A stretch of 64,000 nt of DNA from a bacterium (GTDB lineage: Bacteria; Armatimonadota; UBA5829): positions 220,419 to 284,418 of the forward strand of contig JAJFVF010000022.1 in the NCBI GenBank assembly GCA_021371935.1. Direction: 5' to 3'. Below, piece by piece: positions 1 through 64,000 of this stretch (within the stretch, counting starts at the first letter, position 1; the number at the start of each line of letters is the position of its first letter). Below the pieces are notes generated by a model. That model ran no database searches and was not told the DNA's origin. It worked only from the letters and a program-made list of their open reading frames with translations. A program made the translations under genes and the position numbers.

Positions 1-127
1 CGAAAGCCTTTACATTCGGCCCCATGATGAACTGCCCACTTTTGATAGTGTTTTCCAGTTCATTGACCAACTGATCCCAAATCGAGTCTATTTCCGGTCG
101 TGTATTCAAAAGCGGTATTTTAGCCAT
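1..127 (-). CDS. DegT/DnrJ/EryC1/StrS-family sugar aminotransferase, N-terminal fragment (gene continues off the window)
   Basis: Reverse-strand translation reads MAKIPLLNTRPEIDSIWDQLVNELENTIKSGQFIMGPNVKAF, the typical DegT N-terminus. A SD-like AGAGGGA sits upstream of the ATG at 125-127. The gene lies 14 nt downstream of the oxidoreductase stop. Confidence 0.6.
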   Translation of the reverse strand, partial: MAKIPLLNTRPEIDSIWDQLVNELENTIKSGQFIMGPNVKAF

Positions 128-141
128 AGTCTTTATCCCTC

Positions 142-1080
142 TTATGATCGCAATCTTTCAATTGTTTTTTGCAATATTCTAATGACTTCTAGGCCATTTC
201 TGCCATCGGAAATTGGTGTCAGACGCTCCTCGCAGCACTTAATGAAGTGCTCCAATTCTAGTCTTAACGGCTGCCCACTGCCCTGATATATGACCTCGCT
301 GCCATTATCCACGTTCTGGAGATTGGTATCAATGGTCTTTTTGTGCAGCATCACAACCTGATCGGCTTCATTGTATTCCAGCATGGCATTAGTGCCGACG
401 ATGACCATTCCACGGTCCTTCTTAGGCCATAACCATGAGCAATGTAAATGCGTCTCTATGCCCTCGGGAAAACCTAGATGCAAATATATATCATCTTCCA
501 CATCCGTCTGAAGCACCCTATGACCCGTGATGTTAAGTTTGGAAGGCGACTTACCCAACAGATAAAGCACCACAGCGACATCATGCACGCCCAGGCTCCA
601 TAAAACGTTTTCAGCGCTCCTGGCTCTTCCAAGACCCAGCCTGTGCTGATGGATTGAGTGCACTTTGCCAATAAGGCCGTCGTCAAGTGCCTCTTTCAAC
701 CACTGTATGGCCGGTTGATGCAGTAAGAGATGCCCGACCATCAACACTCTATCCAGCTTGTCAGCCGTCTCCACGAGGTCTTCGGCATGAATTGCACGCA
801 GAGTCATCGGTTTTTCGATGAACACATCCTTGCCGTTCTGCAGCAACTCCATTCCGATATCATAGTGTGTGGGAGCAGGTGTGACAACAATAGCAGCAGC
901 AATGTCGCTTTCGAGCACATGGTTAATGTTATCCCACACCGGTATTCCTGGGTATTCAGACGCAAAGGCCGCTCTTGCTTCGGCGCTTGTTTCAACGATA
1001 GCGCCAAGCGAACCCATATCATGCAAGTTTTTGACGTGGTTCTTACCCCAGGCTCCCGCTCCGATTACTGCTACTTTCAT
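142..1080 (-). CDS. Gfo/Idh/MocA-family NAD(P)-dependent sugar oxidoreductase (WbpB-like)
   Basis: N-terminal Rossmann motif MKVAVIGAGAWG and a Gfo/Idh/MocA-like fold pattern. Operon context with the aminotransferase and hexapeptide acetyltransferase. Confidence 0.75.
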   Translation of the reverse strand: MKVAVIGAGAWGKNHVKNLHDMGSLGAIVETSAEARAAFASEYPGIPVWDNINHVLESDIAAAIVVTPAPTHYDIGMELLQNGKDVFIEKPMTLRAIHAEDLVETADKLDRVLMVGHLLLHQPAIQWLKEALDDGLIGKVHSIHQHRLGLGRARSAENVLWSLGVHDVAVVLYLLGKSPSKLNITGHRVLQTDVEDDIYLHLGFPEGIETHLHCSWLWPKKDRGMVIVGTNAMLEYNEADQVVMLHKKTIDTNLQNVDNGSEVIYQGSGQPLRLELEHFIKCCEERLTPISDGRNGLEVIRILQKTIERLRS

Positions 1081-1369
1081 ATTGAGGTGTTCCTTTCCAG
1101 TAACATTCTAATTATTTTAACACAAGCTTTTCCATTACCAAAAGTCCAACAACAGACTGCTTGTCAAATCTACTGAAATAAAAATGAGGCTGTGGATTGA
1201 TTATAGGCAGTCAAAACCGAACTCATTTCTGGTAAAAATCAGTTGGTGAAGCCTATCGAGCAAAAAGCAACACAAATTCTGTTGATTGATCGGCTATCAA
1301 TTGGGATTTCATTACCGGAGATGCTGCCTATGGCATGCCCTAAACAAAACAAGAGTTTGTCTGAATACT

Positions 1370-1951
1370 TTAGCCTTGTTTGATTACCTGAGTATCGCTT
1401 ACCTTCTTGTATGTGTGCCCGATAGTGTCTGTGAATGTGTCACTTGTGGAAAAATCCATAACGTCTCCATATGCACTCATCCAGCCGATTATCTTTGCGG
1501 GAACTCCGGCTACTATCGCATAGCTGGGGACATCCTTGGTGACAACAGCACCGGCTGCCACAAAAGCACACTCATGCAGCGTGATGCCGCACCTTATAGT
1601 GGCATTGGCACCTATGCTTGCACCGCGCTTGACTAGTGTTTTGTGATAGTGCTCACTGGAAGCCCGGGGATATTCGGAGCGTGGGGTAATCACGTTGGTA
1701 AAAACCATACTCGGTCCGCAAAACACATAGTCCTCCAAGATTACACCTTCATAGAGCGACACATTGTTCTGCACCTTACATTTATTGCCCACCTTAACAT
1801 TCGGAGACACACACACGTTTTGGCCAAAAATACAGCCCTCGCCGATTTCGGCTCCGGACATGATGTGGCTGAAATGCCAGATCTTTGTACCTTTGCCGAT
1901 TATTGCTCCTTCGTCAACATAAGCCGACTCATGTACAAAATAATCGCTCAT
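1370..1951 (-). CDS. Left-handed beta-helix (hexapeptide-repeat) sugar N-acetyltransferase (WbpD/PglD-like)
   Basis: Repeated [LIV]GxxxxI hexapeptide pattern throughout ([31 protein letters not shown] and similar). Adjacent to the oxidoreductase/aminotransferase pair. Confidence 0.8.
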
Positions 1952-2348
1952 TATCTATGCCCCTCAGTTCGTAATTTATTTTGGTGTTCAGTGAGAATGC
2001 GGGCGACCTTTCCAAAGAATCGCAGTTGCCATATAGATCACAACATAGAATGCACAGCGTCTATTATGCAGCCAACTCTATCACTGCAAGCGCTAAGTTG
2101 ATAGCAAAGCTGATCAACACCCGGTAGTGTTGAGTTATCCCTGAACTAATCTCATTCCTTCGTGCATTGGTAAATTGGGACCAATAGTAGCTTGTATTGC
2201 ATAATACGGACTTGCAGTTGATCATGTTCCCCACATCTGATGCAGCAGAAAATATAGCAAAAGAGTATAATTGATCTGTCTGATATAGTGTATTTCACGG
2301 GCAGCACTAGTGCATAAGTAGTCTGCCAAAGATCGGATTCAATCGTAT

Positions 2349-4130
2349 ATGTCAAACAAGAAAAGCTTTCCGCTCAGTGTGTGTATCTTTCCAGAACCGG
2401 GTCCAAATGCGGCGAGAACCGTCAGCTATCCCAACTATATCCATGAAATTCTAAAGCATGCCGGACTCTGTTACTCTTCTATAGACGTTGACGATATTGC
2501 AGGTGCTCTTGATGATATTAAGCTTCTGCTCACTGTCGGCGAATACACACTGCCCGATGAACTCGCAGACCGTCTTCGCAATTGGATAAAATACGGCGGC
2601 GCGCTGGTCAGCATAGGAGGAATCTGCGGGCTTGCGGATGTCTTTGGTGTCCAGCCGGAACTGCCGACATTTTCACGCCGGGCAGTCAAATTCAGCACGT
2701 TGGGCGAGGGCTATCTCGATCCTGATGACAAGAAGCATCAGATAATTGAGCATCTGGACATTCCACTCCATTTCTTCAACGGCATCTCCGTCATTGCTGA
2801 AGATGCACAGGTGATCGCACGAGTGCTCGATGCACATCACAGATCGACATCACACGCCGGAGTGACCGAGCGCAAATACGGTGATGGCAGATGCATTTTG
2901 ATCGCGTCGGACATTACCGGGTCGGTCGTTAGGATTCAACAGGGCGTGGGAGTCACTCGTGACGGTGTCTCTGCTCCAGACGGCACCGCTTCCATATGCG
3001 ATAATGCGCTAAAAAGCGGAGACGGCGGCGTCCTGGACTGGTTTTTTGATCGTGAGCAAGTGGTAGGAATGCCTGGTTACAGTGCGTTCACTCAACCGGT
3101 GGCCGACCAGCTTAGAGAACTGCTTATCAGGTCGATACTCTATCTGGCAAGTGATATCGGTCTGACGATCCCTCTTCTGTGGCTGTATCCGAGGAATCTG
3201 CCTGCCGTGGCTCATCTATCGCACGATTCTGATAATAACAATATCGAAAATGCGCAGAGAATGCTTGAAATCCTCAATGAGGCGGATATTCATTCAACCT
3301 GGTGCATAATCATGCCCGGATATCCCGAAAATATCATCGACGATATCAGGAAGTCGGGTCATGAACTTGCGATGCACTTTGACGCTATGTCCGGCCATAC
3401 GAACTGGAGCGAGGAAGAGTTCGACAAACAGTGGCGGGGACTGCTGGAGCTGTTCGGCGGCAAGAAACCGATATCGAATAAGAACCATTTCCTGCGCTGG
3501 GAAGGTGATGTTGAGTTCTTCGAATGGTGCGAGCGCCATAATATCATGCTGGACCAGTCCAAGGGCGGATCGAAAGCCGGTGATTCCGGGTTTACATTCG
3601 GCACATGCCATGTCTATTTCCCTGTGGACTTTAGAGAAAAAACACTGGATGTGCTCGAACTGCCGACTCTCACACAGGATTTAACAATTTCTGCTCCGGC
3701 TGAGCTTGCAGCGCCGTTGATCGCAGCCGCTCTCAAGCACCATGGCATATTCCATCCACTTTTTCACCCCGCACATGTCCTTAAAGAAGACGTTGCCGCC
3801 GTGCTTCAGAAAGTTATCGCCGATGCAAAGTCGGCCGGGTTGGAATGGTTCACAGCAGAACAGATCAACTCCTGGGAACGAGCCAGGCGCAGTGTCGAAT
3901 GGTCCGATTACCATGTGTTGGAAGACGGTGTCAGTGTAGTTGTCGAAGCAACTTCACCACTCAAGGACGCTTCACTAATGTGGCTGACTGCCGATGATGC
4001 GCAAATTGATATAGACGAATCAAACTCCGACACCAGCAAAGTAATACGGTGGGGGTTCAGATTCGTCTCGACTCTTGCAGACCTGCAACCCGGATCCAAA
4101 CGTGTTTTAAGACTGAACAGTCGTTATTGA
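2349..4130 (+). CDS. Two-domain protein: N-terminal class-I glutamine-amidotransferase-like (ThuA/DUF1355-like) region plus C-terminal NodB/CE4-type polysaccharide deacetylase-like domain
   Basis: CE4-like motifs HLSHDSD, GHELAMH (H-x-x-x-H) and FLRWEGD (R-x-P/G-like). Divergent from the sugar-modification cluster. Domain call made by eye only. Confidence 0.4.
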   Translation: MSNKKSFPLSVCIFPEPGPNAARTVSYPNYIHEILKHAGLCYSSIDVDDIAGALDDIKLLLTVGEYTLPDELADRLRNWIKYGGALVSIGGICGLADVFGVQPELPTFSRRAVKFSTLGEGYLDPDDKKHQIIEHLDIPLHFFNGISVIAEDAQVIARVLDAHHRSTSHAGVTERKYGDGRCILIASDITGSVVRIQQGVGVTRDGVSAPDGTASICDNALKSGDGGVLDWFFDREQVVGMPGYSAFTQPVADQLRELLIRSILYLASDIGLTIPLLWLYPRNLPAVAHLSHDSDNNNIENAQRMLEILNEADIHSTWCIIMPGYPENIIDDIRKSGHELAMHFDAMSGHTNWSEEEFDKQWRGLLELFGGKKPISNKNHFLRWEGDVEFFEWCERHNIMLDQSKGGSKAGDSGFTFGTCHVYFPVDFREKTLDVLELPTLTQDLTISAPAELAAPLIAAALKHHGIFHPLFHPAHVLKEDVAAVLQKVIADAKSAGLEWFTAEQINSWERARRSVEWSDYHVLEDGVSVVVEATSPLKDASLMWLTADDAQIDIDESNSDTSKVIRWGFRFVSTLADLQPGSKRVLRLNSRY

Positions 4131-4969
4131 CTGAGAAGTTCCTTAAGGCGCTTCAAGGCCTTCTGCTGCAGGCGCGAAACATGCATTTGAGAAATGTTGA
4201 GCCTCTTGGCTACTTCGGTCTGGGACATGTCCTTGAAAAAGCGATAATAGATTATCGCCTTTTCGCGAGGCTCCAGACAGTCCACGGCCTGCTTTAGATC
4301 GCCGTAGGTCTCTATGGACTGAAGCGAAGAGTCTATATCGCCCACAAACTCGGCAAGAGTCAACGGTGCGGATTCGCCCTCATACGGCAGCTTGCTGTCA
4401 AGAGAGACTGTATCATATGCGTTTCCGAGTTCGATCGCTTCAAGTGTCTCTTCTTCGCTCGCTCCGACCTTAACGGCAATCTCCTGGATCGACGGAGGAT
4501 GACCCAGTCGCTGGCTGAGTTCCTCAGATGCCTTGTTTGCGGCTAGGTTAAGCTCCTGTAGCCGCCTTGGGACCTTAAGGCTCCACGCCTTATCACGGAA
4601 ATGACGCCTTATCTCACCGACTATCGTGGGAGTGGCATAGGTGGAAAACTTTGTCCCCCTTTCGGGGTCGAACCTGTCGATAGCATTGATCAGCCCGATC
4701 ACACCAACCTGAACCAGGTCTTCAAGCGGCTCGCCTCTGTTTGCGAACTTGCCCGCCAGAAATCGGACCAGGTTCTGGTGCATGATGACCAGTCTGTCTC
4801 GTGTCTTTCGATCACGGAGGCGAACATATTCCCGAAAAAGGCTCTCGGCCTCTTCCTCGGTCCACTCAGCGACAGAACTCTTCTTTTTCGCCGTGGGGTT
4901 ATCGTTGTCCAGCATACTTGACCATCCGAACGCGCGTGCCGTTGTCATTCGGTTCCACATTGACCTCAT
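4124..4969 (-). CDS. sigB: Group-3 RNA polymerase sigma factor (SigB/SigF/SigG type)
   Basis: Sigma-70 regions 2-4 (FSTYATPTIVGEIRRHFRD; HTH near the C-terminus ISQMHVSRLQQKAL). Follows rsbW-like and rsbV-like genes. The true start is probably an internal Met (for example 4915) overlapping the rsbW stop. Confidence 0.85.
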   Translation of the reverse strand: MRSMWNRMTTARAFGWSSMLDNDNPTAKKKSSVAEWTEEEAESLFREYVRLRDRKTRDRLVIMHQNLVRFLAGKFANRGEPLEDLVQVGVIGLINAIDRFDPERGTKFSTYATPTIVGEIRRHFRDKAWSLKVPRRLQELNLAANKASEELSQRLGHPPSIQEIAVKVGASEEETLEAIELGNAYDTVSLDSKLPYEGESAPLTLAEFVGDIDSSLQSIETYGDLKQAVDCLEPREKAIIYYRFFKDMSQTEVAKRLNISQMHVSRLQQKALKRLKELLSQ

Positions 4970-5321
4970 CTACAAGTAAGGTTATGAGCAGCGCTCCAAG
5001 ATTCTCAGGTTCCTGTTCGGCGCTGTCGGCTGTCTCGCCGTCACTCCTGGGACCGGCCTCGTCTAGTATGTCTACAGTCAGCTTGTCGGGACCTATCTCA
5101 CTGCGCAGAATTATGCTGGATTCCGTCTTCGAGTTGCGCTCAGCCCACTCGACCGACGTTGTGCAGGCTTCCCCTACCGCCAGCCGGACATCCTCGACTT
5201 CATCATAAGAAAACTTCATGCGGCTGGCCACACCAAGAATCGCCAGCCTTGCTACACCAACATACTCCGGCTTGCACGGTATCCTCAGCTCCACACAAGC
5301 AGGACATTCGTTGTTTGGCAC
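4899..5321 (-). CDS. rsbW: Anti-sigma factor serine kinase (RsbW/SpoIIAB-type, HATPase_c)
   Basis: KPEYVGVARLAILGVASRMKFSYDEVEDVRLAVGEACT closely parallels B. subtilis RsbW. Sits between the STAS gene and the sigma gene with overlapping stops and starts. Confidence 0.85.
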   Translation of the reverse strand: MPNNECPACVELRIPCKPEYVGVARLAILGVASRMKFSYDEVEDVRLAVGEACTTSVEWAERNSKTESSIILRSEIGPDKLTVDILDEAGPRSDGETADSAEQEPENLGALLITLLVDEVNVEPNDNGTRVRMVKYAGQR

Positions 5322-5323
5322 GT

Positions 5324-5680
5324 TTACACTATCTCCTTTCCCATGACCTCACGGGCGTCTTCCTCGGAATTGTAGATATCGAAAATTTTATCCAATCCGG
5401 TGATCTCGAAAACCCGACGAATCCGAGGACTCGGGCAGATCAGCACCATATTGCCGTCAGCCTCTCGCATCCGCTTCAACCCTCCGATCAATACGCCGAG
5501 AGCCGTGCTGTCCAGATAATCGACCTTGGTGAGATTCACCATAAGTTCTTTTGCGCCGCTTTCGAGAATGTTGATGATCTGCTGCTTGAGCTGCGGCGCC
5601 GTGTATACGTCCACTTCACCTTCAAGTTCGATTAAGGGAAGCTCCTTCTCCAATGTCCTGACGTCTATTTTGAAGTTCAC
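5324..5680 (-). CDS. rsbV: Anti-sigma factor antagonist (STAS domain, RsbV/SpoIIAA-type)
   Basis: STAS pattern with the conserved phosphorylatable Ser context (YLDSTALGVLIGG). GTG start at 5680 preceded by GAGGTGA. Confidence 0.85.
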   Translation of the reverse strand: MNFKIDVRTLEKELPLIELEGEVDVYTAPQLKQQIINILESGAKELMVNLTKVDYLDSTALGVLIGGLKRMREADGNMVLICPSPRIRRVFEITGLDKIFDIYNSEEDAREVMGKEIV

Positions 5681-5762
5681 TCTGTGTCACCTCATCTTAT
5701 TCGGCGTCTCATTTGACTGCCGTCCTCATCTGTGGCACACATTCACATCCATCCCGTAACGA

Positions 5763-6098
5763 TTAGAACTCAGGATTTTCGGACTCTTCCGATGTCTCCT
5801 CTTTCTTCGACTTTATTGCCTGCTTGCCCGCATCAACCGCGCTTACGACCTTATCGCGAGTAGATTCAAGCAGTTCTTTGCTCTTTTTGACCAGTTCCTC
5901 GCTGGACTCAGAAAGGTCATGAACTATCTTGCCGGCCTTATCGCAGATATCATCCTTGGCATGCTTGATGTCGTCTCTCGTCTCACTGCCGGATTTTGGA
6001 GCAACAAGCAGCGCAGTTACTGCGCCTATGAGCGCTCCAAGACCCATCCCAGCCAGGAAATTTATGAATACACCTTTTTCCTCTCGATTTTCATTCAT
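5763..6098 (-). CDS. YtxH-like general stress protein
   Basis: Small protein with one N-terminal hydrophobic helix (FLAGMGLGALIGAVTALLVAP) and a charged K/E-rich tail. Overlaps the DUF948 gene by 8 nt. Confidence 0.6.
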   Translation of the reverse strand: MNENREEKGVFINFLAGMGLGALIGAVTALLVAPKSGSETRDDIKHAKDDICDKAGKIVHDLSESSEELVKKSKELLESTRDKVVSAVDAGKQAIKSKKEETSEESENPEF

Positions 6099-6495
6099 CG
6101 TTGGATTCCTCCTTTGATTGTTTGGCGCTTCTTAACGTCTTGATTCCTTCCTTTATCCCCTGCACCATCGAAAGCAGGGTTGCCCTCGAACTCGAAACTG
6201 CCTTTTCCGCAGCACCGACTATCGTCTTGCCTTCGACAAGGTCTTCGACGGATTGAGCAGCACGCCCCACCCTGTCTACCTGCATCCGTGTCGCGATCAC
6301 CAGATCATTTGTATGCCTCAGCACACGCCCGGCTTCTTCGGCTAACGGCATGATCTCTTCTCTGAAAGCCTTCAGAGTCTCCTCAAGCTCGTATGTCGCA
6401 CGAGAAAGCCGCCTGAAATATATGGCCAGTCCGACTACCAGTAATATAAGGATCACGCTCAGCAAAACTGTGACCGTGACCAAAAGCCAAATCAT
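6091..6495 (-). CDS. DUF948 (YtxG-like) membrane protein
   Basis: N-terminal TM helix followed by a coiled-coil-like region typical of DUF948. The ATGA overlap with the mnmA stop indicates translational coupling. Confidence 0.6.
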   Translation of the reverse strand: MIWLLVTVTVLLSVILILLVVGLAIYFRRLSRATYELEETLKAFREEIMPLAEEAGRVLRHTNDLVIATRMQVDRVGRAAQSVEDLVEGKTIVGAAEKAVSSSRATLLSMVQGIKEGIKTLRSAKQSKEESNDE

Positions 6496-7643
6496 CTGCG
6501 CACTTCACTTTCCAACGCCGATTCCACCCGGTCAGCTATTATCCCGCCGCCCAGAACCTCATCACCATCATAAAACACAGCCGACTGGCCTGGTGTGACT
6601 GCGCGCTGAGTCTGCTCGAAATCAAGCACGGCGCATTCGTCCGGCAAGGGTCTGAGGACCGCAGGCGAATCTTGCGCATTATACCTTATCTTCGCTGATA
6701 CGGCAATGGATTTCGAAAGTTTCTCACCCGATATCATATTTACATTCTTTATTAGCACGGCCTTTTGCCCAAACTCGCCCGGCTCGCCTAAAACTATAGT
6801 ATTCGACCGCACGTCAATCGCAATCACATACAATCTCCTGCCCGACGCCACACGCAGACCCCGGCGCTGGCCGACCGTGTAAAACGCTATCCCTTCATGC
6901 TCACCCAAGACCTTTCCTGAAGTGTCTACTATAGGTCCCGGCTGCATCAACTCCGGCGCAGACTTTCTTAGAAAATCCTGATATCCGCCGCCTGGTATGA
7001 AGCATATGTCCTGGCTTTCGGGTCTATCCGCCAGATGCAGATTCAACTGATCGGCCATGGCGCGCACTTCTTTTTTAGTATGATACCCCAGGGGCATGAG
7101 TATCTTACCCAACTGGCTTTGATTGAGCCTGTACAATACGTATGCCTGGTCTTTTGTCCTGTCCACACCCTTCAGCAGCTTCCACTTCGACGTCGACGCG
7201 TCCCATACTATTCGAGCATAGTGGCCTGTCGCAACATATTCCGCATCAAGTTCGTCCTGAGTATACTTGAGCAGTTCGCCGAATTTGATCCTGGGATTGC
7301 ACACCACACAGGGATTCGGCGTCCGGCCACGACTGTATTCGTCTACGAAATTCCTCACCACACATCCGGCAAACTCATTGCGGACATCGAGCACGTGATG
7401 CCGTATACCCAAATTCGACGCAACCCGCGACGCATCCTGCTCCGATTGACGCGCAATTTTTTCTATGGTCTCATCATCAGACGACCACATCCGCATCGTG
7501 ACCCCTATCACCTCGTAACCTTTGTCAAGGAGCATCGCGGCAGCAACGGAACTGTCGATGCCTCCGCTCATGGCAACAACTACCCTTTTTGGTTTGATGG
7601 TTTGAGAGTCTGATGGTTTGAGAGTCGCCTTGCTCTCTACCAT
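6492..7643 (-). CDS. mnmA: tRNA-specific 2-thiouridylase MnmA
   Basis: PP-loop VVVAMSGGIDSSVAA, GRTPNPCVVCN, Cys-containing C-terminal region. The ORF track extends to 7865, but that extension overlaps rarA and is probably not translated. Start placed at Met-75 (7643); 7667 and 7571 are alternatives. Confidence 0.8.
   Translation of the reverse strand: MVESKATLKPSDSQTIKPKRVVVAMSGGIDSSVAAAMLLDKGYEVIGVTMRMWSSDDETIEKIARQSEQDASRVASNLGIRHHVLDVRNEFAGCVVRNFVDEYSRGRTPNPCVVCNPRIKFGELLKYTQDELDAEYVATGHYARIVWDASTSKWKLLKGVDRTKDQAYVLYRLNQSQLGKILMPLGYHTKKEVRAMADQLNLHLADRPESQDICFIPGGGYQDFLRKSAPELMQPGPIVDTSGKVLGEHEGIAFYTVGQRRGLRVASGRRLYVIAIDVRSNTIVLGEPGEFGQKAVLIKNVNMISGEKLSKSIAVSAKIRYNAQDSPAVLRPLPDECAVLDFEQTQRAVTPGQSAVFYDGDEVLGGGIIADRVESALESEVRR
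7591..7629 (-). repeat. 36-nt motif (tandem 16-mer TGATGGTTTGAGAGTC x2) shared with 62290-62325
   Basis: GGTTTGATGGTTTGAGAGTCTGATGGTTTGAGAGTC matches GGTTTGATGGTTTGAGAGTGTGATAGTGTGAGAGTC at 33 of 36 positions. Confidence 0.7.
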
Positions 7644-7671
7644 CGAACCATCGAACGATCCAACCATCCGA

Positions 7672-9015
7672 CTATCCAATCCCATCCGAACCAGTCTTTC
7701 GCAGTTTTTCAAGGCGCTGCTTGAACTTTGCCTCATGGCCGTGCTCGGTCGGCTCGTAATACGGCCCACTGCTTGCGCCGGGCGGCAAATATTCTTGATC
7801 GACGTGATGGCCGGGGTAATCGTGCGGATATTTGTATCCCTTACCATGCCCGAGGACCTTTGCACCGGGATAGTGCGAGTCTCGCAGATGAACCGGTACC
7901 GGGGGTCCCTTTCTCTCCATTACGTCTCTGTTTGCGCGATCTATCGCCAGGTAGCTCGCGTTGCTCTTTGGTGCGCAGGCCAGATATACACTCGCCTGAG
8001 CCAGAGGAATCTGAGCCTCCGGCATGCCCACGAACTGCACAGCCTGCGCAGCCGCATTGGCTACAACCAGCGCCATCGGGTCAGCGTTTCCTATATCCTC
8101 CGCTGCGGCTATCACCAGCCGCCTCGCCACAAACTTCGGGTCCTCCCCTGCTGCCAGCATTCGCGCAAGCCAGTATACCGCCGCATCGGGGTCAGAACCG
8201 CGCATGGACTTGATATATGCCGAAACGGTATCGTAGTGGTTATCCCCATTCCTGTCGTATTTCAACACCCTTTTTTGAACAGCTTCTTCAGCAATTTTTA
8301 GTGTGACAGTCTTCAATCCTGTTTTGGAATCGATATCGGTTGACGCGACTGCCGATTCAAGAGCATTTAAGGCATTGCGGGCATCACCATCTGCTATGTC
8401 CACAATATGTGCCAAAGCGTCTTCTTCCACCACAATATTTTCACTGCCGAGGCCGCGCTCAGCATCATGCAAAGCACGGTCGACAAGCAATTGCACATTC
8501 TCATTTGAAAGAGGCTCGAACCTGAATATCCGCGCGCGAGAGAGCAGTGGTGTGTTGACCTCGAAATATGGGTTCTCTGTGGTTGCGCCGATAAGGACGA
8601 CCGTGCCATCCTCAACATGCGGCAGAAGCGCGTCCTGCTGGGCTTTATTAAATCGATGAATCTCATCGACAAAGAGAATCGTCTTTCGACCGTCGAGTTT
8701 GCGCTGCTCCTTTGACCGGGCAATCACTTTGCGCATCTCGGGAATGCCAGAAGTGACGGCGCTGAAGTTTTCAAACCGTGCCCGGCTGTGGTGAGCGATG
8801 ATTGCTGCCAGCGTGCTCTTGCCGCAGCCCGCCGGTCCCCAAAAAATCATGGAGGGCAGCTCATCTTTTTCAATTGACGTGCGGAGGAGAGTCCCGGGAG
8901 CCAGAATCTGCTCCTGGCCGACGAACTCGTCAAGAGTCCTAGGACGCATACGCGCGGCAAGCGGCTGCTGGGATAACTCTTCGGGTGTTTCCGGTAAAAG
9001 ATTGGGCATGTACAT
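7672..9015 (-). CDS. rarA: Replication-associated recombination protein A (RarA/MgsA AAA+ ATPase)
   Basis: Walker [10 protein letters not shown] and Walker [11 protein letters not shown], plus a MgsA C-terminal helical domain. Start chosen at MYMPNLL (9015) with GGGAAG upstream; the longer ORF to 9081 would run through a terminator hairpin. Confidence 0.85.
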
Positions 9016-9052
9016 AGACTTCCCAATTTTGGGTGCGAAATCCTGCACATGC

Positions 9053-9079
9053 GAAAAACGGCCCCGGAAATCCGGGGCC
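9053..9079 (-). terminator. Rho-independent terminator downstream of the C1 peptidase gene
   Basis: GGCCCCGG-ATTT-CCGGGGCC 8-bp GC stem followed by GTTTTTC on the minus strand. Confidence 0.6.
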
Positions 9080-9109
9080 ATAAATCTGCTTCATTTAAGG
9101 ATATCCTTA

Positions 9110-11713
9110 CTATCTAACTGCGCGGCTTCCCATCTGTGACCAGCCATTGTAAACTCCATAGACATCTTTGACATAAAGCCAGCATTTGCATTTCTTGCCG
9201 GACATAGACGGTTTCAGCTCAATGCTCCAATTGATCGCAAGTCCGTTTATATTGTTTTGCACAGTTGTGTTCTTGCAATATAGCTTGCATTGACTGTTCT
9301 CGATAACATAGTTGGAACCCGGCGTATAACCACCAATGTTCCTGCCACCTGTGTCATCTCTCAAATAAAGCCTGTCGGTCTGCACATTATACCAAACATA
9401 AACCGCATTTGACGTCGATTTTCTGTCGTTTATTAGGAGAGCGGCCATGCTGATTGACGAACAGCATGCAATATCAAAATAAACACTGCTGACCGTATAT
9501 ATGGCACCTGGACTGAAAGTGGCGCTCACGGGAATCAGACATACATTCCAAGGCTCGGTAAGCGGACGGAATGTATAATCACCGGCTTCGTCCCATCCTT
9601 TTGAGTTTCCACTGTTGTCCACCGCATAAAGCCATCCATAACAAACCTTATCTGCCATCGAAGGCTTCATTTCAATTACCCAGTTGATGGTGAGTGTGTT
9701 TCCACTCATGGATACGGTAGTATATTTGCAGCAGAGCTTACACTGACTGTTTTCTATAACCTCATCGGAACCGGGAGTATACCCCCCCATACTTATGCTG
9801 CCTGTATCATCTCTCAAGTAGAGTCTGCCTCCATAATAGATGCAATACACGGCATTAGTTCCATTTCTGGCCGTGTTTATCAGGAGTCGGACACTCTTGA
9901 TCGTTGACGCGCCCCCTGTGTCTGAGTGCTTGCTGACAAACGTATATTTCCAGTAACCTCTTAAATAGCCATCCGATGGAGTGAGACTGTCATTCGTAAT
10001 AACACTGCTGATCGTATAGACAGCTGACTTCACCGCACTGGGATTCATCCGACTCTTCCATGCCTTTGCCTTAAGAGTGAGCGAACTAGATACAGTCACC
10101 GATCCTCCAGATGCTATAACAGGGTCGCCGGTGGTAGGGTCATCACCGTCTGTGGTATAGTGAATCTCAGCTCCTGCAGTCGCGCAGGATATCGTAACTG
10201 CTTGAGGATTCGTATAGGTTCCGCCGTCCGGCAAGAAAGTCGGGGTGGAAACAGTTCCCGCTGCTGAAGCTGTATAGGCTTTCAAACAGGCGTTGGCATC
10301 ATAATAATTGAGGTCAAACCAACTATTTCCGTCCAGACTTGTAAAACTCTCATCCGGATTTGAGGTTGCCCTGCTGCTGTAATTTTCTATCGGATATTCT
10401 AAAGCCAGTGGATATGTACATCCCGGTGTTATTGTTTTTACCAACACAGTGAATTTGTGCCCATTCGTCACACTGACAGGCGAATTAAGTTTGATGGTGA
10501 CATAGCCCGGATTGGCAGCTGTTCCGGTCTGCGTCAGCCGCAAAGTGCCACCGGATATTGGACCGCTTGTTGGATCGGTATATACCCTTATCTCATAAGT
10601 CGTTGCCGGTACAACGGCATACCATCCTACCGCACTAATTGATGATGTGGATGTTGCAGTAAACTTGTTGGCAAACCAGACCGTCTCATTGTTATAGCCG
10701 TAATTTCCACACCAACCCAGTGTATCATACTGATATACAGCACTATAGTTGCTCGTAGGCTCAGTACCGACGCCGACCCAGTTTGATATGCCTATCAGTT
10801 TGTCATAGTAAGACACGTAAAAGAAACCATCATCACCCCAAGCGGTTCCCCAACTATTTTTTATTATAAATGCTCCATTGCCGGGCGCCGCAGGCGAAAA
10901 TTTGTTTTTATTGTAGTTGTCATCCCACCCGACAACACAAACCTTATGGTTGCCATTAGTTACGCCTCCCGTATAATAATAGGAATATGTAGCGGCATTG
11001 TATGAATCATCATCCCAATACATCCCAGTCGAAACCGCTCCATAGGTAACAACAGCTTGCTTGATGTCATTATTGTCCAGGGAACCGGTCCTATCAGGAA
11101 TGATGATACCATTCTGAAAGTGCTTCCGCACAGTGAGACCCAAAGGTGATGCACAGCTGTCGGGATTATATGGATCATCACTTTCGTTCACCGGTCCATC
11201 CCAACGCGCAAGGTAAGCCATCGCCTTAAGCTCTTGGCCGCCATCACAGCATCCACCATCAAATCCATTAAGATTTTTCATGTTGTTTTCTGAGAAGTCG
11301 CATTCCTCGCCGGGCATCAACACAGATTCCATTGAGCCCAAACTCGAAAATGTCCAACAACTCCCACATGAACCTTGATCCTCGACTCGTGTAAGCTTTC
11401 CCGTGTCACGCAGATCGTAATATGACGGCAGCGCAGCCTTGAGATCACCAAATATTTTCATTCCTTTAAGGTAAGACAAATCCACCGGCGCTGGGACGAA
11501 GCCCCGCGGAACTTCCTCCTCATTGACGCACATAAACCTGTCCATTCGTCCGGCGACATACTCGACAAATGCCGGATTCAATGGCGCGCGCTGCAAAGTC
11601 GGACCTGCCCCATGAACGCTTGAAACCGCCATGGAAAACATTGTAGTGAAGATGAAAACAAGACAAGTGAAGTACTTACGTGTTGCAGATAATCCCATTA
11701 CCGACGCCCCCAC
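9110..11713 (-). CDS. Secreted papain-family (C1) cysteine peptidase with large C-terminal extension including two tandem ~115-aa repeats
   Basis: Signal peptide; catalytic Cys motif QGSCGSCWTFSS; Asn/Trp region NSWGTAWGDDGFF. The C-terminus holds an Ig/chitobiase-C-like segment and a duplicated Cys-containing module (…LYLRDDTG…GGYTPGS…ENSQCKL…). Confidence 0.75.
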   Translation of the reverse strand: MGASVMGLSATRKYFTCLVFIFTTMFSMAVSSVHGAGPTLQRAPLNPAFVEYVAGRMDRFMCVNEEEVPRGFVPAPVDLSYLKGMKIFGDLKAALPSYYDLRDTGKLTRVEDQGSCGSCWTFSSLGSMESVLMPGEECDFSENNMKNLNGFDGGCCDGGQELKAMAYLARWDGPVNESDDPYNPDSCASPLGLTVRKHFQNGIIIPDRTGSLDNNDIKQAVVTYGAVSTGMYWDDDSYNAATYSYYYTGGVTNGNHKVCVVGWDDNYNKNKFSPAAPGNGAFIIKNSWGTAWGDDGFFYVSYYDKLIGISNWVGVGTEPTSNYSAVYQYDTLGWCGNYGYNNETVWFANKFTATSTSSISAVGWYAVVPATTYEIRVYTDPTSGPISGGTLRLTQTGTAANPGYVTIKLNSPVSVTNGHKFTVLVKTITPGCTYPLALEYPIENYSSRATSNPDESFTSLDGNSWFDLNYYDANACLKAYTASAAGTVSTPTFLPDGGTYTNPQAVTISCATAGAEIHYTTDGDDPTTGDPVIASGGSVTVSSSLTLKAKAWKSRMNPSAVKSAVYTISSVITNDSLTPSDGYLRGYWKYTFVSKHSDTGGASTIKSVRLLINTARNGTNAVYCIYYGGRLYLRDDTGSISMGGYTPGSDEVIENSQCKLCCKYTTVSMSGNTLTINWVIEMKPSMADKVCYGWLYAVDNSGNSKGWDEAGDYTFRPLTEPWNVCLIPVSATFSPGAIYTVSSVYFDIACCSSISMAALLINDRKSTSNAVYVWYNVQTDRLYLRDDTGGRNIGGYTPGSNYVIENSQCKLYCKNTTVQNNINGLAINWSIELKPSMSGKKCKCWLYVKDVYGVYNGWSQMGSRAVR

Positions 11714-11818
11714 CCTTAATTATTACCGCCTACCAAAGCGGCTATCATTTCCTCAGAGTTCCCATTCCGAGCGCCGATAAACCTGCATTATGCACTTTTT
11801 TTAGCCATGCAAGCTACT

Positions 11819-11892
11819 AACCCGGACTATGCGCATACCACATAATCCGGGTCTTTGAGAGCATTATTCACGTTCCTCGTGAATGATGCGGA
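11819..11892 (+). repeat. Double-hairpin intergenic repeat element, copy 1
   Basis: ACCCGGACTATGCG…CATAATCCGGG hairpin, then GTCTTTGAGA, then GCATTATTCACG…CGTGAATGATGC hairpin. About 85% identical to the copies at 14069, 33237 and 40529. Confidence 0.8.
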
Positions 11893-11972
11893 CTAAAGCG
11901 ATCGTTATACAAGTAAAAAACCTGGGGACAGCTATATGCAGACAGTAGCTTTTTTAGTGGCTCAGCAGTACA

Positions 11973-12422
11973 TCAAATTACTTCCAGCTTTTCAAGCATC
12001 TCGACGGCAAACTTATCTGCCTTCGTCTGCTTATAACGGCCGTTGCGTCCTTCGATGTGATCCAGATAGTGGGAGAATTCATGTAGAAAAATTGCGAGTG
12101 TGAGGTCTTCGGCATTATGAAACTGCTCTACACGCAGCTTCTGATATACCTGAGTCCGGCCCAGCCTATCCGTCTTCTCTACATACTCGGAGGTCTTGAA
12201 CTGAATTTTCATAGGATAATGGTTAAATCGATTGATCCTAAGACGTATCAGCCTGCCATGCTCGCGGCTCGGAGTCTTTCGATAATAAGTGCCGGATATA
12301 TAGCGGTTCGATCCTTTTGGGCAGTATTTGAGTTCCACCAGCAGACCATCTGTGGGATAGTCCGTAACCGCTTCCTTGAGAGCTGTGGATATATGCAGGT
12401 GCGTGTTATTAGCGATAATCAT
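11973..12422 (-). CDS. Small HExxH zincin-like protein (SprT/DUF45-like metal-binding motif), function unknown
   Basis: LHEFSHYLDHIEG (HExxH with downstream D/H/E). Overlaps the next gene by 4 nt. Confidence 0.35.
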   Translation of the reverse strand: MIIANNTHLHISTALKEAVTDYPTDGLLVELKYCPKGSNRYISGTYYRKTPSREHGRLIRLRINRFNHYPMKIQFKTSEYVEKTDRLGRTQVYQKLRVEQFHNAEDLTLAIFLHEFSHYLDHIEGRNGRYKQTKADKFAVEMLEKLEVI

Positions 12423-13711
12423 ACAGGCGGGAAACCCCTCCGGCCTGAAGAGTATAGCCTGTTCGTAAGATATGCGCCTATGAACGCCGTTATGAACACG
12501 CCAAAAAATGACCAGAGCATGGTTGGCTCATATTGGAGCTTGATAAATACTCCCGACGACACCTTTATACTGCCTGCACGGACCATCGACCGCCAGGCAA
12601 GTGTGCAGACAAACATGGTGATGCCGAGATATGCGGCATGGATTATCCCAATGCGCAAAGCTGTGGGCAGTGAACCATCCCGTGACCCCCAACGCACCGC
12701 CAAGGCACCCGAGATAAGCCCAATTATGGCCATCAGTCCGGCTCCTATATATGCTATGCTGCCGAATGGTATTACTTTTTCTTCTGCTTTCTTGTTCGCA
12801 GCAAGTTCGTTTTCATCTGAGGTTGTCGTTGCAGTGCGCAGTCGCAAGCCTTTATATAAATTAATTTCGGCTGCAAAGGGGCTCCTATCACCAGACACGA
12901 TTGCTGCGCGCAGCATGGCTCCATTGATAAGGCCATATGCTATGCCTGCGACAGTCGGCTGAAATTTGACTATCGCTCTGCCTGCTGGACCCTCAGGGTT
13001 TTCGGGACCCGTCTTTGAGATAAGCCAGGCCTGTGCGGCAATTGCAATTAAAAGCTGCAAGACAAGCATGATCGGTATTATGGATTTTCCGCAGACCCAC
13101 CAACGACTGACATGATGCCTTCTGTCAACTTTATGGATTGATAAATGACTGCCGATGTATGTGAAGATTACGCTGAACAGACCTGCAGCAAGCAATGTGC
13201 TTTTGAATGTCGGATGTAGAGGGAAACGTGGTGGGTCAAACTCATATCCGCCCGCTGAAGGCAGAGCGCCGGACTTGATCGACGCAGCAAAAAAACTGGA
13301 AAGCGCAGCCAGAACAAGCGCATATAGTATGCCTCCGATCACAGCCGGAGCAATTACACCAAAGCCTGTCGAACCCGCTCTCAGTCTGCCTGCTGCGTAA
13401 CCGGATACAAAAAGCGCCGCAATGGGGATGATTGCCCATGTGATTATCGGCAAGACTACATCAGCCGAAACCTTTGCGCCACCAAGAGTGCCACTGCCTT
13501 TAAGGGATGCATGTTGGATGGCACACAAATTCAGCCCTGCACGGGCAAACGCCGGGCCGCCATAATCCATTACATCGCCCGGAGAAGTGACATTAGCCAC
13601 ACCTGCCCTCAACAGGAAGAAGCATAAACCATAACCTATAGCCAATGCAACCACAGCCCCATATAGGGCCGCAATGATTGGGTTTACGGGTCTACTATCC
13701 ATCAATCTCAC
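12419..13711 (-). CDS. Polytopic integral membrane protein of unknown function (about 10 predicted TM segments)
   Basis: Many hydrophobic helices; no recognisable catalytic motifs. Co-operonic with the HExxH protein. Confidence 0.5.
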   Translation of the reverse strand: MRLMDSRPVNPIIAALYGAVVALAIGYGLCFFLLRAGVANVTSPGDVMDYGGPAFARAGLNLCAIQHASLKGSGTLGGAKVSADVVLPIITWAIIPIAALFVSGYAAGRLRAGSTGFGVIAPAVIGGILYALVLAALSSFFAASIKSGALPSAGGYEFDPPRFPLHPTFKSTLLAAGLFSVIFTYIGSHLSIHKVDRRHHVSRWWVCGKSIIPIMLVLQLLIAIAAQAWLISKTGPENPEGPAGRAIVKFQPTVAGIAYGLINGAMLRAAIVSGDRSPFAAEINLYKGLRLRTATTTSDENELAANKKAEEKVIPFGSIAYIGAGLMAIIGLISGALAVRWGSRDGSLPTALRIGIIHAAYLGITMFVCTLAWRSMVRAGSIKVSSGVFIKLQYEPTMLWSFFGVFITAFIGAYLTNRLYSSGRRGFPPV

Positions 13712-14000
13712 CGCCTGGTCTTTCTGCCCCGTACCGCACCCCAGGTTTTCAGCATCCTGCCCAAAACCATTATAGGATAATCCTCTTTAGGGTGCCCCCG
13801 GTCATGACTTAGTTGTCAAGAGACAAACATCCTTCATGAATTGTAAAACAGGCTTTCTGCAAGAAGCTCGCCGTTCCAACACATCATCATCGTCGGACTT
13901 AACCGGAAGACGCCGGGGCAAGAATGCCCCTCACAAGTGCTCCCGGGCTAAGAGTCCCCCGGATGATCAGGAAAAAGCAAATTACTCGCATTTATTATGC

Positions 14001-14030
14001 AAAAAACAGCCCCGGAAAAACCAGGGCTGT
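14001..14030 (-). terminator. Rho-independent terminator downstream of ABC ATPase gene and repeat copy 2
   Basis: ACAGCCCTGG-TTTTT-CCGGGGCTGT stem followed by TTTTTTG on the minus strand. Confidence 0.55.
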
Positions 14031-14068
14031 CTATCAAACCATCATACTATCTGACTATCACACTGTTA

Positions 14069-14143
14069 ACCTGGATTATGCGCCTCCCGAATAATCCGGG
14101 TCTCCAAGAGCATTATTCACGTTTTTCGTGAATAATGCGGGTT
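14069..14143 (+). repeat. Double-hairpin intergenic repeat element, copy 2 (abuts ABC ATPase stop codon)
   Basis: AACCTGGATTATGCGCCTCCCGAATAATCCGGGTCTCCAAGAGCATTATTCACGTTTTTCGTGAATAATGCGGG. Confidence 0.8.
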
Positions 14144-15239
14144 AGTAAATCGCCTTCTCAGTCCCTTTTTCAAACATATGCGTTTTGGCCATGTCGAAGA
14201 CGAGTTCGATATCCGAGCCTTCTTTTGCCTTGGTCTCGGCATCGATTGTGGCTTGCATCGCATGTGTTCCACACTGCAGATACAATGTCACGGTAGAACC
14301 CATCGGCTCGATCACCTCGACATCAGCTTTCACAACGTTGTCTGATGTCGCCTGGACGAGATTGGTCAGGTTTTTATCAAAAATGTCCTCGGGTCGGATG
14401 CCGAAATCGACCTCCTTGCCCACATATGCTTTCAACAGTTCGGCCTTATCCGCCGGCGGCTTGACTTTGAAACAGCCGCCATCGATCACGCCGCCATCTT
14501 CGATCTTGACCGAAAGGAAGTTCATGGACGGAGTGCCGATAAAGCCCGCTACGAACTTGTTTGCCGGTTTGTTATACAGCCCGAGTGGAGTATCCACCTG
14601 CTGCACCAACCCGCCACACATAACCATAATCCTGTCGCCCATTGTCATGGCCTCGACCTGGTCGTGTGTTACGTAAATTGTTGTGATACCCAGACTGCGG
14701 TGGAGCTTGATAAGGTCGGCACGGGTCTGAACGCGGAGTTTGGCGTCCAGGTTTGAAAGAGGTTCGTCCATAAGGAATACGGACGGCTCACGGACAATAG
14801 CTCTACCCAGCGCGACACGCTGTCTCTGGCCGCCCGAGAGCTGCTTCGGCTTCCTGTTGAGCAGATCAGTAAGCCCGAGCATCTCGGCAGCATCCGCCAC
14901 ACGGGTCTTTATATGTTCACGCGGGACCTTGCGCAGCTTCAACCCAAATGCCATGTTGTCAAAGACACTCATGTGAGGGTAGAGAGCATAGTTCTGAAAG
15001 ACCATTGCGATGTCGCGGTCTTTTGGTGATACGTCATTAACCACCCTGTCGCCGATAACCACTTCACCGGAAGTGATCTCTTCCAGACCGGCGATCATTC
15101 GCAGGCAGGTCGTCTTGCCACAGCCCGAAGGTCCTACGAAAACCATAAACTCTTTGTCTTTGATTTCGAGGTCCACATCATTGACAGCAGTGACTTCTTT
15201 GAAAGACTTGGTAAGATTCTTGAGGATGACTTGCGCCAT
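14142..15239 (-). CDS. Sugar ABC transporter ATP-binding protein (MalK/MsmK/UgpC type), orphan (no adjacent permease)
   Basis: Walker [10 protein letters not shown], signature LSGGQRQR, Walker [13 protein letters not shown]-terminal TOBE-like domain. Start chosen at MAQVIL (15239) after a strong GGAGGAA SD; the ORF track starts 18 nt earlier. Confidence 0.85.
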
Positions 15240-15437
15240 GTTAGAGGTTTCCTCCATCTTTGCTTCGGGCTTGTCCCCATTTTGCCGAAGCGGCTAAGTT
15301 AATTATTTCCCCGGGACAGGGGGCGGCATATGGACTGCCGCAGCCATATACAGATTATATGATGAGCAGCAAGGCCTGTCAAACAAAAAGACGTGATTAT
15401 ATCATCGTGCAACTTCTGATAGTTGATCGCTTAACAA

Positions 15438-15466
15438 TTGACTACCGAGCACTCAGCCCGTAATAT
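15438..15466 (+). promoter_or_regulatory. Putative sigma-70-type promoter for the yjbQ-like gene
   Basis: TTGACT – 17 bp – TAATAT. Confidence 0.35.
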
Positions 15467-15490
15467 GATATCATCACACACTTGGAGCGT

Positions 15491-15907
15491 ATGATGACGA
15501 CACACACGAAATATCTATGGTTCAATACGGATAAAAGGCGCGAACTGGTCAACATCACCGATCAGTGTCAGAATGCTCTGGAAGAAAGCGGCATTCAAGA
15601 AGGGATGATGCTGGTATCAGCCATGCATATCACCGCCGGGGTTTGGGTCAATGACAACGAACCCGGAATCTGGCAGGACGCAATGGACATGCTCGAAAGG
15701 CTCGCACCCGAAGGTCCAGATTATCGACATCACCGCACGGGTGAGGATAACGGCCATGCCCACCTCAAGAATCTGCTAATGCACCATCAGGTCATAATCC
15801 CGATAACCGACGGCAGGTTGGACCTGGGGCCATGGCAGACTATATTCTACGCCGAGTTCGACGGCCAGCGCAGAAAAAGAGTGATTATCAAGGTGATGGG
15901 AGAATAG
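15491..15907 (+). CDS. YjbQ/UPF0047-family protein
   Basis: [12 protein letters not shown]…HL… pattern of UPF0047. The ORF track starts at a TTG at 15482; the ATG at 15491 or 15494 is more likely. Confidence 0.7.
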
Positions 15908-16040
15908 AAAACAACTCGGTGTTGCGAGAGCAAGCAAGGCTCGGCGAGAGCCTCGCCCTCCCGCTATGCCGTTATTGATATGGACCAGTTCCAACTGAGT
16001 CGAAACCCAATCGGATTACCGAACACTACTGCGAACAACA

Positions 16041-17705
16041 TTATACTTCCATCACGACCGGCACAATCATCGGCCTGCGATGGGTCCGCTCATATATGAA
16101 CTTCGCCAGAGCCTTGCGGCAGCCCGCCTTGACATCATCCAGGCCTTCGAGCCCATTGTCCTCTATCAAGTCCTGGAGTGTTGTCAGGAGTACTGACTTT
16201 GCCTCTTCGGTGATCCCGACGCCCAATTCCTCGCCGACAAACCCGCGGGAGAGTATGTCAGGACCAGAGACAATCTCCTTGCGACCATGATCGATGCCGA
16301 TTACTGCTATCAGCACACCGTCCTGCGACAGATGCTTACGGTCGCGAAGGACTACGTCCTCGACATCCCCTACACCAAGGCCGTCGACCATTACAGTCCC
16401 GGCACTTACCTTCTCAGTGACCTCTGCGCTCTCACCATCGGTCTCAAAGACATCACCGGGATACATACGAAACACCCGCTCACTCGAATATCCCAGCCCA
16501 TCCGCCAGGTCAACGAACTTGGCATAATGCCTCTGCTCACCGTGGACGGGTATGATATACTTCGGCTTCAGAAGATTGAGCATCAGGCGAATATCTTCCT
16601 GATTGCCATGGCCGGAGACATGCACATGCGTATAAGGCTCATATATCACATCCGCGCCCTGCCTGAAGAGCCTGTTGATCGTGCGCATAATCAAGTCCTC
16701 ATTGCCGGGAATGGGAGTGGCGCTGATGATGACGGTGTCGCCTTCATCTATTTTGATCTGCTTGTGCTCATCGCTGGCCATGCGAGACAGAGCAGAGAGA
16801 GGCTCACCCTGGCTGCCCGTGGTCACAATAACAGTTTCACTCGGGCTCAGGTCATATAGCTCATTGAGCTGCAATCGTGTATCTTTCGGCACTTTCAGAT
16901 AGCCAAGCTCCTCGGCGATGCGGCAGTTTTCAGCCATACTTCGACCAACTACAGCCACTCGCCTGCCATGATGAGCCGCTATGTTATACACCTGCTGAAT
17001 ACGATGAATATTCGAGGCAAAGGCTGCGATAATTATCCTGCCTTTGGCAGCGGCGAAGATTTTCTCAAATGTATCGCCGACCATGCTCTCGCTCGGTGTG
17101 AAACCAGGCTTTTCTACGTTGGTCGAATCGCACAAAAACGCAAGCACGCCATCTTCGCCGATCTTCGCCAGGCGACTGACATCGGCCAAATGTCCGTCGA
17201 TCGGCGTCTGATCGAATTTGAAATCACTGCTGTGGACAATCGTGCCAACCGGCGTCTTTATCACCAGTCCTGAAGCATCGGGTATGCTGTGGGAAACACG
17301 AACGAACTCAACAGTGAACTCACCCACCTCTATGATATCACCCGAATTGACCTCATAGAGCTGTGCGACATCGTCCAGATGATGCTCACTGAGTTTATTC
17401 ATGACAAATCCCAGCGTCAGAGGAGTCCCCCAGACCGGCACATCCAACCTTCGCAGCACATACGGCAGCGCGCCGATATGATCCTCATGGCCGTGCGTTA
17501 GCACAATGCCCAGGATTTTCTCAGCATTCTCCTCAAGAAAAGTGGTGTCGGGGATTACTATGTCGACACCAAGCATGTCCTCGTCGGGGAACATCAGACC
17601 TGCGTCTACGATCAGTATCCGGTCGTTATATTGATAGGCGGTCATGTTCTTGCCTATCTCCATGACACCGCCAAGTGGGATTATCTGCAACTTCTGTGAA
17701 TCCAT
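16041..17705 (-). CDS. rnj: Ribonuclease J (metallo-beta-lactamase/beta-CASP)
   Basis: HGHEDHIGALPYV motif, beta-CASP region, length 554 aa and N-terminus MDSQKLQIIPLGGVMEIGKNM typical of RNase J. Confidence 0.9.
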   Translation of the reverse strand: MDSQKLQIIPLGGVMEIGKNMTAYQYNDRILIVDAGLMFPDEDMLGVDIVIPDTTFLEENAEKILGIVLTHGHEDHIGALPYVLRRLDVPVWGTPLTLGFVMNKLSEHHLDDVAQLYEVNSGDIIEVGEFTVEFVRVSHSIPDASGLVIKTPVGTIVHSSDFKFDQTPIDGHLADVSRLAKIGEDGVLAFLCDSTNVEKPGFTPSESMVGDTFEKIFAAAKGRIIIAAFASNIHRIQQVYNIAAHHGRRVAVVGRSMAENCRIAEELGYLKVPKDTRLQLNELYDLSPSETVIVTTGSQGEPLSALSRMASDEHKQIKIDEGDTVIISATPIPGNEDLIMRTINRLFRQGADVIYEPYTHVHVSGHGNQEDIRLMLNLLKPKYIIPVHGEQRHYAKFVDLADGLGYSSERVFRMYPGDVFETDGESAEVTEKVSAGTVMVDGLGVGDVEDVVLRDRKHLSQDGVLIAVIGIDHGRKEIVSGPDILSRGFVGEELGVGITEEAKSVLLTTLQDLIEDNGLEGLDDVKAGCRKALAKFIYERTHRRPMIVPVVMEV

Positions 17706-17730
17706 ACTTATTTCTAACTCAAATCCTTTT

Positions 17731-18024
17731 CTAGCGTGGTTTTATTAGCCTGCCGAGATCAGCAGCAGACTTTGTGGGAGTAAACTCGATTATATTATAG
17801 CGAGCAATCTGCTCGACATAATACGGATCATTTCGCAGTATCTCATCAACCTCATCCCTTGAATCCAGGTCAAGAAGTATAACCCCGCCGGTCCTCGGTT
17901 TCATAGGACCGGAACAGATGAAAATGCCCCGGTCATTGAGCTTATCCAGATATGCCAGATGCAAAGGTAGAACACGCTCCACTTCTTGCATCGGTTTTAT
18001 GTATGAGCCGTATATTACAAACAT
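17731..18024 (-). CDS. YciI-like (Dabb-fold) protein
   Basis: 97 aa with a YCII-like pattern (…ILRNDPYYVEQIARYNIIEFTP…). Confidence 0.55.
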   Translation of the reverse strand: MFVIYGSYIKPMQEVERVLPLHLAYLDKLNDRGIFICSGPMKPRTGGVILLDLDSRDEVDEILRNDPYYVEQIARYNIIEFTPTKSAADLGRLIKPR

Positions 18025-18117
18025 TGCATTTACTCTTCACTGATCATAGTTCTGTTTCACCGATGGCATGTGAGTCGGGGGCAAGAATACCCCCGACTAT
18101 CAGTCACTGTTCCCCAT

Positions 18118-18146
18118 TCCCTACTTCCTACTTCCTACTTCCTACT
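18118..18146. repeat. Tandem heptanucleotide repeat (CCTACTT)x4 between asd and the YciI-like gene
   Basis: ccctacttcctacttcctacttcctacttcac read directly. Confidence 0.8.
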
Positions 18147-19161
18147 TCACATATCCCCGCTCGATAGCCATCTCGGCAATCTGGACAGCGTTCAATGCGG
18201 CACCCTTGCGGATGTTATCGGCAACTACCCACAAATCCAGAGTGTTCGGGTTGCAAGTATCCTGGCGGATGCGGCCTACGTAGGTCGGGTCCGTGCCCTC
18301 AGCAAACAAAGGCATAGGGAAACGGCCTGCCGCAGGGTCATCGATCACTTCTATACCCGGCCAATCGGCAAGAGCCTTGCGCGCCTGATCAGCCGTAATA
18401 GGATTCTCGAACTCGACGTTGATCGTCTCAGAATGTGCCCGAAATACAGGCACACGCACACATGTAGCGGAAACTGCAAGTTCGTCTATACCGAAAATCT
18501 TGCGGGTCTCTTTTATCATCTTTATCTCTTCGCCGAAATAGCCGTCGAACTCACCTCTAAGAGTGCTGATCTGCGGGATCAGGTTCGCAAATATCTGAGC
18601 CGGGTAGACATCGTGAGTAATCTGTTTGCCTTCGGCATAATCCCTGGCCTGCTGCTCAAGCTCTTTGATTGCAGAGCTGCCACTGCCTGAGACGGACTGA
18701 TATGTCGAGACGACTATCCTCTTCATCTTGGCAATCTTATGCAGTGGTGCAAGGGCATGAACCATCTGAATAGTGCTGCAGTTCGGGTTTGAGACAAAAC
18801 CTTGATGTTTCGCCAGAGCGTCCGGGTTGACCTCCGGCACCACCAGCGGTACGCGCGGGTCCATACGGAAATCATCGCCATTATCGACCACGAATGCACC
18901 CTTTTCGACCGCCAGCCAGCCAAAGACCTGGCTCGCGCCCTTTGCACCTTCCGTGCCGGCAAAAAACGCTATGTCGATCCCATCGAATGCATCCGCTGTG
19001 GTCTCCTTGACCTGATACTCATCACCATCGATCATTTGTTTACGTGATGACCTGGCGAGAATAACAAGGTCCGACATCGGGAAACTGCGACCACGCAGCA
19101 CTTTGACCATTTCTTCGCCGACGGCACCAGCGCCGACGACTGCAACTCTGTAATCTGACAC
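18142..19161 (-). CDS. asd: Aspartate-semialdehyde dehydrogenase
   Basis: VAVVGAGAVG Rossmann motif, active-site region SNPNCSTIQMV, length 339 aa. Confidence 0.9.
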   Translation of the reverse strand: MSDYRVAVVGAGAVGEEMVKVLRGRSFPMSDLVILARSSRKQMIDGDEYQVKETTADAFDGIDIAFFAGTEGAKGASQVFGWLAVEKGAFVVDNGDDFRMDPRVPLVVPEVNPDALAKHQGFVSNPNCSTIQMVHALAPLHKIAKMKRIVVSTYQSVSGSGSSAIKELEQQARDYAEGKQITHDVYPAQIFANLIPQISTLRGEFDGYFGEEIKMIKETRKIFGIDELAVSATCVRVPVFRAHSETINVEFENPITADQARKALADWPGIEVIDDPAAGRFPMPLFAEGTDPTYVGRIRQDTCNPNTLDLWVVADNIRKGAALNAVQIAEMAIERGYVK

Positions 19162-19177
19162 TTCCTTAGATTTCCTC

Positions 19178-19978
19178 CTACAACAATTTGTCCAGTCCGT
19201 AGACCAGAGCTTTTATAGTAGACGCTCGCCGCACCGCGAGCAGAACGCCCGGCATAAAACTTGTTCTGTCAATGCTGTCATGCCTGATCGTGAGGATCTG
19301 ACCTGTACCACCAAACAGGACTTCCTGGTGGGCTACCAGCCCAGGCAGGCGCACACTGTGTATCTGAATATCACTATGCTTATCGCCCCTGGCAGGGTCG
19401 TCATCGGAACCAAGAGGCTTTTCCCACTCTATCCCCGATTCAAGCCTGGACGCTTCGATCATCTCGGCAGTCTTGATGGCCGTCCCGGAAGGTGAATCGA
19501 TCTTCTTGTCATGATGAAGCTCGATTACCTCCACATTAGGCATATACTTCGCAGCCTCGGCGGCAAATTTCATCATCAGCACCGCACCTATCGCGAAGTT
19601 GGGTATCACCATCGCACCGGTACCTGTGCTTTCGGCAAGCCTGCCTATCTCGTCAAGCTCCTGCGCACTGATGCCGGTTGTCCCGATAATAGGAACCACC
19701 CCGGCATTCAGCATTGCCCTCACATTATCCATATCGAACGGCTTGGCGAAATAGATAACTACATCCGGCTTGGACTGCGCAAGTAATTTTTTGAAATCGG
19801 ATTCTATGTTAAAGCTCAGTCCGGGCACACCCGTTGCTTCAGAGGCGTTTGTGCCTGCGCAATACACATCACAACCGCCGACGAGCTCCATATCATCCGC
19901 GCCCGCAACTGCCCTCATAACCTCACGACCCATTTTGCCGCATGCGCCAAGCACTGCGACTTTTATCTTGTCAGACAT
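19178..19978 (-). CDS. dapB: 4-hydroxy-tetrahydrodipicolinate reductase
   Basis: KVAVLGACGKMGREV, EVIELHHDKKIDSPSGTA (DapB signature). Confidence 0.9.
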   Translation of the reverse strand: MSDKIKVAVLGACGKMGREVMRAVAGADDMELVGGCDVYCAGTNASEATGVPGLSFNIESDFKKLLAQSKPDVVIYFAKPFDMDNVRAMLNAGVVPIIGTTGISAQELDEIGRLAESTGTGAMVIPNFAIGAVLMMKFAAEAAKYMPNVEVIELHHDKKIDSPSGTAIKTAEMIEASRLESGIEWEKPLGSDDDPARGDKHSDIQIHSVRLPGLVAHQEVLFGGTGQILTIRHDSIDRTSFMPGVLLAVRRASTIKALVYGLDKLL

Positions 19979-19981
19979 TTA

Positions 19982-21247
19982 TTACTCCGATGTCAGCATA
20001 CTGCCTTCGATCAGATCGGCATGCTTCTTAAAGGGTCCTATGGCGGCAATCGCAAACTTGGAGTCCTCGAAAAGCTGTGAGGCGACCGCGGCGACATCAT
20101 CTTTGGTCACTGCCATGATCGACCCGATTATCTCTTCGAGCCGCACCAGTCTGCCGAAGTACATCTCGCTTTTGGCCAGCCTGCTCATCCTGTTGGACAT
20201 GCTCTCCTGGCCGAGGACCAATGCTCCCCGGATCTGATTTTTTGCCCGCTCAAGCTCCGCGTCGGTCACGCTGCTCTTCTTGATATTCTCGCACTCGGTC
20301 TGGGTCAGTTCAAGCACGTACTTAATATTCTGGATGCTGGTTCCACCATAGATAGCGAACATACCGGCTTCCTGATATGACGCCGAATATGAACCTATGG
20401 CATACGCCAGACCGCGCTTCTCGCGAATCTCCTGGAAGAGCCTTGAACTCATCCCGCCACCAAGCGCCGAATCGATAGCCGCCAGAGCGTATTTTTCTCT
20501 GCTGTCCTGGGCATAACCGCGGGTCCCAAGGCAAAAATGCACCTGCTGGGTCGTCTTGTCGATCACACGCACATCCAAATTGATGCGAGCATCATGCATT
20601 ACTCTGGGAGTCCTCTTGCCTGCAAGGTCACCAAATGCTTTTGCCACCAGATCGACAAACTCGCGGTGGTCTATGTTGCCTGCAGCAGATATTACGAGCG
20701 CATCCGGGCAATAAAATTCACCCAAATATGCAAGCAGGTCATCGCGAGTCAGATTCTTTACGACCTCACCGGAACCGATCACCGAATTTCCGAGCCGATG
20801 ACCTTTCCAAAGCACCTCCGCGAGCAGGTCGTGCACATGGTCTTCGGGGGTATCCTGATGACGCCCAATCTCTTCGATCACGACATTCTTCTCGCGATCC
20901 ATCTCAGCCGGGTCCAGAACAGAATTGAGGACCATATCCGATATGATCTCTACTGCCTTCGACAGATGCTCACGCAACACTTTGGCATAGTAGCATGTGA
21001 ACTCTTTATCGGTAAATGCGTTCAAATGACCGCCAAGGCTGTCCATCTCATCGGCAATCTGCTTCGCGCCTCGAGTGTGCGTCCCCTTGAATAGCATATG
21101 CTCGATGAAATGGCTGATGCCCATGCGCGAATCAATCTCATCACGAGAACCTGCATGCGCCCATATGCCTACGGACACACTGTCGACATAGGGCACGTGC
21201 TCGCTCAAAATCCGTATTCCATTTGGGAGAATCGTCTTGCTAACCAC
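19982..21247 (-). CDS. M16-family zinc peptidase (MlpA/YmxG-like, single unit)
   Basis: Inverted zincin motif HFIEHMLFKGT. Position between pnp and dapB matches the B. subtilis ymxG locus. Confidence 0.8.
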   Translation of the reverse strand: MVSKTILPNGIRILSEHVPYVDSVSVGIWAHAGSRDEIDSRMGISHFIEHMLFKGTHTRGAKQIADEMDSLGGHLNAFTDKEFTCYYAKVLREHLSKAVEIISDMVLNSVLDPAEMDREKNVVIEEIGRHQDTPEDHVHDLLAEVLWKGHRLGNSVIGSGEVVKNLTRDDLLAYLGEFYCPDALVISAAGNIDHREFVDLVAKAFGDLAGKRTPRVMHDARINLDVRVIDKTTQQVHFCLGTRGYAQDSREKYALAAIDSALGGGMSSRLFQEIREKRGLAYAIGSYSASYQEAGMFAIYGGTSIQNIKYVLELTQTECENIKKSSVTDAELERAKNQIRGALVLGQESMSNRMSRLAKSEMYFGRLVRLEEIIGSIMAVTKDDVAAVASQLFEDSKFAIAAIGPFKKHADLIEGSMLTSE

Positions 21248-21431
21248 GATTTACCTTTCATCGCCAATATGGCCAAAATGCCACCGAATGCCCCACGCTC
21301 GACAACGCAGGTAACACTCCCGGTGGCATCATAGTCTAAAAGTCTGAAAGTTCGAAAGTCAAAAAGCTAAGCACATATATCACGTTCACCCCAACTTTTT
21401 GACTTTTCGACTTTATAACCTTTTGACTGAC

Positions 21432-23654
21432 TTACTGCTTCTTGGTTCGGAACCTCGCTCCAGGACCGTCACCGCCCTCACGAGGTCGGTCGCGGTACCC
21501 ACCGCGATCAATGTGCGGTCTACTGCCTCCGCGCCCACCGCGAGACTCGGGCGGCGGTGGAACATAGCCTTCGTCACCCTCGATCAGACCACGACGTGTC
21601 AAACGAATCTTGCCGTCCGGACTAATCTCTATTACCTTGACCAGCAGTTCATCACCTAGCTTGCAGACATCCTCAGTCCGCTCGACGCGCTCCTTGGCAA
21701 GCTGAGATATATGAACCAGACCATCTTTGCCGGGAATCAACTCCACAAATGCGCCAAATGGTTCGATGCGAGTAACTTTTCCCGTATAAATCTGGCCTAC
21801 CTCGACCTCTTTGGTGATGTCCTCAACTATCTTTTTGGCCCGCTCACCACCGACTGCGTCGACCGAAGTTATGTAGACATGACCGTCCTGCTCGATATCG
21901 AGCTTCGCACCGGTCTCGGCTTCTATCTTCTTGATTACCTTGCCGCCAGGACCGATTATGTCGCCTATCTTGTCGGGGTGAATCTCCACGACAAAGACCC
22001 TCGGCGCATATTCGCTCATGGTCTCCCTGGCCTCGGGAATAGCCTCAGCTATCACATCAAGGATATTCATTCTTGCTGCCTTGGCCTTTTCCAGAGCGCC
22101 GACAACTACATCGCGATCCAGACCGTCTATCTTGGTGTCGACCTGGATGGCAGTGATGCCATCGCGTGTGCCCGCTACCTTGAAGTCCATATCGCCATGG
22201 AAGTCTTCAAGCCCCTGGATATCGGTCAACAATACTCTCTTGTCCTCACCGGTAATCAGACCGATGGATATGCCGGCGACCGGCGCCTTGAGATTGACGC
22301 CTGCATCAAGCAGAGCTAGAGTACATCCGCAAGTACTGGCCATGGATGTCGAGCCGTTCGATTCCAATACTTCCGAAGTCATCAACATCGCATATGGAAA
22401 ATCTTCCTGCGCAGGGATCATAGGCCTCAAGGCCTTTTCGGCAAGCGCTCCATGACCCACCTCACGCCTGCCTGCGCTCCTCAACGGGCTGACCTCGCCG
22501 ACACTGTAAGGAGGGAAATTGTAGAAGTGCATAAAGCGCTTCTCGCCGTCCTCTTCGAGATTATCGATAATCTGAGCATCATCAAGCGAACCGAGCGTGA
22601 GAGTGGTAAGCACCTGGGTCTGACCTCTGGTGAAGAGACCTGAACCATGCACACGCGGGAGCAGTCCTACTTCTGCGAACAGCGGCCTTATGTCATCCAG
22701 CCCTCTGCCACCGGCGCGAGCACCCTCATCAAGGATCATCTTGCGGACTTGTTTCTTGATGACTTTATATACGACCTCGCCAATCTCGGCATCACGGTCG
22801 GGATATTCTTCAGCGAGTTCATCCTTGAGATGAGCCTCAAGATCAAAAATTGCCTTCTCTTTGCCCGCATTGGCCGGGTCTTTGATGAAATCGGCTATCT
22901 TTGGAGCGATTTTCGCTGATATTTCTTCGTAGAGCTGAGGGTCAGGAGTAAGGATGGGGACTTCAGCCTTGGGCTTGCCCACTTTTTCTACCAACTCGCT
23001 CTGCAAAGCAACAAGCTTCGCTATTGCCTCATGGGCAAAGTCAAGCGCCTCCGCCAACACGTCCTCTTGAACTTCGCTGGCTTCAAGCTCGATCTCCATA
23101 ACTTTGCCGTCCATCCCGGCGACCACAAGCTCCATATCGGCTTCTTTGATCTGCTCCAGGGAAGGGTTTAAGACAAACTCACCGCCGATCCGGCAGACTC
23201 TGACGCAGCCGATCGGACCGCCCCAGGGTATATCTGAGACAGCTATGGCAGCGGATGCAGCCACTACCGCAAGAACATCGGCTGGAGCGTCCGGCTCCAT
23301 TGAAAGAGGCATCGCGATAACCTGAACATCGTTTCGCATGCCATCGGCAAAGAGCGGCCTTATCGGCCTGTCGATTAAGCGAGAGGTGAGGACAGCTTTC
23401 TCTGAGGGACGCCCGCCCCTCTTCACAAAACCACCGGGAATCTTGCCTACGGCGTATTTTCTCTCTTCATAATCGCAAATAAGAGGGAAGAAGTTCATTC
23501 CTTCCCTCGGTTTGGCACTCATTGTCGCCGTGGCCATAACTACCGTTTCGCCACAGCTCAGCAATACTGCGCCGTTAGCCTGGTTTGCTATGCGCCCTGT
23601 CTCCAGAGCTATAGTCTTGCCACCAAGCTCGATCTCCACTTTGTTAATTGTCAT
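21432..23654 (-). CDS. pnp: Polynucleotide phosphorylase with C-terminal RGG-rich tail
   Basis: Two RNase PH domains, KH and S1 domains; 740 aa. Tail …RGGRGGSRPHIDRGGYRDRPREGG…. Confidence 0.95.
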   Translation of the reverse strand: MTINKVEIELGGKTIALETGRIANQANGAVLLSCGETVVMATATMSAKPREGMNFFPLICDYEERKYAVGKIPGGFVKRGGRPSEKAVLTSRLIDRPIRPLFADGMRNDVQVIAMPLSMEPDAPADVLAVVAASAAIAVSDIPWGGPIGCVRVCRIGGEFVLNPSLEQIKEADMELVVAGMDGKVMEIELEASEVQEDVLAEALDFAHEAIAKLVALQSELVEKVGKPKAEVPILTPDPQLYEEISAKIAPKIADFIKDPANAGKEKAIFDLEAHLKDELAEEYPDRDAEIGEVVYKVIKKQVRKMILDEGARAGGRGLDDIRPLFAEVGLLPRVHGSGLFTRGQTQVLTTLTLGSLDDAQIIDNLEEDGEKRFMHFYNFPPYSVGEVSPLRSAGRREVGHGALAEKALRPMIPAQEDFPYAMLMTSEVLESNGSTSMASTCGCTLALLDAGVNLKAPVAGISIGLITGEDKRVLLTDIQGLEDFHGDMDFKVAGTRDGITAIQVDTKIDGLDRDVVVGALEKAKAARMNILDVIAEAIPEARETMSEYAPRVFVVEIHPDKIGDIIGPGGKVIKKIEAETGAKLDIEQDGHVYITSVDAVGGERAKKIVEDITKEVEVGQIYTGKVTRIEPFGAFVELIPGKDGLVHISQLAKERVERTEDVCKLGDELLVKVIEISPDGKIRLTRRGLIEGDEGYVPPPPESRGGRGGSRPHIDRGGYRDRPREGGDGPGARFRTKKQ

Positions 23655-23672
23655 TGAAAATATACTTATCTC

Positions 23673-23942
23673 CTAGCGTCTGATGCCGAGCCGAGCAATC
23701 ACATCACGATACCGGGTGATGTCCTTGTTGCTCAGATAGTTCAGCAGCCTTCTGCGCTGGCCGACCATCATCAACAAGCCTCTTCTGGAGTGGTGATCTT
23801 TCTTGTGCTCCTTTAGATGCTCGGTGAGCTGGTTGATCCGAGCGCTGAGCAGTGCTATCTGAACCTCCGGCGAACCCGTATCGCCATCGTGCTGCTTGTA
23901 CTCGTCTATTAATTCTGTTTTCTTCTCTTTAACAAGCGCCAA
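23673..23942 (-). CDS. rpsO: 30S ribosomal protein S15 (TTG start)
   Basis: [16 protein letters not shown]…[17 protein letters not shown], 89 aa. GGAGGTG sits 7 nt upstream of the TTG. Confidence 0.95.
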
Positions 23943-23960
23943 TTAATTGCACCTCCAAAT

Positions 23961-23998
23961 CGAAATGCAAAAGCCTTCCATACAGCTTTTGCATTTCG
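23961..23998 (-). promoter_or_regulatory. Long perfect hairpin in rpsO 5' leader (candidate S15 autoregulatory element or upstream terminator)
   Basis: CGAAATGCAAAAGC-N10-GCTTTTGCATTTCG 14-bp stem ending about 10 nt before the rpsO SD on the minus strand. Confidence 0.4.
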
Positions 23999-24059
23999 AC
24001 TCATACCCGAAGAGTGTATCACAAACAGGAATCCACTGTCAAATCATGCGCAAACCGTG

Positions 24060-24893
24060 TTATGAACTTGGGACGGGGATTATCTCATTGCAATGGGCTA
24101 TGTATAGATCACCCCGAAAACCCGACCTCTCCTTCGCCTGCCTTGCAGCCTTGATCACATCATCTATTATATACCGATCTGATATATGGCATAAAACCAG
24201 CAACTTTACATCGTTGCTTGCGCCCCACTCCACAGCCGTCTCTAGAGCAGCATGTCTGTTGGACTCAATCGATGCCAGGCTGCTGTCGCTTGAAAGAAAA
24301 GTCGCTTCGTGAACAGCCAAATCCAGACGTCCATAGGGCGTGTGTACCGCCTCAGAGCCGTCACCCGTATATAAAAACACTGGATGATAACGACATACAT
24401 TCTCGCCGGTGGCCGGGTCGGGAAATTTGCGTTCCTGCTGGATCTCATAGCCCAGGCAGAGTTGGCCGCGCACATGCCTCATCTCAAAGGCGACCACCCG
24501 CGTCGGACGCTTCGTATCCGGTATTTCGACCTCCGAGCCGACTTCCATCGGCTGGACATAGAGCGGATATCTGAGCAGACCCGACTGCTTTTGCTCGATA
24601 TACTCCAGCAGCGCATTTATCCATCGGTCATGCTTGGGATAATATATAATCAACGGCTTGTCACGTTCGCCGGACGCAAGATTGCGGATATTCACCAGGT
24701 TCGATATGCCGGCGATGTGGTCCTCATGCCCATGACTCAAAAACACATGGCGGATGCCGAAGACCTTGGTGCCCAGGGTCGTGGCGACGCCCTCGCCCGC
24801 GTCAAAAAGACACCGGGTCGGCTTATGATAAAACCACTGGCTGTAGAGCGCCAGTGAAAACGATATCAGAATGTCATTTGGATTCATCGGCAT
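24060..24893 (-). CDS. rnz: Ribonuclease Z-like MBL-fold hydrolase
   Basis: LFDAGEGV…, HxHxDH motif LSHGHEDHIAG, VHEATF, LVLCHISDRY, all paralleling B. subtilis RNase Z. Confidence 0.65.
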   Translation of the reverse strand: MPMNPNDILISFSLALYSQWFYHKPTRCLFDAGEGVATTLGTKVFGIRHVFLSHGHEDHIAGISNLVNIRNLASGERDKPLIIYYPKHDRWINALLEYIEQKQSGLLRYPLYVQPMEVGSEVEIPDTKRPTRVVAFEMRHVRGQLCLGYEIQQERKFPDPATGENVCRYHPVFLYTGDGSEAVHTPYGRLDLAVHEATFLSSDSSLASIESNRHAALETAVEWGASNDVKLLVLCHISDRYIIDDVIKAARQAKERSGFRGDLYIAHCNEIIPVPSS

Positions 24894-25077
24894 GATTGAT
24901 ACAGTTCAGTTACCTGGGATTTTGGCTCAGCAGGAGCTTCGCCCTCCCAATAATTAGCTTTCCGGGAGGGCGAGGTTCCCACCGAGCCATATTTGCCCTC
25001 ATAAAACTGAACTTTCTCCATAGCTTGGCTGTTTGAGCAATTTGTGATAATGTAGAGTATACCCAAGGTGAGTGAGC

Positions 25078-25680
25078 ATGGCAAACGAATCCGCAACTTC
25101 ATGGAAAGACAGGCGAAAAGAGCAGCTTCATGACGATCTTGTGGCAGCAGCAGCGGGGCTGTTTCGAGAAAAGGGGTTCAATGCTGTATCCGTGGAGGAT
25201 ATCGTTGCCGCAACAGGCATCGCCAAAGGGACATTTTACCTCTATTTCAAGACAAAAACCCAAATTGTCGAGTCCGTGCTCGGGGCATGTCTGGACGATC
25301 TTGAAAAACGGATATCCACAGCACTGGAGGCGGCTTCTTCAGATGCGTCTGACCCTCTTCAGGCTGTGGTGGGAATCATAATGCAGTTCCTGCAGGAAAA
25401 TCCCGGCTTCGTAACACCGATTATGGATGCTGCCCCGGTCCCCGATATTGGAGAGGCTGTCCTGTTACGATGCCGCACTGTCACAATCTCGGTATTTGAG
25501 CGTCTGCTTAGGATGGGAATGCTGCAGGGCAGGTATCGCGAAATTGACCCACAGGCTGCATCGCTTGCACTTCAGGGAATGCTCTCCGGTCTTGTTCGGT
25601 TTTCCGCTGATGTTGACATCAAGTTCACAGATGTCGGCGAGATAGCAGTGGAACTTTTCGAGCGCGGAGTCAAGCGATGA
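25078..25680 (+). CDS. TetR/AcrR-family transcriptional regulator
   Basis: N-terminal HTH LFREKGFNAVSVEDIVAATGIAKGTFYLYF. Start at the ATG after AAGGTGAG; the ORF track starts at a GTG 6 nt earlier. Confidence 0.8.
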   Translation: MANESATSWKDRRKEQLHDDLVAAAAGLFREKGFNAVSVEDIVAATGIAKGTFYLYFKTKTQIVESVLGACLDDLEKRISTALEAASSDASDPLQAVVGIIMQFLQENPGFVTPIMDAAPVPDIGEAVLLRCRTVTISVFERLLRMGMLQGRYREIDPQAASLALQGMLSGLVRFSADVDIKFTDVGEIAVELFERGVKR

Positions 25681-25892
25681 AGTGTAATTGTGCGGCTCGG
25701 CATGAGCTTCACCCTCCATGCATGCTCGTCATCGTAAGACAATATCCCTCCTGAACCAAATATCGGCAAAGATAGATACTCGATCATTCACAAAATCGCT
25801 TCCCTTTTTTCAACACTTGTGATAAAATATGGGCTTGAAGCCCACCTATTACTCGGTGGGCATACCGTTATATATTGCCGGGAGATAGTTGC

Positions 25893-26369
25893 GTGGATTT
25901 TTCAGACGAGAAGATCGTGCTCACGCGCGATGGCTACGACGAGATTCAGCGGGAGCTTAATGAGATCATGACCGTGAAGCGGCCCGCCATAATCGATAGA
26001 ATCAGAGAAGCCAGACAACTGGGCGATCTGAGCGAAAATTTTGATTATCAGGATGCAAAGCATTCACAAGCAATGCTGGAAGCAAGGCTCAAAGAACTCA
26101 AAACCATTCTCAGCCACGCCAGTGTGGTCGAGACTATGGATAATAACGGCTGTGTCGGCATAGGCTCAAAGGTGACAGTTAAAGACCTTGCTGACGGTTT
26201 CGAGGATGAATACACCATCGTCGGACCCACAGAGTCCAGCCCGGCTGAAGGCAAGATATCTCTGGAATCATGCCTTGGAAGCGCATTGATGGGTCACAAG
26301 CAGGGAGACGAAGTTGATGTACGCGCCCCCGGCGGAGTGATTAACTATCAGATCGTATCGGTGCAATGA
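25893..26369 (+). CDS. greA: Transcription elongation factor GreA
   Basis: LTRDGYDEIQRELNEI…, C-terminal FKBP-like domain. GTG start chosen after GGGAGA; the ORF track starts at a TTG at 25875. Confidence 0.85.
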   Translation: MDFSDEKIVLTRDGYDEIQRELNEIMTVKRPAIIDRIREARQLGDLSENFDYQDAKHSQAMLEARLKELKTILSHASVVETMDNNGCVGIGSKVTVKDLADGFEDEYTIVGPTESSPAEGKISLESCLGSALMGHKQGDEVDVRAPGGVINYQIVSVQ

Positions 26370-26920
26370 GTCACCCGAATATAATAGACAAATCGAACAG
26401 CGCCCTGGTTGTCATAGACATCCAGGACCCGCTCCTCAAAGTGATCCATGAAAGCGAGCGGATGGTCGCCAATGTCATCAAGCTCATTGAAGCCGCAAAA
26501 GTATTCGATCTGCCAATACTCGTGCCGCTTCAATATGCCGCGCGGCTGGGTGATGTACATGAGCCTATTGCGAACGCTCTGCCGACGGACAAGCGTTTCG
26601 ACAAAATGACTTTCAGCTGCGTCGGTTCGCTCGATTTTCTCGATGCGCTGCAGGCGACCGGACGTAATCAAGTGATTCTGTGTGGAATAGAGGCACATGT
26701 ATGCGTCAATCAGACGGCTCACGATCTCCTGGAACGCAACTATTCGGTTCATGTTATTGAGGATGCAGTATCATCCAGGAGACGTGATGACTGGGAGTGC
26801 GCCGTCGAGAAGATGCGCAGTTCGGGATGTGTGATCTCATCGACTGAGATGGCGATTTTCGAGCTTACGCGCGATGCATCAATTCCTGAGTTCAAACGCA
26901 TTCTGCCGATTGTCAAATAG
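26366..26920 (+). CDS. Isochorismatase-family cysteine hydrolase
   Basis: ALVVIDIQ…, ILCGIEAHVCV (catalytic Cys). ATGA overlap with the greA stop. Confidence 0.8.
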   Translation: MSHPNIIDKSNSALVVIDIQDPLLKVIHESERMVANVIKLIEAAKVFDLPILVPLQYAARLGDVHEPIANALPTDKRFDKMTFSCVGSLDFLDALQATGRNQVILCGIEAHVCVNQTAHDLLERNYSVHVIEDAVSSRRRDDWECAVEKMRSSGCVISSTEMAIFELTRDASIPEFKRILPIVK

Positions 26921-26970
26921 ATTTCCCTCCGCGCTATGGGAGGAAAACGATAAGCCCGGCGGAGGTTAAA

Positions 26971-27450
26971 TTGACCGAAATTTTCACGATAGGCCACAGC
27001 AATCATGACCTGCTCGATTTCTTGAATATATTGAAGCGCAGCAGGACCCAGGTCCTCGTCGATGTCCGCAGCGAACCCTACAGCCGCTATGCCTCACAGT
27101 TCAACAAAACCGAATTCCAAAGGCATGTCGAGACGGCTGGGATTACATATCGATACTCAGGCAACTCAATAGGCGGCAAACCCAAAGATATGTCGCTCTA
27201 CACCCCATCCGGCGCTCCCGATTATGACAAACTCGCAAAGACCGAATCTTTTCAAAATGAGCTTAAAGCAATCGTAGAAATCGCAAAGACCAAGCGAGTG
27301 GTTATAATGTGCAGTGAGGCAGACCCGATGACATGCCACCGCGAGAGAATTCTGGCACAAATTCTGCGAAGCTGGGGGATAGATGTGAAGCATATCATGC
27401 CGGATGGCAGCATCGCGAAGGTGGAACAACCAGGGCTCTTTAAGAATTAG
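26971..27450 (+). CDS. DUF488-family protein
   Basis: TIGHSNH motif at the N-terminus, about 160 aa. Confidence 0.6.
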   Translation: MTEIFTIGHSNHDLLDFLNILKRSRTQVLVDVRSEPYSRYASQFNKTEFQRHVETAGITYRYSGNSIGGKPKDMSLYTPSGAPDYDKLAKTESFQNELKAIVEIAKTKRVVIMCSEADPMTCHRERILAQILRSWGIDVKHIMPDGSIAKVEQPGLFKN

Positions 27451-27494
27451 TATTTTACATTTTGTATTTTATATTTGGCTGGATGCGTCAGGCA

Positions 27495-29135
27495 TCATCC
27501 GACAATGCAGGAAAGCAGAGACTGCAGTCTCTCGCTCTCACAAATTGGCTCCTTTGTGTCGTGATCCACAGCTTCAAGCGCTCCACCAATTACTCGCGTT
27601 TCGAGCGTGCCGCTAGCATACGGATTGCCTTTGAGATGAGGCGCATCCAAAAGACCCTGTTTGATAGCTCCGGTGATTACAGCCGGATCTGAGAAAGCAT
27701 CCTCCTCATCTCTACCGAAGTCACGGATTGCGCCCAGCAGGACTTCAGCTTCATCCATAAGGTATTTCCTGCGCCTGCCGACCTCTTCACTGCCTATCAA
27801 AGCCTGCATACCGGTCTGGCAATTCTTGAGCACGCCATGGACTATCTCGCAGCTTTCTATCACATCGTCAGCCGAGGCCGCATGGTCGCCCTCGCAGTAA
27901 CCAACCACATGAATGATATGCGGCGCAACCGCCAGAGAAAGCATAGTCGATGCCGCAAGCTGCCCCTTTGCCTTGTTCATCTGAGGTGACAGGTGCAGCA
28001 GCCCGGCTCTGACCTGTCTGAAAGAATAGAACTCAGGCCCGTGCAGACTCTCCACCATTTCTATCTGGGCCTGAACCTTTGCCAGGTCCATCACAGGCGA
28101 AAGACCAGGAGGGGTATTGAACATATACTGAGCAATGTAATGCGACACGCCCATCTGCTTCGCATTGTATGCCGCCAGATAGGCCATAACAACCGATATG
28201 ACATCGTGGGCATCGCGCAAGCCCCAATGGTGGGGCTCATTGACCTCCACTGGAATTCCACGCTCGGCATGCCAGCGCATACACTCCTGGTTCTCACGGA
28301 TTGCCCCCTCCGGCGTGCGATTCGAGCGTCCGTCCAAGACGCTGTACCAGCACAATGGTATCGCCGCCCAGGCATTTGATATAGTCTCCGCCGACATTTT
28401 TGCCCAGGATATAAGGTCGCGAGTGCCGCTGTATACACGCAGCAGGGGATAGTTTCCACACTGCGCAGCGCTATACATCGCGGTCAGATCTTCGCGTCTG
28501 CGAACTGGAACGCCGCCTGCGCCGTCCATAGTCGGGTCCATCTCCTCCGGGCGGAAGAATGACTCCTGCGCGTTCTGGTCCGGTGCAATCGAAATTATAT
28601 CGAGCACACCGGACTCGGCGATTTTGCGAACACCGTTTATAGTCGCGTCAAGGTCGGGCAGACCGAAATGATGCCTAAGCAGCGGGTATGGGTGCTTGTG
28701 TTCGAGCCGCTCGAGCAGCGTGCCGGTGCATTCAGTGCAGGATTTACCCGCTTCCTCGCCTTTCAGATATGTCCACACGGCATCAGTGTTCTCAAGCCCG
28801 GTGAAATAATACTCGAACCAATCCAGTTCCTTGACCGCTTCGCACACGGGAGGCGTTCCACCGAAGACAAACCGCCTGTCAAGCAGTTCCGAGCGCTCCA
28901 GAGCCGACTTGAGATCACTGACCAGGCGCTTACCGACTTCAGGGGTCAATCGATAGCTGACACCGACTATATCGGGATCATGCTCGCGGACTGCTTCGAC
29001 AAAATCATCTACGCTAACTGCCGCGCCCAAGAATACTGTCTTGTAACCAAGCTGCTGTGCGATGCCCAATAGCCCGGCCACACCCGCCACATGCACGCAG
29101 TTTCCCAGTGCTCCGGCAACTATAGTTCCGCGCAT
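27495..29135 (-). CDS. B12-binding-like domain fused to a large C-terminal TIM-barrel-like domain, possibly glutamate/methylaspartate-mutase (E-subunit)-like
   Basis: N-terminal Rossmann-like B12-binding fold pattern (TIVAGALGNCVHVAGVAGLLG…DIVGVSYRLT), but a non-canonical NCVHVAG where DxHxxG is expected. The C-terminal 400 aa have no recognisable motif; the mutase-E resemblance is by eye only. Confidence 0.3.
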   Translation of the reverse strand: MRGTIVAGALGNCVHVAGVAGLLGIAQQLGYKTVFLGAAVSVDDFVEAVREHDPDIVGVSYRLTPEVGKRLVSDLKSALERSELLDRRFVFGGTPPVCEAVKELDWFEYYFTGLENTDAVWTYLKGEEAGKSCTECTGTLLERLEHKHPYPLLRHHFGLPDLDATINGVRKIAESGVLDIISIAPDQNAQESFFRPEEMDPTMDGAGGVPVRRREDLTAMYSAAQCGNYPLLRVYSGTRDLISWAKMSAETISNAWAAIPLCWYSVLDGRSNRTPEGAIRENQECMRWHAERGIPVEVNEPHHWGLRDAHDVISVVMAYLAAYNAKQMGVSHYIAQYMFNTPPGLSPVMDLAKVQAQIEMVESLHGPEFYSFRQVRAGLLHLSPQMNKAKGQLAASTMLSLAVAPHIIHVVGYCEGDHAASADDVIESCEIVHGVLKNCQTGMQALIGSEEVGRRRKYLMDEAEVLLGAIRDFGRDEEDAFSDPAVITGAIKQGLLDAPHLKGNPYASGTLETRVIGGALEAVDHDTKEPICESERLQSLLSCIVG

Positions 29136-30301
29136 TGTTTCGTCTCCTTTTCTTCAGGCTCGCCCTCCAGAATAAACCGGCGTATGTCTTTCAGGCTTTT
29201 TCCCGCCAGACCGAGGCTCTCGGCGTTCCTGCCTTTTGCCCTGTAGTCCGTCTCATGCAAAATCGAGCCGAGCAGGATGATCGAGTCTATAACCGGTGTC
29301 GGCACGCCTACCATCTCTCCCAGAGACGCTATAGGCACAAGGCTCATCGGGATATCCTCGCTTATATAACGATGATATACACTCTTGGGAGCCTTGATGC
29401 CATCATAACCTCTGTTGGCCCGCATCGCCTCATGCAAAGTGCGCCCTGCGGCGTCATAGGCAATATAGAGCCACTCGCGCGCGGACATTGCCCTGAAACC
29501 GAGAGCCTCGGCTACGGCAACACGCTCCTTATCCATCTTTTCGAGAATCTGAGATACAGCGGGAGTGATGCCTTCCGTATAATAATCGAAATCGCCGTTT
29601 GTGCTTTCGATGCGAGCGGCGTTGAGGACAGTGACCGCCGGGTGGAATATCGCGCCGATATTGTCGAGGCTGGTCTTCATCACATTATCGCCGGGCACAA
29701 ACTGAGGAAACGCGGTCCTAAGCTTGCCTACCACCTCGGGTGTGCTATGTGCAGGCAGAGCTGCTACGGGGATGCTGTTCTTGACGCGGAATATCTTGGT
29801 CTGCGCCGGATTCATCGACCGGCTGGCGTATATGAATGTCTGCGCCTCGGCTACGACCACATCAGCGCAGCACCCACAGTCACGTATGACTTTGGACACC
29901 TCCAATGCACCGCCCGTCCTGCCGGGATTGAGCACTATCATCTGGCCGTCGACAAGGTGAGGAGCGATCTGTTCGGCAATTGGCCTGTGCGCGGTTGCAG
30001 GGACCACGACCATTAGAATATCGCGTCCGGCGATGGCCTCGGATGGGATGGAGGTAACAATTTTGAGAGCAGCGAAGCCGTGAGGAATTGTGTCCTGGCA
30101 GCCGGATATGATCTCTATCCCACCTGCAGACTGGATCGAACGGAGCCTTTCCGGACTGCGGTTATATAGTGAGACATCAAAGCCCATCAGAGAAAGCTGC
30201 CCTGCCACGGCTGTTCCACCATGGCCTGCTCCGAGGACTGCGAAACTGGGCGCACTCCTGTTTTCCATTATATGTCCTCCATTTATGTACAAGACACCCA
30301 A
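29120..30301 (-). CDS. Opine (octopine/nopaline-type) dehydrogenase-family NAD(P)H oxidoreductase
   Basis: FAVLGAGHGGTAVAGQL, IVLNPGRTGGALE, LNAARIES…DYYTEGITP, VPTPVIDSI, GRNAESLGLAG track bacterial opine dehydrogenases. A 16-nt overlap with the upstream gene implies an operon. Confidence 0.7.
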   Translation of the reverse strand: MGVLYINGGHIMENRSAPSFAVLGAGHGGTAVAGQLSLMGFDVSLYNRSPERLRSIQSAGGIEIISGCQDTIPHGFAALKIVTSIPSEAIAGRDILMVVVPATAHRPIAEQIAPHLVDGQMIVLNPGRTGGALEVSKVIRDCGCCADVVVAEAQTFIYASRSMNPAQTKIFRVKNSIPVAALPAHSTPEVVGKLRTAFPQFVPGDNVMKTSLDNIGAIFHPAVTVLNAARIESTNGDFDYYTEGITPAVSQILEKMDKERVAVAEALGFRAMSAREWLYIAYDAAGRTLHEAMRANRGYDGIKAPKSVYHRYISEDIPMSLVPIASLGEMVGVPTPVIDSIILLGSILHETDYRAKGRNAESLGLAGKSLKDIRRFILEGEPEEKETKQCAEL

Positions 30302-30627
30302 CGGCAGCGAAACAGGAATGCTCTCTGCTTATCTTCCTGCCGCGCCTGCGAGGTTAGCTGTCGGGCTGGGGTCGGAAGCATGACCCCTCTCCATAACGAA
30401 GATTAGCCCCGTAAATCGGTTCCCCCGTTTTCGCACGATTGCGAAATTCGGCGTCCAAATTATAGACATGTATATGCTTAGTATTCTAGACGCTCTTCAT
30501 CGAGTTTTAGTTCCAATTTTCTGCGTATATCAAAATCAAAATCGAGCTTGTTCGCAATATAAAAACCTGGTATAATTACCAGGTTGGGGAAAGAATATCC
30601 CCTCTCCTTTCTATCTCCTTTAAACTT

Positions 30628-30656
30628 GGGGGCTATGAGTGCCCCCTCTTTTTTTC
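30628..30656 (+). terminator. Strong orphan rho-independent terminator on plus strand with no upstream plus-strand CDS
   Basis: GGGGGC-TATGAGT-GCCCCC followed by TCTTTTTTT. Confidence 0.55.
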
Positions 30657-30685
30657 TTGACAATAATGCCGCGCTGTGAGATATT
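30657..30685 (+). promoter_or_regulatory. Putative sigma-70 promoter for the PPIase gene
   Basis: TTGACA – 17 bp – GATATT, about 40 nt upstream of the start. Confidence 0.4.
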
Positions 30686-30721
30686 TTCCTGCAGGACAAA
30701 CCATTTCCAGAGGTGCTAAAT

Positions 30722-31279
30722 ATGCAATTCTACACAATATCAGCAATCGCTCTGGCGGCTCTTATTTCAGCTAACGCCACATTTGCTGCCGAAGCCGTAA
30801 AAGATGAAAAACCAGAAACCGGGCGCTGGGCAGTCATCGAGACGAACAAGGGCACGATCAAGTTTGCGCTTTATGAGAAAGATGCGCCAATCACCACGAA
30901 AAACTTTATCGAGCTGGCAAACTCAAAGTTTTATGACGGGCTGACGTTTCATCGCGTCGTCCCGGGGTTTGTGATACAGGGCGGCGATCCGAATGGTGAC
31001 GGCACCGGCGGTTCACCAAACAAGATCAAACTTGAAGTCTCACCCAAACTCAAGCACGATGCAGCCGGTGTGGTGGCTATGGCGCGCGCATCCGACCCGA
31101 ACTCCGCCAGCTGCCAGTTCTATATCACACTTGCCGCAGTCCCTTATCTGGATATGAACTACGCGGTCTTTGGCCGAGTGGTAGAGGGACTGGATGTTGT
31201 GAAAAAGATACAGATCGGGGATGTGATGAAAACCGTGCGAATTGTCGATCCGCCGAAACCGAAAGAAGATAAGAAATAG
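30722..31279 (+). CDS. Secreted cyclophilin-type peptidyl-prolyl cis-trans isomerase
   Basis: Signal peptide, [22 protein letters not shown] motifs. ATG chosen after AGAGGTG; the ORF track starts at a GTG at 30713. Confidence 0.9.
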
Positions 31280-31286
31280 CCTGCTT

Positions 31287-31321
31287 ATATTGCCTCCGAG
31301 CGTATTGTTCGGAGGCAATAT
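31287..31321. terminator. 13-bp perfect inverted repeat between convergent genes (terminator-like hairpin)
   Basis: ATATTGCCTCCGA-N9-TCGGAGGCAATAT lying exactly between the two stop codons. Confidence 0.4.
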
Positions 31322-32638
31322 TCAACGACGTAGCTCCCATGAGTAATCGCCGAGTTTAGGTGACTTTTTATTGCTGCCGACAGGTTTTCCACCATCATCT
31401 TTCAGGTCCTCTCCAATGCTGTAGAGCAAGAACCCACTGCCATTCGGCCTATAGACGAAGTCATTTCCACTAAAAATATCTTTTGGTAACACAACCCTTA
31501 GCTTTTGGCGCAATTCATTCAGTGAAAGCGGGTACCTGCCGTATTTACGCCTGAATGACTCCAGCATCAAAATAATCTTTGCCCCATCTATAGAAACTAT
31601 ACCAGTGTCCCTGACAATTCGGATGCGCACATATAGTGGTATCATAATGGAAGTAGTTATTGCGTATCTGGGCAAATGCTGCGTAAGCAATCCTTTTTGC
31701 TTCGCTTGCCTGTAAGATAACCCTGCGTTTTTTATCTCCTTATTCATCAAGTCAAGGTAACACTTCTCATCCAGACTAAAAATGATACGCATGACTTGAC
31801 TGGGCTTTTTTGACTTGATATCCGTGTTGTGATCTGCACCCACACTCAACCTACTTAGATCATAAAACTTATTGATTCCAACAGCTCTTTCGGTTATTAG
31901 AGCATGAGTGTATCCGGTATTCAAATCGTTGCTTGAAAGCAGTTTCATTAAGCGCTGTGTCTGTGCCTCGGAAAAACTGCCATAATCAAGAGCTGAATAA
32001 ATAGCCCCTGTCCCCATTTTGATGAGGGCAATTCTGGCCAGGAATGGGATTAAAGCCGGCTCGTTTGAAAAACTTGCAGCCATTTTTAAAGATGACTCTA
32101 TATTGCATCCGGCTTTGTCCATCGAACCTTCTCGTGCGCTCAATATCGCTCTCGCAGTCGTCAGAGTAGCAAGATTGCGCATCCCCTGGCACATTGATGT
32201 ATCGGGAAATAAGCCCTCTTTCCATCCAAGAGGAAAACGGCAGTAGTCAATTTTGTCTGCCTGGCTTATCAGATCAAAGACTTCCTCATATTTATCGACA
32301 ATAGGCTTCGACTCAGCCCAGGGTCTGGTGTCGCGTGTCCCATTCATAGGCTTGATAAGTTGACGCAGTGTGGCAAAGTCTTGACTTTTGTAGTGCTGTG
32401 AAATCAACTTAAATGCTTTTATATAAACATCAGCCGCGTTTTGGCAGCCGGGCAGTCGATTAACTTCCATATCTGCTCTACACACAGGCTCGCCTGAGGC
32501 TTTGATATTTGCAATTTCATTGCGAACCCTGCTGCCTGTTGTAAGGAATGGCCAAGTAAAATATGCAGCAATTCCTATGCACACTATAACTACAGACAAC
32601 CCCAATAAAATTGTTATCCTTGCCGTATATCGAGACAT
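31322..32638 (-). CDS. N-terminally membrane-anchored protein of unknown function with GspG/pseudopilin-like C-terminal motif
   Basis: One N-terminal TM helix. The C-terminus FSGNDFVYRPNGSGFLLYSIGEDLKDDGG resembles the conserved C-terminal strand region of type II secretion major pseudopilins. There is no class-III signal peptide. Confidence 0.35.
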   Translation of the reverse strand: MSRYTARITILLGLSVVIVCIGIAAYFTWPFLTTGSRVRNEIANIKASGEPVCRADMEVNRLPGCQNAADVYIKAFKLISQHYKSQDFATLRQLIKPMNGTRDTRPWAESKPIVDKYEEVFDLISQADKIDYCRFPLGWKEGLFPDTSMCQGMRNLATLTTARAILSAREGSMDKAGCNIESSLKMAASFSNEPALIPFLARIALIKMGTGAIYSALDYGSFSEAQTQRLMKLLSSNDLNTGYTHALITERAVGINKFYDLSRLSVGADHNTDIKSKKPSQVMRIIFSLDEKCYLDLMNKEIKNAGLSYRQAKQKGLLTQHLPRYAITTSIMIPLYVRIRIVRDTGIVSIDGAKIILMLESFRRKYGRYPLSLNELRQKLRVVLPKDIFSGNDFVYRPNGSGFLLYSIGEDLKDDGGKPVGSNKKSPKLGDYSWELRR

Positions 32639-32707
32639 AATATAAGTCCTCGTGTTTGTTTGTAAGGCATGTAAAATCGTTCTCGGTTGAAGGCAAATAT
32701 CCTGCTG

Positions 32708-33199
32708 TTAAATCGATCGCAGCTTTTCAGAATGAGCATGGCAGACCGCCAGAGCCAGAGCATCGGCTGCATCGTCCGGCTTGGGTATCTCGCGAAGACT
32801 CAGGATTCTTTGGATCATGAACTGAATCTGCTTCTTTTCGGCGCCGCCATAGCCGACCACCGCCTGCTTGACCTCCATCGGGGTATATTCAACCACGGTC
32901 AGCCCTCGCTGGGCGGCAGCAAACTGCATCACACCGCACGCCTTGCCGACTGCAATCGCCGTAGTCTGGTTCTTGGCGAAAAACAGTCTCTCCATCACGA
33001 TTACATCGGGTTGATATTGGTCGATGATCTTGTTGAGTTCGTTATAGATATCCAAAAGACGCTCGGGGGCGGATTTCTTTGGGCTGGTCTCTATTGCGCC
33101 GTAGTCGACCATCTTCGGACTCACACCTATTTTGTCCACTACGCCATATCCCGTCGTGGCTGTTCCGGGGTCTATTCCTAATATTCGCAAGGTCTGCAT
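32708..33199 (-). CDS. ruvC: Crossover junction endodeoxyribonuclease RuvC
   Basis: ILGIDPGTATTGYGV, DVIVMERLF, DDAADALALAVCHA catalytic-residue pattern. Confidence 0.9.
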   Translation of the reverse strand: MQTLRILGIDPGTATTGYGVVDKIGVSPKMVDYGAIETSPKKSAPERLLDIYNELNKIIDQYQPDVIVMERLFFAKNQTTAIAVGKACGVMQFAAAQRGLTVVEYTPMEVKQAVVGYGGAEKKQIQFMIQRILSLREIPKPDDAADALALAVCHAHSEKLRSI

Positions 33200-33236
33200 G
33201 AGTGCATTCTACAGGCGAATTTGTTCCCGGTCAACT

Positions 33237-33310
33237 AACCCGGATTATGCGCTTTCCGCATAATCCGGGTCTCCGAGAGCATTATTCATGTTTCTCGTGA
33301 ATAATGCGGG
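33237..33310 (+). repeat. Double-hairpin intergenic repeat element, copy 3 (in ruvC 5' region)
   Basis: AACCCGGATTATGCGCTTTCCGCATAATCCGGGTCTCCGAGAGCATTATTCATGTTTCTCGTGAATAATGCGGG; the first stem is 14 bp and perfect. Confidence 0.8.
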
Positions 33311-33504
33311 CTAAATCTATAATAAATCGACGCCGAGCAGCCATAATACTAATGAACTACACAAAGATACGTCCAAAGTCCCATTTACACCTGGTAAAAA
33401 ACTGGGGATAATCCTAGTGTAGTACGAACATAGCTCATACATAAGTTTTAAGCATTGAGCCTAAACTAAAGATTGAAAAAGTAAATATATCAGGAGATCG
33501 GACC

Positions 33505-33534
33505 CGGACCCATGTTTGGGTCCGTTTTCCTTTG
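33505..33534 (+). terminator. Putative intrinsic terminator upstream of ECF sigma gene
   Basis: CGGACCC-ATGTTT-GGGTCCG followed by TTTTCCTTTG. Confidence 0.35.
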
Positions 33535-33604
33535 TACACCTATTTTAGATGTCTTGCTAAAGTGGTAAACTTTTTCTAGTCACTCTACGTTAATATACCA
33601 GAGG

Positions 33605-34210
33605 ATGAGAGCAGCACAGATGCGACCGGCAAAAGCCGTCACCACACAGGACGGACAGTTGATAGGCAGCTTCAAACGGGGGCAGGCCGAGGCCTTTGAC
33701 CGTTTGATGGAGGCGCACACCGACAAGGTGTTTGCGCTGGCATGGTCGGTCCTGATGAATGCTGATGATGCCATGGATGCGGTCCAGGAGGTCTTCATTA
33801 AGCTGTATAAAGCACTGCCATCGATGTCCGAATCCGATAATTTGAACGCGTGGCTCTATCGGGTCTGCCTTAATCACTGCATCGACCGCAAACGCAGAGC
33901 TAAAAACTCGAGGACAGAATTTACTGACGATGACTGGGAGCATCTGCAAGGCAACTTGGCCGATGAGCCTGAATATCGTATGTATCAGAGTGAAGTGGGG
34001 CGGGTAATACGCGCCGCGGTGGACAAGCTGCCCGAGCGCCAGAGAATGGTATTCATTCTCAGGCACTACAGACTTCTTTCTATAAATGAGATCGCGCAGG
34101 CACTAGGATGCACCACCGGCGCGGTCAAGGCGCATCTTTCGCGCGCAACCGCTCGTTTGCGCGACCGGCTTGCAGGGACAATTGTCTTTGAAGCCGGGGA
34201 GGTGAAATAA
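33605..34210 (+). CDS. ECF-subfamily RNA polymerase sigma factor
   Basis: Sigma70_r2 (…VQEVFIKLYKA…WLYRVCLNHCIDRKR) and r4 (…LSINEIAQALGCTTGAVKAHLSRA). An alternative start lies at 33620. Confidence 0.85.
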   Translation: MRAAQMRPAKAVTTQDGQLIGSFKRGQAEAFDRLMEAHTDKVFALAWSVLMNADDAMDAVQEVFIKLYKALPSMSESDNLNAWLYRVCLNHCIDRKRRAKNSRTEFTDDDWEHLQGNLADEPEYRMYQSEVGRVIRAAVDKLPERQRMVFILRHYRLLSINEIAQALGCTTGAVKAHLSRATARLRDRLAGTIVFEAGEVK

Positions 34211-34211
34211 A

Positions 34212-34931
34212 ATGAATTGCAGACAGGTCCGTAAACTTATGGGAGCATATCTGTATGGAGACCTGGAACCGGAAGATATGCGCGATATCAGGCTGCATGC
34301 GCAGGTATGTGATAAATGCCGTGCCGACCTGGAAAGCCGCGGGCAGGTCATCTCATCGCTGAGCGCTCAAGCGCCGGTTCTGCAAGATCACGACAAGCAG
34401 CGGATCGCTCGGAATGTGAAAGAAGCAATAACCGGGTTGGATCACGAAGATATCAGACTGAACCGCACGAATGAGCCGGACACAGGCCTATGGTGGCTGC
34501 GACCGGCATCGGCTGTCGCTATAGCAGGTTTTCTGCTGGCAGGTTTTGCAATAGGCAGGCACATCGGCGGTGGGCTTTCTGCAGGCTCCAGGCAGTCAAC
34601 CGACATCAGCAAAGCAAGGGTAACAATCACCGAGGCAGCCCCAGACAACTCATCTGATAATGCAACAGAAGCCAGCACCGATACGCACCAAAGCAACTCA
34701 CGCTCGAAAAAGATAGAAAATATGGCCGATTATGCTCGAAGGATGGCAATACCCGCAGTCACCGGCCCGACAGACAGAAACAGCAATCAAGATAAGCGCA
34801 GGCACGTAATACATGAGGAGCCGCTGAGTGTGGCAGGACAATCGGACATAAAGGGAGAACAGGACAATAAAGACACGACAAAACTGCCAAAACCCACAGG
34901 TCTTAATGATGCGCAGACAGCCAATGAATAA
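34212..34931 (+). CDS. Anti-sigma factor with N-terminal zf-HC2-like motif and single TM helix
   Basis: HAQVCDKCRADL Cys/His cluster, TM segment AVAIAGFLLAGFAIG. Lies immediately after the ECF sigma with a 1-nt gap. Confidence 0.6.
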   Translation: MNCRQVRKLMGAYLYGDLEPEDMRDIRLHAQVCDKCRADLESRGQVISSLSAQAPVLQDHDKQRIARNVKEAITGLDHEDIRLNRTNEPDTGLWWLRPASAVAIAGFLLAGFAIGRHIGGGLSAGSRQSTDISKARVTITEAAPDNSSDNATEASTDTHQSNSRSKKIENMADYARRMAIPAVTGPTDRNSNQDKRRHVIHEEPLSVAGQSDIKGEQDNKDTTKLPKPTGLNDAQTANE

Positions 34932-35982
34932 TCACATTTACATAAGAGTATTCTTTATCGCTATAGTCGTCTTTATTTCAGCAGTAACAATATCAGGTGC
35001 ATTCGCGCAGACACGCGCATCAGTTACGGTGAGCGCCGTGACCGAGGATAGCTACTCGCCGGTCGTTTTGATTATAGACGGCAAGCTGGTGGAAGTGGAA
35101 TCGCTCCAATTTATGCGCGGCCAGCAGGTGATGATCTGGCTGCGCGATCTGGAAAACCTCGGCTGGGGCAAAGCATATTCAGACAAGTCCGGCGAGATCA
35201 TATTCAAGGGTAACGGAGTCACTCTCTCATTTACCAAGAATGGCGGGCTGGCCAAAGTCAACTCGCTGTCTGTAAAGCTGCCGGTCGATACATACACCCG
35301 AGACGGAAAACTGATGGTCCCACTCTCGTTTACGGCAAAAGCGCTCGGATATGACTGTGAGATTGCCTACAAACCGGTGGCTGCCATAAAAACGTATTCC
35401 CGCCCCGCAACCACGCCGGAGTCTAATTCACTGGAAGGCAGAGTCATATATGCGGGCAAAGGCGCGGCGGGAATCAAAGTGCGGGCAGTTGATAGGGATT
35501 TTAATGTCGTAGGCGACACCGTCACCGATGCGAACGGCACCTACAGGTTCGACAACCTCCCTGCAGGTGAATACGCGGCGTTCGTCTATACCAAAGACAA
35601 CCCCACCTATTTCAATCGTGTCTCAGAAGCAGCGGTCCTCAACAAAGGGGACGAAGCTCACCTCAAACCCATATCACTTGGACGTATTCTCGCGCCAAAA
35701 TCCCCAAAACCAGGTGGAATGGCAAAAAACTCAAGCGGCAATGTGCTGCTGGAGTGGACCAAGTGCGAAGCAGCAGTATCATACGAACTGACAATTGCAA
35801 GAAAAAACAGTGAGCCGAGCCTGGCATTCACTTCAAAAGAACCGAAAGCACGTATACCCGCCAATAAATTGAAGCATGGCGAAATGTATGAAGCACAGGT
35901 ATCCGCGCTCGATGCCAATGGAGACTATGTCGGCGGCACGGTGGGCGCAGGCGGCGAGCCATGGTCGTTTGTATTTGAGTAA
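34906..35982 (+). CDS. Secreted protein with copper-amine-oxidase-N-terminal-like and carboxypeptidase-regulatory-like (CarbopepD_reg) domains
   Basis: Signal peptide; GRVIYAGKGAAGIKVRAV…TDANGTYRFDNLPAGEY. Overlaps the anti-sigma stop, making it the third gene of the ECF module. Confidence 0.4.
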   Translation: MMRRQPMNNHIYIRVFFIAIVVFISAVTISGAFAQTRASVTVSAVTEDSYSPVVLIIDGKLVEVESLQFMRGQQVMIWLRDLENLGWGKAYSDKSGEIIFKGNGVTLSFTKNGGLAKVNSLSVKLPVDTYTRDGKLMVPLSFTAKALGYDCEIAYKPVAAIKTYSRPATTPESNSLEGRVIYAGKGAAGIKVRAVDRDFNVVGDTVTDANGTYRFDNLPAGEYAAFVYTKDNPTYFNRVSEAAVLNKGDEAHLKPISLGRILAPKSPKPGGMAKNSSGNVLLEWTKCEAAVSYELTIARKNSEPSLAFTSKEPKARIPANKLKHGEMYEAQVSALDANGDYVGGTVGAGGEPWSFVFE

Positions 35983-36019
35983 ATTCGCATTTTGACACGT
36001 TTTCTGCGATAATGTACGC

Positions 36020-39000
36020 ATGCTGGAATCTATTATTTCATCAATGATCCCTGTCGTCGGCGCAGACGGCAGTTCCCGCAGACCTCGGCGTTCCCGCCGG
36101 CAGCGGCCACCCCATGAAGATATGGGCAACTGGATATGGATACAAAGCGCCGAGACCACTCGTAATTATTATCTCTACGCGCGCAAAACATTCGACCTAC
36201 CCGCAAAGCCCAGCCGAGCAATCATCAAAACATCTGCAGACAGCCGTTATAAGCTCTATGTGAACGGCGAATACGTCGGCAAGGGACCCGTGCGAAGCGC
36301 AGCGGGCATCAGTTATTACGACACGTATGATATCACAGGAGTGCTTTCCAAAGGCAAAAATGTCATCGCGTTCCATGTCATGCATTTCGGTGAGAACACG
36401 TCAATGTGCGCGCTTCGCAGACCAGGCCTGATCTGTAAAGCGGAAATAGAGCTAAATGACCAAAAGCTGGAAATAGAAACCGATCAGGCATGGAAAGTGC
36501 ATCGCGCATCCGATTGGACCGGCCAGAGCGCTCGCATCAATAACAACCTCGGTTTCCAGGAAGTCTATGACAGCGCGGAGCGTATGGACGGTTGGAATGA
36601 GATCAAGTTTAAAGAAAAAGGCTGGGAAGAGGCCTGCATAGTGGGCACAGCGCCTGCAATGCCATGGGGCAAACTCATTGAGCGCGCTATTCCACAGCTC
36701 GATGAAGAGAAAATCCTGCCCGCTTCAATAGTCGGATTATATAACTCGCCTGAGCACAGTAAGGAGACCGCTGCGCAGACGGTGCCTGAGATCATGGCGG
36801 CATCCGAGCTTGTCGATCTCAACGCCGGCAGCGTCAAGCATGCTGAAGCACTGCTGACAGAGACCGGAAGCTGCCAGGTCAAGACTCCCCGCGGCGATGG
36901 AGGAGTCGTGATTATACTCGATTTCGGTCGAGAAGTGTTCGGCAATGTAGAGATAGGCATCGGCGGCTCGGGCAGCGGAACTATGGATATCGGCTATAGT
37001 GAACTGCTCGAAGACGGCCATGTGAAACCCACTCGCGGCGATATGAAATACACCGACCGCGTGGTCCTCAAAAAGGGAAAACTTAACTGGCAGAGCTTCG
37101 AGCCGCGCGCATTCAGGTATATGCAGATCGAGTTTCATGCGTGCTCCAAGGCGGTCGCGCTGGAACATATCAGAGTCAACCAGACCACCTACCCCACCGA
37201 GCTTATCGGCAGTTTCGAGTGCAGTGACCCGCTCCTAAACGACATCTGGAAGACCTGCGCATACACTGCAAAACTGTGCATGGAAGACACGTTCATCGAC
37301 TCGCCATGGCAGAGCAGATCGCAGTGGTGGGCGGACGCCAGAATCGAATCGCGAACGGCATATTATGCATTCGACGACGTCAAGCTGCTGGCTCAGGGTC
37401 TCAGGCAGATTGCCGATACTCAGGATCGCAGCGGCGCGGTCATGGGCACATATCCCGCATCGGAGGATAAACTGGTCCCGGACTTTGCGCTTAATTGGGT
37501 CTTTTCGATCCTTGATTACTATGCATTCTCGGATGATTCGGGTTTGGTGCGCGATCTGTATCCCAACGTGCGCAGGCTGATGAGTTGGTTCGATCGATAT
37601 CAGAACGATTTTGGACTAATCGGCGAAGTGCCCGGATGGATATTCATCGACTCGGCTGATCTGGAACGGCATGGTGTGCTGACATCCCTCAACTGCCTGT
37701 ACTATCAAGCTCTGAGGGTGACGGCTGCCCTTGCATCAATTTTGGGAAAAGGCAATGAAGCGGATGACTATAACGAGTCCGCCCGAGTGCTCAGACTTGC
37801 GATCAACAAATATCTCTACTCGCCCGAGAAAGGGCTGTATGCGGACTGCCTGAAAGACGGCAAACTGGCGGACAAATTCAGCGCTCAGACAAACATACTC
37901 GCCGCGCTCTTCGATATCCCCGACCATTATTGCAAGGCCGCTATCATACGCACTCTGCAGGGCAACATGCTCTCTGAAACCAGGACACCGTATTTCACAT
38001 CGCACTTGCTCGAAGTGCTATACTCGATGGATCGCCATAAAGAGGCTCTCGATATGATGCGCCGGAAGTGGGGAAGGAGCGTAGAGCAAGGCGGTGGAAC
38101 GTTCCCTGAGTTCTTCGGTGATAACGGCAGCAAGTGTCATGGCTGGGCATCGGGTCCAGCGCGCGATCTCATCGCCGAATATGTCGGGATAAAGCCCATA
38201 CTGGGCATGCATCGATTTTCTGTCACCCCGCATGAAGGCGACCTTGAATGGGCAAAAGGGTCCATTGCAACCCGGACCGGGCTGTTGACCATCGAATGGC
38301 GTTCCACACCCAGGTCGTTCACTATAGAAGCGCGGGTTCCAGACGGTCTGAAAGTTGACATATACCCACCCTGCCCTATGAACACAAAGATAACGCTCGA
38401 CGGCAAGGCGCATCCGTCATGCCTGGTTACCATTGGCGGCGGCAATCACACCATAAAAGTGACATCGGCCAGGCTTCCAAAGCCAAAACCGCTGGGCAAA
38501 CTGCCGAAACCTGTCCCGATACCGATCGTGGAACTGCTCGATGATCTGTCGGTGCAAGATCGCAAAAATCTCGGATTGATAACCAGCCGCCATGAAAGAA
38601 ACGGCTCCAGGCGGTCACGCCTGAAGACTTCCCGCAAGTCGAAAATCGAAGAGGCGCCAATCGAAATACTCCCTACTCCTGAACTGGAAACACTGGTCGA
38701 AGAGACGGAGATGATACCGGAAATCGCCGCATCGGCAACTGAAACCGCTCCCGAGGCCGAGACAAAGCCCCAGAAGAGACGGTCCCGCCGTGGTGGACGC
38801 GGCAGGAACAAGCCTGCACCGCAAGAGACGGCCGTCGCTCAAGTGCCTGAGGAAAAAGTCGAAGTTGAAGCTGTAATCAGCAATGAGCCGCTTGAAACGG
38901 CAGATGAGCCGAAAAAGACGAGCAGGAAGCGTTCACATCGCGGAGGCAGACGAAGGTCTTCCAAGTCATCACAAGAGGCACAAACGCCTGCTGATGTGCC

Positions 39001-39346
39001 GACAGAGATCGAACCCGCCGCTGAGTCTCCATTGTCGGTTGAAGACGCATCGCCTGAGCTGGTTACTGAAGCAGCAGTCGAAGCAGCACCCAAACCCGCC
39101 AGAAAACGCACTCATCGGGGTGGAAGAAAACGCTCTACATCCAAAAAGTCTTTGGAAGAAGCTGCCGAGAGCAGCCCAATAGAGCCGGTCGTCGAAGCCA
39201 CACCTGAACCTGCTCCAGAGGCTGCAGCCCAGGAAGCACCTAAGAAAAAACGGCGCACATACACCAGGCGACCAAGGAAAAAACCAACTGAAAACACTGA
39301 GCAGGCTGACAGTTCTAAAACCATGCAGGATCAGCCTGCCGAGTAG
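36020..39346 (+). CDS. GH78 (alpha-L-rhamnosidase)-like six-hairpin glycosidase fused to a ~270-aa acidic/arginine-rich C-terminal tail with three R-x-HRGGR-like repeats
   Basis: N-terminal YARKTFDLPAKPSRAIIKTSADSRYKLYVNGEYVGKGP (Bac_rhamnosid_N pattern); FECSDPLLNDIW…FIDSPWQSRSQWWAD catalytic-domain pattern. Tail motifs RRSRRGGRGRNK, RKRSHRGGRRRSSK, RKRTHRGGRKRSTSKK, KKKRRTYTRRPRKK. The true start may be Met-35 (36122). Confidence 0.5.
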   Translation: MLESIISSMIPVVGADGSSRRPRRSRRQRPPHEDMGNWIWIQSAETTRNYYLYARKTFDLPAKPSRAIIKTSADSRYKLYVNGEYVGKGPVRSAAGISYYDTYDITGVLSKGKNVIAFHVMHFGENTSMCALRRPGLICKAEIELNDQKLEIETDQAWKVHRASDWTGQSARINNNLGFQEVYDSAERMDGWNEIKFKEKGWEEACIVGTAPAMPWGKLIERAIPQLDEEKILPASIVGLYNSPEHSKETAAQTVPEIMAASELVDLNAGSVKHAEALLTETGSCQVKTPRGDGGVVIILDFGREVFGNVEIGIGGSGSGTMDIGYSELLEDGHVKPTRGDMKYTDRVVLKKGKLNWQSFEPRAFRYMQIEFHACSKAVALEHIRVNQTTYPTELIGSFECSDPLLNDIWKTCAYTAKLCMEDTFIDSPWQSRSQWWADARIESRTAYYAFDDVKLLAQGLRQIADTQDRSGAVMGTYPASEDKLVPDFALNWVFSILDYYAFSDDSGLVRDLYPNVRRLMSWFDRYQNDFGLIGEVPGWIFIDSADLERHGVLTSLNCLYYQALRVTAALASILGKGNEADDYNESARVLRLAINKYLYSPEKGLYADCLKDGKLADKFSAQTNILAALFDIPDHYCKAAIIRTLQGNMLSETRTPYFTSHLLEVLYSMDRHKEALDMMRRKWGRSVEQGGGTFPEFFGDNGSKCHGWASGPARDLIAEYVGIKPILGMHRFSVTPHEGDLEWAKGSIATRTGLLTIEWRSTPRSFTIEARVPDGLKVDIYPPCPMNTKITLDGKAHPSCLVTIGGGNHTIKVTSARLPKPKPLGKLPKPVPIPIVELLDDLSVQDRKNLGLITSRHERNGSRRSRLKTSRKSKIEEAPIEILPTPELETLVEETEMIPEIAASATETAPEAETKPQKRRSRRGGRGRNKPAPQETAVAQVPEEKVEVEAVISNEPLETADEPKKTSRKRSHRGGRRRSSKSSQEAQTPADVPTEIEPAAESPLSVEDASPELVTEAAVEAAPKPARKRTHRGGRKRSTSKKSLEEAAESSPIEPVVEATPEPAPEAAAQEAPKKKRRTYTRRPRKKPTENTEQADSSKTMQDQPAE

Positions 39347-39355
39347 TCACATTAA

Positions 39356-39383
39356 TGGGGCGCTACTCCAACGTTGCGCCCCA
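39356..39383. terminator. GC hairpin between convergent genes (terminator-like)
   Basis: TGGGGCGC-N12-GCGCCCCA. Confidence 0.35.
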
Positions 39384-39390
39384 ATTATAA

Positions 39391-40284
39391 TCAGCTCTTT
39401 CTGGCCCAAAATGTGGTTCGCTCCAGTGAATCCTCATACGGGGCATCATCTCTATCTCCGAAGTGCTTCTCTACTACGAAACCATGCTTTTCAAGCCACT
39501 CGCGCACTTCGTATGTGCTTATTGGATGTTTCTGTTGAACGGTCTCCTTGGTTGTAATGGTTCCATCCGGGCTGGTCACAATAACCCAGCGCTTTGCTCG
39601 CCACAGCCGTTTGGGAGCATCGAACCAAATTGTTTCGCTCTCCCATTCAAACCGAATGCCGTCTGCGCTGGTCCAACTGCCTATTATTCCCGAATGACGC
39701 CCGGGCTGCCTCCAGGACTCAGCAAGTTCGCATTCCATATGGTCGCTGTCATAATAGAGATATCCGCCCGGCTTAAGCGCACGAGCGGCTGAGGCTATGC
39801 AGCCCTCCTGCTCCTCCGGCGTGGCAAGCTCATAAAAACAATTGCCGCCCAAAATCACCAGGTCGAAGGCCTGCGGCCAGACATACTCAGTGACATCTGC
39901 CTCGATAAACGACACCCTACCCAACACCTCCTGAGAGAGCGCCATTGCTTTGCGCCTGGCTCGATCCATAAGAGCCTTTGATTTGTCGATCCCGACCAGC
40001 TCATGGCCGTCCTGAGCAAGCGGGATCAGTATTCGACCCGTGCCGCAAAACGGCTCCAAAATCCTCATGTTCTTACGTGCACCGATCAATCGGCGAATCT
40101 GAACGACATCATCGATGTCGCGCTGAGTGAAATCATACCACTGAGCTATATGCGGATCCAGGTCATACCAGTTAACATCATTCTTACTCAAGTTTGCGTC
40201 TCCTTTGACTTTGTTCCGAATGCCTGGGCTATTCGGCGGAGCGCATTGTCGGACTTTGTTACCGAAGCTTCGCTCCATAAGCAA
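39391..40284 (-). CDS. Class I SAM-dependent methyltransferase
   Basis: Motif I ILEPFCGTGRILIPLA, acidic post-I residue, motif II DLVILGGN. Confidence 0.75.
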   Translation of the reverse strand: MLMERSFGNKVRQCAPPNSPGIRNKVKGDANLSKNDVNWYDLDPHIAQWYDFTQRDIDDVVQIRRLIGARKNMRILEPFCGTGRILIPLAQDGHELVGIDKSKALMDRARRKAMALSQEVLGRVSFIEADVTEYVWPQAFDLVILGGNCFYELATPEEQEGCIASAARALKPGGYLYYDSDHMECELAESWRQPGRHSGIIGSWTSADGIRFEWESETIWFDAPKRLWRAKRWVIVTSPDGTITTKETVQQKHPISTYEVREWLEKHGFVVEKHFGDRDDAPYEDSLERTTFWARKS

Positions 40285-40528
40285 GTAATAATGTGTACGT
40301 CATATCAAGTGCCTCCTTTCTCTAAGCAATTTACGGTCAGTAAATTGCACGATTGCATGTAGTTTTACTGTTATGAAAAACTATAGTGGTATGCAAGCGA
40401 CCAACCGTGATTTACTTAGGGCATTGCGCCCTCCAACTATATAGAATGAAAGTCCCACATGGATAAACCACCGCCGAAGGGAAAATGGCAGCCGAGCGTG
40501 AAGATACCTGTACGTATATGGGTATATA

Positions 40529-40601
40529 CCCGCATTATTCACGAAGAACGTGAATAATGCTCTCGGAGACCCGGATTATGCGCTTCCCGCATAATCCGGG
40601 T
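40529..40601 (-). repeat. Double-hairpin intergenic repeat element, copy 4 (inverted orientation), flanked by GGGTATATACCC palindrome
   Basis: The reverse complement matches the consensus of copies 1-3. A 12-bp perfect palindrome at 40520-40531 overlaps its end. Confidence 0.8.
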
Positions 40602-40633
40602 ATAAGTCGGGAAAGACTTTTGGAGGCAGGCAA

Positions 40634-43342
40634 TTGAGAAGAATCAACCACTTTATAGTCCTTGCGATAATATTCCAGGCTCTGGTGATATCGTGCGCTT
40701 GGGGGCAGGCATCGGGCGTGGTCGAGACAAAGCTCGACAACGGCCTGGTGGTGCTCACCAAAGAAGTGCATGCCGCACCGGTGTTCACTGCGCAGGTGTG
40801 GTTCAAGGTCGGCTCGCGCAATGAGCATACCGGCATCACAGGCATCTCGCACATGCTCGAACACATGCTCTTCAACTCCAGCAAGAACTATAAAAGGGGC
40901 GAAATCAGCTCAATGATTCGCAAGCGCGGCGGCATCGAAAACGCCGCCACATGGACCGACTTCACATATTACTGGCAACTGCTGTCAAGCGACAACCTCG
41001 AATTCTCGATGAAGACCCTCGCCGAACGTGTGGGCAATGCGCTGTTGCTCAAAGATGAGTTCGCAAATGAGCGCACGGTCGTCCTTTCAGAGCTTCAGGG
41101 TGATGAGAACAATCCCGGCTGGCTGGTCTATCGCGACAATATGTCCACTGCATTCATGGCTCACCCGTACCAGTGGCCGGTGATCGGTTGGGAGTCGGAC
41201 GTGAGAAATATAGACGTCAGTCAGCTCCGCGCATATTATTATACCTATTATCATCCAAACAACGCGACACTTGTCCTGGTCGGCGATTTCAATACTCAAA
41301 AGGCTCTGGCACTGGTAAAGAAATACTTCGGCGACAAGCCCAAAAAGCAGCTTCCAAGGCCGGTATACACCACCGAGCCGCCTCAAAAGGGCGAGCGCGA
41401 CGTGGTCGTCAGGCAGGAAGGCAGCACACAGCGAATCATTCTGACATATCATATTCCTGATATCAATGATCCAGATTCGTATCCGCTTATGGTTTTGGAC
41501 CAGGTAATCAGCGGCGGCAGGGCGAGCAGGCTGTATCAATCTATGGTCGAGTCCGGACTGGCGACTTCGGCATGGTCGAATGCGGGCATTCGCAAAGACC
41601 CATGTCTGTTCTTTATCGGAGCCACCGCAAGGCAGGGGATAGACGCTGATGCGCTGGAAAAAGAACTGATCAACCAGATCGAAAAACTAAAATCCACTCT
41701 GCCGACAGATGAAGAGATGCAGGCCGCCAAGAATCAGCTCGAAGCATATGTAATCTTCCAGAACGACAGCGTATCGGACCAGGGCGAACAGCTTGGTTAC
41801 TATAACACTGTCGCAAACTGGCATTACCTTGAGACTCTGATTCCACGGATAAAGGCCGTGACCTCCGAAAGAGTGCGCGATGTGGCTCGAAAATATCTGG
41901 TGGCGGAGAACATGACCAAAGCCACATTCATCCCGACAAACGGCTCCAAGGGCGGGAGTAACGGTGTGCCAACAGGTCCGGTGCATTATGATAAGCGCAT
42001 GCCCGATCTGTGTAATTATACTTCTGCGGCAGTGTCAAAAACAGCGCCGGTCAAGCCTTTACCCATAAAAAATGCATCGAGCAAAAGCTTGACGAAGCCA
42101 TACAGGACAGTGCTGCCCAACGGTATGGTCGTGATCGTGCAGGAAAACCATTCCAACCCGACTGTTGCGGTCTCAGGTTATATCAAGGCAGGCAGTTACT
42201 TCGACCCCAAGGACAAAGGGGGCACTGCCGCGCTTGTTGCCGAGATGATAGGCAGGGGAACAAAGACCCGCTCAGCTCTCGATCTGGCAAAGCTGGTCGA
42301 ATACGTCGGGGCAAATGTCGATACGTCGGCTGATGTAGAATATATGAGCTTTAGCGCCAAATCTCTGACCAAAGACTTCCCACTGATACTCGATATCTTA
42401 TCCGATGAACTGCGCAATGCCGATTTTCCGCAGGACCAGTTCGATAAGGCCATCAGCGAAAGAGCATCCGCACTTGAACAGAGCAAGGAATCACCAGAGT
42501 CCATGGCCTATCGTGCTTTTTATAACACCGTATTTCCGGCGGACCACCCATATCATGAGTTGACTGCCGACCAGGCGCAGCAGGAGATGAAGAACATCAC
42601 CCGCAGCGATCTGGTGAGCTTCTATAACGCTTATTACAGGCCGGACACGACGATCATCACGATTGCGGGCGATGTGACCGGCTCGCAGGCCGTGGAGTTG
42701 GTTAAAAAATACTTCGGCGACTGGAGCGTATCCGGTCCCACCCCGACAATCGACGTCCCTACCATTCAGACGCAGACTCAACCTGATAAGGTCGTGATTC
42801 CTATGGCGGACAAGAGCGAGGTGAATGTGATCTATGGCTATGCACTTGGAGTTAAGCGCTCAGACCCTGATTATTATGCGCTGCGTGTGATGAACCAGGT
42901 CCTCGGCGGTGGCGGTGCGCTCGGAAGCATTTTGGGGACGGCTATGCGCGAAAAGCGTGGGCTTGTCTATAATGTCTATTCGACATTCGATGCATCTTTA
43001 GGTGCAGGTCCGTGGTATGTCACTCTCGGCACAAATCCAAAGAATGTCGATCAGGCGATAGATGTGCTCAAGGCCGAGATGGACAAGATGAAAGAGAACG
43101 GTGTCTCGAAGGACAAATTCATACAGGCAAGAGACTTCATCATAGGCATTTTCCCAATCGCTCTGGAGACCAATGAAGGTGTCGCGCGAGTGCTTCTGAA
43201 CGCTGAATTCTATGGTCTTGGCATGGACTATCTGCAGAACTACTCGAAGATTTACGGATCGGTGACGCTCGACCAGGTGAACGCCGCCGCAAAGAAATAT
43301 TTGCACCCGGATAATGGCACTCTGGTAATTGCAGGTTCTTAG
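40634..43342 (+). CDS. Secreted two-unit M16-family zinc peptidase (PqqL-like)
   Basis: Signal peptide; HxxEH motif ISHMLEHMLF in the first unit; a second M16 unit lacking the motif. TTG start after GGAGG. Confidence 0.8.
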   Translation: MRRINHFIVLAIIFQALVISCAWGQASGVVETKLDNGLVVLTKEVHAAPVFTAQVWFKVGSRNEHTGITGISHMLEHMLFNSSKNYKRGEISSMIRKRGGIENAATWTDFTYYWQLLSSDNLEFSMKTLAERVGNALLLKDEFANERTVVLSELQGDENNPGWLVYRDNMSTAFMAHPYQWPVIGWESDVRNIDVSQLRAYYYTYYHPNNATLVLVGDFNTQKALALVKKYFGDKPKKQLPRPVYTTEPPQKGERDVVVRQEGSTQRIILTYHIPDINDPDSYPLMVLDQVISGGRASRLYQSMVESGLATSAWSNAGIRKDPCLFFIGATARQGIDADALEKELINQIEKLKSTLPTDEEMQAAKNQLEAYVIFQNDSVSDQGEQLGYYNTVANWHYLETLIPRIKAVTSERVRDVARKYLVAENMTKATFIPTNGSKGGSNGVPTGPVHYDKRMPDLCNYTSAAVSKTAPVKPLPIKNASSKSLTKPYRTVLPNGMVVIVQENHSNPTVAVSGYIKAGSYFDPKDKGGTAALVAEMIGRGTKTRSALDLAKLVEYVGANVDTSADVEYMSFSAKSLTKDFPLILDILSDELRNADFPQDQFDKAISERASALEQSKESPESMAYRAFYNTVFPADHPYHELTADQAQQEMKNITRSDLVSFYNAYYRPDTTIITIAGDVTGSQAVELVKKYFGDWSVSGPTPTIDVPTIQTQTQPDKVVIPMADKSEVNVIYGYALGVKRSDPDYYALRVMNQVLGGGGALGSILGTAMREKRGLVYNVYSTFDASLGAGPWYVTLGTNPKNVDQAIDVLKAEMDKMKENGVSKDKFIQARDFIIGIFPIALETNEGVARVLLNAEFYGLGMDYLQNYSKIYGSVTLDQVNAAAKKYLHPDNGTLVIAGS

Positions 43343-43356
43343 CCTAAAATTCGCAT

Positions 43357-44940
43357 TTGAGCAGGCCAATAATTTTTGTATACCAAACACTTGGTGCTCC
43401 GGTTGTGATAACTGACGGTTGTGCCAAACCACAGAGGGATCGTTTGTATTCGGTCAGAGTTCGTATATTGCTTCTGCTGCTGATTCTGGTTGGGCTGATC
43501 ATCCTGGTGATCGGCTCATGGCATTGGCATCAATCCGCACAACTGGAAACAATACGAGATGCTTCCTCAAAAGGCTATGTGACGCTGATGGCGGAAATTG
43601 ATAAAGAGGAGAGTCTCTGTAAACGCACCACATTAATGTTTGGTGCCTTTATATGTTTTATCGCCGTTGCTTTATACGCCATAATGATCCGATGGGTATG
43701 CCGTCCTTTCATAGCACTGTCGAAAGCCATGACCGAACAGTCGCCTGAGCCTCTGTGTGTGCTCGATGGTGACAGAAGCGAGTTCGGGCAGTTTGCATCG
43801 CTCATACGCGATCACATTCAGCAGACGTCAGACCTCAAGACAATCATCGATTCGATTCTAATTGGAGTCGTTATAATTGATGCCCGGACACATGAGATAC
43901 TCGATGTCAATCCGACTGTCGCTGCTATGATCGGATCATCAAAGGAAGAGATAATCGGGCATGAATGTCATCATCACATTTGCCCGGCAGAGAGGGGCAA
44001 GTGTCCCGTCACGGACCTTGGGCAGACTGTTGACTTCTCATCTGAACGTGTCTGTCTTACAGCCGATGGGCTCCGAGTTCCGATTCTGAAGACAGTGGTT
44101 CCGATCACACTAAACGGCAGGAAGTGCCTGCTTGAAAACTTTATAGATATCTCCAAACACAAGGAAGTCGAAGAAGCACTAAGGCTCGCTAAGGAAGAGG
44201 CAGAGGCTGCAAATCAAGCGAAAAGCGAATTCCTGGCAAATATGAGCCATGAGATCCGCACGCCGATGAACGGCATCATCGGTATGACTCAACTAGCCCT
44301 CGAAACCCAGCTTACTGATGAACAGCGAGACTACCTGCAATACGTAAAGTCCTCAGCCGATACGCTGCTGACTCTGATAAACGATGTTCTCGATTTTTCA
44401 AATATGCAGGCCAAAAAGCTGGAGTTGGAATCAGTCGACTTCAGCCTGAGGAATATGCTGCGGGACACGATTGCCTGCTTTACGACAAAAGCGGACACCA
44501 AAGGATTGGAACTAACATACAATGTTAGGGAAAACGTGCCGGATAGCCTGATCGGCGATCTTGTGCGAACGCGCCAGGTTATCATGATCCTGATCGGAAA
44601 TGCGATCAAGTTCACTGAGCATGGCGAGATTGCGTTGAGCGTAGAAATGAATGCCTGCGCTGATAATAAAACGACCTTGCTATTCTCAGTTTCAGATACA
44701 GGCATCGGCATCCCACCCGAAAAGAAAAAGACGATATTTCTTCCGTTTGAGCAGGCCGATGGTTCATTGACCAGAGACTACGGCGGTTTGGGACTCGGTC
44801 TGGCAATCACACACGATCTTGTGCGGCTTATGGGCGGAGAGATATGGTTCGACAGTGAGATCGGCATGGGCTCGACATTCCATTTTACACTAGCATTCGA
44901 TCTACCCTCGTCCAGTCGAGCGGATCAGGAAGCAGCATAA
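43357..44940 (+). CDS. Membrane-bound PAS-domain sensor histidine kinase (no receiver domain, no adjacent response regulator)
   Basis: Two TM helices, PAS-like segment, H-box [15 protein letters not shown]1/G2 boxes (DTGIGIP…GGLGLGLAI). Confidence 0.8.
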
Positions 44941-45073
44941 ATGGCTATTATCACACGTCAGTGAGTGTAAAGTTCAAAAAGCCGATTATCGTTAAAATCC
45001 AGCATACGTTACCTAACACCCATATCATTCTGAGTCTGGATATCCGAATCCTGACCCCAAATGGAGGTGCATT

Positions 45074-45757
45074 ATGAACAAACGAATTCTATTGTTTAGC
45101 TGCGCGCTGGTTCTTCTGACAACGTGCTGCTGCGCATTTGCGTCCGACGGAAAAAAGTCTGATGATGTGTATATCACACTGCCGCAGCCGCAAATTGACA
45201 CAACGGTCACAGTGGACCAGGCGATAAAGCAGCGGCGATCCGTTCGGACTTACGCATCCGAGCCGGTCAGCCTGCAGCAGGTCTCACAGCTTTTGTGGGC
45301 TGCTCAGGGAATTACCGACCCGGCGACAGGCCATCGCACTGCGCCTTCGGCCATGGCGACTTATCCTCTGACTGTGTATCTGGTGGCTGCAAATGTAAAA
45401 GACCTGACCCCTGGAGCATATGAATATATACCCGACGGGCACAAACTCAAGCCGGTCAAAGATGGTGATCAGCGCATCAATATCGGTAATCAGCCGCAAA
45501 TGGTGAGCGCTCCCGTGCTGTTCGTATATGCCGCCGATTACAAGGTCACCGGTGAGAAATTCGGCAAGGAAAAGGCCAAAGAGTTCGCATGCATTGAGAT
45601 CGGTCATTCTGCGCAGAATGTACTATTGGAAGAAGTCGCTTTGGGTCTTATCGGTGTGGGAATGGCCGGGCTTGACCAAGCAAAAACCACAGCCACCCTC
45701 GGGCTAACAAAGAGTCAGGAGCCGCTGTATGTCGTGTCCGCGGGAAAGAAGCTTTAG
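45074..45757 (+). CDS. Nitroreductase/SagB-type dehydrogenase-family protein with lipoprotein-type signal peptide
   Basis: RRSVRTY start of the nitroreductase fold; SAQNVLLEEVALGLIGVGMAG. N-terminal LLTTCCC lipobox-like sequence. Confidence 0.5.
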   Translation: MNKRILLFSCALVLLTTCCCAFASDGKKSDDVYITLPQPQIDTTVTVDQAIKQRRSVRTYASEPVSLQQVSQLLWAAQGITDPATGHRTAPSAMATYPLTVYLVAANVKDLTPGAYEYIPDGHKLKPVKDGDQRINIGNQPQMVSAPVLFVYAADYKVTGEKFGKEKAKEFACIEIGHSAQNVLLEEVALGLIGVGMAGLDQAKTTATLGLTKSQEPLYVVSAGKKL

Positions 45758-45827
45758 GCGGGCTGTCGCTATCTGAGATTGTGGGCTTCCATTTCTGGCG
45801 CGACCGGATATCGCACCCGACCATTAA

Positions 45828-46778
45828 TCATTTGGCACCCAATACCTGTTTATGGAAGTCGCCATGCATTCTGCGCAGTGCGCTGCGGCACTCGCGCGGG
45901 CTGTAACCCCAGAACTTTTTGAAGACACGACTGAAATATTGAGGCGATGGATAGCCAAAGTGGTCGGCGATGCCGGTCACTGTGTTGTGTGTGTCCTCCA
46001 GCATCCTGATTGCGGCGTGCATCAACACATGCCTAATATAGCCGCTGAGGGTCATACCGGTCTTTTCGGCGAAAACATGAGACAGGCGTGACTCGCTCAG
46101 GCAGCAGGCGTCGGCAATCTGTTTTATGCTCAGACCGTGGCGTGAATTGGCGTCTATATAAGCTCTGGCGCTGCCCACCACATCGCAAAATGCCTGTCGG
46201 TCTCTGGCGCTGGGCGCGATCTTGCGGGCAATGAGATATAGTATTCGAGTCATCAGGCTGCTGACCACGTTCTGCACACCGAAGTTGGACCTCCTCAACT
46301 CATCCAGCATCTGAGCGAGGAGCGGCTTGAGATCATAACAGTCATGAAACTGTCTGCGGCGGTTTTTCATATATGCAAAACCAAGCTCCTCCGGCTCTAT
46401 CCTATCAATCCCAAAATATATAAAATGCCATCCTTCCTTCTCCTTACTGATGGGGCTGAACTGATGAATGTCGCCTGGTTTCGTGACGAGCACATCACCA
46501 GGGCGCAATATATACCTTTTCTGACCGATAAGCACATCAACTTCGCCAGTCAGGAATAGACTGAACTCATAGTGTCCATGAGTATGCAGACTGACAACAT
46601 TATCCGGGCTGTGTATCACATCACCCACGTATATCGGATATGGTTTGATATCACGGTCCGCGCTCACAAACAAACATTCATTGTAATAGAGATTTTGTTT
46701 CATATACCTGCACGCCGAATAGTATTGCAGCCGTCCGGCTCCCCAGAAAAAATCAGCAATATCAGCATTATAAGACAC
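45828..46778 (-). CDS. AraC-family transcriptional regulator (cupin + HTH)
   Basis: C-terminal dual HTH (…IKQIADACCLSESRLSHVFAEKTG…IADHFGYPSPQYFSRVFKKFWGYSP). Divergent from the sugar-catabolic operon. Confidence 0.8.
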   Translation of the reverse strand: MSYNADIADFFWGAGRLQYYSACRYMKQNLYYNECLFVSADRDIKPYPIYVGDVIHSPDNVVSLHTHGHYEFSLFLTGEVDVLIGQKRYILRPGDVLVTKPGDIHQFSPISKEKEGWHFIYFGIDRIEPEELGFAYMKNRRRQFHDCYDLKPLLAQMLDELRRSNFGVQNVVSSLMTRILYLIARKIAPSARDRQAFCDVVGSARAYIDANSRHGLSIKQIADACCLSESRLSHVFAEKTGMTLSGYIRHVLMHAAIRMLEDTHNTVTGIADHFGYPSPQYFSRVFKKFWGYSPRECRSALRRMHGDFHKQVLGAK

Positions 46779-46889
46779 AATTCTGCATCTAGCAACCTGT
46801 GATGCTCAGCATATTTTGACATGGTAATCACAGCGCACAGTTTACCTCGTGCTATACTGAATTTGTCGAATAACCTGCGGAGGTCATAT

Positions 46890-47738
46890 ATGGCAAAAAG
46901 AATAGGATTCTACGATAACAAACTTGAAAACTGGCATGCAAACACATATCTGGAAATCTTGCGCGACAAGTTGCCGGACTGCGGATACGAGATATCTGTC
47001 TGCAAAGCTCTGGACGAAGCCGATGGACGCGAGTGGGCAAAAAAGAACAATGTACCTTATGCAGGGTCTATCGAAGAGTTCGCCGATAAGTGCGACTATG
47101 TGATGATCCTTGCTCCGAGCGACCCCGAACTCCATCTTCAGATGGCCGAGACTATCCTACCGCTTGGCAAGACTACCTTTATCGACAAAACTTTCGCACC
47201 GGACCTTGCGACTGCACGAAAGATATTTGCATTGGCCGACAAGCACAATGTCGCCGTAATAACCACTTCAGCACTCAGATTCACGGACGAGTTCAATGCC
47301 GTGGTCAAGGAAATCGGCAAGAGCGGTATTAAACATATGTCGATGTGGGGCGGTGGAAGGTCGTTCGGCGAATACAGCATACACCCGGTCGAGGGTATTA
47401 TCTCCACCATGGGCGCGGATGTCACGCATGTAATGCGCTGGGGAGATGAACAGTTCAGCCAGGTAAATATGAAATTCAAAGGCGGTCGGACTGCCACTGC
47501 ATATGTTTATGTCAATATTGCATGCCCATATATGGCTGTAATAACGGATGCGAAGGAAGTCAAGTTCCATAATGTCGACTCACCGATATTCGACACTCAG
47601 ACAAAGCATATTCTCGACTTCTTCGCCAAAGGCAAACCCACAATCCCGCGCGAGGAGTCTTTGGCAGTCAGAGAAATTCTTGATATCGCGAGCGACCCGA
47701 AAAACCATGGCAAGTGGGTCGCAACCAGTCTTGCATAA
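46890..47738 (+). CDS. Gfo/Idh/MocA-like oxidoreductase with degenerate dinucleotide-binding motif
   Basis: Central DYVMILAPSDPELHLQMAETILPLGKTTFIDKTFA fits the Gfo fold, but the N-terminus lacks GxGxxG. Start placed after GGAGG. Confidence 0.4.
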   Translation: MAKRIGFYDNKLENWHANTYLEILRDKLPDCGYEISVCKALDEADGREWAKKNNVPYAGSIEEFADKCDYVMILAPSDPELHLQMAETILPLGKTTFIDKTFAPDLATARKIFALADKHNVAVITTSALRFTDEFNAVVKEIGKSGIKHMSMWGGGRSFGEYSIHPVEGIISTMGADVTHVMRWGDEQFSQVNMKFKGGRTATAYVYVNIACPYMAVITDAKEVKFHNVDSPIFDTQTKHILDFFAKGKPTIPREESLAVREILDIASDPKNHGKWVATSLA

Positions 47739-47747
47739 GGGAGGATT

Positions 47748-48704
47748 ATGATGACTTATAAAGCAGCAATAATCGGTTGTGGCAATATTGCGCGGTCCCA
47801 TTCATCCGGCTACAAAGCCGCTGGCGCAGAAGTGATTGCAGTCACGGATGTCTATGAGGAACCGGCCAACACCCTGGCATCAGAACTCGGAGCCAAAGTA
47901 TATCGCGACTTCAAAGCTCTGATAGATCAGGCAAAGCCGGATGTGGTGAGCATATGCACCCCACCCGCGTTTCATGAGCAGGCGGCTGTTTACGCACTCG
48001 AAGCCGGAGTAAACGTATTATGTGAAAAGCCCATGGCCCACAGCGTAAAAAGTGCCCAGGCAATCAAGAATGCGGCGGACGCAAGTAAGGGTCTTTTCAT
48101 GCCTGCATTCAGACACAGGTTCATTCCTGCAAACATCAAACTCAAAGAAATGATAGCCGAAGGTAAGATCGGCGATGTTGTCGTATTTAACAATGCGTTC
48201 GGCGGACCGATGTTCAATATGGAAGGTAAATGGTTCACCAAGAAGGACATCGCGGGCGGCGGGTGCCTGCTGGACACCAGCAGCCATTCGGTCGATCTAT
48301 TCAGGTTCATGATCGGTGAGATAAAAAGCCAGAATGGCGCAATCACTCGTCACTTCAAGAGCACGGACGTTGAAGATGCGGGTATGATCTGCGTCTCAAC
48401 ACAAAATGGCGCCATGGGAAACATTCAGAGCGGCTTTGTGCTGGGTGACTGGGTAGCAAATATAGAAATTTATGGGACCAAGGGACACCTGATCTTTGAT
48501 TACAATACCGGACCGAACGTGAAATACCGCGCCACAGGAGAGAGCGAATGGACCACTATCGAACTATCGCCCTCAACCGGATTCAATGAAGAAATAGAGC
48601 ATTTTTTGGGCGCAATAGGCGGCAAACATCCGCTTGCCATTACGGCATATGACGGACTGAGATGTGCAGAGGTAATTTTCTCGGTGTATGGACAGAATTC
48701 CTAG
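47748..48704 (+). CDS. Gfo/Idh/MocA-family oxidoreductase
   Basis: AAIIGCGNIARSH, EKPMAHS motif. Confidence 0.8.
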   Translation: MMTYKAAIIGCGNIARSHSSGYKAAGAEVIAVTDVYEEPANTLASELGAKVYRDFKALIDQAKPDVVSICTPPAFHEQAAVYALEAGVNVLCEKPMAHSVKSAQAIKNAADASKGLFMPAFRHRFIPANIKLKEMIAEGKIGDVVVFNNAFGGPMFNMEGKWFTKKDIAGGGCLLDTSSHSVDLFRFMIGEIKSQNGAITRHFKSTDVEDAGMICVSTQNGAMGNIQSGFVLGDWVANIEIYGTKGHLIFDYNTGPNVKYRATGESEWTTIELSPSTGFNEEIEHFLGAIGGKHPLAITAYDGLRCAEVIFSVYGQNS

Positions 48705-48780
48705 CGTAAGCTATCCCTCCAGGTAAGATACCTGGAGGGATAGCAATTCCTAATCACCACCAGAAAACAGAGAGGACAAC

Positions 48781-49617
48781 ATGAAAATAGGAGCGTTTTT
48801 GAGTTCGTTTGCGCTGGGAGTCGAGGACTCGCTCGCAAAGTGCAAAGAACTCGGGTTGGATGGAGTGCAGCTTTCCGATGTGAGAGGTGAGCTTTCGATA
48901 GAAGAGCTTACCGAGAGCAGCGCGGCGGACTGCAGGAGGCTGGTCGAATCCTACGGACTGAAGATAAGCGCGGTCTGTGGAGACATCGGCGGCAACCAGT
49001 TCACATGCGAAAGCGATGTGGACGAACGTATAGCTCGCACGAAACATATCATGAATATAACGCGAGCGTTGGGCTGCGAGATCGTGCAGACACACATCGG
49101 CGAGATTCCAAATGATCCCGATGCGAAAGAATGGCGCGTGATGCAGTATGCAATGGATATCTTGGGCGAATATGGTGATAAGATCGGCTGCTTCCTGGCT
49201 ACCGAAACCGGTCCCGAAGAACCGGCGCTCATGAAAAAATTCCTCGACACTATCAAGCACGATCTAATTAAGGCCAACAATGATCCGCAAAATCTGCCCG
49301 CCACATTCCTTGTGCAACACGCTGTAAAACACGATTCAATTAAGGTCAACTATGATCCCGCCAACCTTGTAATGAACGGGTTCGATCAGATCGGTGGAGT
49401 CGGCATTCTCGCTGATTATATCGTTCATACTCACGCCAAAGACGGGATCAAACACGGCGGCGAGGTTCCTCTTGGAGAGGGGGCAGTCAATTTCCCTGCC
49501 TATCTTAAGGCGTTGAAGGATATAGGTTATGATGGGTTCTTCGTGATTGAAAGAGAGACCGGACCAAACCCTGTTGATGACATAGCAATGGCTGCCAACT
49601 TCCTCAGAAGTTTGTAA
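48781..49617 (+). CDS. Sugar phosphate isomerase/epimerase (xylose-isomerase-like TIM barrel)
   Basis: AP-endonuclease-2 / TIM barrel pattern with conserved E/H/D positions (…QTHIGEIP…HTHAKDG…). Confidence 0.75.
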   Translation: MKIGAFLSSFALGVEDSLAKCKELGLDGVQLSDVRGELSIEELTESSAADCRRLVESYGLKISAVCGDIGGNQFTCESDVDERIARTKHIMNITRALGCEIVQTHIGEIPNDPDAKEWRVMQYAMDILGEYGDKIGCFLATETGPEEPALMKKFLDTIKHDLIKANNDPQNLPATFLVQHAVKHDSIKVNYDPANLVMNGFDQIGGVGILADYIVHTHAKDGIKHGGEVPLGEGAVNFPAYLKALKDIGYDGFFVIERETGPNPVDDIAMAANFLRSL

Positions 49618-49646
49618 TGAAAACGGCCCGGCTTCAAAGAGCCGGG
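49611..49646. terminator. Bidirectional rho-independent terminator between convergent isomerase and MFS genes
   Basis: AAAACG GCCCGGCT-TCAAAG-AGCCGGGC TTTTTAT, with an A-tract and T-tract on either side. Confidence 0.65.
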
Positions 49647-49650
49647 CTTT

Positions 49651-51138
49651 TTATTGAGCGTTTTCTGACTCCAGCGCGGTATCAGTCTCTTGGTTGACCG
49701 CATGCGTATGCCTCAGTGCCAGCTCGTCCTCTTCAAACCTGGGAGGAAGGAAACTGTCGTCACCGCCCAACTTCAACCACAGCTTATACAGTTTGACCCT
49801 GAAAAAGAACGAAAGGCCACCAAACACCAGAATCCATATAAAGAAAAACCGGTAATAATAATCGCCGCCGAGGTGCAGGTGATGCCCGCTGAAGAACTTC
49901 AGCCAATCCATATAATAGCCGCATAGGAATCCCACGATCATCATCACAAATGAGCGAAGAACCGCATTGGCACTGGAAAACTGGCCGTATCTCGTGTGAG
50001 GCAGCAGTCTCATAAACAAAGGCAGCTCGGATGCTGTCAGCACCACACTTACCGGCAGAGTAATGGCAGTTATTATGATGGTTAATGTCAAAACCATATG
50101 ATGGCGCATGTGCAAAAAGAAAATTGCGTTCAGCGGGACAAATATCAATGTCCAGGCCATGGCCGTCATACCGACCCGTATCGGGTGTTTCTTGTCGACA
50201 TAATAGCCTGCGGGTATGAGGAGCAGCGTCGCGACCACACCGGCCACACCACCAATGATCCCCATCTCTTTCATGGTAAGCCCTATATCCAGGTTTCGGA
50301 AGACAACGAAGGTGTTTACGGCAAGTGACGCCATCCAGAATGCGTTGGACAGATAGAAATACCAGTAGAATTTGTGGCAGTAAGATTCCTTAAAGAAAGT
50401 TTTGATCCCCGCGAAAGTGGAGTTTCTGCTCTTCTCCATCTTGGGGGCAGGGGGATACTCACCCTCTTTGACATTCAGACACATGGCCAAAAAACCGACA
50501 AAATAGAGAATGCCGAACCCGACAAAAATTTGGGTGGAATGACTCCTGGCATACTGAAAGATGAAAAAACTGAAAAAAGCGCCGGCAGCAGTGCCCACAG
50601 CTCTAAAGAGTGCCATAAATCTGCCCAGATGCTCCTGCGGAACCACATCATTAAACAAATAATAATAGACCGAACCGACGATCATATTAAAAAACTGATA
50701 GCCCGCCACTAAAACCGCTATCAGGCCGATAGTCAGCGCAACTTCGGAAGAAACGCTGTGGTGGAAGAAGTGAGTAAAGAAAAACCTGCCGATCTGTCTG
50801 GAAAAACCGGTCAATACAAGAAACAGACCCACAAAAGGCGTAGAGAAAATCAAATAGGGAATTCGCCTGCCGAATCTGCTGCGGTATCGGTCACTCATGA
50901 AACTAACGACAGGACACACGGTCAGATTGAACGCATTGGCGATTGTGTTGATGTAGGTTGAGATAATCAGATTGGAAGCGCCCAGGCTCTTGAGCATAAA
51001 CGGCAATACCGAAGGCTCGACCGTCTCCATTAACGTAAAGCAAAAGTCACCCCACAGCAGCCATATGAAGAGCACGACAAGCGCACGCTTTGTATATTCC
51101 AGAGTTCCGACTCGATACGTGGTAGACGCAGTGGACAT
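49651..51138 (-). CDS. MFS transporter, glycoside-pentoside-hexuronide (GPH)-type sugar:cation symporter
   Basis: 12 TM pattern, about 495 aa, MFS_2-like loops. Adjacent to the sugar catabolic genes. Confidence 0.6.
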   Translation of the reverse strand: MSTASTTYRVGTLEYTKRALVVLFIWLLWGDFCFTLMETVEPSVLPFMLKSLGASNLIISTYINTIANAFNLTVCPVVSFMSDRYRSRFGRRIPYLIFSTPFVGLFLVLTGFSRQIGRFFFTHFFHHSVSSEVALTIGLIAVLVAGYQFFNMIVGSVYYYLFNDVVPQEHLGRFMALFRAVGTAAGAFFSFFIFQYARSHSTQIFVGFGILYFVGFLAMCLNVKEGEYPPAPKMEKSRNSTFAGIKTFFKESYCHKFYWYFYLSNAFWMASLAVNTFVVFRNLDIGLTMKEMGIIGGVAGVVATLLLIPAGYYVDKKHPIRVGMTAMAWTLIFVPLNAIFFLHMRHHMVLTLTIIITAITLPVSVVLTASELPLFMRLLPHTRYGQFSSANAVLRSFVMMIVGFLCGYYMDWLKFFSGHHLHLGGDYYYRFFFIWILVFGGLSFFFRVKLYKLWLKLGGDDSFLPPRFEEDELALRHTHAVNQETDTALESENAQ

Positions 51139-51286
51139 TCTATACTCTTTCTGGGAAGTCTTGTTGTTTGATTATAGCAGAAACAACCTGATATTTAACA
51201 GTAGCTTACAAAAGAATGAATTACAGGCAGTCATAGGGAAGAGTAATAGTGTGACGAAAACAATACATATGTAAGGGTGATTGTCG

Positions 51287-53638
51287 ATGCGTAGAGTTGC
51301 ATTCTTGGCATTATTATTGACCATAGTCATAACACAGACTGCTTTCGCGAGCGGTAATTTCCAAGTCTGGGTCTCCGACCCGCTCGTCAACATTATGCAG
51401 GACACCGCAAAACCGTCCATCACACCAACCCAGATCAACGTGACCGCGGCGCGAAATGAATACGAAAGCGCGCAGGTCGTGGTTACGCCATCATCCGACA
51501 TAACTGCACTCACTGCGAGCGTAAGCTCAATATCCGGTCCGGCAAACCCGAAGCCGACGGTATCGTTGAACTTCGTGGGATATGTGCCGGTGGAGCATGG
51601 CACGCCATACACGCCGTCAGAAAACCTGGTCGCCACTGCCCCGACCAGCTTTCCCGATCCGCTGCTGGAATCGACTTCTGTCTCAGTGACAGCACCCAAC
51701 AATCAGCCGATCTGGCTGACTGTACGCATTCCACTTAACGCCAAACCGGGAACGTATACAGGCACTGTGACAGTCATCGGCGACGGCACGTCGATATCCG
51801 TCCCATTGATGATAAACGTAGCCTCGGCAATTCTGCCCGACAAACGCACGTTCAAATGCACAAATTGGCTCAGTTATGACCCAATTGCGGATTATTACAA
51901 TACGTCTCTGTGGAGCACGAAATATTGGACTCTTGTATCGGCGTATGCTCAGTGTATGGCAAAACACCGAATGAATGTGCATCTTACGCGGATAAACAAA
52001 CTCATTGTGGGTCACCAGGACGACGGTGGCAACCTCACATTCGACTTCACGCGGTTCGACAAATGGGTTCAGACATTTCTGGATGCGGGCGCGCTCGATA
52101 TTATCGAGGGTGGGCACCTCTCCGGCAGAAAGAGTTGGGAGGGAACGGACTATTATGTATGGTATCCCGACATATACGACACAGGCGGCAGCAATGTCAG
52201 ACCACACAATATAATCGCCACTTCCGACCAGGCCAGGCAATTTTTCTCCGTATATCTGCCCGCAGTCCAGCAGCACCTTATCGACAAGGGCTGGATCGAC
52301 ATGTATATCCAGCACGTGGGAGACGAACCGCTTTCGCAGAGCGCGGCAAGCTATAGGAACGTGGCAGCAATAGTCCGCCAATATGCTCCACAGCTCAAGA
52401 TAGTGGATGCGGTCGAGACCACTGATCTTGTCGGCGCAATCGACATATGGGTCCCCCAGCCCCAGGACTACGCCGCCAATTCGACTTTTTATGAACAGAG
52501 AAAAGCCGCGGGCGATGAGGTTTGGATATACACATGTCTGACGCCCAAGGGTCTGTATATGAACCGGTTCGTCGATTACCCACTGATCGACACCCGGCTT
52601 CTGCACTGGGCAAACTATAAATACAAACTTCCCGGTTATCTGCACTGGGGGTTCAACGCATGGCACGGTGACCCGTTCACCAACATTGAGATGAATTATG
52701 GCTCTACCACAACCGCATTCGATCCGCCGGGTGATACTCATATAGCCTATAAGGCCACCAACGGCCCTATGAGTTCCATTAGGCTTGAAGCGCTGAGAGA
52801 TGGGATCGAGGACTATGAATTGCTCAAGCTCCTGGAAAAGACGAACCCGACCAGGGCGCAGTTGATTTGCGACTCCGTGGTTACATCCTGGACAAGTTAC
52901 ACGCGCGACCCGGCGACATTCCGTGCGGCGAGGGCACAGCTATTGTCTTCACTGACTGAAAATGCAGTCGATGTCACGCAGGTCAAGTCACTTCCCGCAG
53001 GCAGCAGTGTGTTTCTGACGAATGGAGTGATCACAGGCGATCTCAGACCTCCATCCGGCAGCCTGGACTTGTTCTATGTAGAAAAAGACGACCGCACGTC
53101 AGGCATAGGCATATTATCACCGGGCAGCGCGTCATATACGGCAGGTCAGCGTGCGGATATATTCGGAAAAACAAGCATTCTGGACGGTGCCGAGCTTGTT
53201 ATCGAGCCGGATGCGGTGTCTGTATGTTCCGGCACAGCCATTGGCGCCCTGGCAATGACCAATAAAGCATCAGGGGGTTCCGGTTTCGGCGATCAACCCG
53301 GTGTATATGACGATGCATCCCTGCCTGCGCCGATAAGTTCACTCGGCGCATCTTCCATAGGCAAACTGGTCAGGACCTGGGGCGAGGTTACAGGCTCCGG
53401 CGAAACGTTTCTGGGCACTGTGTTTTGGATAAACGACGGCTCCGACCTCAAGGACGGCTTCACGACTTCCCAGGGCAATGCATCCTCAGGGCTTGGAGTG
53501 CTGATGCCTCCCGGCCTGCTGTATATACCCTCCGGCTTTGTGACAGTGACCGGTATACTCCGCGCTGTCCCAAACCCATCGGGGCTGCCTGTAAGGCTGC
53601 TTGTTCCGCGTAACAACAGCAGTGATATCTCAAATTAA
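51287..53638 (+). CDS. Secreted hypothetical protein, possibly DUF4091/GH123-like glycoside hydrolase
   Basis: Signal peptide; motifs DEVWIYTC, GYLHWGFNAW, LRDGIEDYELL recalled from DUF4091-type proteins. Not verified. Confidence 0.3.
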   Translation: MRRVAFLALLLTIVITQTAFASGNFQVWVSDPLVNIMQDTAKPSITPTQINVTAARNEYESAQVVVTPSSDITALTASVSSISGPANPKPTVSLNFVGYVPVEHGTPYTPSENLVATAPTSFPDPLLESTSVSVTAPNNQPIWLTVRIPLNAKPGTYTGTVTVIGDGTSISVPLMINVASAILPDKRTFKCTNWLSYDPIADYYNTSLWSTKYWTLVSAYAQCMAKHRMNVHLTRINKLIVGHQDDGGNLTFDFTRFDKWVQTFLDAGALDIIEGGHLSGRKSWEGTDYYVWYPDIYDTGGSNVRPHNIIATSDQARQFFSVYLPAVQQHLIDKGWIDMYIQHVGDEPLSQSAASYRNVAAIVRQYAPQLKIVDAVETTDLVGAIDIWVPQPQDYAANSTFYEQRKAAGDEVWIYTCLTPKGLYMNRFVDYPLIDTRLLHWANYKYKLPGYLHWGFNAWHGDPFTNIEMNYGSTTTAFDPPGDTHIAYKATNGPMSSIRLEALRDGIEDYELLKLLEKTNPTRAQLICDSVVTSWTSYTRDPATFRAARAQLLSSLTENAVDVTQVKSLPAGSSVFLTNGVITGDLRPPSGSLDLFYVEKDDRTSGIGILSPGSASYTAGQRADIFGKTSILDGAELVIEPDAVSVCSGTAIGALAMTNKASGGSGFGDQPGVYDDASLPAPISSLGASSIGKLVRTWGEVTGSGETFLGTVFWINDGSDLKDGFTTSQGNASSGLGVLMPPGLLYIPSGFVTVTGILRAVPNPSGLPVRLLVPRNNSSDISN

Positions 53639-53743
53639 CACCATTCTACCAAAACACCACACGATTCTACCATATACTTATGCCTAATGTTGCATACAAT
53701 GAACAACATGCACAACCGTTACGTGCCGGTGGGAGTTATCGAC

Positions 53744-54496
53744 ATGAGAAAATGTAGAGGCTTTACCCTAATCGAACTGCTGGTGGTAATCGCAATCATT
53801 GCAATACTTGCGGCGATCCTATTACCCGTCCTCACAAACGCCAAACGCGCGGCATTGGGCGCCAAATGCATAAGCAACCTCAAGCAGGTCGGCTGTGCCA
53901 CCGCGATGTATATGTCGGATAACGGCAACAGATACCCTCCGTATAGAGTCCCAGACCCCCTTGGAACAACCTCGGAAGCAGGAGCATGGTATACTGCGGC
54001 CCTTATGTATTCCAAGACCAAACTTGTCTCACGATGCCCGCTAGACGGTGGAAAAAACGGCACCGATGCCGGGGCGCCGGATTATTGGCGCAATGCATAT
54101 ACCGATTACTGGGCGGGGCTTGCGTCATATAACACCTCTGTACCGCCGCCGCTGGAGACCGAGCTTGTATATAAGCGAAACACCGTTTATCTGATGGACG
54201 GCCCCATCGGTTCCAAAGAAGGCGCCACCATAAATGCGCAGCATAATTGGTACGGTCCTCCTACCTCTTGGGAACCCGATTATCAGGAAGCCGTAAACTC
54301 AGAAAAACGGCACGGAGGAGGGGCGAACGTGTTATTTTTGGACTGGCACGTGAAACTGGTCAGACCAAATGAGTGGAAATCTTCTGCTGCCAATTCAGCT
54401 CAAGGAGATCCCCTTAAAGAAAAACTCGGGATAAATATACCCGACCCGTGGTGCAATCGAAATGATGGCAGTCATCCGTGGTTTCGAGGAAACTAG
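53744..54496 (+). CDS. Prepilin-type N-terminal cleavage/methylation domain protein with DUF1559 (H-X9-DG) domain
   Basis: [23 protein letters not shown] class-III signal; C-terminal [15 protein letters not shown] motif. Confidence 0.8.
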
Positions 54497-54681
54497 TGCG
54501 ATTGCGCGTATCTCAGATCAGATTATGCGGGGGTAGTTGATTCGTGACGCTGCCCACACCGCACAATTCTCCTTCGAAAATGCGGAGCATTTTCGTTCCC
54601 TTCGTGGCGAACACAACAACACCGCGGAGCAGTCGCGAAAGTGTTCATGCCACGATTCCTAACAAGACTTTTGAGTGATTG

Positions 54682-56001
54682 TTAGTTATTCCCAAATTCA
54701 TCGATACCACTGGCAGCTTTGTGTGTATGCGGTGTATGTCTGATAAATGGCTTATCCGATACATAAAGCCAGCAACCACCACATATCAGACCTGCACCGA
54801 GATGGACAATCCCTAAAGGCATTATCAGTGATCGCTGGCAACAGGAAACAATGAGCATACCTATACTACCAGCCATACCCAGCGCAAAGTTTATCAGTGA
54901 TGATGCCGAACCCACAGCGTTATGCTCCTGCTCCAGCATCAGGTTCGTACTGGGTGGACGTATGATGCCACTGGCGAAGGACGCAGGTATGATAGAAAGA
55001 AGAAATGCCCAAGGACATAGATGACCAAGTAAGCAAATTGACAGGCCACTTACAGTCATCAGCCCAAAGCACACATTGATAATCGCCTTATTGTGCATGT
55101 GCCTTGACAGGTGCAGAAACAGTATTGGTCCCAATACTTGGCATATTGCATTGAGAGTAAAGAAGTAGCTGTAACCGAACTCACTGACTCTGAACTCCTT
55201 TATGTAGATAAAAGACGATGCTGAGATGTAAGCAAACATCGGCATCAGTACAAGCGAGAACGGCACGAGGAGCGAAGTAAAACCGGGGTTCTTCAGCACT
55301 ATACCCAACTGGCAAAACGTAGTGAAGATGCTGCCCTTATGACGTACAATAGCAGGCTCCCTTATAAATGAACTCCATACTATCGCCGCCACGCCCAACA
55401 TAGACACGACCCAGAATATGCCGCGCCAGGAAGTAAACTTCAAAATTAACGCTCCAAATACAGGTGCCACCATTGGGCCTACAAGCAGCATCGATTGTAT
55501 TATTACCAAGCATTTTTCTCTTTTTCTGCCGTGAAACATGTCTTTGGCGAGCGCGGTTGAAATTGCAGGTGTCGATGCACCTCCAACAGCCTGCAAGACC
55601 CTGCAAATGATCAGCTGCTGCGCATTGGCGCAGAATGAACACAGTATGGTCGACACGGCAAATATTGATAGGCCTGTGTAGAGCGTGGATTTGCGCCCGT
55701 ATTTATCGCTCAGTGGACCCCAAAGCAATGAAGTAATGCTGAAGCAGGCAAAAAACAGAGTCAGTGTAAGACTGATAATCTGTGTACTAGCATGGAGATT
55801 TCTTGCCATTACAGGCAAAGCTGGAAGATACATGTCCGTGGATAACGGAATGCATGCTGCCAATAGCCCGAGAAAACACATGGTACCTACACCGCCAGAC
55901 GGCTTCTGTTCTATGTGTGGCTCCTTGACTACTTCGTTTAAATCAACATATTCTTCCTCTGGCGGCCTACGGTCAATTGTGGTGTTCTCGGTTATGGGCA
56001 A
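54682..56001 (-). CDS. MFS efflux transporter, Bcr/CflA family
   Basis: LGLLAACIPLSTDMYLPALP and DKYGRK motifs. TTG start preceded by AGGAGGA, 14 nt after the TetR stop. Confidence 0.75.
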   Translation of the reverse strand: MPITENTTIDRRPPEEEYVDLNEVVKEPHIEQKPSGGVGTMCFLGLLAACIPLSTDMYLPALPVMARNLHASTQIISLTLTLFFACFSITSLLWGPLSDKYGRKSTLYTGLSIFAVSTILCSFCANAQQLIICRVLQAVGGASTPAISTALAKDMFHGRKREKCLVIIQSMLLVGPMVAPVFGALILKFTSWRGIFWVVSMLGVAAIVWSSFIREPAIVRHKGSIFTTFCQLGIVLKNPGFTSLLVPFSLVLMPMFAYISASSFIYIKEFRVSEFGYSYFFTLNAICQVLGPILFLHLSRHMHNKAIINVCFGLMTVSGLSICLLGHLCPWAFLLSIIPASFASGIIRPPSTNLMLEQEHNAVGSASSLINFALGMAGSIGMLIVSCCQRSLIMPLGIVHLGAGLICGGCWLYVSDKPFIRHTPHTHKAASGIDEFGNN

Positions 56002-56015
56002 TTCTACTTATCCTC

Positions 56016-56642
56016 CTATTTCACTATCAGAAAACACGACTTAATGAAGTCCTTTGCACCCCGGACTGAGGCACGACTATTCAACTCATTCTTATCCAAA
56101 AGGCAAAACGAGACCATGCCGACTATCATGTTTGCCAAGGCGCGGGGTGAGACTTCGGAAGGGCGTAAACCCTGGTCACGCTGTATTAACTCAGCAATCA
56201 TCTCTAGATTTGCACTAATCCGATCTCGAGCATAATCAGCTGTCGGATTTTCCATGTTGGCTATCTCTCGCTGGATTATACGCATCACATATGTGTGCTG
56301 ATAGAACAAATCAAAAAAGAAATCTATGAAACGAGCTACCAGTCCGGATGCAGTTGGACCGGATGCGAGAAGAGCGCGCAACTCTTGCTCTTCGACATCA
56401 AAACAGCCTGATACGATAGCCTGCAAGAGACCCTGCTTACCACCAAAATAGTGGTTGATAAGTGATATATTGCAGTCTGCCTGTGCAGCTATTTCACGAG
56501 TGCTTGTGCCATCATACCCTTGCTTGGCAAACAACTCCGTGGCGGCGTCAATGAGTCTGGCTTTCGTATCGATTGAAGTCTTATCATTTGAATGCGTGTC
56601 GTTCATAGGTATAGTATAAGCCAACAGACAGCAATTTGTCAA
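56016..56642 (-). CDS. TetR/AcrR-family transcriptional regulator (co-operonic with Bcr-type MFS)
   Basis: HTH ATELFAKQGYDGTSTREIAAQADCNISLINHYF. The start may be the internal Met at 56606. Confidence 0.8.
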   Translation of the reverse strand: MTNCCLLAYTIPMNDTHSNDKTSIDTKARLIDAATELFAKQGYDGTSTREIAAQADCNISLINHYFGGKQGLLQAIVSGCFDVEEQELRALLASGPTASGLVARFIDFFFDLFYQHTYVMRIIQREIANMENPTADYARDRISANLEMIAELIQRDQGLRPSEVSPRALANMIVGMVSFCLLDKNELNSRASVRGAKDFIKSCFLIVK

Positions 56643-56822
56643 TCAATCGTTTGATTATATAATTCACTTGACGGCATATGATACAGGCTGAAAAGCCATA
56701 AATCGGCTGATAACCGGCAGTGGGGATGGTGTTATTGCGGAGTTCGGACTAATCTTTGGACAAAAAGCAGAGGATATGCTCACCAGGCGTCCAGTGAACA
56801 TTTTCCTCTGCGAATGTGCGAC

Positions 56823-57278
56823 TTAAGCCGTTGTTTTCTCAACCAATGTAGTGATACTTTCTTCGGACATGCCGAGTACAGCAGACAGCTCTTCACCAAG
56901 TAACTTTTTGGCATGTTTTAGCTGACGCTGCTGAGTTACCCTGGGGTAACGTGTTTTAGGTTGTATTACTCCATGCCGGATAGCACGAGCAAGATCAATG
57001 GGATCAGACCAACTTATTTCATGCTCTTCGGAGCAGAGGCTGGTATCGTCCGATTCGCCGGAAAGTATACTTACTGCTTGCTGAAGTTCTTCAGCGGTGG
57101 CCAGCGGCCGAACACCGATTTCGTCCACCGCCTCTACTGCCACCAGGATTGTTGAGGATATGGATGGTTTGGGAATAACAAAATAATCCCTGGCTTTGCC
57201 GTCTTTCAGGCGTTTCTCAATCGACTCTATAACACACACGCCATATCTAGGATGTAAAACTGTGTCACCGATTTCCAT
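56823..57278 (-). CDS. CarD/CdnL-family RNA-polymerase-binding transcription factor
   Basis: N-terminal Tudor-like RID MEIGDTVLHPRYGVCVIESIEKR…DYFVI plus a C-terminal helical domain. Confidence 0.8.
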   Translation of the reverse strand: MEIGDTVLHPRYGVCVIESIEKRLKDGKARDYFVIPKPSISSTILVAVEAVDEIGVRPLATAEELQQAVSILSGESDDTSLCSEEHEISWSDPIDLARAIRHGVIQPKTRYPRVTQQRQLKHAKKLLGEELSAVLGMSEESITTLVEKTTA

Positions 57279-57758
57279 GCTGGGAAATCGCCCCCTTTCA
57301 AGACTCTCTGTCTATTGACGATTCCAATATCGTTCGCCATACGGACGAGAGACAAATGCAAATCGCTTGAGTGTGCGCTTACTACAGGTTGTGGTCTACG
57401 CTATTGCCCAGGCCATATATAGTATTATAGCCTCATTCCGCGTATGTGTCAAGCAATAGACATACATGACTTGTATATACTTATATTGCGGTATATGTTG
57501 TAAATATACAGGGCTAGTCACAAATGTAGATGCAAAATGGCGATAATATATATAAGATATGGAATGAATATAGATATAATGGTGGGGTATACGTGTATAA
57601 CCTATGCACATCTGCACGCTAAAATGTGTAATAAAAAAGAGGATAATTAAGAATTCAATAGTGCACTCGAAAATCCGGTCGAAGTAAAGGGGATCAATTC
57701 GATTGTGCATGACGCCAATAGATGTGTGTTCGTGATAAGCATCACCAAGATTGGGTAA

Positions 57759-58547
57759 TCAGCGTCTCGAAATCACATTGTCCAACAGGAGTTTGTGCAG
57801 AGTTGGGTTGGCGGTAAGAATTTCAATATCGGGGTTGCAAAGGTCTAGCGGGTCGCCATGGAAGTCCGACACTACTCCCCCAGCCTCCTCGACTATCAAT
57901 ATGCCCGCGGCTACATCCCACGGATTCAGGCCGCCCTGCATATAGGCATGAAGCCTTCCGGCAGCAATATACGCCAGCACCAGAGCTGCTGAACCTAATC
58001 GCCTGAAATAGGACGTGTCGCGGCTGATCTGCTCGATATAATCGACAAACATCTCACGGTCCACTTTGCGCCTTACCCAGCTCACCGAGACCAGACTGTC
58101 CTCCAGAGACTCCTGTGCGGATACATGAATCCTCTCACCATTCAAATAGGCTCCGCCGCCGTGATTGGCAAAATACATTTCATCGTGAATCGGGTCGTAG
58201 ATGACACCCATTTCGGGCTTGCCGTCAGCAGTAACTGCAATCGAAACACAGAAGAAGGGAATGCCGGTCATATAGTTTCGAGTGCCGTCGAGCGGGTCGA
58301 TTATCCATACCCTGCCACTGTCACCCTCACCGACCACCCCGCTCTCCTCCGATAGGATGCGGTCATTGGGGTATTGTTCGCGGATGCGGTCTATTACGAA
58401 TTTTTCAGAGGCTATATCTACCTCAGTAACTATATCTCCAAGGTCTGCTTTTGTACGCCATTTTTTGACTGCATGAAATTTGTCTCTTATAATCTCACCC
58501 GCGCCCAGCGCGAGGTCTTTCATAAAATCTTCCTGCTGCAAACTCAC
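57759..58547 (-). CDS. Inositol monophosphatase-family protein (SuhB/IMPase)
   Basis: WIIDPLDGT metal-binding motif, …VSWV…GG…. Confidence 0.85.
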   Translation of the reverse strand: MSLQQEDFMKDLALGAGEIIRDKFHAVKKWRTKADLGDIVTEVDIASEKFVIDRIREQYPNDRILSEESGVVGEGDSGRVWIIDPLDGTRNYMTGIPFFCVSIAVTADGKPEMGVIYDPIHDEMYFANHGGGAYLNGERIHVSAQESLEDSLVSVSWVRRKVDREMFVDYIEQISRDTSYFRRLGSAALVLAYIAAGRLHAYMQGGLNPWDVAAGILIVEEAGGVVSDFHGDPLDLCNPDIEILTANPTLHKLLLDNVISRR

Positions 58548-59830
58548 TATCTTGCTTCCAATTCTCCCTTTGGCGGTATTATTATTTCTCGCCCTACTTG
58601 CAAGCTTTTCATTTCATCAATCTTATTATACTCCGCCAGAGAATATGCGAACTTCGCATTACCATAGAATTTTCTGCATACGCTCCATAGCGTATCGCCC
58701 CTTTGCAGAGTATATGCCTGTGTCTTGATCTCCATCGGCTTGACATGAGGCTTTTGCTGCACGACATAAGCTTCATGACTCGGATTCACACCCGATATTA
58801 TTTTGTTCGATATCGGCAAACGTATGGCTGCCATACACAGCGCCGCCGCCATTATTATACCGATTATGATATTGCGCAGCGTGTGACCCACCCTGCGCTT
58901 GCCCTTACTCTGCCGCCTGACCGCACTGGCAGCTCCCACCAGACCATAGTTCGGACAAAGGCCTATTGTGCCGTCATGCCAATAGAAAAAACCATCCTTG
59001 CCCATAGTCGGGTCGAGCACATATGCCACCATATTCGGGTGTCTGAAGAAATGCCTGTGAATGAACACATCCGCATCGGACATGAACACTCCCCAGCCTG
59101 CATGTGTATGGAACCAACCCAATACATCCAGGTCGCCATAGCACTTATCGCGATCCAGTAGTATCTGATCCCACGCTTGCAGGTCAATCTTTACGCTGGT
59201 CCGGCTCCCTTTTGCATCATAAGCCGGCAGCACCGCCTTGATGTGTATGGCGCGTTCATGTTCTTCGTCGGTGACGGTCCCGAGCAGCAGACCCGCACAC
59301 TCAGTGTGCCTGTCCTTGCTCGCAAAATCCTCAATCTGCCTGTGAACCGCTGCGTCAATACGCACATCCACCTTAAGGTCGAGCCGAACATCCTCGGTGA
59401 TCAGTCTCTGGTTCAAGATTTTCACATCGGAATGCTGCACAGGATCACGTTCGAGAACATTGTTTTCGTCAAACGCGAAATCCATGGTCTCCTGTGCCGC
59501 TGTGATATCCGGGACAATCCTGAAAACGGGGTGATCTGGAAGATCGAGGTCGGTTAGTCTTGATTGAGGGTCGATTGCACTGCCGCGTAACTGCACTAAG
59601 CCGTAGCTGATTGGATAATTGTCCGAACCCACGCTCGGTAACTTGGCCAACTCGGCAATGCGGCTTGCCACCTGCAGGACCGACCAGTCATCCGGCAGCA
59701 AGCACTCATATGCCCAAATCTCGGCGGCGTCTAAGACCATTGAGGTTATATGTCCCATCTGCGACACCTCCATAGACCTTACGAGCATATATTTACAGCT
59801 TTTTTTGATTTTGTCAAGTAGAGCATGCAT
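58547..59830 (-). CDS. Membrane-anchored JAMM/MPN+ metallopeptidase-domain protein with C-terminal LysM domain and N-terminal domain of unknown function
   Basis: JAMM motif E…HTHAGWGVFMSDAD (E, HxH-x7-S-xxD). TM helix IIIGIIMAAALCMAAI. LysM YTLQRGDTLWSVCRKFYGNAKFAYSLAEYNKI…GREIIIP. Confidence 0.6.
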   Translation of the reverse strand: MHALLDKIKKSCKYMLVRSMEVSQMGHITSMVLDAAEIWAYECLLPDDWSVLQVASRIAELAKLPSVGSDNYPISYGLVQLRGSAIDPQSRLTDLDLPDHPVFRIVPDITAAQETMDFAFDENNVLERDPVQHSDVKILNQRLITEDVRLDLKVDVRIDAAVHRQIEDFASKDRHTECAGLLLGTVTDEEHERAIHIKAVLPAYDAKGSRTSVKIDLQAWDQILLDRDKCYGDLDVLGWFHTHAGWGVFMSDADVFIHRHFFRHPNMVAYVLDPTMGKDGFFYWHDGTIGLCPNYGLVGAASAVRRQSKGKRRVGHTLRNIIIGIIMAAALCMAAIRLPISNKIISGVNPSHEAYVVQQKPHVKPMEIKTQAYTLQRGDTLWSVCRKFYGNAKFAYSLAEYNKIDEMKSLQVGREIIIPPKGELEAR

Positions 59831-59938
59831 GTTTCGGGTTATGCGATAGCGAGTTATGAGTTAAGGCTTGCCGGTCATTAACTGCTACCGAAGCAACAAA
59901 CCGATTTTCAAAATGCGGAAGTCGCAATATAATATATA

Positions 59939-60748
59939 TTGCGATTATACAGTGCAGGCGGCAGGGACATGGATACATCTCGATATTTGGATGACTTGAG
60001 AGCGAATTCGCACTCTCCGCGAGAGATTGATTGGCTCCACGAGTGTATTGCAGCGATACAATGGGAGAGCCGTATGTCTCCACATTTTCTTCTTCATTCG
60101 TATTGCGACCTACCGGTTGAAGCAGTTGTTGACCAGACATTTATTGATGCGCTGGAACAGATGCATGTTGAGCTTACGGCATTTCTTTCGCTATCAACAC
60201 ACACTAAACACGAAAGAATTAGCCTCAAGACGACCTTTACCTGCTTTATTGTTCAGATCAATGCCTCGCGGCAATTCGGCTCCATCTGTAGTCCGAATGT
60301 GCTGTTTTACGTAATGAACCCGATAGTGGCCCCTCTTCATTCGGAGTTCCATATGCTGCGCTTTCGCCATGAGCTAACCCACCTTTTGTGGGGGCAGGCA
60401 TATGGCGAAGCTCCTCCGTTGTTCATGGAAGGTCTCGCGGAGTATGCGGGTTACCTAGGGGCAGCGGACGAGTTGAAATTACCCGTCATGGCAACGCTGA
60501 CCGAAGTACCACCGTTGGCTGATATAGCGATTGCGGACGACTATTGGAAGCATGGAGGGGTAGCATTGTACCGTGCTAGTGGAGCCTGGGTACAGTATCT
60601 GGTTGAGCGATGGGGATGGGAAAAGTTGAAACAACTGTTCTTGCTTACAGAATATACCGACACACAAATCCAGGATCATTTCGCGCAAGTCTACGCTCAA
60701 AAACTTGAGACTGTAGAGGCTGATTGGCGAAATCACATCTTAAAATAG
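59939..60748 (+). CDS. Peptidase_MA_2-like (gluzincin-type) putative zinc metallopeptidase
   Basis: HELTHLLWG…PLFMEGLAEYAG (HExxH plus downstream Glu in the EGLAEY context). The TTG start lies inside a 23-bp palindrome; an alternative ATG is at 59969. Confidence 0.5.
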   Translation: MRLYSAGGRDMDTSRYLDDLRANSHSPREIDWLHECIAAIQWESRMSPHFLLHSYCDLPVEAVVDQTFIDALEQMHVELTAFLSLSTHTKHERISLKTTFTCFIVQINASRQFGSICSPNVLFYVMNPIVAPLHSEFHMLRFRHELTHLLWGQAYGEAPPLFMEGLAEYAGYLGAADELKLPVMATLTEVPPLADIAIADDYWKHGGVALYRASGAWVQYLVERWGWEKLKQLFLLTEYTDTQIQDHFAQVYAQKLETVEADWRNHILK

Positions 60749-60988
60749 GGAGCAATTTGGTCCCTTCGGCAGCAGTCAATCACACACTGCGTATTGGTTT
60801 CCCACATTTGCACTGCCAAAGCCACAGAACCCACAGCAAACGACATCTTCCAGCCAAATGCGTGTTCACGATATGCGAACAATATTTAGCCGAAATATCA
60901 TAGCCTGTTAGCTACATTTTGCTTGAGTTGCCGCCTTATAATTATGGGAGGGTATTTTTCAGGCCGGCAGCCGGTTTCAATATAAACA

Positions 60989-61061
60989 CAAAAAAAGCAA
61001 AACGAACTGAGCGTGAACCCCAAAATTTGAGCACAAGACAGTTCGTTTTGCCTGATTTTTT
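60989..61061. terminator. Bidirectional rho-independent terminator (13-bp stem, 30-nt loop) serving icd and possibly the MA-peptidase gene
   Basis: AAAAAAA GCAAAACGAACTG-N29-CAGTTCGTTTTGC CTGATTTTTTAT. Confidence 0.6.
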
Positions 61062-61079
61062 ATAGTTGTGGAAGCGGGA

Positions 61080-62240
61080 TTATGCCAGTTCCCTGATGAT
61101 CGCGTCAGCTACTTGTGAGGTGCCGACTGCACTTGGGTCGTTGCGGTCAGGCTTCATGTCATATGTAACGTCTTTGCCTTCGGCAACAACCTTTGCAACT
61201 GATGCTTCAAGCCTGTCGGCTGCGTCATTCTCGCCGATGTGCCGCAGCATCAGCATGCCGGAAAGAATCATCGCAATCGGGTTCACCTTGTTCTGACCTT
61301 TATACTTCGGCGCGCTGCCATGCGTCGGTTCAAAGAGAGCAACCGTGTCACCAATATTCGCACCGGGAGCCACTCCCAGCCCGCCCACCAGACCTGCACA
61401 CAGGTCTGAGAGAATATCGCCGTAGAGGTTAGGCAGGCAAATTACATCATAAAGCTCGGGCTTCTGAACAAGCTGCATGCACATATTGTCTACCAGGCGC
61501 TCATTATACACGATCCCGGCGCCTTTGCCTGCGCAGTCGGCCAGAGTCGGATCACCCTGTTCAGGCTCAAGATCGCTCCACTCAAATTTGGCGCCGTATG
61601 CTTTGGCAACCTCACGAGCGACCTTATAGAATAGACCGTCGGTGAACTTCATGATATTCGCCTTGGCCACGGCCGTGACGCTTTTGCGGCCATTTGCGAT
61701 GGCATAGTCGAACGCCAGCTTGACGATCCGTCGTGTGCCGGTGACCGATATCGGCTTGATCGAGATAGCAGAATCCTCACGAATCTTGCCGCCGGACATT
61801 TTTATGACCTGGTTGGCTTCATCTGAACCCAAGTCCCACTCAACGCCAGCATATAGATCCTCGGTGTTCTCACGCACGATAACCAGGTCGACATCCTGAT
61901 ACTTGGACCTTATGCCGGGATAGAACTTGCAGGGACGGACGCACGCATAAAGGTCTAGCTCCTTGCGCAGCGCGACATTCACGCTGCGAAATCCCTTGCC
62001 GATGGGAGTGGTAATCGGTCCCTTGAGCGCGACTTTGTTTGTCCTGATGCTCTCGATGACCTCTGACGGCAGCGGTGTGCCATACTTGTCCATGACATCC
62101 ACACCGGCATCCTTGACATCCCATTCTATATCGACCCCGGTTGCTTCGATGACCCTGCGAGTCGCTTCAGTGATCTCGGGTCCGGTGCCGTCGCCGGGGA
62201 TTAGAGTGATCTTATACGCCAACTGACTGTCCTCCAACAT
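61080..62240 (-). CDS. icd: NADP-dependent isocitrate dehydrogenase
   Basis: [13 protein letters not shown]; [22 protein letters not shown] (IDH hallmark SxNVALR); [12 protein letters not shown]. Confidence 0.85.
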
Positions 62241-62289
62241 ATTGTTTCAAACAAACTGTACCACGGAGGCAGGCAGAGTGTCAAACGCG

Positions 62290-62325
62290 GGTTTGATGGT
62301 TTGAGAGTGTGATAGTGTGAGAGTC
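62290..62325 (-). repeat. Second copy of the 36-nt motif, in the icd 5' leader
   Basis: See the 7591-7629 entry. Located about 50 nt upstream of the icd start codon on the minus strand. Confidence 0.7.
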
Positions 62326-62333
62326 CGACGGTT

Positions 62334-63167
62334 CTAGACTTTCAGGAGGAATACTGCGACCATAAGGATGGCAAAGACTATCCGATAGACAACAAATGCT
62401 GTCAGAGAATTTTTGCGAAGGAAGCTGATGAGGAAATGTATCGCAATATAACCGAAAACGGCTGCGCTTGCAAACCCCCAGCCGAATGCTGCCCATTCTT
62501 GAGAAGGCATACCAGTGTGCAAGACTTTTTTGAGCGCCATCATGCCTGCGCCAAAGACAATGGGGGTCGAAAGTAGAAAGCTGAACCTGGCGGATGCTGA
62601 ACGGTCGAGATTCCTGAACAGCCCGGCTGTGATCGTGATTCCAGACCTCGATACGCCCGGCAGCAGCGCCATTGCCTGCGCAATGCCGATTATGATATAG
62701 TCCACATATGTCATGTGAGCAATATCACGCTGCTTTTTGCCGAGACGATCAGCCAGAAGCATTATCAGACCGAATATGGCCATAGCAGGCGCAACAATAT
62801 ACCACACGCTGAGCTTGGCCTCGATCAGATCATCCCACAAATATCCCACTATTGCTGCAGGCACACAAGCCACAATTATTGGAACAAACAGGCGGCCGCT
62901 TACACCAGCGGAATCGTCCTTGTCATACACCTTGCCCTTGAATATGTGAGAGAAAAAGCTCGAAAGAATCGATATCCAGTCGCGCCAGTAATATACAACC
63001 AGAGCGAGAAGAGTGCCCAGGTGGGCTGCTACGTCGAATGCCTTGCCCTGGTAGTTCCAATGGAGCAGATATGGGATCGCTATAAGGTGTCCCGAACTGC
63101 TGACGGGGATGAACTCAGTGAGGCCTTGGACGGCTCCCAATATAATGGCTTGCCATGCAGATAACAA
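62334..63167 (-). CDS. uppP: Undecaprenyl-diphosphate phosphatase
   Basis: LGAVQGLTEFIPVSSSGH motif; …GISRSG…; 8 TM. Confidence 0.9.
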   Translation of the reverse strand: MLSAWQAIILGAVQGLTEFIPVSSSGHLIAIPYLLHWNYQGKAFDVAAHLGTLLALVVYYWRDWISILSSFFSHIFKGKVYDKDDSAGVSGRLFVPIIVACVPAAIVGYLWDDLIEAKLSVWYIVAPAMAIFGLIMLLADRLGKKQRDIAHMTYVDYIIIGIAQAMALLPGVSRSGITITAGLFRNLDRSASARFSFLLSTPIVFGAGMMALKKVLHTGMPSQEWAAFGWGFASAAVFGYIAIHFLISFLRKNSLTAFVVYRIVFAILMVAVFLLKV

Positions 63168-63182
63168 TATTCCACTCCAAAT

Positions 63183-64000
63183 TTATACCGCGGCGAGATC
63201 GCCGGATTCATCTTCAATATCCAACAGGGGCACTTTGCCATGTGGACGGATGTAGTAGAGCCGGATCAGCTCTCGTATGATTGCCGCAACCGGAGCAGCA
63301 AGAAACATTCCGATCAGACCGCAAAACTCTGCGCCGACCAGGAGCACAATTATCACCACCGCAGGGTGAAGCCTGAGACGGTCACCGATCAACTTGGGCA
63401 TAATAAACTTGCTCTCGGCAAAGTGCATCACTATAACAAATATCAGCAAATACATCGGCACGGCGAGGCCGTGGAAGTTCAAAAGTCCTACCAGCACGAT
63501 AGGAATGCCGCTCACGACCGGGCCTATCACCGGAATTGCACGGGTAATAGCTGCAAAAAGAGCAAGCACTATCACATAAGGAACATTGAGTATCCCCAGA
63601 AAGATTCCCGTCAGCACACCGGCAATCACACACAGGATTATCTGACCAACGACATAACTCTGCAAAATCATACCGATCTCATGGCCGATCCTGATCGCCT
63701 CACGGCGGCGGCGCCTCGGCACCAGACCATACATCTCACGGGTGAGCGTTCTGTGATCGAGCACGAAATAAAACGCCAGCACAGGGATCAGTATAAGCTC
63801 AAGCGCCAGACCGATCCACGACTTCGTGACAGTGAGCAGCCTCTGGATATATACACCGAATGTCTTGGTGAATCCTGAATAGTCCAGGTTGCCGATAAGA
63901 TTCTTGAAATCGTAGGGAACTGCCTTTGCATACCATCTCTCGAAGCTGCCCGCAAAACCACTCAACTGGTCCGCATACTCCCCAAAACTGCTCGTGAACC
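63183..64000 (-). CDS. AI-2E family transporter (UPF0118/PerM-like), N-terminus beyond window
   Basis: Multi-TM protein with AI-2E-like C-terminal segments (…ITRAIPVIGPVVSGIPIVLVGL…). The ORF runs to the window edge. Confidence 0.65.
   Translation of the reverse strand, partial: FTSSFGEYADQLSGFAGSFERWYAKAVPYDFKNLIGNLDYSGFTKTFGVYIQRLLTVTKSWIGLALELILIPVLAFYFVLDHRTLTREMYGLVPRRRRREAIRIGHEIGMILQSYVVGQIILCVIAGVLTGIFLGILNVPYVIVLALFAAITRAIPVIGPVVSGIPIVLVGLLNFHGLAVPMYLLIFVIVMHFAESKFIMPKLIGDRLRLHPAVVIIVLLVGAEFCGLIGMFLAAPVAAIIRELIRLYYIRPHGKVPLLDIEDESGDLAAV

Follow-up and report, generated by a model that had tools for sequence, protein, structure and literature searches.

Bacterial operons that encode a ubiquitin-like protein (Ubl) together with an E1, an E2, a RING E3 and an Rpn11-like deubiquitinase bear on the origin of ubiquitin signalling. 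The Ub operon of Caldiarchaeum was reportedly analysed by Burroughs, Iyer and Aravind in 2011, and cassettes combining YukD-Ubl, ThiF, UQ_con and Prok-RING_1 are said to be its bacterial counterpart. In the eukaryotic deubiquitinases USP14, USP4 and USP7, a built-in Ubl is not conjugated but serves to regulate or target the catalytic domain. CsRpn11 of Caldiarchaeum subterraneum cleaves a C-terminal extension off its cognate Ub precursor, and the same study mentions "bacterial lysM-associated JAMM sequences" in passing (Fuchs et al. 2018, PMC6043591). Covalent conjugation reportedly does not occur in the case of the bacterial Ubl YukD (Iyer et al. 2006, PMC1779556). Our search of the literature found no tests of membrane- or cell wall-linked versions of such operons, and no experimental characterisation of the Ubl–JAMM–TM–LysM family described here.

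The 64-kb stretch of DNA analysed (the window) contains a minus-strand open reading frame (58547..59830) that a sequence-only reading had taken to encode a 427-aa protein starting at 59830. Because the 48 homologues align from the Met of the ATG at 59758 (MGHITS…), the true start lies at this ATG, 24 codons later; a 100%-identical NCBI protein (P0001) is likewise 403 aa long. We consider it probable that the product is a bitopic membrane protein that joins a Ubl to an Rpn11-type deubiquitinase of its own and links both to a cell wall-binding LysM domain. The gene and its parts are as follows.

58547..59758, minus strand: Ubl–JAMM–TM–LysM gene (start ATG 59756-59758, stop TAG 58547-58549; 403 aa)
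59767..59817, minus strand: promoter-like and ribosome binding region of this gene (TTGACA 59812-59817, 16 nt, TAAATA 59790-59795; GGAGG 59767-59771)
59495..59758, minus strand: Ubl β-grasp domain of the YukD/EsaB type (aa 1-88), with the tail R80-I-V-P83-D-I-T-A-A88
59426..59494, minus strand: acidic, variable, disordered linker (aa 89-111; pLDDT <50 for aa 91-107)
58934..59425, minus strand: Rpn11-type JAMM/MPN+ metalloprotease domain (aa 112-275; E153, H217, H219, S227, D230)
58817..58879, minus strand: single TM helix (about aa 294-314) that follows the basic stretch RRQSKGKRRVGHTLR
58574..58714, minus strand: peptidoglycan-binding LysM domain (aa 349-395), with a predicted extracytoplasmic location
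57759..58547, minus strand: inositol-monophosphatase (IMPase)-family gene, with a start that overlaps the JAMM stop (TAGTG); Pfam Inositol_P E 5e-72

The 24 extra codons upstream of ATG 59758 correspond to a conserved stretch holding a putative promoter and the Shine-Dalgarno sequence, which is matched nearly base for base at locus L013 (encoding an 83%-identical protein) and is recognisable at L014. The combination TTGACA-16-TAAATA is absent from the listing of the consensus scan; we infer that it may act as the promoter of the JAMM gene.

The N-terminal region of about 170 aa, in which no motif had been recognised, consists of a YukD-like Ubl domain and a disordered linker, as indicated by Pfam, AF2 and Foldseek; the fold check proposed for this region, run with AF2 and Foldseek, returned a β-grasp Ubl. 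The Pfam YukD model (PF08817) matched 33 of the 48 family members at E <=0.01 (best 3.8e-9), with E 0.09 for the window protein alone. AF2 predicted a ββαββ fold with pLDDT >90 for this domain (pLDDT 85 and 83.5 for the AF2 models), and its Foldseek matches include a bacterial Ubl (8tyx_A), the EccD Ubl and ubiquitin, with the CsRpn11–CsUb structure 6fnn among the best. Beyond the Ubl, the linker varies among homologues from 15 to 35 aa, contains 33% Asp/Glu and shows 14% pairwise identity.

Within the JAMM domain, the canonical core E…HTH-x7-S-xx-D that had been read from the sequence (E153, H217, H219, S227 and D230 in the 403-aa numbering) is invariant in 48/48 homologues, and the domain matches Pfam JAB (PF01398) at E about 6e-10 to 7e-10 (39 bits, cut-off 22.5). 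Sequence matches in the PDB were to Rpn11, CSN5 and AMSH; Foldseek returned CsRpn11 (6fnn), Rpn11, CSN5 and AMSH as top matches (probability 1.00; target-normalised TM-score up to 0.76). Neither Pfam nor NCBIfam gave a match to RadC or to JAB–NlpC/P60 (lambda gpK) tail-assembly proteins, the match that would have counted against the sequence-only reading. The domain is thus Rpn11/CSN5/AMSH-like, with a predicted intact isopeptidase site.

The single TM helix of that reading was upheld, and its extracytoplasmic LysM is supported by a positive-inside count only. One hydrophobic segment was found (Kyte-Doolittle maximum 2.28; helix 290-312 in the AF2 model), flanked in the window protein by six K+R on the N-side and one on the C-side; across the family these counts average 4.9 and 2.9, and the N-side has the higher one in 37/48 homologues, a bias that fits an N-in/C-out topology with the LysM predicted to lie outside. 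The LysM domain (PF01476) was matched in 48/48 members (E 5e-6, 26.7-26.9 bits, cut-off 20.9), and weak NCBIfam matches to YneA, DipM and ActS fall in the same region. Because pairwise identity among homologues is 50% for the Ubl, 62% for the JAMM domain and 52% for LysM, as compared to 14-22% in the linkers, this comparison of sequences indicates purifying selection on all three domains. The Ubl–deubiquitinase fusion is conserved across Armatimonadota. The claim that its architecture is wholly undescribed goes too far: we found no experimental characterisation, but LysM-associated JAMM sequences had been mentioned (Fuchs et al. 2018) and the N-terminal fold is a known one.

A profile search returned 681 relatives at E<=1e-30; among the best 150 of these, most are JAMM–TM–LysM proteins of 290-370 aa without a Ubl. 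Four such Ubl-less genes sit in YukD–ThiF–UQ_con–JAB/LysM–Prok-RING_1 operons, and the window protein is 31% identical to the operon JAMM–LysM protein over 273 aa (E 1e-45). The cassette comprises a free YukD-Ubl, a ThiF E1, a UQ_con E2, a JAMM–TM–LysM protein and TM-anchored RING E3s, all of the latter with a strong TM segment; a complete cassette is present in Armatimonadota (L021). Loci L019 and L023 are syntenic (flanking genes 61-91% identical), and the five-gene cassette of L019 has been replaced in L023 by a single Ubl–JAMM–TM–LysM gene. Searches by tblastn with the cassette proteins gave no match to E1, E2 or RING in the 64-kb window or in L001-L018. The window protein is therefore an orphaned Ubl–deubiquitinase fusion, with no conjugation genes nearby in these regions, and the fused gene appears to be a reduced remnant of a membrane-associated bacterial ubiquitination cassette that lacks E1, E2 and E3.

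The fused Ubl is 28-29% identical to the free operon Ubls (E 3e-10 to 2e-9), which end in …PEITAG; the corresponding tail of the fused family (residues 80-88) reads RxVPEIxAG, with R80 and P83 invariant in the 48 homologues, and alignment shows residue 88 to be the equivalent of the C-terminal Gly of a free Ubl. Position 88 is Gly in 34 homologues, Ala in nine and another residue in five (residues seen: G/A/S/C/T/N); the window protein and the relatives nearest to it have Ala, and a Clostridia-like fusion has Lys. A free C-terminus ending in Gly is thus not what the window protein has, its Ubl being fused in-line and carrying Ala88. In the AF2 models, inclusion of the JAMM domain gives a strand at residues 85-87 that is otherwise missing, and the pLDDT of residues 81-90 is 87 with this domain and 76 without it, a weak hint that the Ubl tail might dock in cis on the JAMM domain.

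Our preferred explanation, which we regard as reasonably probable, is that the fused gene is a reduced descendant of the ubiquitination cassette. On the cytoplasmic side, the protein would carry the YukD-type Ubl with its tail (RxVPEIxA-G/A), an acidic disordered linker of ~25 aa and then the Rpn11-type JAMM domain; beyond the TM helix, the peptidoglycan-binding LysM would lie outside the membrane. The Ubl may dock in cis onto the JAMM domain and insert its tail into the catalytic groove, where it would serve as a built-in substrate or a pseudosubstrate, and LysM may pin the enzyme to the cell wall. Given Ala88 and the lack of a nearby E1, the Ubl of the window lineage is most likely not released for conjugation but remains joined to the protease, which it would regulate or target. 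Since Gly88 is retained in 34/48 homologues, much of the family may cleave itself and release the Ubl, and a distant E1 might even bring about its conjugation. Beyond the 64-kb window, the genome may also encode E1, E2 and RING enzymes.

In a different reading, the protein is a pro-Ubl precursor: the JAMM domain would cut after residue 88 to free an 88-aa Ubl, E1, E2 and RING enzymes encoded elsewhere would conjugate it, and the JAMM domain would also deconjugate it. The exact alignment of the fused tail with the mature C-terminus of free Ubls, the Gly88 kept in most homologues and the complete cassettes in Armatimonadota (L021) all suit this reading, as does the ability of CsRpn11 to process a Ub precursor after Gly-Gly and to cleave Ub conjugates (PMC6043591). 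However, an E1 must adenylate the terminal residue, so the repeated replacement of Gly88 (by A, S, C, T or N, and by Lys in the Clostridia-like fusion), including the Ala88 that the window protein shares with its nearest relatives, is not expected of a pro-Ubl; no E1, E2 or RING occurs in the window, nor at 14 related loci examined out to at most 10 kb, and L023 has lost the conjugation genes exactly where its fusion came into being. We therefore regard a pro-Ubl precursor as unlikely.

The genomic setting was compared across these 14 JAMM loci (12 GTDB loci plus L013 and L014; neighbourhoods of up to 10 kb). The IMPase-family gene lies directly downstream on the same strand in 10 of the 14 (8/12 GTDB loci, L013 and L014) as well as in the window, and is a conserved partner of the JAMM gene; no NCBIfam equivalog cut-off was reached for it. 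As part of the preferred explanation, the two genes appear to be co-transcribed. The JAMM gene is otherwise surrounded by housekeeping genes (e.g., MnmE and an HtrA-like protease), and the fused gene appears now to sit in the Armatimonadota core genome. Other neighbours resemble RadA and a UvrD-type helicase by eye; UppP/BacA lies near the JAMM gene in L014 and in the window, and L014 also has a glycosyltransferase-4 family gene. Type VII secretion (T7SS) families (FtsK-like ATPase, WXG100) were absent from the Pfam listings of L013, L014 and L019-L023 and from the seven neighbours scanned from L001-L012.

LysM proteins commonly work in wall remodelling and division. The core-genome housekeeping setting, the nearby UppP/BacA (in L014 and the window) and the weak YneA, DipM and ActS matches could accordingly suggest an envelope enzyme that is not Ubl-directed (e.g., one trimming stem peptides of peptidoglycan precursors at the cytoplasmic face, or acting in division), localised by LysM and with the Ubl as an interaction scaffold. 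We know of no precedent for a JAMM protease acting on a peptidoglycan-precursor substrate; the domain is specifically Rpn11/CSN5/AMSH-like, its closest homologues belong to Ubl–E1–E2–E3 operons and the Ubl tail is conserved in the manner of a substrate tail, which makes such an enzyme improbable. Bacterial Ubl/JAB systems are often defensive, and weak PADLOC JAB matches (E 8e-5) and a weak NCBIfam match to "6A-MBL cap2_3" would suit an anti-phage component of the Bil or CBASS-Cap3 type. However, for Bil and CBASS Cap2/Cap3, PADLOC gave generic JAB matches only and none to system-specific models, with no partner genes; the gene has no E1, E2 or effector beside it, the housekeeping neighbours are conserved across the phylum, and PADLOC returned nothing for the Ubl, E2 and RING proteins of the operons. 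A defence role is thus very improbable. A more speculative idea, to which we give little credence, is an envelope sensor that works without E1 and E2, in which peptidoglycan read by LysM would gate the JAMM domain, which would then cleave or unmask its own Ubl as a non-covalent signal; such a one-component ubiquitin switch would have arisen on two or more occasions when a complete bacterial ubiquitination operon collapsed, and, if it exists, the co-transcribed IMPase-family enzyme is a possible target.

Divergent from the JAMM gene lies a peptidase gene, and the sequence-only reading had paired the two through a palindrome between them. The features concerned are the following.

59969..60748, plus strand: Peptidase_MA_2-like zinc metallopeptidase gene (259 aa; HELTH 60368-60382, EGLAEY 60428-60445)
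59922..59944, no strand assigned: perfect palindrome TCGCAATATA-ATA-TATATTGCGA (10+3+10), overlapping the predicted -10 box of the peptidase gene
59905..59933, plus strand: TTTTCA-17-TATAAT ahead of the peptidase gene, a putative sigma-70-like promoter by consensus alone (10/12)

The predicted HExxH…EGLAEY peptidase has the motifs HELTH and EGLAEY, and its Peptidase_MA_2 (PF13485) score of 31.7 bits lies just below the cut-off of 32.4; 20 of its 22 homologous proteins are precomputed as PF13485, and no PDB relative was found by sequence. Its start, previously placed at TTG 59939, is ATG 59969 (MDTSRYLDDL matches MNTSRYLDDL in L015). The intergenic region, given as 108 bp, is therefore 210 bp between the corrected starts, and the palindrome, thought to hold the start codon, lies 25 nt upstream of the true start. 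The 23-bp palindrome itself is present, and perfect rather than near-perfect, but it is located at 59922-59944 and not at 59905-59927; ~0.5 perfect 10+3+10 palindromes are expected per 64 kb. Sigma-70-like matches in the region are as many as expected from shuffling.

A functional JAMM–LysM/MA-clan peptidase pair, with the palindrome as a common operator controlling both genes, would be in keeping with the adjacent, divergent arrangement and with a statistically unusual perfect palindrome between the genes. However, the peptidase gene adjoins the JAMM gene at none of the 14 JAMM loci (0/12 GTDB loci, nor L013 or L014, within up to 10 kb) and at none of three peptidase loci, where homologues at 84%, 79% and 72% identity have unrelated accessory neighbourhoods; the co-occurrence that had been proposed as a check was thus not found. 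The palindrome is not found upstream of homologues of either gene, the TTG within it is not a start codon, and it overlaps only the predicted -10 box of the peptidase gene, ~100 nt upstream of the conserved -35 box of the JAMM gene. We consider such a pair, and with it the shared operator, very unlikely; the peptidase is an unrelated, lineage-specific accessory neighbour and not part of the JAMM system, and the palindrome is a putative lineage-specific operator-like site at the predicted peptidase promoter.

The locus shows what remains after loss of the conjugation enzymes, namely a modifier and a deconjugating protease in one membrane protein. Since the fusion is under purifying selection throughout the phylum, the Ubl/deubiquitinase pair would have a conjugation-independent function that is physically tied to peptidoglycan. 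Because one polypeptide holds both the enzyme and its presumptive substrate, the fusion offers a compact experimental handle and can be used for testing the specificity of LysM-associated JAMM proteases. For annotation, two start codons were corrected and a spurious functional link to the neighbouring peptidase was removed.

Among known systems, PF13485 shares HExxH and a downstream Glu with the divergent peptidase, which differs in its just sub-threshold score, its small clade (22 proteins) and its variable accessory contexts. CsRpn11 (PDB 6fnn) is the best structural match for the window JAMM domain, and its cleavage of a precursor therefore provides a precedent for a Ubl tail entering a JAMM groove; unlike the window protein, it is soluble, separate from CsUb and specific for Gly-Gly, belongs to a complete E1/E2/E3 operon and lacks both a TM helix and a LysM domain. 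YukD/EsaB and the N-terminal Ubl of EccD, from type VII secretion, share PF08817 and the β-grasp fold with the window Ubl, and the reported lack of conjugation of YukD thus sets a precedent for a bacterial Ubl that associates with membrane machinery without being conjugated; the partner of the window Ubl is a JAMM protease, not a T7SS (none in the listed neighbourhoods). USP14, USP4 and USP7 are also Ubl–deubiquitinase fusions, by analogy only, since they have a cysteine-protease fold, a eukaryotic origin and no membrane or LysM tether. The cassette-encoded JAMM–TM–LysM proteins have in common with the window protein a homologous body, an associated Ubl with the PEIxAG tail and membrane association; in the window protein, however, the Ubl forms the N-terminal part of an in-line fusion with the deubiquitinase, E1, E2 and RING genes are missing nearby, the terminal Gly is replaced by Ala, and the gene occupies a conserved housekeeping setting together with the IMPase-family gene.

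The locus is an orphaned ubiquitin-like domain (Ubl) fused in-line to its deubiquitinase and conserved across Armatimonadota. Three genes of the window are concerned:

57759–58547, minus strand: inositol-monophosphatase (IMPase)-family gene, directly downstream of the fused JAMM gene
58547–59758, minus strand: fused JAMM gene, encoding a Ubl–JAMM–transmembrane (TM)–LysM protein
59969–60748, plus strand: divergent Peptidase_MA_2-like zinc metallopeptidase gene

The product of the fused JAMM gene had been described as a 427-aa protein with an N-terminal domain lacking any recognisable motif. The ORF table indeed holds a 427-codon ORF (58547–59830, minus strand); the identical (100%) NCBI protein is 403 aa long, and the alignment of 48 homologues starts at MGHITS…, which is Met25 of this ORF, so that the shorter length holds. 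A Pfam search with the 427-codon ORF matched JAB/MPN (PF01398, E = 7e-10), LysM (PF01476, E = 5e-6) and, faintly, YukD (residues 40–99); in the family, YukD (PF08817) was matched in 33 of the 48 members at E ≤ 0.01, with a best value of 3.8e-9. An AlphaFold2 model built on the family alignment (mean pLDDT 85) gave a ββαββ fold at residues 1–87, a disordered stretch at 91–107, an MPN domain, a helix at 290–312, and a LysM domain. A separate model of residues 1–112 (pLDDT 83.5) matched the folds of 8tyx_A (a bacterial Ubl in complex with a deubiquitinase), the ESX-system EccD Ubl, the Caldiarchaeum ubiquitin, ubiquitin variants, and SUMO; the N-terminal region is thus a ubiquitin-like domain.

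The JAMM core recognised by the sequence-only reading was borne out, with the catalytic residues E153, H217, H219, S227 and D230 invariant in all 48 sequences and the Rpn11-type active site intact. Neither RadC nor lambda gpK, matches to which that reading had named as counting against it, was recovered; membership in either family was rejected, as the domain is nearest by both sequence and structure to Rpn11, CSN5, AMSH and the Caldiarchaeum Rpn11 homologue. The single TM helix also stood, there being one hydrophobic segment, flanked in the window protein by six Lys/Arg residues on its N-terminal and one on its C-terminal side (N > C in 37/48), a charge pattern that fits an N-in/C-out topology. 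Pairwise identity is higher in the Ubl (50%), JAMM (62%) and LysM (52%) domains than in the linkers (14–22%), indicating that all three domains are constrained; the fused protein is under purifying selection phylum-wide. Literature searches on YukD/JAB/LysM combinations found no description of a Ubl–JAMM–TM–LysM protein; Iyer et al. 2006 (PMC1779556) treat YukD in the context of the type VII secretion system (T7SS) only, and LysM is absent from their text. Membership in a T7SS-YukD system was rejected because no T7SS family occurs among the Pfam-listed neighbours at L013 and L014 (the closer relatives), L019–L023 (the cassette contexts and a syntenic partner) or among the seven neighbours scanned from the GTDB loci L001–L012; membership in a defence system was likewise rejected, the PADLOC matches being generic JAB matches (E = 8e-5) with no partner genes.

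The fused JAMM gene and the peptidase gene had been proposed as a functional divergent pair sharing an operator within a 108-bp intergenic region. The peptidase (Peptidase_MA_2 at 31.7 bits, slightly below the 32.4-bit Pfam cut-off) had been assigned a TTG start at 59939 inside a palindrome, the first codon of a 269-codon ORF (59939–60748, plus strand); MDTSRYLDDL, which begins at ATG 59969, aligns with MNTSRYLDDL, the annotated N-terminus of a homologue with 84% identity, placing the start at this ATG and leaving a 210-bp spacer between the true starts. The 24 "extra codons" (72 nt) of the JAMM ORF are near-identical in L013, whose protein is 83% identical, and read TTGACA-16 nt-TAAATA…GGAGG-8 nt-ATG; this looks like a promoter, as a predicted assignment, followed by a ribosome-binding site.

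Conservation of the pair was assessed in 12 species-level GTDB loci (all Armatimonadota or unclassified MAGs), L013 (83% identity) and L014 (68%); no Peptidase_MA_2 gene was found within up to 10 kb of the JAMM homologue at any of the 14 loci. What lies upstream varies by locus; MnmE, a β-barrel protein of the outer membrane, a protein with ankyrin repeats and BacA are among the neighbours there, and further ones resemble, on inspection by eye, RadA and a UvrD-type helicase. At L014 the genes run AI-2E permease, BacA, JAMM, IMPase; in the window, BacA (UppP) and the JAMM gene are separated by the insertion of isocitrate dehydrogenase and the peptidase. The peptidase belongs to a small family (22 proteins), with no PDB relative by sequence and no PADLOC match, and its homologues (84%, 79% and 72% identity) lie in accessory contexts, amid acetyltransferases, nucleotidyltransferases and toxin–antitoxin genes or adjoining a pyrophosphatase. 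These contexts and the 14 loci give the functional pair no support.

The palindrome TCGCAATATA-ATA-TATATTGCGA is genuine and free of mismatches, two 10-nt arms enclosing a 3-nt spacer; its coordinates are 59922–59944, a rightward shift of about 17 nt from those first given. It overlaps a promoter-like match (TTTTCA-17-TATAAT) ahead of the peptidase gene, sitting on the predicted −10 box, the position expected of a repressor operator, and is about 100 nt upstream of the −35 box of the JAMM gene. No copy was found upstream of homologues of the JAMM gene or of the 84%, 79% and 72% identical peptidase homologues. A shared operator is not supported, and the palindrome is best described, from its position and distribution, as a lineage-specific candidate operator for the peptidase gene only. 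In all, the sequence-only reading was largely right in substance about what the locus contains, was mistaken in coordinates and starts, and went beyond the evidence in its functional pair and shared operator.

A recurrent regulon motif was also rejected, because the window holds no second full copy of this palindrome and only half-site 10-mers elsewhere (30552 and 62441). The half-site TCGCAATATA occurs three times on the plus strand (30552–30561, 59922–59931 and 62441–62450), where we estimate about 0.06 to be expected; at 30552 the copy lies between genes, just before another palindrome, AACCTGGTA-TAAT-TACCAGGTT, which contains TATAAT, and the copy at 62441 falls within the UppP gene. Six distinct perfect palindromes of such size occur in the window, compared with about 0.5 expected under a first-order Markov model. 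Two motifs each form a perfect palindrome twice, ATTATTCACG-N5-CGTGAATAAT (14112–14136 and 40534–40558) and GGATTATGCG-N5-CGCATAATCC (33242–33266 and 40573–40597), lying 15 nt apart within 40534–40597, and an additional palindrome, CCCTCCAGGT-N5-ACCTGGAGGG, is located at 48715–48739. The sites at 14112, 33242, 40534, 40573 and 48715 have the appearance of operators belonging to one or two regulons.

The recurrent partner of the JAMM gene is the IMPase-family gene, located directly 3′ of it in the window, in 8 of the 12 GTDB loci (L001–L005 and L007–L009), and in L013 and L014; the JAMM stop and IMPase start often overlap (TAGTG at the window junction), and the two genes form an operon. Scores for the IMPase-family gene were below every NCBIfam equivalog threshold, CysQ included, and it is therefore not assignable to SuhB, HisN or FBPase. 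An HDOD/HD-domain protein adjoins the fused JAMM gene in three of the four IMPase-less loci (convergent in two, divergent in one) and may be a second recurrent neighbour:

L006, 1574–2464: HDOD/HD-domain protein
L011, 5259–6155: HDOD/HD-domain protein
L012, 4368–5252: HDOD/HD-domain protein

Between the IMPase-family and CarD-like genes of the window lies a 480-bp AT-rich spacer (57279–57758; 39% GC vs. 50.5% for the window) with no credible ORF, Rfam match or tRNA; Rfam and tRNA scans of 56000–61200 found nothing.

The origin of the fusion is indicated by relatives lacking the Ubl. The family profile, searched against 1.84 billion representative proteins, gave about 17 clusters spanning its full length and 681 proteins at E ≤ 1e-30; most of the best 150 of these 681 are 290–370 aa long, match profile positions ~125–402 only, and are JAMM–TM–LysM proteins without a Ubl. 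Named members are from Armatimonadota and the cultured clostridial Anoxynatronum sibiricum, with JAB-only relatives in other phyla. All four contexts fetched (L019–L022) present one shared cassette:

Core: free YukD-type Ubl, 89–90 aa
Core: ThiF E1 (at L021 a gap occupies its position and no E1 was called)
Core: UQ_con E2
Core: JAMM–TM–LysM gene
Core: Prok-RING_1 genes, one to four
Frequent extras: more JAB genes, a trypsin-like protease, an FHA/YscD-like protein

Each cassette RING protein has a strong TM segment. This cassette corresponds in bacteria to the Caldiarchaeum Ub–E1–E2–RING–Rpn11 operon, reportedly analysed by Burroughs, Iyer and Aravind (2011). The large full cassettes (L020, 1565–10823; L021, 1949–10927; L022, 1893–10978) contain up to four TM-anchored Prok-RING_1 proteins, two UQ_con E2s, two to three JAB genes, a TM-anchored trypsin-like protease, an FHA/Yop-YscD-like protein and, in L020, an M48 peptidase; no experimental work on such full cassettes was found in the literature. 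Fuchs et al. 2018 (PMC6043591) name "bacterial lysM-associated JAMM sequences" solely as omitted from their cluster map.

A route to the fused architecture can be seen in L019 (Anoxynatronum) and L023, syntenic Clostridia-type loci with flanking genes 61–91% identical at the amino-acid level (ferredoxin, three oxoacid:ferredoxin oxidoreductase subunits, DUF8052, CstA and phosphoglucomutase). In between, L019 of A. sibiricum carries five genes, Ubl–E1–E2–JAMM/LysM–RING (2888–6429), and L023 a single 434-aa Ubl–JAMM–TM–LysM gene (8001–9305), whose Ubl shares 69% identity with its L019 counterpart and ends in PEITAK, with Lys replacing Gly, and whose JAMM–LysM part shares only 41%. Removal of the conjugation genes and in-frame joining of the remaining parts is, from this swap, a demonstrable route, taken at least once outside Armatimonadota. 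No E1, E2 or RING homologue was found in the window or L001–L018; the nearby conjugation genes have been lost.

The fusion point agrees with the free proteins. Free cassette Ubls end in …VLRLLPEITAG-stop, one with an additional Ser; the fused-family tail reads R80 (48/48), L/I, V, P83 (48/48), E, I, x, A and residue 88, followed by an acidic linker. From the alignment of this tail with …PEITAG, residue 88 is the equivalent of the C-terminal Gly through which the free Ubl would be conjugated, and a cognate-type Ubl is fused through a substrate-like tail. Residue 88 is Gly in 34 sequences, Ala in nine, Ser in two, and Cys, Thr and Asn in one each; the loss of Gly is scattered among near relatives (e.g., Gly in P0088 vs. 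Ala in P0089 and P0091), and the position seems to need a small residue, not Gly in particular. Derivation of the fused protein from the LysM-associated JAMM proteases of bacterial ubiquitination operons is, on these comparisons, well supported.

As for mechanism, the Ubl would sit in cis on the ubiquitin-binding surface of the JAMM domain, with residues 84–88 in the catalytic groove. Such docking is hinted at directly by the models only: residues 85–87 form a β-strand in the full-length model (pLDDT 87 for residues 81–90) and coil in the isolated N-terminal model (pLDDT 76). The bond after residue 88 would be either cleaved, as CsRpn11 does with its Ub precursor (PMC6043591), or held as a pseudosubstrate. 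Because the window protein, with the tail RIVPDITAA|QET, has Ala at residue 88 and no E1 is present in the window, permanent attachment of its Ubl is the more likely. The LysM domain would anchor the enzyme to the wall. The evolutionary reading is somewhat surprising, and the mechanism is one that we infer. In Rpn11-type enzymes, the tail of ubiquitin pairs with the Ins-1 hairpin; the proposed docking of the Ubl tail would resemble this arrangement.
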